64,000 nucleotides of DNA, taken from Antedon mediterranea. Its lineage: Eukaryota > Animalia > Echinodermata. Positions within the stretch are counted from its first letter, which is position 1. Every line of letters begins with the position of its first letter. The translations under genes and the position numbers were made by a program. Of this stretch, positions 1 to 64,000 are shown piece after piece. The stretch covers positions 3,715,812 through 3,779,811 of the forward strand of contig NC_092675.1 in the NCBI RefSeq assembly GCF_964355755.1, in the 5' to 3' direction. The notes beneath the pieces are model-generated. The model did not search any database, was not told the origin of the DNA, and saw only the letters and a program-made list of their open reading frames with translations.

Positions 1-36
1 CAATACATATCCCTTTGAAGATAAGAAAATAACTAA

Positions 37-2768
37 ATGTTACAATTATACTCTCCTCCTCTACTTCTTCTGTCCATCCTTATCTTCATTTTATTTATTA
101 TCCAAGGTGCGATAGAACTGTTCCGTTCCTATCCTGTCTTTTGATTTGATTCTTGCAAAATAATCTGGAGAGTATTTTCCCAATGCGTCTAAATAAACAG
201 ACAGTCCCTGAGCTGTCTAATTTATATATTATATTAGGCCCCTTCACTTACAAAATAGAATCCATCAGATGGATTCTATGTTTTATTCTATATAGGTTTA
301 CATCTAGGAGTTTTTAAGAATCCTTTGTCTATTCATTTATTGTAATCTTGTGCGTCGAATTTATTGTTTTTCTCTCTTTTTAACAAAACGAAAATTATTA
401 TTATTATTATTTATAAGCAGTGTGTAATTGGTCTAGTGATATTTAGCCGTGATGTTTCTGGAGAGGCGGTTTCATTTTCTCTAAATGATGCTGCTCCCTC
501 AGCAGCAGGAGGATCTGCAATTATAGCGCCAAGATGCAGGTGAGTAGGCCTACACTAATATTATGTAACATAAAGAAATGATTCCAATCGGACATACTGT
601 ATAAACAATTCTATACAGACGGTTAAATTCTCATACATAAGTATTAGGCCTATGTAGGTGAATGAAATTATCTAAGGTGAGGGAAAGATGATTATGATAG
701 GATGATTATGATATAAACGCTGTAGACCTATATCTGTGCTAACTGTCGAATACTTATGGAGGAATAATTAGATCACCTCTATTAATGGCATCCGGTATTT
801 TTGCGTTTTGCGACGATAATGATGATTATAATGAAAAGAATGATTTGATTATTAACGTTTGATTCTGTTACCCACTCATAATTCTTTGTATACAATACAA
901 TGCTGATAATTAACCACAAGTAAAGCCTTTTCGATCTAGCAAAAGCGGAGTTTAATCAAGTTTTGAAAATTAAATTTTGCTAATGTTCTGCAAACTTCAT
1001 GTTTCTAAAGTTTTAGTCGAAGTTTGTCAGCCACTGGCAGACTTTGAAAAACATTTCTTGACAAACATGGATTTGCAAGCAAAACTTTGCCAGTGTAGGC
1101 TACTATCAACTGATTCACTTACATTTTAAATTTTAGACTATCAACTACTGCAACGTTATCACAGAAGAGAATTGTCAACGACTTTGGATCAGTGTTGAAA
1201 GCTGGTGGTGAAGCTGTTGAAGATGTTGACGCAGATGATGACGATAGCGTCGTGCTTGCGTCAACATTTAACTCGCACCTTTCAGCTGCTGGTGTTGGAT
1301 CTGTTAGCTTTGACAGGTATGGAAGTATTATATGTCATATAACATGACAGTACTATTATACTACTAAAACTAGCATTTCTATCCAAAAACGCGTTCTTTC
1401 TGCATGTCACAAATGTTCCAATTTGAAGAAGACGTTTCAACGTTTGCCATATCGTTCAAGTTAATTCATCAAATACGTTTATTTAAAGGCACATGGAAGT
1501 TTGGCATACCGACAACAATATGTTAAAGTGTTCAGTAGTCTATGCAGGAGTAAAAATTAATTTTATAATTTCTAAGAAACCATCAAAACGTTCAACATGC
1601 TAACATAATTTATTTCTGAATACAGTACAGTTGCTGTTCTAAACAACATCGTTTACCAATGGGCCGCCTGTATAGGCCTTGTTAGTAGTTATTCGTGCGC
1701 GGGATTAATTTCTTTTGAATTATGGTTTTCTAGCAAAATGCCAACAACAAATGTACAGACGTCTTCTGGAGGGGGAGGAGGAGCCGGAGGAGTGGTAGGT
1801 GGTTCAGCAACAGACTACATTCCGGATTTCGCCCCTTATCCATATCCCGGTCCTATCTTCTCTGGTTATTGTCGATCCTTCCGAACCACAATCCAACCAA
1901 CCTGGGCAATTAACAGTCAACATCAATGGGTTCGAGTTTTCCAGGCTTACTATTTCAGACAGACATTCCCAGTTGTATATTGCACGTAAGTATTTGAGTT
2001 ATTATGTATTTATAACAAACATATTTCAAAGAATAAAACCGTATAAATATTGATACAGTTCTACCAGTTTTTATAATGTAACTTATGCTTTGGTTCGTTT
2101 AAGAAATATTGTACCTTTTACGATATGGCTATCAATCATAATTTTATGTCACTGGAGGGCAGCGCAAAGAGCCGAGACAAAAAGAAAGCACACAACTGCT
2201 CCAAACATTTACCTTTCATCAAAAGCATTATTTATATATACCATGATGGTGGAACTATGTTTTTAGAATACATATATTATATAAAGAATTTCAAATTTCT
2301 TGAAGGCTTGACCCGTGTATATTTCGCTTTCAATCATTGGATTTTATTAATCCAATTCCAGGAATTCAAATATTTAATCTATAATTAGAGTTTATTTTTT
2401 TTAAATTTTATCTTTGTTCTGTTTTCATATTCTGTATTTCTAATTACGCCAGTTGTTTGCTTATGTTTGTTAGATCGGCATATTGCAACAGTTTCTACGC
2501 CTATCCATTTGGACTCGACACACCCGGAACAGGCGGAGGAGCAGAGGGAGTAGGAGGACCTGTCGGAACCAGCTATTATCCTCAATATTACTTTCCATTT
2601 GGTCGCTGTTATGTTAAATACCGTTACTTTTATGCCCTTGTTGTAGCAGGGTGTGGAGGGGGTTACCCTTACTGGGGTGGCTTGAACCTTCAAGTTCAGT
2701 TAATTCGATTACCAGGTAGTTGCAGCTGTCGTAACGACTTCATTTGGCCACCTATTTATAAAAAATAG
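37..2768 (+). CDS. Secreted Spaetzle/neurotrophin-like cystine-knot protein, about 299 aa, 5 exons
   Basis: Exons 37-106 (tentative; MLQLYSPPLLLLSILIFILFIIQ, signal-peptide-like), 437-539 (acceptor could be 418/421 if exon 1 differs), 1137-1316, 1734-1985 and 2474-2768. All GT-AG and phase-compatible (1,2,2,2). The C-terminal pattern YCRSFRTTIQPTWAINSQHQWVRVFQ...QTFPVVYC-x4-C...RCYVKY...IRLPGSCSC resembles the Spaetzle knot. AATAAA at about 2851 and 2861. Confidence 0.75.
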
Positions 2769-3577
2769 TTTTCTTCAAGGTTTATTTGTTGTGATAAATG
2801 GATTATGTTTGAAGACGCCATCATTAATGAAATTAAGTCTTATTATGTACAATAAATACAAATAAAAAACTCACTAATGTACAATATTTGATTTTTATTT
2901 GTCTGTACAGATATTATAATTTGTTGTTACTGTATACTTTATCATGAAAAGTTTTTTTATCTATTCATACACTAATTTCGACCCCCTGCAAACATATTCT
3001 TCAAGCAAATACTAATACTATTGAACAATAAATGATGAATAATTAAAATAAACTATTTTTGAATAATAGTCATAATATTTATTCGGTCATCAATGGAAAA
3101 TAACCAGGAGTGAGAATAGGCTAAAGCCTAAACAGATTCTGCACTCACTCCATACATAATGTAGCACAATTTTAAATACTGTATTAATTTACAAAAACGT
3201 TTACTGAAACATAGTTGCAAGTAAAATAAAATTTATTTGTTGAAAGAAAGTCATAAAACTATTCATTAATACAGTATAATAATTATAGTAAAAACACAAT
3301 TAAAAGCTTTCTTTAAAAATACATAAAACACATTTTTTTTTAAATAATGGAAACAATTATTTCTAGTTCTGATTCTGCACTATCCACATGTATGCAAATT
3401 TATACTATGCGCATTCATTCTTCTTATATGCGACCTTTGACAAAAACATTTTTTAGATACAAAAACCTACTTAGATGTTATATAAAACACAAAATGCCAC
3501 TGGAACAAATAATTTCATTTGGTGAAAAATTAAATGTTCTATTTTCTTCACCTCATGAAAATATTTGTACCATTGCA

Positions 3578-5886
3578 CTATTTATTATTTGTATGCCAAT
3601 CAAGTGCTTCTAATGATTCTTGACCAAGTCTTGGAGTTTGTTTCACATCTTTTGATTGGACGAACAAATTAGAATACTTTATTTTCCAATTGTTTTGGAG
3701 CGCAGGATCTCTAATTAGTCCAAAGTTCTGCTCAAATATTCCTAAACAATTTGACCCCTGATGCAAGGTACCACACACACCAACCATCATCAATCCATGC
3801 TTGTTCATTTTACCTTTAGTTCCGAAGTTTTCTAAGTTTGGATTAAATATCAATAATTCATCCTTTGCTAGGTTTAGTAAACGTTCTGCTACCTGATTAG
3901 CATCTATGTACTCTTCCCTTCTATATTCATCAGCCGTTTTGATTGTTAAAACAAGTTTACAGTCGTACCAGAAATGTTGAGGCCCCCACGGTTCTGACTG
4001 AACTTGACTGCTTTTCGGGTTATTTGAGTTTATCTGCTTGTAAAACCATGAAGCAAATTGTAATGCTAAGTTCTGTTCTTCTGGTACTTTTTCAGGTACT
4101 TTTTCAGGTACTTTTTCAAGCTGAAAAAACTAATGCATTTAACTATTTAACTACTTTTACTTCAAAACTTAAACAATTTTTAATTTTAAGTTACTAGATT
4201 TAAATGTTGTTTCTGTTTCGTTGTTTGCTGCTTTCTGTGCTCGATTTCTGCCTAATTTACACTTTATCAATTTTGTCCCCCTTTTTTTTTTCGTTTACTT
4301 TTTTTACGAAATATTATTATTGCATATAATGTAATAAAAACATATATTTACCCTATATATTTTTTCATAAAATTGTTACTATGTCACTTTATATTATGTT
4401 TCGGGCTTGCCCAACAAAAGTCCTTCTTCATCGGGATCAAGCCTTCTTTCAATGTTATTTTATCATACTATGTATCACCTTTTATTTTGTTACCATGAAA
4501 TTGAAAGTAAATCAATGTTTAAATGCCAATTCCAAAAAAAAAAATGTTTAAATGCAAATTTAATTCCTTCTATTCCTTCTTTTTTCCTTCTAAATTTATA
4601 ATTAATTAATTGTCTGTAGTTAACTGGCTGTAGTTAACTGGCTGTAGTTAACTGGCTGTAGTTAACTGGCTGTAGTTAACTGGCTGTAGTTAACTGTCTG
4701 TAGTTAACTGTCTGTAGTTAACTGTCTGTAGTTAACTGTCTGTAGTTAACTGGCTGTAGTTAACTGGCTGTAGTTAACTGGCTGTAGTTAATTGTCTGTA
4801 GTTAACTGGCTGAAGTTGTTCAGTGAAGTGTAAATTTTTATATCAATATACATATACAATATATAATATATATTTAGGGCTAGTGTTGCCCCGAAAGCTC
4901 TGCAACATATTTATGGCTGTTTTACTTTATCGTTTTGATTTAGCTTTTTGCTTATTTTATTTGTATCTCCATTGAGATCCAGCTACTAATAATACCAACA
5001 TTTTTTCAGTATTTTGCTTTTTGATTTATATATTAATGCAGTATATATAAATAAATAATAATTTTTAAAAGCATGTACAAGTGGCAGTATTAAAAGCAAA
5101 GCGTACAGCCCTAGAAAAAATAATTAAAAAAACTAAGGATACAATATAAAATAAATGAGAGATTAAATTATCTAATAATCATCACAATCTAATTTATGAG
5201 GATGATGTATTACAGTTAATGATATCTAAAATTATGATAAACATTTTTGAAAAGTACACAAATATCATCATCTTGTGTGAAACACAAATGTACACAAAAG
5301 AAAATAAAAATTATACCTTTTCTGGATTGCTTGAGTTTGGGGAATGAAGAATCTTGTCAACCAGATCTGATTTACTAGCACTTCCAGGAAGCGGCACCTT
5401 CTTGTTTGCTAAATATTGGAAAAGGCATGACCGGCTAATTTTCTTGCGGCTAAGTAGCTCAGATGCACTTTCAGTGTAGGTAAGTATTGCATCAATGGTT
5501 TCTGCAAATTTGATTTTAGTGAAATTTAAAACATATGACGTGGCCAGCTTATTATAGTATAATATATGTAATTTCAGACAGGTCAGAAGTTAATTGAATT
5601 AGCCTAATATGATAAACTATGAGCAGGGCAGCTAATTTTGTAAGTCTATAAGCCTAGGCTCTTCTCTAGGCCTATTTGTCCGACCTGACCTGAATTGAAC
5701 TTCCGATCGAACTGCCTCAAAACCGAGTTTGGGGAATTTCCAGCCCGGTACTGCTGCAGCCTTACCTTCCACTGAGTGAGTTTTAATAAGTTTGCTTGTG
5801 ATAGTATCTTTTAACGATATCAATTCTTTCTCCGGCAAAAATTTTAACAAATGTCTGAATTCCTCTTTTTCCTCTTCATTAAGCAT
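3578..5886 (-). CDS. C3orf38: C3orf38 homolog, 282 aa, 3 exons
   Basis: Exons 5886-5766, 5501-5317 and 4120-3578 with GT-AG sites, phases 1 and 0. Motifs [31 protein letters not shown] and HGLMMVGVCGTLHQGSNCLGIFEQNFGLIRDP..NNWKIK match vertebrate C3orf38 as recalled. Confidence 0.88.
4614..4812. repeat. 14-bp tandem repeat (CTGTAGTTAACTG[G/T]), about 14 copies, in C3orf38 intron 2
   Basis: Read directly; G- and T-ending variants occur in blocks. Confidence 0.95.
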
Positions 5887-8800
5887 ATTTGACAGTCTAT
5901 GCCCTCTTACAGGGCAATTAAAATAAAAAGCCTAGGCCTAACTTGCAAACTAGCTAGGCCTCTTGTTATGATGCTCTAATGAAAAGTACGCCCTCTATAT
6001 TGGTATAAAGTGGTAAGGTAGTGGAAAGATTGCAAGATTCCTTTTTTCAACGAATGAACGCATTTCTTTTCATTCAACGAATAAACAAATTCACAAACAT
6101 AGTGTTCTCTAAAATAAACCTTTCTTTAATTCTTTATTTCGGTTCGGTCATCAACACACCTCTTCTATTTTGAATACAAAATATGCCGTTACCACCTTGA
6201 ATATCAAAGGCGGAACTTAAAAAAAAATACCATTGCATGTGACAATCAATTATATTTATGAAAGTGTAACATGTAATAAAATGCTAATTGTGGTGATTAA
6301 AACAATTAAACAATAAATTTGATAACAACCTGAAATATTGAGCCATAAAATGCAAAGCCTCAAAGTTGCCAGAAACAGTCTTTATGACAACACCGCTAGA
6401 ACAACTACAGCGGTAAGTGAGGAATATATTAAAGACGATTAATTTGTTTTCGGGTTTTTTTCTACGAAACTTTATTTAAAGATGTATGGTCCCCCTAAAA
6501 AAATTAATTATTAACAACATTTTTTTTTAATATGCCATTTTATGTAACATAATAATAAGCCACTTTGGATTAACTTTATTAAAACTATCAAATATCATAT
6601 TCAAAGTCTGATTTAATTAATCTTCATTTTTTCATTTTTTGGGACAATACTGTCAAGCTTGTACAGGAGGCAGATTGTGACTTGCCGTTAGCGCGAGAGA
6701 CGCCAACCGCGTTGTATTATTTTTATCTTCAATAAAGAATAAAACAAAAACAAAAAACAACATAAAAAGAAATCAATCTCAAATTTTGGTTTTAGGCAAC
6801 TGCATCCGTTGGTATTCGTGTTCATCATTGGATAAAGGATGTAATGATCCATTTGACATGTCAGTGGTCAAATGTGTGAATTGCACATCGTATGGAAATG
6901 ATAAAGCATAAGTTAACAGAACAAAAATAATAACAATGTTTATAAATTGTTAGCAGAACCATCATTAGCAATGAAAATAACACAATGTTTTCTTCAATAA
7001 TAATATGCAATATTATAATGATAAGTAAGTGCAACGACGTAGGCGCAACTAGCAGGGGGTTGACAAATCAAAAGCGACAGTTAGGATTGTCCGTCGAGCC
7101 GGGATTGTTCCGAAATATAATATTCAAACTATTGACTATGGTTCCGATTAGGAATCAAGCTTTATGATAGGATAATGCTGTAGGTAACAATGTACGTTGT
7201 GGTGTTGCTGCTGATTTGTTGCTACATCTTTATAATCACGCTTTTTATGATGACGCACACTGAATACCTAACATGGTATATAACATAGCGTTTAAAAAAG
7301 TGTGCTGGTGACAGCATTGATTGCTGGTACTATCCTACGTTGGGTGCAAGTGAATGAAAGTTATTTTTTCTCCTTTAGAAACACGTATAAACCGGCTCTG
7401 GCGGCACTCTTATTGAGCGTGGATGTAGTGACGTAGGGCACGGTGTGAAAAATATGAGGATGGGATCACATCCACGTCAAACAGCGAAAATGGGACATTA
7501 AGTGTTCCGAGAGCCGTTTTCATTGTTTAAGTTAGCCGGAGCCTTTTTCGATTGGCTATAAATAGAAAGTTAACGAGCATTTCGAGCGACGCGAGTTCTG
7601 AAGTCCGTGTTTTATAGGCTGTCTAAATTTCCTTTTTAACGGGTTTATATTAAATTATATTGTTGTTTGATTTATTTCTGTTAATAAAGAACATTTATAT
7701 TAAACAAAAACCACAACAATAGCAATTTTAGTTGATTATGGATTAATTTATTTGAATTCTAAGATAAACGTCTAAGCCAAGTGTAAACGTAAACAAAGCG
7801 AGTCATACGGCGAAAACAAAAAAGTGAAAACTAACTAATTTGTTAAAATAGCTAACATTAATTTGCAATTTTTAAATGAAATTCTGAAAACGCTATAATA
7901 TAGTCTTATATGCATTTTCAAAGATTTCCAAATATAAGCTTGGGGTTATTTTTCAAACAAATTCTATAAGGAGTTGAAGAGAGTGTATTTTGAGCGAAAG
8001 TGCGGTGCGCGTAGGCCTAGGAAGACGCGGCAAGGCTGGAATACTCGTTTCCTTAGGCGACGAGAACGACGGAAAATGCGCTCCATCACTGTGCTCTCAA
8101 TTTTAGTTCTTGTTAGGTGGATGATGCAGAATCTTATAATATGGGCATATAAATTTTAAAATAAAGTGCTCAACTTTCATTTTTCTTATAATTATGAAGA
8201 TTAGTGTGAAGTGGGGACTGTTTGCATGCTTGAACGGCTGACTTGGTAAAATACTGAAAAATCAGTCAATTAGTTAGGCCTAGGCTAATTAATTAATGTA
8301 CACAGTATATAATGTCATATTTTTATGAATAGGCTTACTAGTAATCTCATAATAAATCTGTTAATGTCACCTTTCACTAACATATGATTGATTTAAGTAT
8401 ATGCTGAAAATGTTTACTTTTTATCGGAGCTAAAATGAAATTTCACGGTTCCCTGCTTTTTATTTTATTATAATAATGGAGCAATAAATGAAATACAAAT
8501 ACACACCAATTAACATTTTAACTTTTAATATTATCACAAATTGCACCTTAAAAATCAGACAACAAGTTTTCTACATGAACTTAGCTAACATTTTTTGTAC
8601 TAAGCCTAATCTTCAAAAGATTTACTATTACTGTAGTAGGCCTATTATCATTATTTATTTGCCGATTTGAAATGTACATTTAAACTTTATTAAACTACTG
8701 CACAACAACCAACCGCCATTTGAACCTTTAAATAAGTAAATTAGGATAAGTTAAAGTTTTTAAAAAATAAATGTCTCTTTGGCAATACATCTATAAATAT

Positions 8801-10248
8801 CAATAATTACAGTATTAATAGTGCTTTTTCACATTATATGCCAGAGGTAAATTAATATGACTCATAAGAAATTGTTGTTGATTTAATGCTATTTGTATTG
8901 AAGTATGTAGAACAATCCTCTGGGGTCTGTAAAAAAAAACACAAAACATTCAATTAATAATAATCATTATTTAATTATATGTGTATATTTATTCTTATTT
9001 TCTTAGGCCTATAAACAACGCGCGCCTGACAATGAACACGCGCCAATAATGCACGCACTACCCCACTATTATAGGCTAAAGCCTGGCTCTCCTACTGTAT
9101 TACTAGGCCTAGACTATATTGATTTATAAATAAAACAAAGAGGCTTTGTAGAGTTTTATCATTTAAAACAGCTTTCCTATATATTATATGTTGCCCTTAT
9201 TAATTTACAAAACCACATTTTTTATCTTATGGCGTAAAAAATGATTTTAGCTACAACCATGTGTTCCATTTTCAATAGTGAAATACCCAAGAAGGCACAT
9301 GTTTAAGCAGCCATTAAAAAAAAATAAAAAATAACCCCAACGAGATTTTTTTATTAACTACTATTGAAAAATCAAATATTCAGAAACTATAAAACCCACC
9401 TTCTCAAAAAATTGCGTTGTTTTATTACAGCCTCAACAAATTAGACAACATTTTAACATTCGAATAGCCTAAAATTGTTTAAAAAACATCGGTGTAATTC
9501 ACCCTTGTTTCACACAAATATAATGGGTTCGTCGATTAAAAAACAATATCACGTGGTTCGTAGATGCCTCTTCAAAGGTTTTCATGAATTATTCATTAGT
9601 AAATAAAACCAAAAGTTCCAATTGGCCAGTTTGCAAAAACCTAAGATTTACTTTTCAAAACAAAGTTGCTTCCGGGTAATTGTCAACGCTGTCTCGTGTG
9701 CAAAAACGATTCGCTGCCGATAGAGGGCTCACTACTTTTTGTCCCTGGTGAATTGAGTGTGGGATAGATGTCTGTTCGTACATTTTTGTAAGACAAACGA
9801 ATGCAACGGATCGACATTCATTACCAGCAGCAGCGTAGTTCTCTTGATTACGTCAGCACTTACGTACTTTATCATATTTTAATAAGCTATAAACTTCTTA
9901 TTGGTCTTATAATAGGTTCTATATACTGTACTCGATATAGCATAATTTATAAAAACAATAATTTAAAATAATAAATAACAAGGACAACGTATTGGCACAC
10001 ATGGCGTGTCATACCTAAACTTCAGCTATACAAAATAAATCAAACCGCTTCGTAAAACAAATTTATGCAATATATTAATTATGAATGAAGGCATGATTTA
10101 AATTGATTATAAATTAATACCGACAAACCTTCGGATTAAATGAGTTTCAAAATTTCACTATTGTACTATTTGGTAATAAAATTAGACCACAACATAGTAG
10201 GGCTGTTTTGATTTTCACTGTTATACGATGATAATACATATAGTGTTT

Positions 10249-11377
10249 CCAATTAAGTTTGTTGTCAAACTCCTTTTCCCATTTGGATTCAATTCCAATT
10301 GGCTCTTCAACATTTTTTAATATAATGTGTTTATAGATATAATGACAATTTCTCGTTTTCACAGAAATGAATGTCTGTAATTTGGATTCAACTTCATTAG
10401 TTGTGTTTATACCTTGTTCAATTAATTTCTGTTTCCAGAGCTTTGGAATTGAATTTACAATCTGGTGATATAATAAGAAGTCTGATTTAAAATTATATTT
10501 TTGGTTAAATTCGTCTAGTTCTAATATTTTCCCTTCTTTGTTCACGATATCTTTTACATAGTTTACATTTTTAACCAACCAATTTTTTTCAACTTTAAAT
10601 TCTCTTTTATCAAAACATGAGTTGTTCCATAAAGATTGATTTAAGATGTCCTCTATCGTATACGGTTCTACAAAATTGTATTCACTCCACGCAGAGAGTA
10701 TCTTTATGGAACCTTTCAAATTGTTTTAATATTTTTGAAGATTTAGAAAAGTTGGTTTCGAAAACAATATTTCCTCCAACCTCTTTAATCTTACCTTTTC
10801 TCAAATTTACACGCCTGTACAAATGACACTAAGCTAAAAAATGTTCAATTTAAATTTATTCATCGTATAATTTATACAAATACAATGCTCTTTAAGATGT
10901 CAAAGGTCGATTCACCAATGTGTAGTTTTTGCAAGGAAAAGCAGGAAACACTGCTACATATGTTCTTTGAATGTGATCTGGTAGAGAAAATTTGGGAAAA
11001 TGTAAAACAATATATGTATCGAAATATCAACCATAACTTAATTATCACCAAAGAAAGTATATGTTTTGGTTTTGGAAAAACACACAGTGATGCAAACATT
11101 TTAATTTTAATTGAGTGGTACATATTTAGTTGCAAAATCAAAAAACAATTACTTAATTATAATCATTTATTTCACATTTACCAAAAATACAAGGCAACCA
11201 TATTATTAGCAAAATGATTATTACTAAGTGTATTTTTGCGATACATTATTTTTTAAATTTTTTTTTTTTTTTCTTTAATTTCATTACTCTCTTATTTTTG
11301 AGAGAGTATTATATCGTTTTAATAGTTACGTTGCCTTTATATATTAATTTTGTATTATGTATGTGATGAAATGAAAT

Positions 11378-11401
<24 letters not shown>
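10249..11401 (+). mobile_element. 5'-truncated, 5'-inverted L1/Tx1-like LINE fragment with polyA tail and 16-bp TSD
   Basis: Antisense ORF2 piece about 10249-10815. Sense piece from about 10816 (DTKL..QFKFIHRII..CSFC..ETLLHMFFEC, zf-RVT-like). AATAAA plus polyA at 11375-11401. TSD AATACATATAGTGTTT at 10233-10248 and 11402-11417. Confidence 0.85.
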
Positions 11402-11408
<7 letters not shown>

Positions 11409-14400
11409 ATAGTGTTTATATAAATTATTGTATTTAGTATAGTATACAAATAATGAATGTTTATGAGTTGGATGAGTCGAACAATTGACTGTTCTATCTT
11501 TAACGAGGTACAACTGAGTTGAAAATAGAGAGCAGTCAATTTTTCATCTAATGAAATATTCTCTCCATTCAACGAATAAAAAACATTCATTATTTGTTTT
11601 ATATTATTAGAGCGCGTTAATAGCACCATTATATATCACTTTTCCGTTAGGTAGGGCTACTATTCCAAATGACTCGTGATGCGTATTTAACCAATCAAAT
11701 TGCAAGAATACAATCAGGTGTGTTATGATTTTAGGAAAGTATATACCGCTGTTTTTTTATTAATTAGGCCTATATCATAATTATGCAAGAAACGATACTG
11801 AAAATATTTGTTGTTGTTTATTATTTATTTCTTCTTTTAATACTTGGTCTTCAGTATACGACACTGTTTTCTCCGATGATCCAGTGTCATGGAATAGCAC
11901 ATTTTGGATCGTTATCGTGTAGGCCTACATTATACGGCGCCCTATGATTTGGTTTTCCGTGCCAGTACGTCCAATAAAAAAATGTGAACGAGGCGTGACG
12001 TTTAAATTGAATAGAACTATTATAAGCTCTACCAATTCTTGAATGGGAACAACATTTCCAATGCATGTCGTCACAATCAACCAATCACATTATAAAATGT
12101 TATAAGTAGGCCTACCTTCTTGTTCATCATAAAAATATAATTGCATCAATTCATTTCACTTGAAATGTATACTTTATTACAAACAACACACAACATAAAT
12201 GCGAATCTCAAATACTGAACCATAAAACTACGAAAGCGTTCAAAAAAAATTCCAGAAACAGTCTTTACACAACTTCGTCAGAACAGCACCTAAAAACGGT
12301 AGTTCTATGATGTGACTTTTATGCCTTTTCAATACACAATGCAAAAATGCGATTGCTGTGTATAAATAGACCTATCCTAATAATAGATAAGAGGATTGTA
12401 ATTTAAAAAAAGTGATTGTTAATGTATGGAAAAGAAGGCTTATAAGCTTGGTTACCACTAACATAAAAATGCTACGCAACGCAAGAAAAAACTCTTCTCA
12501 ATTTCGCATCCCCCTCATATACGAGAAGTTGAATCAGCGCTTTTGCGAAGGTGTTGTGTTCGGTTCCCACACGCAAGAAGATTATTAATATTTCTAAAGG
12601 ACATACTATCAAACAACTGCAATTTAAAGCAAAAAAATAGTCAGTTTTTTTGTTAAATTTACCCGTTTACAGTACAGTATTTTACCTTTTTTTACGGCCT
12701 ATTCAAAGTCTAATTTTATTAATCTTCCTTATTCATGTTTTTGTGGAGACACATCTTTAAAGTACAGTATATATAAAATCTGGTCCCCATGGTACCTTAA
12801 GTTAAATTTGTAACCTTTGCTATCTTAGGTCAACATCATCAATGTGTTTCTCAATAAACTACAAGTAAACATGTTTTCCTAATATTGTATTTTTCTTTTA
12901 ATTTTATTTTAGAATATGTAGGCGAAATTCAATGATTTGTGTTTGTAATTTATATGTTTGCAATATCAAATATACATATGCCACAATTAAAAGTATAACC
13001 TTAATATTTGTAATTAGCATACTGTTTATGTTTATAACATCAGATTCTAGGCTGGATTCTTAATTGTATTTACGAGACGAAAACATAGTTACCTCGCACG
13101 ATGCGAGACGGTTGGTAACTATGCGAAAACAAACGTGACAGACCATTCAAGTTTCAGACTATAACTAAGTTTATTGCAAATATTGAACATGTGCACAACT
13201 AACAAAAATAACAAGTCCTATTAACATCTCTTCTATACTTTAAATGCTTTATCTTAAACAACACTAACTAAAACCAAAGAATATATATCACAAGAATGAG
13301 TAATCCGCGATTTTCCCTGTAACAGTAATATTGTCCATGTGGTAGGGCGCCGCCATAAGTGTGGATGTATCTGGGATGTATACAACTTTTTGTGAAGGTT
13401 TCACTAATCAAAGGCTGGACCACCGGAGTATTTTCCGATGATAAAAATGTTATCAACTACATGCCAACATCATGTTAAATACTATTTGGATATTTAATTG
13501 TTCGTTTTATGCAATTTATTTAGTAAAAACTGCCGTATAAACAGTTTGCTTTATCAACAGGGCGCTACGATAGCGTGAACGGGCGTGTTGGTGTTTACGC
13601 GTTTTCACGAAGGATAGTTTAATAATATTCCTATATTTAACTTGTTTCTGGTAAAACAAATAAATGTTAATGACATTTAACATTTTCTCCTTTTAATAAC
13701 ATGTGTTTTATACTAATTTATATCATAAAAACAATACTTAATTTACCGGGCGTAGAGTAGTACACGGCAATGGTAAAGAATAGGCCGTGCTGAGTAATAT
13801 TCGTTGATTTTTGGTGTTGCTGTGTTAGGCCTTTTTTGTGAACTAACTTAGCATGTTAGTAAATAATTGTCTGTAAAAGTGAATAAACACTAGTTTGTTA
13901 ATAAATATGTATTATAAAATAGTTTACAATTGCAAAAACTACCATCATAATTCTATTTATTGTGACACGTATCATGTCTATTAAATCAAGTCTTATCTAG
14001 TATGTATACATCACTCACTGGAGCTCTCTGTTACAAATTTCTCATGCAAAAATCGCGGAATACTCATTCTTGTGATATATATTCTTTGCTAAAACTAGAT
14101 TCAATTCGTCACTATGGCGAATTATAGGTTATATGCATTGATTTATATACAGATAGTTGATTTTTAAAAGATATATTGATTGATTGACTTTGTCTGAATT
14201 ATTTATAATATATGAACGATAGGATCTTGCTAATGCAAATACTAATAGCCAGTATCACAATCCGATCAAAGATCCCTCCGCGTATAATTTCATTGTTACA
14301 TAATACTAAAGACATAAGTTACTTTTTCTCTAGATTTCATTATACATCATGCGTATAATCTAGCAGTAGAAGTAAAATTGAACAAATAACACGGATATAA

Positions 14401-15160
14401 AAAAAAATTATTTCGTTTCGTTTGCCAAGCCTCGACTCGACTCGATCTCGGTACCTTGAATGCTATAGACGCGAGCACAGACCAACGAGAAATACATACT
14501 AAAGTTGTAGAAAGTTCCTCCGTGAATTTAGTATGAAATCACTTTGGTGCAGATAAAGTATTACATACCGCAATGAATCATAATTGAATCAAGATGAAAC
14601 TATTAAAGAAAGGTTGTAAAACAGAAATCAGGCAAATTAAAGTTTAACGCGAAGTGCGCGTGCAAAAATCTGCGCACTCATGGCAATTTTTTTAACTCTT
14701 AAAATTGCCTGAAACGTACTCTAATTTTATCGAAAATCAATTTTAAAAATTGTAAGCGCGCGTATGCATGGGTTATATGCACTACGCACGTACTTGTATT
14801 GCCATATGATGAAATATGACCTGAAAATTATGAGTACCATCTAGGTCGTGCCCACAGATGGTTCTCGAATGCACAGTAATTTCAACGTAAAAAAAGCAGG
14901 CGATTTCAAAAATACATACCGCAGGACTATTAAACATTGTCATTTACAGAAACAAATAAATAGAAATAATGATTTATGTAGTCAACCAAAATTAGCACCC
15001 TGGGAATTACTTCCGAAAGAGAAATTTGTCACAAAATGAGTTCAAATTTCTGATTTGGACTCATTTAAACAAACCCAATTTTATCTAACATTAGAGTTGA
15101 GGGTTGGGAATGAGGATAGGTACAAAGAGGAACAATTTTTTAATATATACTTTATATTAA

Positions 15161-15748
15161 AGCTCAGATACAGGCATGAATTTTTAATACGATATGTGGT
15201 TAATTGTACAAAATCGAGAAATTGAGACGAAAAAAACATGAATTTCCCTTAATATGGTCAAATACAAAATTTGGCCAAATTCTTCCATAAAAACCAGGAA
15301 GACTTTTTTTCAGTAGTTAGGTAGTTAACCTAATGTAAAACATGTCTGGTGACTCCCTAGATGGTGAAAAAATATGGTGGATATACGGTGGAGAATTTTT
15401 GCTATAGCATGAAAATAAAAATCTGAAGTTGAATAAAAATATCAGAAATGTAATATTCAAGTTATATTACCTATATTTAGTCATCTGATAACATTTTTTA
15501 CTACACCGTTTATTTTTCATAGCTTTTTAAAATGCCTCTCTATTTACAAAATTTGTGTACAAAAGAATAGAGATTTTAATGTGTAATTTGAACTATCCCC
15601 CCACTGCCTGATAAGAAAGTGCTTATTTTCAACAAGCTCGTGTAACACAAATAAAATCCCAAAAATTATGAAACATGAAACACGAAACTATAAATCGATA
15701 ATTATTGGAATGTATGATCAATAGAAATTTTTTGCCCGCACCTGGCCT
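15161..15748. mobile_element. TTAA-flanked non-autonomous DNA element (Kolobok-like)
   Basis: TTAA at 15157-15160 and 15749-15752, AG...CT ends with imperfect TIRs. Absent from the sister Helitron copy near 40550. Confidence 0.6.
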
Positions 15749-15978
15749 TTAAATTATTCTTTATATTTCTTTATTATCCAGTAACGAAATATTTTTTTTA
15801 TAGGCCTATAAATAATATACCACTAAATAGAGTAAAACATTTCCGATTTAATAACTGTCATAGTCGATTGAAATAATAAAGTACATGTAACGATACACCA
15901 CTACGACATTTATATTTGTTGTACGTATAATTAATTCAAACGTTGAGAAGCAACTGTAGGGGCTACCCACACTCACAG

Positions 15979-17610
15979 CAGGCCCGTATCCAGGGGGGGT
16001 GCGTTGGGTGCAGACGCACCCCCCCAAGTCCCAAAAGGTCCACTATTTCCTCGGTTGGTATTTTTTCTTGTCTTGTTTAACTAAAGACAATATCATTATA
16101 TATATACAAAATTTACATTATCAATGGTATACAAACAAAAATATGCTAATATAAAATGAAAAAATACCGGTAATTAAATTACGGAATCTGAACTGACTAC
16201 AAACTCGATGTAAAACATGCGCAGTTGATCATGTGACGACAAGCAATAGCTTAGCGCTTCATGTACGCGGTACGCGGTAAAGTGTTTGCTGGAGAAATAC
16301 AACTTAACGTCAGCGAACACGTGTACTTTTTGTCGGGGAATATAATATACAGTAAAAAGCGTTCGCGTTCACTTCGTAGCTAGCTTCAGCGCCTAGAAAA
16401 CCGCGACGTTTCATTGACCGTGAGAGTACGTCAGAGTGATATTATGCACTTTATATGCATTCATTATTGCCAGCGATCTAACTTACTACTAAACAATAGC
16501 TAGGTACGCACTTGTCTGGCGGTATCCCTTTGTACGAATCGTTCAACGTTGGGTCGAGACGCGTGATATCAAGTTTCATCCAGGGACCAAAATGTGTAAT
16601 GTGTTATTTTCCAGACGAAGTTTACCGACGGTTACGTTGTGTACTGCGTCGACGTACGCTACACTACAGCAAAAATTTTCAATATCCTGTATGTCATGAA
16701 TTTCTCACCACTCGGAAGTCCAGATGGTACGCATGCAGCACACACCTGGAAGGAATAAACTTTTTTCCCCGACTGAAAAAGGTCTACGCTTGCGTTTTTT
16801 AAGCCTCTAGGCCTGATGTTTCCAAAGTATAAAATGCAATTTTTTGAAGACCTGCAGCTCTAGTTTTAAACATTTTCTTAGCTCAGCCCCAACAATAAAG
16901 CTGGTCATATTTCGAAGAACAAGAAGTACATTTTCCGGGACCTAACATCTCTATTTTTCAAACATTTCTTAGCTCAGTCACAACCCATGATAGGGACTTA
17001 ATTATATATTTTTTTTCATGTTTTAAAGTATAATAAGTCCAATTTCCGGGACCTCCAACTCTATTTTTCAAAATTTTCTTTGAACTTTTATTTTTTAAAT
17101 TGAAAAATATGGATTGAAACAGTCATCGCGCATCGTTTTTTTGCACGCAGTATTTTATTTATGCATTATAAAAAATGGAAAAAAATGGCTACCCTAAATC
17201 TGATTAAAAAGACCTCAAATGACGCTAGAACGCGTTGCTTCCGGGGGCTTCGCCCCCTGGACCCCCACCGGGGGCCCTTGGCGGCCCCTGGCCCTCAGCC
17301 TAGTGATGCTCGCTTCGCTCGCATAGCCCCCTCGTCGGGGAATGTAGCCCCCGCGTCGGGAAGATCCTGGCGCCACCCCTGCTGAGTTGGCCTCATCATG
17401 AAAGCGTTAAGTTCTGGTGTCCATCGTTCAACTAGCCCAAGCCACAACAGAGAGTCTTACATCAGTCTTTAGAACGTCAAATAACGCAAATTTTTCCAGG
17501 GCCTTCGGCCCCTGGACCCTGACCGGGGGCCCTTGGCGGCCCCCTGGCCCCCAGCCATTGTTGCTCGCTTCGCTCGCACCTCCCCATTATAAATGCTGCA
17601 TACGGGCCTG
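15979..17610. mobile_element. Non-autonomous DNA transposon, CAGGCCCGTAT TIRs, 6-bp TSD
   Basis: TIRs CAGGCCCGTATCCAG / CTGCATACGGGCCTG. TSD TCACAG at 15973-15978 and 17611-17616. Internal GC-rich direct repeats at about 17240-17320 and 17495-17577. Confidence 0.8.
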
Positions 17611-19375
17611 TCACAGTAATAAAGTTTATTAGTATATTTTTGTTTATATTATATCTAACAGTACCAACACACACAATAAGAAATTTACGATTCAAATGGC
17701 GATCAAAAGTGGTTAATACCTATTTACAGTATTGATAGCATTACAATACTATTTATGCTTATTCTCCATGGGCCCATAAATGTAACTACTTGCGTTAAAC
17801 CATGGAGGTATGCAAGCATGGTTAAACCAAATAATTTGGAATGTTCCATTCATTGCAAATCAATACATTTGTATAAACGTATATTAAATCTATCAAAATA
17901 GTATTTTTTTAAAGAAAATCGGCCTGTCTTCAACATTATGATGCTATACTCGAGCTGTTCAACCGGTTTTCAGCCATTAAAAACAATTATCGAAAATGCG
18001 AAGCATCCTCGTATTATTGTATGCGGATATATTTCAAGATGGACATGCATTAGACAGTGTATACCACGATCGGAAAACACCCCTATTTGGGGCAAATCGT
18101 TGAACCTAAATTCATTTCAATTGCCAATAACTAATTATCGAACTCAATTTAATTAGTTAACAGGGTTACATCAGGTGGTTAAAATCAGTATCAACTTTAT
18201 ATACCATCGAGTAAACATTCTAGAAATAACGCGCGATTTACCAAACTTTGCCCTTACGTAAATTTATATATAGATGCTTGTGAAGATTGATTACAAACGT
18301 GATTTAAATCGTGACCGTGTAATTCTTAATTGCACACCATGAAAAGATAACCAAAACGATTCCTGGCCATAAGGATATACTCTGAAAAATTTAAGATGAA
18401 ATTTATCTCAAGATAATTGACAGACAAAGTAGTGCTAAGGAAAGAGTAAATGAATAAAGATCCAATACAAAAATTGTACCTAAGTCGAGTCAAAAAACGA
18501 TATTAAATTGTGTACAAGCAACAACTTTGTAACATACACAATCTATTTTTACAAAATTGATCAAAACGATAATTATATAGAAGATTATGGAAGTTATAAT
18601 AATAATAATAACTTTATTGAACATACGCCTTTAAATCGGCGGCACACGTTCTTCTGGACGGTGCGTTCTTACATACATTACATACATAAAGTTAGCCAGA
18701 AGGCTAAATAAAAGTATAAAGAGAAAATAAAAGAAAAAACATTTAAATGAAAGGAAACGAATTGTATAAAAAGAAACTAAAGAGCAAAAAGTACAATACT
18801 TAACTTTGATGGAGTGTTATTATTTATTATTAGTATTATTATCAATGTTATTAATGTTAATTTTAAAGAAAATATTATTAGACCTATTATTAAAAATGTC
18901 ATTTAATTTAAATATTATATTGTTTATTATTATTTAATTATTTATGTTCTTGTTAATACTGTTTATCATTTAATTATGTTATGAGTTATGATCTTTATTT
19001 GTTATTTAGTTAAAGTGGTATTATTTTTATTATTATTTTGATTTTCCTAATTTTAAAATTTAATCTTATTTTTAGTGTTTTATTAACCATTTTACCTCCT
19101 GATTTAATTGTGTTTTTAAAGTTTTGTAAATATAAAGTTAAAGTTTCCATGCATAAGTTAAGTGTTGTTTACAATGATGATACAAAATACAGATATAAAT
19201 AAAAGGCCTAAAATGAACAGAAATTACATTTGCAAAATTAACAAAATACATTATAAAGTTAAACATAAGAAATAAATGAATGACAAGGCATTTTAAAATC
19301 AATTGATACAGTAAAAAAAAAAAAAATAAAAAAAAAAAAAAAAAAAAACAACAACAGCAACAGAAATTTAGTTAG

Positions 19376-22300
19376 TTAGCTGGCACCACCTTGGCCCATC
19401 AGTCTTTCAAGGGCGAGTTGTATAAGACCACCTGTAGCTGTGAGTGCCCTTATGTTTGCATCCCTATCTAAAAAACCTATACTTGCTAACTGTTCTAGTT
19501 GAGTCCGAAATTTAACCTCTGGAGCCTGAAAAGAGAGATTAATTGAACTTTAGTGTTTTTGCATCATGACTACATTCTGAAAATTTTTTTTTTTCTAAAT
19601 TAATTAATTACTTTTCTGTAGCATGTACAAGGGGCATTATAAGCAAAAGATTTAAGCGTACAGCCCTAGAAAAAATAATAATTTTCAAAAGCATGTACAA
19701 GGGGCAGTATTAAAATCAAAGCATACAGCCCTAGAAAAAAATAATTTAAAAAATAAGGATACAATATAAATATAGAGAAAAAAGATAAAATTAATTATCT
19801 AATAATCATAATCTAATTGATGATGATGATGATGATGCATTAGGCCTACAGTTAATGATATCTATAATTATGGTAAACAATTTTGAAAAGTACACAAATA
19901 TCATTATCTTGTGTGAAAAACAAATGTACACAAAAGAAAATAAAAATTATACCACTGCTGGAGATAGAGAATGAGCAAACTTGTCAACCAGATCTGATTT
20001 ACTAGCATTTCCAGGAACCGACACCTTCTTGTTTGCCAAATATTGGAAAAGGCATGACCGACTTATTTTCTTGCGGCTAAGTAGCTCAGCTGCGCTTTCA
20101 GTGTGGTTAAGAATGCTTTCAATTGTTTCTGCAAATTTGATTTTAGTGAAATTTAAAACAAATGCTTATTATAGTATAGTATATGTAATTTCAGACAGGT
20201 CGGAAGTTGGATAAATTAGTCTATTTGATAAACTAAGAGCAAGACAGCTAGCTAAGTTTGTAAGTCTATGCCCCTTCTAAGCATAGTTGTTTGGACTTGA
20301 CCTGGATGGAACCATGGAGGTAGGAGAGAGCTTAAATGCATGTAAGTAAGCAGCGGGTACTGCACCAACAGGATTTTAATTGTTTGTAACTACTGTGTGG
20401 AGTAGCTTTGCATCAGGGTGTGAGTAATTGGTCAGATGTTTTGCCCTACTCTGACGTAATTTTTACTACTAAGTACATTGAGAATATAATACGCAAGTAA
20501 TTCTCGGGTGGGACTCGAACCCACGACCTCCAGATCACTATCCGGCGTTCATACCTCTAGATCACCGAGCTGATGGCTAGAGGTAGATTCGAGTCCAAGC
20601 AGCGGGTACTGCATCAGCAGGATTGTAATTGTTTGTAACTATCAGGTGCTGTGGAGTAGATTTGCGTTAGGGTGTTGAGTAATTTGTCGCAAGTATTCTC
20701 AATGTACTGTACTTAGTATTAGTATAAAGTACAAATTACGTCAGAGTAGGGCAAAACATCATTAAACATTATCAATAATGTTAAAATATGCCTAGGCCTA
20801 ATATGATTATTAATGTATGGCCAGGTAGCGATTTTTTTTTTCGTACATAAGTTGGGGACCCCCTCATGGAACGTCACAAAATAAACATGAATAATTCATC
20901 AGTTAAATGTTCTTGTTCCGTGTGCACCCAAGCGTATAGCAACAAGAAGTGATTACACAAGTGCGGTACGATTCTAGGCCTATCTCCGCTGTTGTTGCGG
21001 CGTGCGATTTCATAGAAGAATAGCGGCGTTTTGTGTGGATTGTCGAAATAATCAGCCTTTAGTTTATGGTGTTTTTAATATAATTTATTACTAAAGAATT
21101 ACGTGTTAAAACTATAGTTTCTATTAATACTATTAGGCCTAATTATTAGTCTCTAAACCCATGTCTATTTTAGTAGTACAGTAGTAGTAGTAGTAGCTGT
21201 GTGACGTGTGTGTGTTAGGTATGACCAAAGATAGTTACACTTACTATCTTTGGTATGACACAATCCGAGTAATAAGTCAGCAAAATTAAACAATAAACAT
21301 TACACAAAAATACATTTTTGATTCTCGTGGGTGAAATCTTCCCATCTCATGTGTTCATATACGCGCATTTTTAAAATTCCTTTGAGTACATGCATATTGT
21401 TTGATAATAAAATAGCAGAATTAAAAAAATACAGTACACAAATTATACACATTCTTTATTCTTGTGGGTCTAAGCTTTCTTTGGGCTATGTCCAATGAAT
21501 TACTACTAGTTTAATGTCTTGCCTAGCTGTCGATTAGCCTCGACTCGACACATTTTGTGTGAAGAAGAGTGCGCGAAGGCAATCACGTGAATTGACTTGG
21601 AATCCTAGGCCTACTGTAGAAAGTATCGTATCGCAGTTGTGTAATCACTTTTTGTTGCTATACGCTTGGGTGCACACGGAACAACAAATTTAACTGATGA
21701 ATTATTCATGTTTATTTTGTGACGTTTCATGAAGGGGTCCCCAACTTATGTACGAAAAAAAAAATCGCGGCCAGGTAGGCAGTTTTATATTTTTAATAAT
21801 AATATGCATACATAACTACGGTACAGTAATTTTATTTATTTATTTGCATTTTTGACTTAGGAAAGAAAAATAATTGTTGCAGGCTTTGCGTTGTTAGGAG
21901 AGTAACACAAACCAATGCCGACAAGAAAGGTAGATTTCAATTACAAATTCAACGTGCCTTCAACATTGACATCAGATCAAATACAATAGCCGGTATCACA
22001 GTCCGATCAAAGATTCCTCCGCGTAGGAATGTCATAAAAGACTCTTATAAGAGGTCAATAACATCATTAACCTCACTTCCGGTCATTTTGGGATAAAATA
22101 TTTCATTACACTTACACCAAATAAAAATATGCATGTTCTGAACAATTTGGGCCTAATCCCAATTTTCTATGATAAGCCATTACCGAGATATGATAAGACC
22201 AGGTCAAAGGTCAAACTGCCAGAAACTGCAGTAGCGAACATTTTTTGACAAAATTTTCTGTTAGAGTAAATAGGAATGTATATATCGTGAACTATTTGAC

Positions 22301-22792
22301 ACCAAAATCAATACTCTACGACAAGCGGTTACAAAGTTATAGACAAATTAAAATGGCAGCCATTTTGGACGCCATCTTGAATTTCTCGGAGAGCACAATG
22401 AGGATTTTTCAGGACTTTTAGTATGATGTTCCAACCATAGTTCTGGACCTTTCCTGAAAAAATTAGCTTGTTACCAGAAATGTCCGGGTCAAACCCTATG
22501 CTCTTGGACTATTATAATAATAAAGACATACGTTACTTTTTCTCTAGATATCATTATACATCATGCGTATAATCTATACACTAATTTTATGAGCATCATG
22601 GCGGACTACAGTACTACTACAAGGTTTATCGAGTTGTTTCGGGAATTTCCCGTCCGGTACTGCTGCCTTACCTTCCACTGAGTGAGTTTTAATAAGCTTG
22701 CTTGTGATAGTATCTTTTAACAATATCAATTCTTTCTCTGGCAAATACCTTAACAAACGTCTGAATTCCTCTTTTTCCTCTTCATTAAGCAT
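19376..22792 (-). CDS. Chimeric ORF: C3orf38 N-terminal domain fused to a ubiquilin-derived UBA domain, 148 aa (expression unproven)
   Basis: Exons 22792-22672, 20128-19953 and 19525-19376. All GT-AG, phases 1 and 0, no internal stops or frameshifts. Exons 1-2 parallel 5886-5317; exon 3 parallels 31159-31016. Confidence 0.7.
20348..20760. repeat. Composite repeat: direct and inverted repeats around a tRNA-like sequence
   Basis: Direct repeats at about 20348-20430 and 20597-20685. Inverted repeats at about 20435-20485 and 20696-20760. Confidence 0.7.
20503..20570 (-). pseudogene. tRNA-derived sequence (possibly Thr-like), probably non-functional
   Basis: Minus strand has acceptor-like CTCGG/CCGAG, T arm GTGGG-TTCGAGT-CCCAC, and an anticodon stem CCGGA/TCTGG with only a 6-nt loop. 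Confidence 0.55.
20828..21768. mobile_element. MULE-like MITE, about 130-bp TIRs, 9-bp TSD
   Basis: TIR starts GCGATTTTTTTTTCGTACATAAGTTGGGGACCCC. TSD GGCCAGGTA at 20819-20827 and 21769-21777. Confidence 0.85.
22030..22511. mobile_element. Non-autonomous DNA element fragment (Academ-like ...CTA end)
   Basis: Interrupts a sequence that is contiguous at about 14245-14365. Contains AAAATGGC.GCCAT motifs like the 23095-28997 TIRs and ends GGACTA. Confidence 0.4.
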
Positions 22793-25700
22793 ATTTTACA
22801 GTCTAAGATAGAAACTATATTTGTTTACAGGAAAATTAAAATACAAAGCCTATCTCGGCCGCTCCTCTTTGTTATGTCATGGAGTAAAGGTTATGTTATG
22901 ATGCTCTAACTGTAACTCTTACTCTAATCAAAGATAGTACTGTATCTTTGCTCTAATGAAAATTACGCCCTCTATATTGGTATGAAATCTTCCTGGTAAG
23001 GAAGAGGGAGTGTGGGAAGATTGCTGAAAGATTCCGTATTTTGATAGCTTCTTAAAAGTACATCAAACAACTGCAAAAGCAGAAAATAGTCAGGTAGTAT
23101 CCCCATTTTACACTTTCTCTGGGAAAAAATTAGAAACAAGTGTTTCTCAACTGATTTGTGTCATTTGGGGTCTATATATCCACCAAAAAAAAGTTCCAGC
23201 TCATCTGGCCTGGGGAAACTTAAGTCACCATTTTGGATTTTTAAAATGGCCGCCATAAATTACATTTGCTCATAACTCAGCTTCTACATCATGTATGGAC
23301 ATGATTTTGGTGGTAAAGTATATGTTTTTAGGGTCAAGGAATCCAAATACAGCATTTTGAAGATTATTCAATGGTCGCCATTTTGTTTTTCAAAATGGTC
23401 GCCATAAAATACAGATTTTCTCATATCTCAGCTTCTACAAATTATATGAATGTGATTTTGGTGGCAAAGTGTATGTTTTGAGGGTCAAGGAATGCAAATA
23501 AATCATTTTTAAGTTCACTAAATGACCGCCATTTTGTTTTTCAACATGGCTGCCATAGCATTTTACAGAATTTTCCACATATCTCAACTTCTATCATCAT
23601 ATCTGATTTTGGTGACTAGGCCTAAGTGTATGGTTACAGAATAAACATTTTCAAAATCTTATACCTTGCCATATTAGAGTTCAAAATGGCCGCCATATTG
23701 TATTGCACAGTATATAGTTTTTGGGTTTCGAAATACAAATACACTATTCTGAAATGTTTTTTTGCACAATTGCTATTTTTTATCTTTAAAAATGGAAATG
23801 GTCATGTAGTCCGTGGATTCATAACATATAGCATTAAAATCCATGTAATTTGAATATCTACAATAAATGACTATAAATGATTATGATTTACTGTATTATA
23901 TCTCTAAAAAAAAAAAATTTATTTATAAAATATCAGAAATTATAATGTTTTTTACTCAAATATGAATGAAAGAAATAAATGTTTATTTGAATTGAATTGA
24001 ATTGAAATGGCCACAATAAACATACAGCTTATTAATTGTCAGCTATCGAGCAATCGTCATCACTTTCCTCGTATGTTCCTTTACCATTAGAGCAGTGACC
24101 ACTGCAATAACCACACACAGCAACACATGCTAAAGAGTACTTTCTACATCTGCATTTGTTTGTGCTGCATAGGTTTCCTCCTTTGCAGTTACAGCATATT
24201 GATTTCAGTAAAGATTGAGGTGCAATATCATCGTCTGTCATGATTGGAGATGATTGTCATCATAAATCCTCCAGCCTCTTTCATCGGGTTTATAGCATTT
24301 GTATTCAAGAGCTTCCATGTAATAACTTGCTGACGAGAGTACTTTATAGTTGAACAATTTTTGGTGGTAGTCTGTCTGGATTTAGTTTACCCTTTGCTGC
24401 ATGTCGCACAAATTAGTCATGTCTTGCCTTGGAAAAGATATCTGGATTCAGACCATGTAATCAGCATAGCCTTAATACCATATTTACTAACATTTTCGAT
24501 GCTTGATAGCAGGTTGGTGAAAATCGTAGGAGGGAATTTCTTCTTGTGAATGTAAATGGTTTAGTGTATCCACATATAGATGATACAGTGTCACATACAG
24601 ACCATGCATAATTAAAAAGAAATTCATCACGGTCAGCGATTAAACCAGTAATAGACGATATGTTAAAGATTCAGCTACTTGTTTGAAAAAAGAGTTTTGG
24701 TTGGATAATGGTAGCATAAAAGAACACATCTGTATCTTCTGCAACAACTACAACCGCATTTGTATCAGAACAATTGGTTTGAGATATAGCTTCTTTAACC
24801 ATTACCGTGTCCGTGTCAGCTTGGATGGTTTTAATACCACATCTTTCCATTTCCTGAGTTGAGAGAGTAATGTTATGAAAGATGCTTTGTTGCAGCCATT
24901 ACGAAGTAATTCCTCTCGTTCTGATGAAACCTTGGTATCTAGAGTAATGTTCACATTACTGCTTGTTTTCTTCTGGAATGTTCTTCGATGATGCTTGTAG
25001 CCTTTGGTTGGCTAGGATATCCATCCCAAACAACTATACACCACCATTAAATTTCCTCTGGAAGAGGCATATGTAGGACATCACAACATCAGAAAAGTAA
25101 CCACTTTATTCCATGGTACTTGGTGTAAGACCAACCACCATCAACAATGTGAACAGATACGGCATCTATTGTGGTGGTGTTGGTAACATTCTCCTTCAGC
25201 ATTCGACCAAATTTTGATTTTTCTGGCTTTAAACAAAGCTGTTGGAACAGGTGTCAGTTCATATCCAAATGCCGTTTCGAAGTCTCCATCTCTTTCAGAG
25301 AGAACAATAAGTCTGTTGAAGAGAACCGTTTTTTCGACAGAAATCTTCTTTGTTCCAACTTTTACATGCTTTTCAAGAGAACTTAGTAGTTTGACTTTCA
25401 TAGGTAAGTGGCATCGTCCAAGCTTTCTTGGATGTCTTGGTCAATTGTTCCAAGCTTGTTCACAACTGGTTTGTGTCGGTTATATTCAATCCAGTTGAGA
25501 GTGAAGCTATCACAAGAGGATCGCTTACCACTATAAATGGTCTTTCTGTAGACGTACTTTCCCGAAATCTTTGTTTACTTCGTTTGTCTCTCTTTAACCG
25601 ACCCTTTCATCCATCATCATTTCCAGATGCTAGAAACCCACACTTTTACTGAATTCGTATGACGAAGTCTGCCACGTGTGAGACCGCCACTTTTATTTGT

Positions 25701-25998
25701 CTTTTCGCATTAGGGTTCCTCTATTGTCATGTCTGAAAACTTATCATCACTATAACAGCTCTGAGAGCTTTTGAATATGCAGCTCCCTTTAAAATGTAAG
25801 TGACAGTATTTGGTTCATAAAGTAAGCAAATCACATCTTCCAAACCCGAACCATCATTATATGTACAATACAACCCAGGATGCTCTTGAGAAGATTGAAT
25901 CATCCAAGCCTGACAACAACAGGTGCCTTTTCTTAACTATCTGTATTGTTTTAACCCACAGTGGTTGATTATGTCGACTTCTCCACTGATCCAGTACT

Positions 25999-27574
25999 CT
26001 GGGGCGGATCCAGACATTTTTTAGAAGGGGGGTCCGCCGATAAAAAGGGCACATCAGATATTGAGTATTTGAGCCACAGCCCCCCGAATTTTGTTACAGG
26101 ACACACTTAGATGGCCGGAAATGGCACTCTCGCACGCAAAATCCATGATAAATGGCACCTTTCTAGTTCGCCGGAAATGACACTTTATTAGCAGGGATAA
26201 CGATGCAAAATTAAAAGTTGTTATTTTTCAACCAATTTAAACATTATCTGTTGGTATTTTGTTTCAATATTCCAATAAAGAAAGAATTACGAAAATCTGA
26301 CTTGTAGTTTTCGAAATATAGGGTCTAAAACATTGCCGAAAATGATCGTTTTTAGCCACGAACGTTGTAAACAAATTGCGCCATTTTTCGCTAAAATAAT
26401 TACATATAATTACGTTTTATAGTAATTTCTTTTATATATCAACATTGGAAATATCAATAAAATATGTTATTAAATGTTTATAAAATATATAGAGTTGTTT
26501 ATTTAACGGAATTCGAACAAATTCATTGCTCTAAATTTGTGTAGTACCGTTCAGTACGGAGAGATCACGTGACTTCTTGGTACACGCGATCGAGAGAAAA
26601 CATTCCGCTGTGGGTGATTCGCGTCCACCAATCAAATAGCCAGAATCCAAAATCATTCAACCGTGAGCTCTGCCGATCGCGGGAAAGCTCAGCTTTGATT
26701 GGCTTACGATGACATCATATCACAAAATGGTGGTTTTGTAGTTGAGCCTCACGTAATTTTCACAAATATTGTTTCAAAAATGAAATAAATGAACCTTCTT
26801 TATGGTATGTGTGATTTTTCTTTAAAAGATTTGAATAATAAAGGCTTCATATCGAGAAAAAAACATTTTTTTGGCACTTATAATAAATATTTCTCAGAGA
26901 AAAAAGCACATGGCTTGTAGAACTATATTATCTTGGCGTAGGAAGACAAACAAATCCCAGGTCATGAGAGGCTCAACTACAAAAACAAGGTTGAATAGTA
27001 TAGTGCAAGGACCGTTCGATGATTTTTGAGTAAACAATCTACCGCGTATGGTCGTACGCGCTAGATAGTACGATATTTTAACTACATTTTTTACATGTTT
27101 GGTTGGTTGGATGTAATGGAAATAAAAAATAGTTGATCTGATGGAATGATATGTAAATAAACAAATACTCAAAAGAATTATGTTTACAGTTCAATTATTT
27201 TCAGAATAATAATACATAAAAATGTGTTTACCAATGGACAAATAATCGCGTCAATGACATAGCGCGCATGGTAACGTACGCGGAGTTGAATCGTAAAAAG
27301 TTTACATGCGCCCTCTGTAGTATGCGAAACGATCTATTTTTAGAAGTTTAAGTAGAGATCATCACGCGTCACCACTAGTCTCACGATGCTCTTTGATCGG
27401 CCGCCGTAACTTAACATCGCGCTCATTGTGATAAATTTCTGTTTTTATTTTTGGGGTTAGTGTAGCCTACTCTGTGCATACTAATATACACACAAATATG
27501 TCACACGAATAAAATATTGAACCTCTAAAAAAAGGGCACCCTTAAAATTTAGGGGGGGTCCGGACCCCGTGGAC
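25999..27574 (+). mobile_element. Nested non-autonomous DNA element (GGGGCGGATCCAG end), right end truncated
   Basis: Left end CTGGGGCGGATCCAG...GGGGGGTCCG. Subterminal GGGGGGTCCGGACCCC at about 27553-27568. Interrupts the Academ-like ORF region. Confidence 0.5.
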
Positions 27575-27580
27575 GTGCTG

Positions 27581-28409
27581 GGGCCGGATTTATCAAACTT
27601 GCTTAGCAAAAAAATCGTCTTAACTTTGCCTTAAATCCTTGATTTTGCCTAAGTCAGATTTATCAATATATCTAAGCAAAAAAATTTGCTTAATTTTGTC
27701 TTAAATCTAAGACGAAAAACACCCTGCCTTAAGATGAAAAATTTCGTCTTATCTCATTTCTGCAACAGAAACATTCTTTTTTGATCGACAACGCGAGCGC
27801 GCTAGGCCGGAACATTGAACATTCGGAAAGGCTACGCTAGTGCGTTTTACGCTGTACTACGGACGCTAAAATAATGATATCGATCTTCACAAAGATGGCC
27901 TAGAAATTGGACGAGCAAAACTAATATTTTCGGGATAGGTACGACCCAATTGACTAGCCTTTAGAAAACTGTATCGGCTGCCAAGGGTCGCTGTCATTGA
28001 TAAAAATAAATAATGTTGATTTGATTTAAGTTTAGAGCGAATGATTTTCGTATGTATTTCCGACTGTTGTGCTCTTTCTCTATTTCAAGTAATAAAAACA
28101 ATAGTAGCCAGAATGCGCCCTCTCTTGTTGGGAGTGAAAATACGGAGATAAAATGTTATAGCGCCGCCATCGCTAAGAGAAAAAAGCTAATACGCATGCG
28201 TAAGCAAGAATTTTTCGTCTTAAGACATAATTTGCTGCCCTGTAGAGTTTAATTTTGCGCATGTGCAAAGTAAAATTGACCTAAGACAATTTTTCTGCTA
28301 AGACATTGCTAAGACGGTTTGATAAATAAGATTAAGTTATTTGCTTAAGCACTTCTTAAATATTTCAGCTTAAGCAAAAATATAAGCAAATATTGATAAA
28401 TGCCAACCC
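27581..28409. mobile_element. Harbinger-like MITE nested in the Academ-like element
   Basis: Imperfect TIRs GGGCCGGATTTATCAA / TTGATAAATGCCAACCC, with CTTAAG-rich subterminal repeats on both sides. Confidence 0.55.
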
Positions 28410-29113
28410 TGGTCTCCGGTGTATTTGGTAAACCATCCATTCACGACATAAGACGCTGCTTTAAATGGGATCTCTTTTGTCACAAAAAGCATATATGATG
28501 ATAAAAGCTGAGATATGAACAAAATTCTGTAAATTTTATGGCAGCCATTTTGAAAAACAAAATGGCGACCATAGAGTGAACTAATTTGCATTCATTGACC
28601 CTCAAAACATACATTTTGCCACCAAAATCACATCCATTTATTTTGTAGAAGCTGAGATATGAGAAAATCTGTATTTTATGGCGGCCATTTTGAAAAACAA
28701 AATGGCGGCCATTGAGTGAACTTCAAAATACTGTATTTGGATTCCTTGACCCTAAAAACATATACTTTACCACCAAAATCATGTCTGTACATGATATATA
28801 AGCGGAGTTATGAACAAAAATCTGTAATTTATGGCGGCCATTTTAAAAATCCATAATGGCGACGTTCCCCAGGTCAGATGAGTTGGAACTTTTTTTTGGT
28901 GGATATATAGACCCCAGATGACACAAATCAGTCGAGAAACATTTGTTTCTAATTTTTTCCTAGATTGGCCCTTTTTAGACTTAATTTAGGGATACTAAGG
29001 TTTTTTGTTCGCCTATTTAGAGTCTGATTTTATTAATCTTCATTTTTTTTCATGTTTTGGGGGAACATCTTTAAAGTATGTATATAAAATTTAGTCCACA
29101 TGTGGTAGCTTAA

Positions 29114-29446
29114 AGATATATTGTCCCCCTAAAAAAATATTTTTTTTGAATATGTTATTTTAATGTCACATAATAGTTATTCACTCTCACAAAAAATTGG
29201 GTCTGAAAAAAATTTATTTACCTGAGAAAAATGTAATTTAAAGCAAAAAATGGTCAAATTGTCTGGAAAACAATGAGTTTTTGGGTAATTTAACTGTTTA
29301 TTTTGTCTTTTTATAGGCGAAATACTTTTTTTCCCCCGTTTTTTTTCTTATGGAAGTGAACTACTTCATTAAAACTGCAAAATGGCCCATTCAAAGTCCG
29401 ATTTTAAAAATCTTTATTTTTTATGATTTTGGGGGACAATACATCT
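29114..29446. mobile_element. TTAA-flanked MITE (Kolobok-like)
   Basis: TIR AGATATATTGTCCCC / GGGGACAATACATCT with TTAA on both sides. The paralogous site at about 12797 has a single TTAA. A related decayed copy is at about 6476-6655. Confidence 0.75.
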
Positions 29447-30253
29447 TTAAGTTCAGTTTTTAACCTTTGCAATCTTAGGTCAACATCCTTTAATAAATGT
29501 CTTGTTTTTATGATTATTTTTCTCATTCTAAAATAAATTATTTAACATTAGATAACTGTAGTAGTTGTCGCTAAAATAAAAAGTAAGTTTTTTTATGTTG
29601 TTTATAATTTTTTAAATACAAGAGCTGTACATGCTTATATATTCATTTTTTCACTCCACGATAAAACAAAGTCATCAATGTGTTCTTCAATAAACTACAA
29701 GTAAACATGTTTTCCTAATATTGTATTTTTTTTTTTTTTTTTAGTATGTAGGGGAAATTCAATGATTTGTGTTGGTAATTTATATGTTTGCAATATCAAA
29801 TATACATATGCAACAATTAACAGTATAACCTTAATATTTAATATTGTAACTAGCATATTGTTTTTAATCTATCAATATTGTGTGTATTACAATATACAAA
29901 GTACTTTTTGTGATAAAACATTTAATAAGGGTAGAATAATTGTATTTATTTAAATTCTAAGATTATTTTAAAGTCAAGAAAAGCAATAGTCTTATTATAC
30001 TTATAGATACTATAGTATAAGATGGATTTGATTAGGTAAGGAGTTGTTCAATAAATACACAACAACAAAAAGACAAATACACAACCTGCCACCATCAATA
30101 AAAATTGTGCACATAGGGGGTTGGGAAATCCTCAACATTAATCCACACTTGTGGAACAAGGAATTCTTAAAAGAACACAGTGTGGCCTAGAAAATGGTCT
30201 ACTGTACGGAAACAGGCAACAGTCATGTCAACAATCACAGTGAGTGCGGCCTA

Positions 30254-30413
30254 AAGCGTGGTTCCCACTAGAGACGCAACGCAAGGACGTATGCGCAACG
30301 AAGATGAGTTGACCAATGACAAGCCACTGTTCGAATAATCCATCGCTTGTGATTGCTCAAATCACTTACGTTGCGTTATGTCCTTGTATTGCGTCGGTAG
30401 TGGGAACCAACCT
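30254..30413. mobile_element. Harbinger-like MITE (TGGTTCCCACTA TIR family)
   Basis: Palindromic ends TGGTTCCCACTA / TAGTGGGAACCA. Other copies at about 38461-38612, 46450-46582 (partial) and 12445-12575 (partial). Confidence 0.7.
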
Positions 30414-31015
30414 TAAGTAGGTAGAACTGTGATGCAAATTTTATGATAGGACACTATAAGATGAACTTTTAAAATCGAAAATAACTGACTTCTGTATATT
30501 TGAATAGCTAATTTCCATGCTATACAAATAAATATGAATAATTCATTATTTACTTTTATGAAAATGACATATAGTTATATATATTTATTTTTAATTGTGA
30601 TGAAGTTAATACTAAAAACAGATGAATCTTTAATACGAATGATAAACATTTGCACCGCTAAATTATTGACCACATAAACCTGACTGTTTCTGATCTGGCG
30701 GAAATAATAATCATTTTAAAGAAAAATGATTAATAATGCTATCATCTTTTTTAGTAGCGATTATAAAATATTTATAATAAAATATTAATTATACTAAACT
30801 TAATTATTTAATCCATGTAATCACTTTATATCCCCCTTTGCTTAAAATCAGTATGTATAGATAAAAACTATACCATTACCAATCTATACAGTGATCAGTG
30901 AATTGTACCTAATATTTAAAGTCAAGCCAAAAACGATATTAAATTGTGTACAAGCAACATACATAATCTATTTTTACACCGAAACGATAATTATATAGAG
31001 GATTATGGGTAACAG

Positions 31016-34000
31016 TTAGCTGGCGCCACCTATCAGTCTTTCAATGGCGGCATTTACATCACCATTTGTAGCCGTGAGTGCTCTTATGTTTGCATCCCTA
31101 TCTACAAAACCCATAGTTGCTAATTGTTCTAGTTGCGTCCGAAATTGAACCTCTGGAGCCTGAAAAGAGAGATTAATTGAACTTTAGTGTTTTTACATCA
31201 TGACTACATTTGTTAGTAGAAAACACCCCCACTACATATTAAATATTTGCTATATGCATAAAATGTCTGTCCTAAAACTTCTGCCCAGTTCTCTAACAAG
31301 ATTTACTGGAATCAATTGCAAGAGAGCTGACTTATTTCCTAAAACTTACTGCCCCTAACCCAAAAACTAAGGACTCTGGGCTCCAGTTCTATAAGGTGAA
31401 GTTCAACGATTCAACCAAAGAACTGGCTTGCTAAAAACTGTTGACCTTTAAGCTTATATAAGCCTAAAAGTTCCTAAGTTGTCCTATAACTAAAGTCATG
31501 CATTATTCATTCCTTAACACATTAGGAAAAAAATAAAGTTATCCCTGTTCTTACCTGAACTGTATTTGCACCTGTAGATAATGACTGCATCATTGTTGAC
31601 ATCATTTGAGACCACTGATCTGCATTGGGTGCTGAGCCTGTAACGGTGGGGGCTGTTGATGGTGTGCTACTTGTAGTTGTACTTGTTGTCGATACATTTG
31701 CTGTACTAAGTGTTGGCATTGTCCCAGTCAATCTAACAAAACAAAATACTGTACATTATATATATTTTAAACAAGACTGGGTGATGTTACACTAGATATT
31801 AGTGGGTGTGTCTGCTTTATTTAATTAATAATTTGTTTGTTATTATTTAAATATACCTGACGACCTCTTCAGTCCAGAGGTTGTGATGTACAAGTGCACA
31901 CGAGCTAGATTTTGTGACTATCATTTAGCATATGTACTTACTCTAGGGTATAATCCCTTTATTTGATTATGATGGAAAAATAACTGTATACAAGTGTACT
32001 GTATATAACATTGGTTTAAAAAGATAACGACAAAGACGAGCAGTCTGTTGTTACTATTTTCAAACACCTTATACTTTTTTTATGTTTCACACATTTATTC
32101 ACAATTACATTTACAATATTTAATAGTATACCAAAAGAAGAGAGTGCTCGTCAGTTTGGTAACCATTATTTAAATGCATTTAAAGGTACGGTACATACAA
32201 CATTCAACACAAATTATGTAAAAAAAGTAAAAACATTGGTCGCCTGCGACCGGTCAGCACCTCCGGTGACGTACATAAGCGCGACCACCAACCAAAGTGA
32301 CCACCACAGGTGAGGTATAAAAGGGAAAAAAAACAGGATGAACACTGTTTTTCCCCTGGAAGCACTATACCGATCATAAGCGACTCAGTAGGCATATAAT
32401 AGGCAGGGCTCGATTTAGTGCTAGCCCGGCGTACAATGGCTAGTAAAAACAGCTCCGGGCTACCTAAAGTATCTTCCTTTAAGCCCGGATGGCTAGTAGG
32501 TTGTGGGAACTCGAAATTGGGACGAAATGACCTCATAAAAATAACTCCAGCATAAAAGACATATGTCTTGGCAACATCAGCAAAAAAAACCACTCGCGCG
32601 CTGCTGTGGCCATAACAAGTGATGATGTAGGCGGAGCCTCTCATAATCAAGCCAATTTCCCGAATTATGATTGGCCATTTATGTTTTTGTCACCCAGGTT
32701 ATTGTGAAGTAGGCAGAGCTTCATTATCAGGTCAAACATGTCACAAAAATATGACCATAAATAACAAACTGTGATTGGCCAAATGTAGTAGAATTTTGTC
32801 AATGTTAAAAATACTCGTCTAGTCTTGTCAGGCCTGGTTGTCACAGATCAAAGCTAGGGATATTTTGTAGGGCCGGGTGGCTGGCTCTATCCCTGTAGGT
32901 AGGCCATGGAGGCCATATTTTATAATATGCGTAAGAGGCCTAGATAGAATCAAAAGCCATCGTTTGGCATCGTGATGGCTGCTCAGCAGCTAGATACTAC
33001 CATTTTGGTAACAGTAGGCCAGGTGCTCCAATGCGATCTAGGCCTAGGCCCTAGGCTAGGTCTATCCTAGCTACCCTACTATAATAATAGGCTCTAGGCT
33101 AGGCCTAGCCTAAGGTAGACAGAATCTAATTAGTTTTCTTGGCTAGGTTGAAGCCCAACAACAAAAGACCTCAATAAATCGATTCTGTGAATATGGTGAG
33201 CATGAAATAGACTGTGCGTCGCGACGCAAAGTTAATTTTTATAATGTGAACAATAAAGAAATACAATTTTGTGTAATTTTTCATGCAATAATAGTTTAAT
33301 ACAGTATGTATGTAAATGTGTAGCAATTCTCGAACATTTAGATTAGTGCGCCCTCTATTGAACAAAATGCCTGAATTCATTTATATGGCAGCCCTGCTGC
33401 AGCTATCACGGTGCGATAATAAGAGTGGGCTAGTAAAATAATGTATGGGCTAGTGAAATCTACAGTGAACTAGCCCAGTGGGCTAGCAACATGAAAAAGA
33501 TAAATCGAGCCCTGATAGGCCTAATGTTTTTGTTTAGTTTCTCCTCTTTTTTTAGTATGTACTCAATATCATTTCTTTAGTTTCTTTTTTAACAGAGTAT
33601 TGGGATTTTAATCTATTTGTTTTATAGAGCGAGTTCCAAACATTTGGTATGTACATTTTCTTTGAATTTCAAAGGTTTTTTGGGTGTTCACTTTTTTTAC
33701 TTACCCAGGTAAGAGGCCTGGTGCTTCTTGTTGTAGCTGTTGCATTCCCTGTTGTATCTGCATGATTGCCTGTACGGCTCTTGGATTTGTCATAGCCGAC
33801 TGCATCTCAGGGTTTTGCATCTTTTAAAAAATAATAAAACATCATATCATACTATAGTGCATAGTTCTTAAAAAATGTTCCATAAGGATTTTAAATCATG
33901 CAATATTTATTAACATATTAAATTATCATTTAAACATGTAATGTACATAAATTTGGTATTTTTTTAAATCCCTGTGTTGCCTTTCTCAATTCTGTTCTAC

Positions 34001-37000
34001 ATGCATTCAAATACTCATCAACCATGCTGTTATAATCGTTCAGACATAGACATATTTTACTCTGTCTAACTAGTACTGCTTGATGAAAATATAAGTACCT
34101 GCTGTAGGAATGTTGGCATCATCTGCTGCATCTGTTCTTGAAGTTGAGAATTTCCAGCAAACATTGGATTAGACGCTAATACCTAGTGTAGTAGAAAGAA
34201 ATATCTTTTGATTTGAAATTACTGGTAATTTAAACTTTGATTCTTATTTACCTTTAGTCAATCGTCTAGAAATTTATTTACTTCACTATACTGTAGACAC
34301 TCTCATTAAGACAAGGAGACACATATGTTCTAACACTACGGCTAACCCCTATTCAGGGGAAACCTTCTTAAAGGGAAACTTTAGTGCTAACCTGTGAAGC
34401 AAGCTGAGGGTTTTGACTCATGTTTTGCATCATGCTTCTCATGTACGGAGCCTGCATCATGTTCTGCATCAGCTGTGGATTGGCCGACATCTGCTGCATC
34501 ATACTTTGCATTCCAGGACTGTTAAAGATACCTGTAGACAAGGAAATAAATACAGCTGTTAATAATCGAATCAGAGTTGTTAGCCTATGGATCACAGGTG
34601 TTAAATGATGGATCACAGGTGTTAAACTGATGAATCACAAGTGTTAACTGGTTGATGACAAGTGCTATCTGGTGGATCACAGGTGTTAACTGATGGATCA
34701 CAGGTGTTAAATGATGGATCACAGTTGTTAACTGGTTGATGACAAGTGCTATCTGGTGGATCACGGTGTTATCTCTTGGGTCACAGGTGTTAACTGATGG
34801 ATCACAGGTGTTAACTGGTGGATCACATTTGTTAGCCTATGGATGATAAGTGCTATCTCTTGGGTCACAGGTGTTAACTGATGGATCACAGTTGTTAACT
34901 GGTGGATGACAAGTGCTATCTGGTAGATCACCGGTGTTAACTGATGAATCACAGGTGTTAACTGATGAATCAGATTGTTTTAAATAATATAAATATTGTA
35001 TATAGTAATAATGTTATTAATATACAAATGTACTTATATTATTTCCATTTTAATTGGCAAAATAAAATTGAATCTTGAATTGAATCTTGAATCTTAACTG
35101 ATGGATCACATTTGTTAGCTTATGGATCACAGATGCTAACTGACGGATCACATGTGTTATTACTGGTGAATCACAGTTACTAACATGTGGTTAACAGGTG
35201 TTAGCGGGTGAATCAAAGACAGGTGAATCCCAAGTGTTACCACATGTGGATATCATCAAATATGTAATCTCAGATGTTATTACCTGGTCCAGGTTGAACC
35301 CCACTTAAATTAGGTGTTGTGGATGCTGTAGATGTTGTCGTTGACGGTGTACTTGATGCAGTAGTAGTAGTTGTAGCAGTTGATGGTGTTGACCTTGCAC
35401 TGGGTGTACCCCATGGATTAGGTAGAGGTTCTGAGTTTTCCCTACCCTGTTGCGAGGCACTGCCACTAGATGAAGCTTTAAAAAAATACAAATAAAATAC
35501 ATTACATAAACTTTCAATCTTGGATATTAAATATGTGACAAAATGACATTAATGTTAAAATAGTGTTCATTATGGTGTGCATCGGTGACCATTCATCAAA
35601 TACGTCTCTGTGGGCACAGGAATAAAATAACATTTTGCAAAAATAACTGTTACTTACTATTACCACTAAGAGCTGCAAATGGGTTGCCTCCAAGCTGTTC
35701 TTGAGCTGCATTCATCATTGGTTCTTGTATATCTGTATACATTCTCCGTAGGGCATTGTAGCCTCCTGGGATACTCTGCAATCAAACAAATAAACAGTTG
35801 AATATGGGTGATATCCTTTCAAAATATAGCAAAATATATTTAGATGTAAGTAATCATTGGGTATAACTTTATTATTATTTCATGAGCAATTTAATGTTAA
35901 GATTATTTAAATAGATTTCATAATTGATAATGTGACATACTTCTAGATTGCTTAGAGCTCTATCTTGGCTTCTCATCATCTCCTGCATCATAGATGGGTT
36001 ACGTGCTAGTTCCATGGTTTGACGCAGTAACTCTGGGTTATTTAACATGTGGGACAATTCAGGATTCCTCTGTAAAACAAAATCATAGTTATATTATTAT
36101 AATAATAATATCCTGATTTATATAGCGCCTAATGTTGTGAAACCTCTAAGCGCTGAACATTATTACCCCAGTCATTTTTTTGGATCAAACACGCATGGGA
36201 ACATACTCCCATAAGGCAGCTAGTAATCAGCGCAAAGTTGTGTCTTGATCTAACCAGATTCCCATATTATTCATCCAACACACTGCGCCACACGCAGATT
36301 GTGATGTGTCAAAATATGGTATTGATATACCCAAATATGGTTGTAGTTTATTTAAGATTAAGAGTTATTAACGCGTATTACGTAATGATGCATTGTGTTT
36401 ATATGTATCAGATTAAGAACGTACGCTGTTGTTGGTCGTGTGCGCTGTATTTAAACAAGTCAAAATAGTGTTCTCATAGGTGTTATGCATATTATTAGTG
36501 AATGTATTATTAAGTTAATTAGAATGTTATATGTCTGTTTGTTTCAGGTTTTTCATGTAAATAAAGCATTTCTTTACAATACAAAAAGCCAAGAAAACTC
36601 ATTTGTTTTCACAATTCACATTCTCCCACAGTAGTGATATGACATCATCATGTCCATATATGGGCACATCACATTTTTTTGTCACATAAAGTTTGATAGT
36701 GTAGACAGAGCTTTACTAACTTCCATCAATTGTTGCATTTGAGGATTACTCATCAACATTTGTCTTAACATCTCTGGATTCTGCATCATATTCTGTACTA
36801 ATGGATTCTCCATAACCTGTTGCAACATCTCTGGATTATTCAACAGCTAAAAATAACACAAAATATTAAAAGATGTGGTATAACGTTTTCACATTAAACG
36901 CCACGATAGCGCTAGAACCACTCACATCGTCTAGAAACTCCGGAGAGATCCCATTTACATTAAACCCTGCACAACCGAGTTTGCAATAAAAAAAAAAGCT

Positions 37001-40000
37001 TAAATACTGCCCTGTATCCTGCTATGGATGATGAATACAATACAATTGGAGTGAGTGGCCAAGAGGTTAATAATAATAATATTTATTCAGCAAAAGTTCT
37101 TAAAAGTATGTTTTACATTTCATCTTGCCAGGAAAAAGTAATAGGCATGAGCCCAAACAGAAAACTGTTTTGACTCCATCATTATTATAAAATACAAAAA
37201 AAAAACAAAAACTAAGTAGTACAAAATTAAATTAAAAAAATACACCAATTAAGAATAATCTGCATTGAATAAACTTAAAATAATTTAATATTTTGAGATC
37301 AAAGGATTAGTGAGTTGGGCTTTAAAGTTGTAGCACATTGTCTAATTGCATTGTTAAGATAGCGGAACAATAATTATGTAGCCATAACATGGGTAAGGGT
37401 TTGAGGTTTACTCACTCCATGGTTCTGGTGGTAAAACGAGTCTTCTCGGATAAGGACTATAAACCGTAGGTCCAGTGTACACATCTGCCTCATGTGCACT
37501 TTAAAGAACCTAGTACATCTTTCGAGACAAGTAGGGGGTTACCCCAGTGTACTAGTTCACACACATCATGGAGGATTTTTCTATGGTTATATAAATATAC
37601 AAGTGAGTGAGTAGCCGAGAGGTTAAGACAGTGGAACCGTAATACGTTGCCATAACATCGGCAAGGGTTCAAGACTCACACGCACCATGGTTCTGGTCTT
37701 CTGGGATAAACTTTAGGTCCAGTGTACACATCTGCACTCATTTAGAGTCGATTTAATATTTACCTGGCTTTGCATCTGTTGTTGCATTTCCATAAAATTA
37801 GCTGATCCTAGGCCCATTCCTCCAAGGCCACTGAGTCCACCCAGCCCACTTCCAAATGGGTTTTGTTGTGCTTGAATAGGAGGTGGGGCTGCAGTAGTGG
37901 TTGATGATGATGATTGAGAAGATTGTTGTGCATGTTGAGCTGCTTGTTCTTGAGCCTATTAAAAAGGGTAAAAAAACATTTTTTACATTTATACTAACAT
38001 TTTAATTTATTTCATTTTATTTCCACCAAGTAAACTTCTGTAAAATATCTACTTTCAATTGGAGATATAAATAAACGTAACTGATTTTTCAAAACAATAC
38101 ATAAAATATTTTTATTCAGTTTGTTTTTTGTTTGTATGAAGTTTTCTTGTTTTATAACGCACCTTTCCGGAAAAAATTGTTATAGTAACTGTACACCTCA
38201 GTGATATTATTAATCAGGGATTTGAATGTATGGTGTATTTAGCAAGAGATTTTAACACAAATTTGAAATTGCAACCTCAAGTTAAAAAATCATGTTCTAA
38301 TTATTTTTAATACAGATTATTTATCATTGCCAAAACTGATCTGTATGTTAGTATAACATTACTGGTACCAGTTTTTATTCAGGTTAAATGTAACCAAATG
38401 GTACAGTACCAGCATATCATAATAATTTGCAATTACTGATGACCTTCAATGTTACCTCAAAGCTTGGTTCCCACTAGAACGCAACACAAACACGTAAGCG
38501 CAACGCAAGTAATTTTACCAATCATGACGCCATAGATCATCTAAACTGTTGCTTGTGATTGGTCATTACGTAGAGCTACGTCCTTACATTGCGTTCTATT
38601 TGGAACCAACCTTACGAATTTTCATATAAACTATTGTTATTTAAGGGCTATGTCCACAACTCAATACATCTAACTCAACATTTTAGTCTTTATATATATA
38701 TATATATTGTATTGATATTTATTACTGTTATGTGTTTTCCTGTATTTTAAGTGTAATAAGCATCAAGGAAAACAAATTTTATGTTCGCCTTGTTGTGGTC
38801 ATGACCATAAAGTTTTATCTTATCTTATGTAACCATTGGAATTATTCTTATGGTAAATTGAGTGGAGCTGTAGCTTGGTGGTTAACGTGCTTGCCTTCCA
38901 ATCCCAAGGTCCCGGGTTCAATCCTGACCTAGTGCAGGGTTGTAACTCATGACTCTTTCACCTCCACTCCCTAAGCCTCAAATGAGACTTAGTTTAAAAG
39001 CACGATAAATTATTAAATAGTTTATCCATCCTGTAATTGGCGAGTTACTCGCTGTTGGATGAGTATGAATAAAAAAAAAAAAAAAAAAAAAAATTTAAAT
39101 ACAGTATTAGATGTGACACTGGACACGGTAACATAATTTCCTTATACAGTATAATCTAGATACAGAAGGGAAAATAGATTACAATTGACAAATAACCAGG
39201 TTATGTTAGTTGGTTTGAATTTCCCTATAGTCTGAATGTCTACTAAACATAGATAGAGCTTACTTTGTTGGCAGATCTTATGACTAAATGAACTGTTAAT
39301 CCATCCTTGATTCCTGTAAAAACAATGACAAATAAATAAATATAAAGAATATAGCACACCATGATATACAATGGAAAGTACATAATTATATAAACCAGTT
39401 TATGGTTATGACTACATTCCATGTAGAGGACATCTTGAAAACACCTCAACGATTTGATTTTATTCGGTTTCAACATAAGATTACAAGACAATATGAATAC
39501 AAACAATTTACAAGCAAATACATTAAATAAGAAACCAGGATAGCTCATGAAGTTGAAAGAAAAATCAACTTAATTCCAATGGAGTCCAATGGTCTTGGAC
39601 TCTTTAAACTTCTAACCTGAGTCCAATTTTTAAGTATCATGCTCTCTTGCTTCTATATATAAATTTACGTAAGGGCAAAATTCGGTTAAACGCGCGTTAT
39701 TTCTAGAATGTTTACTCGATGGTATATAAAGTTGGTTAGAATCTGGGTTCTGATTTTAACCACCTGATGTATCCCTGTTTACTAATTAAATTTAGTTAGA
39801 TAATTAGTTATTGACAATTAAAACGAATTTAGGTTCACCAATTTGCCCCAAATAGGGGTGTTTTCCGATTTTGGTATACACTGTCTAATGGATGTCCTCT
39901 TGAAAAATACCTGCACACAATAATACGAGGATGCTTCGCATTTTCCTATCTCCTCCTACGATAATTGTTTTTAATAGCTGAAAACCGGTTGAACAGCTCG

Positions 40001-43000
40001 AGTACAGTCATAATGTTGAAGACAGGCTGATTTTCTTTAAAAAATACTATTTTCATAGATTTAATATACGTTTATACAAATGTAATGATTTGCGATTAAT
40101 GGAACATTCCAGTTTATAGGTAAATTTATGAGCCCTTGGTTTAACACAAGAAGGTAAATTTATGGGCCCTTGGAGAATAAACTTAAAACTGAGATATAGT
40201 ATTGCAATACTTTGACAATATTGTAAATACTACATATTAACATATTGGGTAGGCTCTACTGCTGGATATATAAACGCATAATATACAAATAAAAACTTTA
40301 TTACTAACCGTTGCTTCTCAACGTTTGTATTAATTAATAATTATAAAAAATATAAACGTCGTAGTGGTGTATCGTTAAATTTCATTTTAATATATATTTA
40401 TTTATTTATTTTACTATTTCAATCGACTATAACAGGGACAGTTTTAAAAAAGTATTAAATCGTAAATGTTTATTGTGTTTAGTGGCCAGTATATTATTGA
40501 TAGGCCTATAAAACATTTAAAACAATATTTCGTTACTGAGTGGATAAAGAATATATTTAAAAATTGTTCTTCCCATCCTCTTCCCCATCCCTCAACTCTA
40601 ATGTTATATACAAAAAACAAATTGGGTTTGTTTAAAATGAGTTCAAATAAAAAATTTGGACTCATTTTTAAGACAAGTTTCTCCTTCGGAAGTAGGCCTC
40701 ATTCCCAGGGTGCTAATTCTAGTTGACTACATTAATCATCGTGTCTATTTATTCGTTTCTGAAAACGACAATGTATTTATAGTCCAGTTTTTTTACGCTG
40801 AAATTACTGTGTATTCAAGAACCATCTGTGGACACGACCTAGCTAGGCTCGCACTGGCCGATCGCCAAGTCGCCATGGGCGAAAACGTTTCTAGATTGGC
40901 GAAAAATAAAACGGCTACTTTAGCCATTTTGGCGATGACATATGATAAAATAGATAATTAAATAATCATTTTGGCGAAAGCATAAAGTCCAACTAAAAGG
41001 TCCATTTGTCGATCTCCAAGCATTTATTTTGTTCGTTATCACGTTGTTTACTTCAAGCTCCATTTTTCGTCAACTTGTTTCGTTGTACCAGGCGTCTCTT
41101 TGTTATTTCAAAAAGGTGGATAGCAGAAGTAGACTGCACAGCAGAGAGACAGACGTTACACGACACATGGATGATGAAGTCTACAAAAACTATCACGTGT
41201 TGTGCGCTGCACAAACGATCGACTACGTAGCCGACGGTCGGCTAATTACCGGGATTGTCTATTTTTCGATAGGGGTGTACTTTTCAGATTAAAAAGAAAC
41301 ATAGTATCTTCGATGAATGACGTCTTAATCTTATCGAAATCAAAAATGTATGCGTTATGCATTTTAGAGTCTTCCAATTTAATGTAGTTTCATATTTTAG
41401 CCTTAATAAACTTCCTTCGTGCGTCAGTGTAAACAAAACAACATGCGGGAAATGGTAGAGTCTAACGGGGATTTAGCTAAACACACACGTGCATCTGAGC
41501 GGGGCCGGCCGCCGGCTTCTGTGTTGTTGTGTAAATAAATAATAATCGGATAAATTTCTCGCCCTGACAGAAACGCTTCGGCGCAGCCTTGAGGGATGGA
41601 AAGACGTGTACTCTGTGCTTTGGCCTATATTATCTTACGTTTAACAACGATACGAGTGTTCGTTTGCTAGGAATTTTCCTTAATATTTTTAGCATACGAT
41701 ATACCGTTGCGTTGTTGTACATAATTTTGTAGGCCTAGGCCGGCGGTTCTGCACTTTCGCACCTCTTGAGCATACCCAATTTAAAAACATTAACCCGCTG
41801 CGCGACGGTGATTCTGAGTGATTCTAGGACACGATTTTCGCCTGGTACGCCATGGAAGCCGTCACACGCAAACATGACCAGCCAAGCATAAAAAACAAAA
41901 GTAACATAGCGTTCAGGGGATTTCAGAAAACTGTAAAATGTTTCTTATTAAATTGATAACTGTATAAATGCTGTATGATTAAAAACAATTTGATCATGTA
42001 AAAAAAATACAAAAACAAATTTTTTTATAATCATACAGTGATTTAGGCATGTTTCTTTATCTCAATGCCTTACAAAAATGTTCAGGGAACAGTGTATAGA
42101 CCTGTTGACATAGATAAATTGACTAAAATGTTTTTACCACTATATTTCAAACATTTTAAATTTTGGCTATAAACCGATTCATTTGGCTAAATAAAAAAAT
42201 TTGACTTTAGCCATTTTGGCTATAGATAAACTGATTTGACTAAAAAAAATATTTTGACTTTCGCCAAATGGCTAAACAAAAAGAAATGTTAGTGCTACCC
42301 CAGCCTAGATGGTACGCGAGCGAAGCAAGCGTACCATCTAGTTAAAAATAATTTAGTAAATGCCATATTGAAAAAGATAAAAGAAAATACATATCAAAAT
42401 GAATGTGAAATGTATTATCTTAATAAAGATCAGTTATAAAAAATGTTTATACCATGCTTTGCTATTGTATCTGTATCCTTCAAAATTTTTCCAGCAAAAA
42501 TTAAACACAGTTGGTCTACTGAGGTGTTGTTAAATTTCTTGGATACTTCATCTTTGAACTGCAAAAACAAAAAATCAATTAATCAAAATATATATATATT
42601 CATTATGTTATACTCAGATTTGCAAATAGAGAACGGTTCTGATTGCTAATACGGATAGGCTGCCTAGCCAAACTAAATAGCAATACAACTTCTTCAGAAT
42701 TCATAAAAGAAATACCGATTCATTTGTTGAATGATGATGACCGGGTGGTTGTTAAAAATGTTGGCGGCATCATGACTTTTTTTTTGTTGCCCATTATTAC
42801 TAACCTTTGGCTAATAAAGCTAGGCCTAAGCAGTGTTTTTTGTAGGGTAAGAGTTTTACGGTCATGTGAGGACCAATCACAATGGCCATCTGAGTTAGCC
42901 TTTAGCTTTGCAGCCCATATCTGCTGGGTCTTGCAGGGGACAGGCCGCTACGCTACTGCCACACCACAGCCTTCTTGCCTCGTTTTAGTTAGGCCTAGCC

Positions 43001-43171
43001 TAGCCTAGATAGTCATATTGTACATTATGCACATACTATTGATTCGAAATTAACCTAAATAGTTACCTCTTTTACGGTGGCCGTTTCATCAACCTCTACT
43101 GTGTGTTTTTCTTTGGGAGTTTTCACCACAACTTCGATTTTTTTTGTCGCTTCCTCACCTTGATCGGCCAT
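31016..43171 (-). CDS. UBQLN1: Ubiquilin (UBL - STI1 repeats - UBA), about 559 aa, 13 exons
   Basis: Exons 43171-43067, 42558-42453, 39313-39264, 37955-37764, 36846-36721, 36069-35941, 35775-35658, 35475-35284, 34531-34392, 34182-34099, 33820-33705, 31732-31555 and 31159-31016; all GT-AG and phase-consistent. Motifs [59 protein letters not shown] and [29 protein letters not shown]. Confidence 0.95.
32404..33514. mobile_element. hAT-like non-autonomous element with 5-bp TSD (ubiquilin intron 11)
   Basis: TIR CAGGGCTCGATTTA / TAAATCGAGCCCTG. TSD ATAGG at 32399-32403 and 33515-33519. GGCTAG subterminal repeats. Confidence 0.8.
34575..35250. repeat. 21-bp minisatellite (GATGGATCACAGGTGTTAACT-like) in ubiquilin intron 8
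   Basis: Degenerate tandem array in two blocks, about 34575-34975 and 35093-35250. Confidence 0.9.
36095..36290 (-). mobile_element. SINE 3' tail fragment
   Basis: The minus strand ends AGCGCTTAGAG...GGCGCTATATAAAT followed by ATT repeats, a typical L2-type SINE tail. Confidence 0.5.
37048..37740 (+). mobile_element. Two tRNA-headed SINE copies with a Deu/Nin-like core; the first is interrupted at about 37072-37352
   Basis: Heads GAGTGAGT[G/A]GCC.AGAGGTTAA at 37049 and 37605. Core GTCTTCTCGGATAAGGACTATAAACCGTAGGTCC...GCACTTTAAAGAACC. Confidence 0.65.
38862..39092 (+). mobile_element. tRNA-derived SINE with polyA tail
   Basis: A box TAGCTTGGTGG, B box GGTTCAATCC, polyA at about 39072-39093. 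Reverse-complement copies at about 55527-55664 and 55746-55798. Confidence 0.75.
39652..42341 (+). mobile_element. Non-autonomous Helitron-like element in ubiquilin intron 2
   Basis: 5' TCTATATATAAAT. 3' hairpin CTAGATGGTACGC..GCGTACCATCTAG ending CTAG|T. No TSD. Second copy at 14833-18274. Confidence 0.75.
40843..42303. mobile_element. hAT-like element with 5-bp TSD nested in the Helitron
   Basis: Imperfect TIR CTAGGCTCGCACT / AGTGCTACCCCAG. TSD CCTAG at 40838-40842 and 42304-42308. The empty site is present in the other Helitron copy (about 14833-14850, reverse strand). Confidence 0.8.
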
Positions 43172-46100
43172 ATTTAGTTTTCTAGTGTGTTCTATGGTGC
43201 ATTCTGGGAAAATTAGAGTGAGCCCTCAACCTGCCACCAATTAACAAACTTAATTGATTCAAGTACTGGGATAGAACTTTGATACGATCTGTACTTAATT
43301 TGTATGTCCATACTATTTTCATAATGTTCTTAAAATAAAAATAAAATTTACTAAATGTAAACCTCCTCTGTGATTGCAGTGTATGTACATCCAATAAAAC
43401 ATTATCATAACATTATATTACATATCCTAACGTACTAAAATCCATTAAGTCATTGAACTTGAGTGGCAGTTGGGCGGACCTTGTAGAATAAAATGGGGTA
43501 GAAAAAACGAATTGGTGACAGACTTTACGTAGCAGGACGAGGACACGTACGTGCAGGTATAATGGTAAGATGAAGTTATATAATACGGTATCTATATATA
43601 AATTATGGTCAATTCTGACATAGGCGAGCACAATGGAAAAACTTCGGTACAAATATCTGCCTTGGATACCTACCTGATCTATCTCAGATGTACCGTGAAA
43701 TGTAAATTTGATAACATTAGTTTTCACTATTACGATATTGTTCCATATTTCTATCTTAGGAAGATATTATAAAGAGTTTTTTAACAAAATTTATGATTTC
43801 AACAGTAGATTTTCAACTCAATTTCAATTCTTCGCGGTCAAAGTAATTTCCGGGTTCACGATGAGTTCACCTTGCAACAACCTGGTTTCAACTATTTTCT
43901 CTCTTTTATACACAAGGGAGCAGTTAAAATAATAGATTTGACCCTAAAGGTGACTGGAAACAGGCACTTTTCATCAATCAATACAGTGTCCATTTGGAAG
44001 ATGGAAGAAAAAAACCGATAGTAGGACTGGAGCTTAAGTTGGCCATTAGAGTGGCTATAGCCATTTCAGTTTTTTTGTTTATTTTAGGAACGGACCGCGC
44101 GTGTGAAGGTACAGTAGTTAAAAAATAAAATTTATACTGCCAATTAATAAAGATCAAATTAAATATACGCCATAAAGAATCGGAATATATTGTGGGGAAT
44201 AGTATTATAAAATTACAGGGAGATTTGATGATAAGACATTTTGTTTAAAATTGAGTGAAATCCCGATAGCCGAGTTTTATTGAGTAGGCTAAGCTGGCAG
44301 GAATAACTGTAGGCTATCTGTGTCCCGTTAGGACCGAGATGTCTGCCCATGTTGCAAGCCGTAATGTCTTCTTTCTTGGGCCGAAACGGCCCACTCTGTC
44401 ACGGAAGTTAGTTTCAAAAGATGTTTAAATTAAATAATGTATTAATTATTAGGATGGTATTTATTTGAATAAACGCCCCTCCAATAAAACATCACTTTGA
44501 ATAATAATCCCCCCACCCCCAACCCAACTATTTAAACGTCCATCCACATTTATAATAACACAATTTGTAGTAGAATTCATCGCACTGTTATCTACAATTT
44601 ACCAAGCATTGTTATTCTTTTTTACCACTTTTCATATCTATTAGAGGATTTCATTTGATTATAAATGTTACCATATTATAAAAAAACTAACAAATTTAAC
44701 ATATTCCTCGAATAAGCACCTCCCTCAAATAAACTCCACTTCCCCACCTCCGCCCTATAAGGGTCCTACCAAACAATAAACACTATACTTTAAAATGTTA
44801 TTAATCATCTAAGACACTGTGAAACAGAGTAGTTTAGTTTCACACCAAGTTCACATGAAGAACGTTCTATCATGTCCTATTACTAAATATTTAATCACTT
44901 CGGGTTTTAGAATACAATATTTAAATCCCTTCTATGAATTAAGAGGAAACCCGTTAATATTTCTTTATAATGCCGTGGTTAAATTAGGCCTATTGAAGAA
45001 TGTTATTTATACCAATGTTCACACAATTAGGCCTACAAACAGCCCAACATAATACAAGCATGCCAAACAGCTTACATTAATCGCCATGTTCACACCTGTA
45101 ACCAGAGTACCCTGGTAGGTATTCACAGTACCCATCATCCCCATCTGTTCAAGCATGTACCCCCGTTCTCACATTGTGATCACATATATTGGCCAACTCT
45201 AAAAAGAAAATTCATTGATCTATGTTATTGGTGCACTTAGTAACAGAAAAGGTGAAACAGAAATTGTCCGCGGTCACGCCTGTAACATAATCGCTCAGTC
45301 CATCCATCCCCCATCCTGTTTCTCTTCTTTCTTGTATATATCATTTTACAAATGCCACTCTAGGCTTAGGCCTAAGTACACATGTGTATTTTTTTTAATA
45401 GGCTTAGACTAGCAAAAATGTAGCTTTTTTTAAATCTCTTTTGCAGACTGTTTTGTAGGTCTTTATTTTCAAGAGCATATTCAGGCCTAGTTTGGCCGAA
45501 TTGTAGCATATAACCACAAAGCCTATAATTAGACGCCTAATAAATAGTAGCGGGCTATACACATAAAAAAACATAACTTGTTTAATACAGTATTGAAATT
45601 TCATGGCGCATCGCTTACTTGCATACTTTTTCATAGGCGCTAAGTTTTGACGTCTGCGCCAGATTCAGAAATCAGCGTAGTTATCGTGATTATTTTGACC
45701 AATCACAAACTATATTGTTTTGAGGAAAGGAGATAATTTCACTGCAAACAGTGGAAACAGCCTATGTAAATAGAAGAGAAAAATGATTAAACCAAAAATG
45801 AAGGCCTAGGGCCTATTGTTTGTGAAAGCCTACTTTATTATGCATAAAACACGAATGTTTTTAAAGATGTGTTGTTGTGTGAACCTGTAAGAGGCCATAA
45901 AGCTATCATGCTCCTCCACCTTTCATAACCCCAGAGGTTTTAAAGTAACGCTACGTAAGCATAATATGTCTGATTGCAGAGCATAACGTCTTTTTTTCTT
46001 TTGATTTAGTACAAATAATGTTTCTAGTGACACAACCAGCTTATTTATTGCTCGTGTATTCTGTTTTATTCCTATTAAATATCATGTGTTTGTATTGTTT

Positions 46101-47659
46101 ATTTAGGTGACGTTCATGTTAACATAAACCTGCATTCGTTAAACAGTATTTAGTACTATAATTTATTTCAAAATTTATTGTGGAGTGACATGACCTTGAC
46201 CTTACCCTTCTAAATTGAACTACCCCCTTGATGATTGATCATGGATCATTGTGGCATTGTTTGGCAGACTGTTGTCTTTACGCGGGCCATAAACAGACAA
46301 GAAAACATAACCCCCTAGGCAGAGGTAACACACAGAAAGACAGCCAGACAGACAGACGAAAACAAACTTATATGGGTAGAGGTACAAAGAATATTAAAAT
46401 GTGTAAAAGTGAGTGTTTTCCGGTAGTTTTTCTTTATTAAACTGTATAAAGCGTGGTTCCCACTAGAACGTAACGCAAGGACGTACGTAAACGCAACGCA
46501 AGCGTTTTAACCAATGACAAGCGAAGTTATAGACAGTTAGCAATCACAAGCGAATAAGCCATCGCTTGTGATTGGTCAACGCTTAAGAATTAAAATACTA
46601 ATAAACTTAAATTTTAAAACTACTAAAAAATGTGGTTCAGCATAACCACTTAAAAGGGGCGGAAACTTTCCTGGATATGTCAGTGAATGAGGACTCCCCG
46701 GAAAGATTTGCAACGTTTTTGATAAAAACAAATTGAATTGTAGAACGAGCTTCTCCATTTTCTAGATTTTGGCGTTTATTCCTTAAATCTTGAGCTGTTT
46801 GAATGAAATGGGAATACAGTAGATCCATATTTAAGGACACCCATTATTATTAAGGGGACACTTTCAAGAAATATGCGGCCGACCCCCATTCAGAGGACAA
46901 CTCTATTAAGGTGACACTTTGTTGGTGGGTCTTTAAGGTGTTCTTAATAGCGACTCTACTGTAAATCTTATATTCTATTTACATATTATTTATGACTCAT
47001 GGTTCTAACTGTTTATATCAAAGTCTGGATCAACAGATGTAGGCCTTACGTTCATCATATTTAAATTTATAATGCCCTGTTATAGTAACTTGGTGGTACG
47101 CGTTTCGTTGGAGCTTGACTTCAATCTATACCGGGTCATTTCTGAATGAAACAAGCATTGCAGTGTGCTCATGATGTAGGGCGGTGTCACGTATGATTTT
47201 ACAAGTAAAGGTAAAAATAAAATTGCACTATATAATATGAATGTACTGTGGAGATGTCAAATGTATAAATCCCTGGAAATTTGTATAACAAATGTTGACA
47301 TACAGCAAGGCTTGTTTTTATTCATGGACCTACGGTACATTATTAGGCCTATGCCCGGCCTATGTAACCATATAGGCCTAACTATGTCTCTTTTTTGTGC
47401 ATGCTAATGCTTATTGCCGCTTGTCTGACTCTTTTAAAAGCTGAACTATATTCATGTAAGGAGATGAACTACCATGAGTGAGTGCAGAGTTCCCTCTATG
47501 ACAAATATTCATTGGTATAGCGACAACTAATACAGTAACACATTCAATACACTGTAAACAAGTTAATGTTTGTAATTGATAAAGTGTCTAAAGTAGGAGA
47601 AGGGGTACACCCCTAATCAGGAAGATGTTGTGATAGATATCATTCCTTTTAAGTTAATA

Positions 47660-48250
47660 CCCAAATAGTACTTTTTTTAATTGATTTCGTGTACGAAAAA
47701 AAAAATCTTTTCGCGTTTGGAAAATATTTTGTTAATACCATTACCTTAGAAATCCAACAGCGCCGCCTATTTTGTACTTCCGCCGCGATGATTCGAGTGT
47801 GATCTCGTATCGCGACGGAAGTACATTTTTGGAGAGATATTGTACTAATTAAGACCAAAAAGCATTTTAATTAGCTTTAGATCGTTTGCATGATTTTGAT
47901 TATTTAATGGGAGCATCTCTATAAGATGCCTTGCCGGTTGCCTGTTGAAGTTTCATCATGGTATCGTTGCCTTTCTAGCCTAGCTGGCCTAGGTGCTTTA
48001 GCCTAGGTAGGCCTGGTTGTTTGATCGTTTGTTGACATAATTAACACTACAGTAGGCCTACAGTTTATAAAATCCAAATAAATATAATATATAATATTAG
48101 TAAAAAACAAATAAATGTTACTGTTTTGATGTGAATCAAATTCGTGGAATGGTACAAATAATGTCATTCGGTGAATAATGAAAGGTTATATTTCATATGC
48201 CATTTTATTATTGTACCATTCCACTCATAAACATTCATTAATTGTATAAT
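47660..48250 (+). repeat. Partial copy of the element at 59190-60110
   Basis: Shares TTAGCTTTAGATCGTTT, GTTGACATAATTAACAC, AATGGTACAAATAATG..GAAAGGTTATAT and CACTCATAAACATTCATTA in the same order. Confidence 0.7.
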
Positions 48251-51200
48251 ATTGTAATACTAACTATATAATCAGAATAAATAAGTAAACGTGAAAATAA
48301 CAAAGTAAAAGTATTCATTATTTTAGGCCTATTAATTTTAACAAATTTGTTTTTGGTAATGCTGAGCTGTGTTTTATAGTTATTGTTTGGAATTCAAACT
48401 TAAAAGTGATTTTAAGCACGATCTATGTGTCATTTAAAGCTACGCGTTATAGCTTCAGGTCTATCATCAAGGTCTACCATGAATTACCGTAAGTGCAGCG
48501 TCTACCATACTTCTATAAAAACATTTTTGAAATATAATATAGCTTCTATAAAATGAAGGTTATGATAATTGTTAGTTTAACATTCTTTGGAGCTCGTTTG
48601 AAAGTGTCGCTCCGCAAAATACGCATGCGCAACCAGACAAAATTGGTAAGCTAATACGTTATCTGTACTTTGTAAATACTGCAAATGATGTAACGTGTGC
48701 AGTGAAAATCCGTGAGAACCTAAGTTTTTACAGGTTCTACTAGATGATTTGTTTAAATGTTCGCTTGTTGATCGATAATTTCCACAATTGTGTGTAAGTA
48801 ACAACATACATATGTGATGACGTCACATAAGTTTATCAAATCTCGAGTCTGTATCTTTAGGCTACTGGCCAAAATATTAAATAGCGCACCCCTGTCGCTC
48901 TCTATATTTTGTGAAGTATTTCGAATAGTTGTCAACCCCATCCCTCACACATGATTCTTTTCCTGCTTTTACAAAAATAAGAATCTGTTTTTGATTTATT
49001 TTCTAGGGTACAATAAATAGTTGATTATGAAAGTATGAATGAAAACAATTGATTCCTAATTTCCAGTGAGTTTTTACTATATTACAAATTACTGTACCAT
49101 ACCTCAGTTTATCGAACTATGGCAGAGATTATTACAAAATAGTACTGATATTAGTACAAATTCGATTTTCATTTTCACTTCTCGCGAATAGGTCAATATC
49201 ACAAAGATATAGTATCTTTGTGATAAAAGATTGATTACAAAAGCGTATATGGTTTAATTATGCTGAATTTACAATTCTCACTAATCCATTATCGTTCATA
49301 GTGGATAATCATACTTGCTTGCAAAAGGTCTACTTGAAAATAATTATAATAATACACAGTATTACATCATCTTCTCTATCATTGAAAGATATGAATAGGC
49401 CTACGCCTATCAAAGTTTGATCAAATTTGTTTGTTTTAAAAAGTTGTTTCCTGTTGACACAAATGATACTAAACAATAATTATATTTAACAAGTGGTTGC
49501 CAAAACACTATTTATCATTAGAAAAAGAAAATAAGAATTTCATGATTTATATTGAACGTTCTGGCAACGAATGATTTACAGAAATCCTAAATTGAAAACT
49601 CTAGGCCTATACAAACCCGAGAGCCGAGGTTCGCAACATTACAATTTGAAAACGTAGGGGACAACCATGACTCCTTGGTTATGTATTTATGATTTTAAAT
49701 GCCTAACACAATAATAGGTATACGACTACAAACATAAAAAATAAATGAAGATTAATAAAAACAGACTTTGAATAGGCCATTTGCAGATCAAGAAAAGCAG
49801 CCAGAAATGAAAGAGAGTGCCATACATTATCTTTCGTCAAACATTATTTTCAAGCAGAATGCTTTTTGTCAAACATTTAATTTTTTTAGTTGCAACAGAA
49901 AATCAGAAAGCAGAACATTGTGTGGGATTGTTTAGGGGGTGGGCGGGGGGGAGTTGTACACGGTGTTTTACATAAAATTAAATTTATTCTTTGATGCTAC
50001 ATACGAAGAGGTGCGTGTAAGGTATTGAAACCAAAACCACTGAAACCCTAGGAAAAAGTCACCTAAGCGTAACAAATACTACTTAAAAACAAAGAAATTA
50101 TTTTTATCCTGTTGAGTTGAGTTATGTTCTGTGTGGAGATGGAGGTTTAGACATATTAGTGACGATATCATCCCAGTAGCCCGGTAAGCAATTACATAGA
50201 GTCAATTGAATGTGGAAAGTATGTGGCATGTTTTCCCTAATGGACCAACAGAAACTAAACGTCAACTTTGTTCTAGTTGTAAAATATTCTTTGTGTTATA
50301 TTTCAACAACATTTTAAGGGTGAATAATCTAAAAAGTGCTGCTTCCCCTACTGTTTATAATATCCCACAGTCAGTACCGGTACCGATCGAGACACTTATC
50401 ATAATCATAGATATAAATAGGTTAGCTGTCATCTACATCCGATCATAAAGAGAAATGTAAGATCAAACCCAGGACATCTGAGCCCACAACAGGAAATTAA
50501 AAATATAGAATTGAATGTCATTACTCCTAATAGGTAGATCCGGTATAATTGAATTGGAAAATGTGGAAAAAAAAAGGATAAATCTGTGTAAACTTAAAAG
50601 TTATAACAATATCATTTGTTTAAGCGTCTTTATAAAGATAAGTGCGATTTGCAAGTAACCGATCATCTGTCGAACATTACTCTATCGAAAAAAAGGTGAA
50701 TTTTTTCAGCATAACTGAATATTATTATTATTATTATTTACAACTGAACAATTAAAATTTTAGATCAAGACTGGTCCCGACCGACTTGATGGTATAAAAA
50801 AAAAGTCATACACATACTTGTGTATTAACAGTCAAAACAAAGTAGAAGAATTAAGCCCAGGGCTACTGTCAAAAATGATGTAGGCATCACACTGTTCATT
50901 CATCATTCACTCAACATGAATAACACATTTGAATAATACAAAATTGCATAACGTTATTGTTCAATACGGTAGCTAACCTTATTCTAATATAGGCCTTATA
51001 CTGTATCCCATGCAATAATATGTTTTCGGTCAATTTCCGTTACTAATTTGATCGCAATTATCCCGCCGCATGAATTGATTTACGATAAAGATACGGTCTC
51101 TGATATATATACTACTTTAATAATTTAGACATGGCATTTACACACCTGTCAATTACCTTACAGGTGTTCAGGGAGATACAAGTTGATAAATATATCAAAT

Positions 51201-54130
51201 AGGATCACTCACAGTAATGTTTAATCGGATATCAAAGCGGAAATGTAACCACCTGTAGTAATTCCCAACCAAGACGCGACGCAATTCGCAATCACTGAGA
51301 TCTGGAGTTTCTGGATCTTTGGCGGGCATCTGGCATAGACGCCTGGCTAACGTGCTTCAGAAGAATTTTAGATAATTTTAAACATAAATAAACCAATCTC
51401 TGTCTCCTTGCACCAGGCTGGAGACAATGCTTGTTAAAATAGCTATTTTGGAACATGTTGTGTCAACACGGCGTCTGTGGTTGGTGACTTGTACCCCCTA
51501 CATACACAAAACCGTCATTGCGATATGTGCTTCAAATTTGTGAGGCTTATGTTAGGTCTGGGAATGGGCGTCTCATTGACAACACGTGCCAATTTCAGGT
51601 TCCAACCTATTAACTTTAATTTAATCTTTTTTTATTTTGTAAAATTATAGTACATAGAAACTACCCTCAGGATTATTTAGACCTCCCGTTGCATCCTTCC
51701 GATGCGTCCATGTGGAATTCTTCCCTGCATGAAAATTGAAACAATTCAGATATAATGATTAATAAGAGCCCAGAGCATGTTTTGATAATTTGTTTCCGAT
51801 GCGGAAAAAAAAACAACATACAAATTCTTTACACTGATTTGACCACTAAAATTAAGTTATGAACTCTCACAAAAGCTCACGCACTTTGATATTTCTACTC
51901 AAATTGGGCAAAATGTCACTTGAACTTGAATTTCTTTGGCGACCTACTTCGTGTTACACTGTCAAATTTAATTAGATTATCAAAATTAAATTGATTAAAA
52001 AAATAGAATTAGATTTGTGTATGAAACTATTCCAAGTATAGCAGCTAATAATACAAATTACCACGAGACTGTCTGGAACTATTTTAGCACAAAAGAGGAA
52101 TTTAGAAGCGACTTTTGGCTCCGGAAGACACAAAAGTCTGGTGCATTTATCCAAGGCTATTTTCTGTACTATATCTAAATGTCTCTAGTATGATAAGCCT
52201 GTAGACAGGGTGGTTCGTAGGATTCGAAAGAACCTACTTTTTCCTGAAGTGCCCTTTCCAAACGATTTTTGAACAATTCTCTGTCTTGCTAGCTAGCAGG
52301 TAAATAATTTGTAGGCCTATCTATACCACTATAGGACTTTAAATATATTTTCTTCAGTGTTGCTAACGCTTGCACTTGCTCCTATTTGTAGAAGAAAAAA
52401 GAACCACTATGCTATGTGTCTCATATGAACATTACGTTAACCCAACCTCACATGTATGTGATGTGTTATCACATGCGATGCTGTATTACCGAATATTCCT
52501 ACGATACTGGACAAATGTTTTCGTATGTGGAGTTTATATCACTGAGAACCGGGAACGTCATTCCCCATTTTTATTGACCTCACTAGATCATTGGTTATCA
52601 TCAAAGTCCATCGTAAATATTGATTCACCCAAAAAACCATATAGTATTATCAATTATTTGTTTGTTATTTGGCAAATTAACTTTGAAATGTACTCTCCAC
52701 TCGAAAAGTTCGCTGAAAATGTATTTACCTAACAACTTTATTGATTAACGATGGTATAATGACAACGTTTTGCAAAGAATAGATAATGATAATAAGGAAT
52801 GTTTTTATAATTTCAGGCTCTTCAGGCAATCTGCTTTTTGATTGACGTTTCCACTTGTCTTTAAATTTCTAAATACAGGTGGTGATATTTGCATAGTATT
52901 CACTGTTCAACCATCTGTATTTACAGTTGCTACAATCGTAAGTGATGTCTGGCGAAAACGAATGATTTAATAGACATGTAAGTATGAATCCTATATGTTT
53001 CATTTGACTCATCACCAGACACATTATAACTCTTGTTATAAGAAATATAATGAATGTAGTTAGCAAATAGTCCTTTATCAACTAATTATTAAAAAGTCTA
53101 ATCTCTGCCTACACTATCAAACTTTATGTGATGTGCCCATTTATGACACGATGATGTCATATCACTACCATATTATTTGGGCACGCTATACAAACTAGTC
53201 TATGTTAATATTTGGTTTGTTTTACTTGAGTTTGATTTAATAGAAATAAGTTGTAGAAGTTATGACCATATAATGAACATGAAACATTATAAATGTGTTT
53301 CTGCATTCCGAGTCCATATTTATGATAAAACTGTTGAGCATAGATTGTGGTATGTTGCGACTAATTAGAATAATATCGCACTGTAATTCGGCTCCGAAGT
53401 GTAGCCAAATTAATGAACATCATTTATCTAAATAATATTGTCTATGCCAATTAAAATTGTAATTTAGGCCAATGCTATCGAGTTATTTAATCTCACGCGT
53501 GTCGTCAACTAAATTTGAATAGTGAATAAAAAAATGTTTGATATTACCATAGTGATATGTTACTATGACGATAACGTTTTTCACAACATGGAATGTTATC
53601 AACAATTAGTATCTGTGGTTTTTGCTAAGAATATCTTACATAAACAGAAAGTTCTTTGTAAAATACTCCACAAAATATTTTATGTAAAGTTAACCAGACG
53701 ATAAAATAGTTTCACACACTGCTGTAGGCTGCTCGTGCCGCCAACAACCGATATCCTGTATGAAAACCGGGCTAACTTTAGATTTTCCAAGAAACTCAAA
53801 TATCAAATTCACTAATCGATATTTTTATATTGTTTACTCTGTCTACAATTTAATGTGTCATCCATAATATAGTTTACAGTACGTTCCGGTCAAGGCTTTT
53901 TGTGAACTTTTATGTCAACTTATTGGAATTCAAAAAATTGAAAATCAACCTGAAGGAGATATCGAATGTGTGCTATATACCCAACGTGATAAACCCTTAA
54001 GCATTTATGAATTGATTGTAATTCATTGAATTCTTTTGGCTTTTGGGACGGCTTAGAATGACAACAGAAACATTATCTTTACACTAATGTTTGTTTTACT
54101 TATGGATATTGATATGTTGACTCTCTTATG

Positions 54131-54283
54131 ATTGGATGAATTACGTCATTTTTTTTTATAGAGGGCTCTCTCTTTGCATACGCCTTTTTATAGTGTTATA
54201 TATAAAATCATTTGCACTGTAGTATTAAAGCTCATTGACTCTTAAACGAGAAGACGTTAGCAACGGCACAGATTTGATTTACG
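54131..54283 (+). promoter_or_regulatory. Putative SC5D promoter and non-coding first exon
   Basis: Inverted CCAAT (ATTGG, 54131), CRE-like TTACGTCA (54141), TATATATAAA (about 54197) and donor ACG|GTAGGT at 54283. The matching acceptor CACAG ends at 55915, just before the ATG. Confidence 0.4.
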
Positions 54284-54336
54284 GTAGGTGGAACTAATTT
54301 CTTAATTTTTTAAATAGTAATAATGATTAGAAGAAT

Positions 54337-54996
54337 AACTAGAAAGCCACTCCGAGAGTGCATACCTCCGCCTACTGTAAAATTCTCCTACATAAGATTT
54401 TTCCGGGGAAAAAAATGTATATATATTTGTGTGTGTCTTAATGCTGTTTGTGATTTAGGCTAATTTCACTACAAGCAGGTGTATGCGAGTTTTATTTGTT
54501 GTAATGGTGTAATGTAAGCCTTTCAATTAACAATAGCTTCAGTTGAATAACAATAGAACAGCAACGCGAAAATCAAACGAGTGAATTTGAAAAGAAATAT
54601 ATTTTTTTAAACTACTCGCATAAAAAAACGTGTACATTAAATCAAACTATGTTTTAAAATTACAAATCAGAAATTATAACTCTTGCCTCTTGTACAAAAA
54701 TCAAGTTTTTTTGACAAGTAGTTCTTGAGAAAATGCAATTACAGTTTACTTGTTACTTTAAGATTGCTCGCCTGTTTTTGAAAAATTCTGTCCTATCTTT
54801 TAACACTAGCAGGTGGTCTGAAAAGTATACTAAAAAGTGGTCCAGAATTGAGACCGTGGTCCGAAATGGTCCCAAAATTAAATGGGATTGTCCTTGAACA
54901 CATCTATCTGTACATTCATTTTGGTAAAGATCTTGTAATTACTCTTTGAGTAATCCTGCTAACAAGCAAACAGACAAACAAACACACGCGAGGTAA
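54337..54996 (+). mobile_element. Helentron-associated (HINE-like) non-autonomous element
   Basis: Begins AACTAGAAAG..ATACCTCCGCC, has an ACAG/ACAA microsatellite near the end and finishes CGAGGTAA. A similar 3' end is at about 46185-46360. Confidence 0.5.
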
Positions 54997-55920
54997 ATTA
55001 GTTTACGAGTATAATTGTCAAACGCGGTTACTTTAAACCGTATTTATAACTTCATCCTTGTAAGTTATGTACTTTTTCCGAATAAATAATATTATGCTTA
55101 TTAATATATTATGTTTTCAATCTGTTAGATTCATTTATCGTTGTAAATTCTCAATTCCATTTCCCTTCAAGTTTGTAAAAAAACAGTGGGACAGTAACTT
55201 CCCTACGGTATATAATATTAAAACTCTCGTTGGATACAGTACATACATATATTGTGCCTTATTTGGTAAAGCCTTAGCTGTATAGGATGTTATTGAATAT
55301 AATGATAACAACATGTATAATTCTACTACAAAGGGAAAAACTAACGGAATGATAAAAGAGTGTGCACACTGGTGCGTGCCGACATTTTTCTGTATTGTCG
55401 GTATGATCAGAATGTACCGCATAATATTCGTGAAGAAAGAGACTCATTTTTTATTTCATACGCATCCAACAATGAGCAAAAACTCGCCAATTACAGGATA
55501 GATAAACTATTTTATAATTTAACGTAAACTAAGTCTCATTTGTGAGGCTTAGGGAGTGGAGTTGAAAGAGTCGTGAGTTACAATTCCTGGCACTATAGGT
55601 TTGGATTGAACCCTGAACCTTGGGATTGGAAGGCAAGCACGTTAACCACCAAGCTACGCTCCACTATTATAATAATATCATTTAAAGCTTACTTCATGGG
55701 GAGATATTAATCTACCTTTGAAAATATGCAATTATTGATGTAGAGGAACTGGACCTTGGGATTGGAAGGCAAGCACCTTAACCATCAAGCTACAGCTCAG
55801 CTACAACTTTGCAATTCTTTACAAACAATTTAGTTTTTTTCATTCTATTTAATGTAAATTAAAATAATTTTATGTTATAGACAAACCTTTATTATTTTGT
55901 TCTTTCTCACCACAGTTAAG

Positions 55921-58057
55921 ATGGATTCTGCCTTGTTTTACGCCAACACATACTTCTTTACACCGTACATCTACCCTACATTTGTTAGTGAGGATAACAT
56001 AAAACGACAGATTACCAGCCTGTATCTGATTGCATGTTCGTCCACTCTCTTTCTTTATGTCATAGTAGCTGCCATCAACTATTATTTTTTTTTCGATCAT
56101 CAGGTAATGCAGCACCCGCTGTTCGGCAAGGTTCGTAAAACATCTTGATTATTAAAAAAGGTTTCGAATGCCGATAATGTTCACGATTTACATCTGTATC
56201 GTGTCAACACTGACTTTTAATGAGCGAAATTGAATACATCAGTTTATTTGTAACAAAATACATGATGTATAATTATCCATTAAGTGGAGCATACTTCAAT
56301 CTTTTTATTTGTTTAAATACTTTCACGTGTGAGGATCAATTTCATCAATTTAAAAACATTTATTTGATATGGCATTTCACTTAAGTACATTAATAAATCA
56401 CAAATTATTTATGTTTATTGATAAAAGATTCAAAACCATCCCCAAATCATGTGTTTTGAAATCCTTATCACACAAATTGTGTTCTCTGAATCGGGCACTT
56501 TGCCCTAATTGTTTTGTTTACAATGTCGCAATATAATCCACCTTCCACAGAATGGAAATGTTCACATATGTGTACTTTAGGCCTACCACTATTCTACAAA
56601 CTTCCTAGTATTTTTAAGTAGTGAAATTCTGTTACTTAGTTACATAATTAATAGCAATTTGTCCTTTATACTGCAGAATCAATTACTTAGAGAGATTAAG
56701 CATTCATGCTCCGCCATCGCCGTCCTATCCTTCTTGTCGATACCATTTATATATGTCCTGGCAAATGGACAGACCAACCTTCGAGAAAACTACGATACAG
56801 CATTGTTAGGTAAGAATATTTATAGACGATGAACAATATTAAAGTATAACATACTTTAAAAAAATAAGGAAAATGGTTTATTTAAATAGAAAAAAAATAT
56901 TTTCCGAAAAATAGCCGTGTAATTTTTTTTGAATGAGATTGAACTTTGCGTCAAAAACTTGTATTCGATCGATCTTCCTAAAGGGTTTTGATGGAAGTTT
57001 GTTTTATGAGTGTTTTAAGCTAAAAAGATATTACCTCTTCTCTTTGTATGATTTAAAAACAAATACAAGATCGGAGACCCATGTATAATCATGTTTCTAG
57101 TCTAGTCTAGATTCCTTTCTCGTGGTAAAAAAAAGCTTGCTGGTTATGTGGTTTTGTGTTTCTGATTTTCTAAACTTTCTAAAATTCCATTTCAACTTCT
57201 CAATATTTGTTCCTCCCAAAACCCACCTCGCTCTTCCGCAACATAACTTTTTGACACAATATATTCATTTTCTTCTTACAGGATGGTTTAGCACTATTCC
57301 AGAAATAACAGTATGCCTATTATTTGTGGACATATTCAGCTATGGAGCGCACCGACTGGCGCACCATAAGTATGTCTATAAACACATTCACAAACAGCAC
57401 CATTCTTATAAGGTTACAACGCCATTTGCAAGCCATGCCTTCCACCCGATTGACGGACTAATGCAGGTTCTACCCTACTACCTTTGTGGTATATTCGTTC
57501 CAATTCAAAAACACGTATTCCTAGGAGTAATGGTTTTCGGCAACGTTTGGGCGGTTTTCATACATGATGGAGAGATACAGTTACCATCATGGACGGAGAA
57601 GTATATAAACGGAGCGCGGCATCATGCGGATCATCACCTAACGTTTAAGTACAATTACGGCCAGTTTTTAACTTTTTGGGATCGAAAGTTTGGCTCATTT
57701 AAGGAACCTTCACCTCATTCAACCGACAACACTGATGAGCAACAAGAAACAAAAGGAATGACGAACGACAGAAACGTCACCATAAAAAGTAGAAGAAAAG
57801 TACACTCTCTTGATATGCATGATCAATTATGTGATTGGTCAAACATTGGAAAAGATGGACCAATTGATGATCAACTATGTGATGACGTGTTCATTGAAAA
57901 TGATAAAACAATCAAGTCAAGTATGAACAATTTTACAAAAGAGCTGTATATTCACTTTTTGGAAAATCAGCGTAATTTGTCTTGCTGTGGCCCTCAATAC
58001 TACTGTCAGACTTTGTCGTTAATACAGCAACGCCAGCGTGCACACAGCACTAGATAA
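55921..58057 (+). CDS. SC5D: Sterol C5-desaturase (lathosterol oxidase), about 372 aa, 3 coding exons
   Basis: Exons 55921-56130, 56677-56809 and 57282-58057 (GT-AG, phases 0 and 1). His boxes HRLAH, HKQHH and HADHH; motifs TPFASHAFHPIDG, IHDG and YNYGQFLTFWDR. Confidence 0.92.
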
Positions 58058-59013
58058 TATAGTTTGGCCAACTTTGAATCTCCGGCAACGTGCATTATAA
58101 CCAAATAATTATAACCGTCCTTGATATAACCTGATTATAGCCTTGAACTTCCAATAATTAGATACAGTTATTAATTGTTGTCATGATTTAAATTTAATAA
58201 AGCACATCTTTTACCAAAGATTTACAAACATGATACAGGTGTCAACCGACGGGGTTCTTAAGCTAATAATAGACAGACGATATGCCTTATACAAATTGTT
58301 GTTTAAGCATGCTTTCTACTTATATTTCCAACAAAGTAAGTTAACATGCACGACCACAAAGCTCGATGAAGTTTTGTTTGGTGGTGGGAAGTGCAATTAC
58401 GTTAGGCCCGGAATGTTTGTCGGTTTACGGTATACACTTTTGAGGTGTGCGTGTCCAAGCGCTTCGGCGCCGTCCGTACGCAGCGTCATACGCATAAGTG
58501 GTATAATGAGGCGGTTGTTAAAATTATGTTTTATAGATTATATCAAAGAATATTTTATTATCTTTGATTATATTTACAGTACTGTATAGGCCTATAGAGT
58601 ATACTATGTGAAAATGTTATTTTATAACCATGGCATTTAAAGAGGCAACTATAGCAAATGTCTGTACGCCGCCATTATAAGCGGTAGTGTGACTAGTAGG
58701 TCTACATTATACTTGCATTGAATTGATAAGGCATTTTAATTAATTAATTTATTAAATTTAGATAAATTTTATTCTTTATTTTTAATTGTAAATAGATAAT
58801 AATTATACAGAATATATGAATATATTAAATTTAAAATAAACGTTGATGTTGGTTGTCTTTCTGTAGAAGCAGAAGCCTAATTGTTATACAACATCATGAC
58901 ATAGCATATGGCAGAGTCCTAACCCAACAAAGTATTTACATAGCCAAATACGTGAACGTGATTGGTTGAAATCACGTGATCAAAAATGTTATAACGGACT
59001 GTTATAACATTTT

Positions 59014-59157
59014 GAATAATCTGACACAATGATTTGACAATGGATCCTGCCATTGGATTTTTTATGACCCGATGCTGTCATGATGCATGATGATGTACCA
59101 ATTATAACCGATCAGTTATAATTGGTACATTGTCAAATCAGTGTCAGATTATTCGAA
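59014..59157. repeat. Small foldback element
   Basis: GAATAATCTGACAC..GATTTGACAATG mirrored by CATTGTCAAATCAGTGTCAGATTATTC, with an inner palindrome ATGTACCAATTATAAC..GTTATAATTGGTACAT. Confidence 0.65.
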
Positions 59158-59187
59158 ACATAGACCATTATTATTAATGATAACATT

Positions 59188-60110
59188 TTATATAACACCT
59201 AAATAAATTCCTGTCATTTGATTGGACGATTGTGGGTCACATGGCGTGCAATAGTACGCACTATTAAACGATCGTTTAATAGTACTTTTTGAAACATTTT
59301 TGTGTACGAAAAAAAAAACGTCTCGTGGATGAAAAAAAATCTAGTACACAAATTATCCTATATGATATGGCTATGTACTGTGAAATACAACAGTGCCACC
59401 TGTCGTCTGGTCTCAGTTTCATTTGTAAACACCACCGCGAGATATGAAACAGCAGCAGATATTTGTGTACGATTTGGACATTATGTACTAATTTCATTCA
59501 AAAAGGCATTTAAATTAGCTTTAGATCGTTTTTAGGATTTTGATTAATTAATGGGGACATCCCTACAAGACGTGGAATTGTTGGAAAAACCATAATTAGC
59601 TTAGATAAGTTCCAATTGTCTGTCGAAGTTTTGCCTTTCAGCCAAGCTAGTACTAGGCTACTAGACCTAGCCTAGGCCATGCTAGTATTTAGGCTAGGCC
59701 TAGCCTAGGCGTTTTAGCCTTGCTAGGCCTAGGATTGTTTGGTCGTTTGTTGACATAATTAACACAAAAGTAGGTGTGTTTACGAAATCCATATAAATAT
59801 AACATTTAATATAACATTATTAAAAACCAAATGTTACTGTTTTTAATCAATGTGTGTGAATGAAATGTAGTAAGCTTTGGCTAGGGTAGGGCTACCTTTT
59901 ATTTGATTCAAATAACTAGAATTTATTTAGATGTTATATAAAACAAATAATGAATGTTTTGTATTCGTGTAATGGTACAAATAATGGCATTTGGTGAATG
60001 ATGAAAGGTTATATCAACTCGGCTTTGCCTCGTTGATATAACCTTTCATCATTCACCTCGTGCCATTATTTGTACCATTACACTCATAAACATTCATTAT
60101 TTGTATAATA
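59188..60110 (+). mobile_element. Non-autonomous element with inverted repeats and a long terminal hairpin (class uncertain, Crypton-like)
   Basis: Inverted repeat TATATAACACCTAAATAAATTC / GAATTTATTTAGATGTTATATA (about 59189 and 59918-59939), followed by a roughly 165-bp palindrome at 59943-60105 centred on CTCGGCTTTGCCTCG. Confidence 0.6.
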
Positions 60111-61119
60111 TTGTCATTCAATACAACATGTTAGTTTAAAATGGTTGCAACTACTATTTTGGTACTGTGAACTTTGACCTCATATTCTAATATACCTCGG
60201 TATTTAATAAGTCTAGAGCGTTTTGGGAAAATATAATCCATTATTAAATGATAATCTATTTCAATCATAGCATGATATTTATTTGCTAATCAATAACCGT
60301 GAACATGGGCATAAATTGATTTGTTCTACAGATACATATCAGTCAGCAAACTATTTATAGTTCCCCAGCACGTCACGCATCGGGATAAGATCATTGTGGA
60401 GATCTATTGTTGAAATTCACTAAATTTTGAAAATTCTTGATAACGAGAATGAATTGTGTCGACCAACGATAATTCTAATGCTTGCATGCAGTGGCGGATC
60501 TAGGATACACATTCACAGCGTTCCGCAAACTTTTTTGACCGCGACCCCATGATCCTATTTTGGGAATTTTCGCGACCCAACATTGCGTATTTATCTTACA
60601 GAACCTATGCCATATGTAGTGTATGGAGTCGAGTTTGCTTAAAAAATGTATAACATTTACAAGGTTTTAAATATCTAATTTAATATCAAAACAATCAATT
60701 TGTTTAAAGGTTTTTGTTAAGATAACGCAACAATCATAAAGTTACTGCGAAGATGATTTTAAACAACAACATGTAAAAACAATGCATTACTAGAGAATCG
60801 CTGTACAAAATAAACGCGCACGCGTAGAGTGTGCATGGAGAGCGCACAGCCAGGGCCGTTAAATTTAAATGGATTAAAGTTATAAAGCCCTAATTACGGC
60901 GTTATAACGCCGTATTATTATAAAATAATTTTTTTTTCTTTGGCGGAAATCAGCCACCGTGTAGCAATGACCACTATATAGACCGGCAGCCAAGCGCATT
61001 TCGATCAAGCGACAAGGTACCAATATCCGAGTACAGGAATATTTATTACGTAACACAATATATCAATATATGGACGTCTGCCGGAGTCCCCCTGCTGGGT
61101 GTGGCCCCTGGAGCACCAA

Positions 61120-62050
61120 ATAAGGGTCAGAAAAATGGGCTAGATCATGTTTTGGAGATACCACATAAAAGCAACTTAGAATTAACAAACATACTCTACT
61201 AACTATAAAAAGTGCATTGCCAGATAACTTATCCGCCGTATATGTCCCGCCAGACACCCCCGAAAGTTTCCCCCTGTGTTACACTGTAATATAATTGGGC
61301 AAAAATAAATATGTAAAGTATCACATAAAACTAAGTTTAAATGACTAGGTACATTTAACAGAGTACAGAATGACCCCTGCCAGACAAATTATCCACTGTA
61401 TTAGTCCCGCCACACACGCCCTTAGGGGTCACTAAATTTGGGCTAGATCATGTTTTGGAGATACCAAATAAAATCAACTTAGAATTAACAAACATATACT
61501 CTACTAAGTATAAAAAGTACATTGCCAGACAAATTATCCGCAGTAATGTCCTTCCAGACACCCCCGAAAGTTTCCCCCTGTTAACACCGTGATATAATTG
61601 GGCCAAAATAAATATGGAAAGTACCACATGAAACCAAGTTTAGATGACTAGATACATTTAACAGAGTACAGAATGACCGCTGCCAGACAAATTATCAACT
61701 GTATTAGCCCCGCCAGACACACCCAAAGGGGTCCTAAATTTGGGCTAGATCAGGTAACGGAGATACCTACAAACAAACACACTCTATTCTAAACACACTA
61801 GTATTTAGCCAAATTATTTGCATGATCTGCACGAGGCCTTCATAACACCCCCCTCCCTACATCCATAACAAAGGGGTCCCCAGATTTGGGCTAGATCAAA
61901 CATTGGATACAACATAAAATCATCTTAAAATTAACAAACAAAGTATAAAAAGTATTTTGCCCGACACACCCACTGTATGACCTGTCATAGGCCTATACAG
62001 TATTTACAAAATGTTTTCCCCGTGAACATTGTGATAAATTGGCCTAAAAT
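61120..62050 (+). repeat. About 300-bp tandem units, probably subterminal repeats of a large TE
   Basis: GGGCTAGATCA at 61137, 61440, 61742 and 61888. An inverted copy of the unit starts at about 63895 and runs off the window. Confidence 0.75.
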
Positions 62051-62340
62051 ACAGTACATGAACCATGTTTAAAATGAAATGATTACGGTAGGTACCTACA
62101 TTCACAAAGCAAGCAATAACGCAATGACCCTGTCAAATGTTAATATTATGCGTAAAGGCCGGCCAGCGGCAAATCGTAGGATAATTATACATAATAAATC
62201 AAAATACATTCATTCAAGATTGGACTGGATTAAAAGTTTCTTTCATTATAAATAAAAGTAAATTATTTTGGAAATGGAGGGCCATAGATTTTACATGAGT
62301 GAGTAAAGTCGCTATTAAAATGTCTTCATGATTATTGATA

Positions 62341-63240
62341 TTAATGTAAATTCTCTGTTTCACTTTCTGAATCATCTGAATCATCACTCCAAGCAATTTC
62401 GAAAGATGAATCATCATCGTCATACTCAGCAGCGTAAATTCTCTGTTTCACTTTCTGAATCATCTGAATCATCACTCCAAGCAATTTCGAAAGATGAATC
62501 GTCATCATCATCGTCATACTCAGCAGCAACATCTGGCTGGACACTCTGGATATTCACTGTAACATCTTCCTCTTCGTGAAAAAAAGAATCTGGCATTGCA
62601 TGTCCCAAATACCAGTCAGGAATATAGCATCCGTTGCTTTCCTTCCATCCGTAATTGAGAGGATCCAAGCCATGTCCTGAATGTGCAGAGTTGGCATTTC
62701 CCCACAGAATGCTGATAAAATGTGCCTCTTGCAATTTGTTATGCAAGGTGTTCGCACAAGGCGGTAGAAGTGCACAGTCCACTTTCTTCACGTTGGACAT
62801 TGGGTTCTCCTAAAACAAATTAAGATAATATAGATGATTAGTTATCAATGTGTTAAATTCATTTTAAATCTTGTTCAATACTGGTAATAATATTTTTAAT
62901 TAATGCTACTTTGTGTTAATCATCCACAGACAAGAACACTTATAATGAAATACAGTATTGTAGTTTAGGTTGCTGTTATGGATTCATTATTTTCCTTTTT
63001 ATGAAATGTGATGATATAGTACCTATAGTATCCATTCTCCCTGTCATCTGACACAGTTTATGAACCTGGCATCATTGACATCTTTGACATCACCCTTTAA
63101 GCCATACATGGAACAGACAAACTCTTCTGCTATTCTCTGGTCTGGTTCATCGTCAGAAGCCAGTCTACTAAAGAATTCAATCAATGTTCCTTCTGTGTCT
63201 TTTACAATTACTTCAAAGGGCTTCAATTTTCGTTTCCTTT
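62341..63240 (-). mobile_element. Degenerate transposase-like fragment (Academ-like C-terminal region), apparently intron-containing
   Basis: EEFVCSMYG..DVNDARF (63044-63226), then LLPPC..L....AHFIS.LW......DPLNYGW..IPDW and an acidic tail (62426-62800). Candidate intron about 62809-63022. The tail carries an 88-bp tandem duplication. Confidence 0.55.
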
Positions 63241-64000
63241 TCGATCAAAGTTTATTATTAGTTTGTCGAAAAAGATCCGTACAGTATTTAGGAAGGATTT
63301 ATTTAAATTTACATTATGTAATATTTGTTATGAAGTGTGATGGAAACAGTTTCTCTAGCCTATTAAACAGTGTGTAAGCATCTATTTTTCAAAACATTTT
63401 CGGAGCCAAACCCTCCCCCGCTCGGTGCTACGCACCTCATTTGCCACTTTCGTGGCCACCCCCCCTCGTCAGATCCTAGATCCGCCACTGACAGTTACAA
63501 TTAACACAGTGTATAATGTCCTTATCAAACCTTAATATAAAAGTATAGTATAGTCCTATCCTTTTTTTCAGTTATCCTACATTATTTCAAATTAATTACG
63601 CTCTCTCGGTATCAATGACAACCACAGTGAAGTGCCAGTACCGATATAAGCCTATATCGGATCATTTTACCCCAGGCTTTACTCACCTAAGCTATACTGT
63701 GAGGTTATTGGCTAGAATTGAACCAGGCCGTCTGTAGACGAAACCGGGGACGAAACACAAACTCAGCTCATGTTCTACAGTTAGTAAAGTGTTTAGTTTG
63801 ATTACAAATACTTATTGTCATCAAGATACCCCTACTTCTTTGATCTTGACGCCGCATATTTATTGTTGAATAGTATCTTAAATAAGGGTCGACTTTTCGG
63901 GGGTGTCTGGCGGGACATATACAGCGGATAATTTGTCTGGCAATGCACTTTTTATACTTAGTAGAGTATGTTTGTTAATTCTAAGGCGTGTCTGGCGGGG

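Follow-up and report, generated by a model that had tools for sequence, protein, structure and literature searches.

A candidate chimeric gene combining parts of C3orf38 and ubiquilin in the crinoid Antedon mediterranea

The locus described here raises the question of whether copies of the first exons of one gene, lying in frame with a copy of the UBA exon of another, constitute a young protein-coding gene or only the scar of a duplication. The window in which this locus is found, viz. the entire stretch of 64,000 nucleotides of Antedon mediterranea DNA that was analysed, also contains both of the parent genes. The first of these, a ubiquilin of 559 aa in 12 coding blocks (31016..43171, minus strand), was located by tblastn of P0015 and is represented by a spliced contig in run X1; its UBA exon (31159-31016, 144 nt) is 100% identical to the A. 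mediterranea protein named ubiquilin-1-like. The second, a C3orf38 homologue (DUF4518) of 285 aa (3578..5886, minus strand) with exons at 5886-5766, 5501-5317 (185 nt) and 4129-3578, is represented in X1 by a spliced contig of 958 nt, the loose end of which shows the 4129 acceptor. The candidate chimeric gene (22792-19376, minus strand) lies between these two genes, on the same strand. The explanation that we prefer, and to which we give about an even chance of being correct, is that it encodes a young, translated protein of 148 residues and two domains, in which the UBA face has probably been retuned by selection from ordinary ubiquitin binding.

Structure of the locus and its origin

Three minus-strand exons, with an ATG and with GT/AG at both introns, provide a frame of 148 codons plus a stop (447 nt), in agreement with the original prediction of a chimeric 148-aa gene made from the N-terminal exons of C3orf38 and a UBA exon with all four splice sites canonical. 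Exon 1 (22672..22792, minus strand; 121 nt) is a copy of C3orf38 exon 1 with the ATG at 22792, and it supplies 40 codons plus 1 nt (DUF4518 positions 1-39). It is followed by an intron 1 (20129..22671, minus strand) of 2543 nt, as compared to 264 nt in the parent, which has been enlarged by high-copy repeats, one of them an inverted-repeat element at about 20821-21775. Exon 2 (19953..20128, minus strand; 176 nt), a copy of C3orf38 exon 2 covering DUF4518 positions 42-92, is 9 nt shorter than that of the parent and has a rewritten 3' end, where alignments with two gaps (7 mismatches), as compensating frameshifts would leave them, are only slightly better than that with a single 9-nt gap (9 mismatches). 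The hybrid intron 2 (19526..19952, minus strand; 427 nt) consists of C3orf38 intron 2 on its 5' side and of the final 51 nt of the last ubiquilin intron on its 3' side. Exon 3 (19376..19525, minus strand; 150 nt), the duplicate of the ubiquilin UBA exon, is 6 nt longer than the original and ends with the stop codon at 19378-19376. The growth of intron 1 and the two length differences in the exons had been noted before and are confirmed here, the latter from the exon coordinates. An upstream block with a CCAAT-like box (22949..22986, minus strand), which is 36/38 identical to the parental 6009-5972, has been retained as was predicted, and it is a candidate promoter element derived from C3orf38. 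The earlier count of four amino acid changes in exon 1 was also as stated; however, the degree of conservation was overstated, as exon 2 shows 10 differences up to codon 92, with its final few codons rewritten, and the UBA exon shows 11 differences in 43 codons.

Self-comparison of the window identifies the source of both parts of the chimera. The upstream block, exon 1, the intron ends, exon 2 and 330 nt of intron 2, which make up its 5' part, come from C3orf38, whereas 51 nt of intron, the UBA exon and the 3' untranslated region, which make up its 3' part, come from ubiquilin. A further block (29672-29863 and 12836-13027) is common to both intergenic stretches. Homology to the last ubiquilin intron stops at 19576 and that to C3orf38 intron 2 starts at 19620, both of these introns being of phase 0, which bears out the junction that had been proposed earlier. 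The 43 nt of the junction itself (19577..19619, minus strand) are unlike either parent and terminate with TTTCAG, a cryptic acceptor; splicing at this site would append 8 codons followed by a stop. The 3' end of one parent, the chimera and the other parent thus follow each other in the same orientation, the sequence on either side of the junction is duplicated, and the in-frame join leaves the start, the stop and the splice sites intact. This arrangement is that of a single tandem duplication from the last intron of ubiquilin to the second intron of C3orf38; retroposition is ruled out, as the introns are retained. In Anneissia japonica homologues of both parents have close accession numbers and agree in the length of the longest contig, and due to this the two genes were likely neighbours before the duplication. 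The route of origin is an ordinary one, known for chimeric genes from tandem duplications. In Drosophila yakuba, chimeric genes have arisen via tandem duplications across gene boundaries (PMC5460883), and like the present locus they unite the 5' end of a gene with the 3' end of the adjacent one, with both parents left intact and the promoter coming from the 5' donor. The crinoid copy differs from these in its greater age, with about 10-15% neutral divergence from its parents, in that phase-0 introns connect two complete domains, and in being known from DNA.

An artefact of the assembly is ruled out by a 419-nt contig that bridges the junction (19531-19949) with 0 differences in 3/3 of the DNA-like runs of sample S2 that were compared, although the assembly may have been made from S2 itself, in which case this contig checks the assembly and not the population. 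In run X1, which comes from another sample (S1) and another study, a 468-nt contig matches the duplicate UBA exon and is gapless over the 6-nt insertion, but differs from the window copy at 8 of 203 letters. The S1 copy joins directly to 18591 and is therefore without the 782-nt repeat insertion which in the window (18592..19373, no strand assigned) begins 2 nt past the stop of the chimera, and which has a flanking 5-nt direct repeat and a terminal poly(A) signal plus (TTA)n; beyond it the duplicated 3' untranslated region of ubiquilin continues (18482..18591, minus strand), matching 30919-31008. Since the X1 contig carries the duplicate UBA exon, the duplication is common to two samples, and it is still varying.

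The C3orf38-derived half and possible constraint on the frame

The domain organization of C3orf38 was examined in a structure model made on its sea-urchin homologue P0001 and not on the chimera, in which a disordered linker separates a confidently modelled N-domain from a C-domain. The C-domain, i.e. the half that the chimera has lost, is NTF2-like in this model (Z 10.3, rmsd 2.9 and 104 residues aligned to Nxt1/p15), as the original prediction had surmised. Residues 1-97 of the sea-urchin homologue are modelled to fold alone as six helices (pLDDT 92.6), and chimera exons 1-2 encode the whole of this domain, matching profile positions 1-92 with E values of 1.8e-14 (exon 2) and 1.8e-4 (exon 1). 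Based on this model, the break of the duplication respects a domain boundary. The chimera therefore shares with the C3orf38/DUF4518 family (PF15008) the N-terminal helical domain, whereas a UBA domain stands in place of the NTF2-like half (profile positions 129-270), which is encoded only in exon 3 of the parent.

When the N-domain was used for a structural search, 30 of the best 50 rows were death-fold chains by title, including all of the top 6, and in a second structural look the top 12 rows were death-fold chains with the same leader, viz. the AIM2 PYD (Z 6.1, rmsd 2.9, 76 residues aligned; death-fold identity 5-17%). Six helices in about 95 residues, as seen in the sea-urchin model, are also a feature of the death-fold superfamily (PYD, DED, DD, CARD). 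However, a Z of 6 is under the tool's reliable level for helical bundles and within reach of common helical arrangements. Foldseek gave no match for the N-domain at E 0.001 and ranked DEK first at E 0.12, with DEK not being in the best 50 rows after realignment; Pfam shows weak SAP/HeH matches for the second half of the domain, and the best E value of the N-domain profile against PDB sequences was 0.18. Due to the middling Z, the weak preference for DEK and the SAP/HeH hints, the death-fold assignment is only a lead, and the N-domain is predicted to be a self-contained six-helix bundle and is possibly a death-fold-like interaction module. A more far-reaching proposal, according to which this half of C3orf38 is an unrecognised death-fold-like domain, now part of a newborn death-fold-UBA adaptor whose face was positively selected to a new ligand, with variants segregating and the parents at hand as controls, is in our view quite improbable.

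The N-domain also occurs elsewhere without the NTF2 half, as a tandem pair in Mobula (a ray) and with an unrelated tail in Mixophyes (a frog). Among the 38 representatives matched by exon 2, none has a UBA alongside the C3orf38 N-domain. When exon 2 was compared with longer proteins, one of the 14 candidates matched, and this fragment of 145 aa lacks a UBA; as the C3orf38 parent of the window was also missed, the absence of the chimera here carries no weight. The pairing of the C3orf38 N-domain with a UBA appears new, not being present in the 38 relatives checked. In searches of the open-licence literature, no paper was found that describes the fusion or interprets C3orf38 as having a death fold; further, among the matches listed there, none on C3orf38 was structural by title and none on crinoid genomes dealt with the locus by title.

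In a neutral-decay simulation using the intron indel spectrum, the frame, ATG and splice sites survived in 0.5-8% of runs (6 settings), a result which is suggestive only, since the locus was picked for its intact frame and this inflates the survival P. It accords with the earlier proposal of some constraint on the frame. The homologous flanks carry 28 indels per 781 aligned nt, of which 23 are not multiples of 3, so that the many flanking indels described previously are also real; neutral divergence amounts to 77/781 aligned sites in non-coding DNA and 13.7/89.9 silent sites. An alternative explanation of the locus is that the copy is a decaying duplicate, i.e. a non-functional by-product that was never translated or is no longer so, with the frame open by chance and the changes in the UBA due to one or two local mutational bursts. 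The low survival of the frame under neutrality argues against this explanation, whereas it is favoured by the pairwise dN/dS of 0.59 over all 134 codons (P 0.12 vs 1), a value close to the expectation for one neutral and one constrained branch. In the comparison of dN/dS with the parents, which the original prediction had put forward as a check, the N-domain shows a value of 0.37 (Fisher P 0.019) and the UBA one of 1.25; all of these pairwise values mix the duplicate and parent branches. With Anneissia as the outgroup, the duplicate accounts for 6 of the 13 differences in N-domain codons 1-91 and the parent for 3, the other 4 being ambiguous. The dN/dS on the duplicate branch is then 0.30-1.02, depending on calibration, and due to this, purifying selection on the N-domain of the duplicate is possible. 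Conserved columns of the N-domain are kept in the chimera in 20 of 22 cases, the two losses being in accord with decay. The parent N-domain has also changed, at 4 positions, and identity to Anneissia is 49/96 for the chimera vs 51/96 for the parent.

Changes on the binding face of the UBA domain

By substitution counts the UBA is the fastest-changing part of the chimera, which the original prediction had overlooked. In comparison with the Anneissia outgroup, 10 of its 11 amino acid differences are derived in the duplicate, and the G32 of the duplicate is the ancestral state. Nine of the 10 derived codons (12/13 nucleotide changes) fall in codons 15-19 and 34-43, which make up 15 of the 43 codons. 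For this face region, which was drawn on published boundaries after the changes were seen and in which the numbers are small, the P value of the clustering is 0.0006 by codon and 0.02 when the helix-3 cluster is counted as one event. The N:S ratio is 12:0 in the face codons and 1:4 elsewhere (Fisher P 0.002-0.005), the remaining 28 codons having 1 replacement and all 4 silent changes, and codons 6-14 and 20-31 showing no amino acid change with 4 silent ones. Under the most conservative calibration, change on the face is in excess of the neutral rate when nucleotides are counted (P 0.007) and no longer so when codons are counted (P 0.08), and the replacement excess of the UBA as a whole (P 0.17-0.72) is not significant if the duplicate bears most of the neutral change.

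The loop and helix 3 of the UBA constitute its ubiquitin-binding patch, as described in PMC3240630, and M342, L365 and L369 of Dsk2 are the key hydrophobic contacts (PMC13232801). In an equal-length alignment these three map to UBA positions 16, 39 and 43, all of which are changed in the duplicate (M16I, I39L, I43M) and all of which are still hydrophobic; the helix-3 contact positions are accordingly L39, L42 and M43, two of them changed. In UBQLN1, F559, N577 and E581 are at a ligand interface (preprint 10.1101/2022.09.29.510132), and the equivalent of N577 is also changed in the duplicate; the equivalent of F559, mutation of which abolishes ubiquitin binding according to PMC4942676, is intact. 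Of the sites that have changed, M16, V19, D34, A37 and I39 are invariant in 19/19 homologues, and V35 and N36 in 18/19, and altogether 7/30 conserved UBA positions are lost. The MGF loop reads IGF both in the window and in S1. Further, the Pfam UBA score of the duplicate, at 19.2 bits, is under the gathering cut-off of 22.4, the parent scoring 34.4. Relative to the ubiquilin/Dsk2-type UBA (PDB 2JY5, 2JY6, 1WR1; PF00627), of which it is a direct exon copy, the domain has kept G-F in the loop and E-R-L where helix 3 ends (G17, F18, E40, R41 and L42); however, the M of MGF is replaced by I, six more conserved positions are changed, and there are no UBL or STI1 domains.

The earlier proposal of a ubiquitin adaptor is weakened by the lost conserved positions, the low Pfam score and the location of the changes on the binding face. 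If the protein were such an ordinary adaptor, it would bind ubiquitin much like ubiquilin does, and the UBA changes would be the tolerated drift of a low-affinity domain. The five retained residues, the hydrophobic nature of the three changed contacts, the match to the UBQLN1 UBA at E 2.5e-13, the ancestral state of G32 and the intact F559 equivalent are all compatible with this. However, the sites that changed are invariant or nearly so among the homologues, and tolerance would not focus replacements on the face above the neutral rate (P <=0.007 by nucleotide, <=0.08 by codon), so that we consider an ordinary adaptor to be very improbable.

The same changes bear on the explanation by decay. 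The loss of 7/30 conserved UBA positions, the score below the Pfam cut-off, the 8/203 differences between the copies of two individuals and the repeat inserted 2 nt past the stop are all in keeping with a decaying duplicate, and new chimeras of this kind are mostly rare and harmful (PMC5460883). Against it, helices 1-2 have been spared and the replacements are mostly hydrophobic-to-hydrophobic. The pattern is one that is predicted by a kept fold with a remodelled face and not by uniform decay. Further, at no fewer than 3 sites, one of them inside the helix-3 cluster, the parental base has been retained in S1, which shares other changes with the window, and due to this the changes in the cluster were likely acquired stepwise. 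Among the 8 differences between S1 and the window, 4 are listed, of which 3 are replacements, one of them (D22E) in helix 2; these replacements are a sign of loose constraint, and from the same differences we infer a proline at S1 codon 37. Judged from the substitution pattern, the binding surface of the UBA was probably reshaped by selection.

Possible transcription and significance of the chimera

Run X1 is only guessed to be RNA and is available as assembled contigs, and in these both parents occur in spliced form. The duplicate UBA exon is covered by a single X1 contig, which continues past the 19525 acceptor into the 51 nt of intron and is thus unspliced there; this is again in accord with decay. 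The final 167 nt of this contig have no alignment within 18400-20340; they may derive from the parent intron via the shared 51 nt, from a different junction in S1 or from cryptic splicing at 19577. On chimera exons 1-2 there is no X1 contig except that of the parent, and the 19525-19953 join is absent among the joins listed (93 or 80% likeness). However, assembled contigs drop rare variants beside a parent at 140-fold, and due to this the absence of the chimera join is evidence neither way. Taking all of these observations together with those described above, decay of a non-functional duplicate is somewhat unlikely.

The copied exons could also be used in alternative splicing of the parents. 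Ubiquilin would then have the UBA copy as an alternative last exon, joined from 31555 to 19525, and C3orf38 would have exons 1-2 as alternative first exons, joined from 19953 to 4129. The pieces are on the same strand and in the right gene order with all four joins in phase 0, and such usage would explain the open frame in each piece as well as a ubiquilin isoform with a variant UBA. However, it requires either read-through past the 3' end of ubiquilin (about 12 kb) or that a strong acceptor close by be passed over (about 16 kb), and in the spliced X1 contigs of the parents each exon is joined to the adjacent one of the same gene. This explanation is thus highly unlikely.

In our preferred explanation, viz. 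that of a young translated gene, the tandem duplication would have fused the promoter and N-domain exons of C3orf38 in frame with a copy of the ubiquilin UBA exon. The copied promoter would drive a three-exon message in which 19953 is spliced to 19525, and the resulting protein would retain the partner binding of the N-domain next to a UBA that, as suggested by the map of substitutions, binds ubiquitin more weakly or binds a different ligand. Alongside full-length C3orf38, such a protein may serve as a small adaptor or as a decoy, with the altered UBA replacing the NTF2-like domain. The intact frame, the clustering on the UBA face, the dN/dS of the N-domain, the break at a domain boundary and the presence in a second sample were counted in favour of this explanation, and the unspliced X1 contig, the overall dN/dS of 0.59 and the replacements in S1 were counted against it.

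Most of the known examples of young chimeric genes come from flies, plants and mammals. If the gene described here is silent, then it is an ordinary duplication scar. As a chimera lying between its intact parents, with change on one binding surface, it makes the path of a UBA away from ubiquitin binding testable residue by residue. It also offers a way into the function of C3orf38, a gene conserved in animals, which can be viewed as a six-helix (possibly death-fold-like) module plus an NTF2-like module, with the first half being reused alone in other animals.

Mobile-element-like sequences around the chimera

The 782-nt sequence at positions 18592-19373, flanked by a 5-nt target duplication and carrying a poly(A) signal and a (TTA)n end, is a polymorphic retroelement-like insertion, which is present in sample S2 (a sample with DNA-like runs that may be the assembly's own source) but not in the contig from S1, the sample of the probable RNA run X1. 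Two long inverted repeats (viz. 23118-23616 and 28479-28964), which are 87-94% complementary and lie about 5 kb apart, are possibly the two ends of one DNA transposon. Such an element would have inserted 330 nt ahead of the start codon (ATG) of the chimera, immediately beyond the conserved upstream block. Further, a LINE remnant is found at 10147-11403, where a zf-RVT match (10789-11214, forward strand) is followed by a poly(A) run. The open frame adjoining this match (10147-10725, reverse strand), for which a search for Pfam matches found none, may represent an inverted 5' part of the LINE.

Genes and minisatellites of the window

A gene of the fatty-acid hydroxylase/sterol desaturase family (PF04116, E 1.5e-27) is present at 55858-58057 on the forward strand. 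The Pro/Tyr/Gly-rich exons at 1609-2768 (forward strand), convergent with C3orf38, show a weak Spaetzle match (E 0.002) that is under the cut-off. Minisatellites are seen within C3orf38 intron 2 (4561-4859, 14-nt unit) and within a ubiquilin intron (34559-35160, 21-nt unit). At exon 3 of the parent C3orf38 gene, a pair of acceptors in the same frame is separated by 9 nt (4120-4129); that at 4129 is used in the X1 contig, and the C3orf38 product is then 285 residues long.

Predicted fold and possible reuse of the C3orf38 N-domain

The C3orf38 family is conserved and uncharacterised. Based on the structural model of P0001, the sea-urchin homologue, residues 1-97 of C3orf38 homologues (exons 5886-5317 in the window) are predicted to form a six-helix bundle, and in this model the bundle matches death folds best among known structures, with Z reaching 6.1. 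This modelled fold holds whether or not the chimera is a live gene. In predicted gene models, viz. P0039 and P0040 (Mobula), P0063 (Mixophyes) and P0038, C3orf38 N-domains occur alone or as tandem repeats, without the NTF2-like half, and these arrangements suggest that this module has been reused repeatedly among animals.
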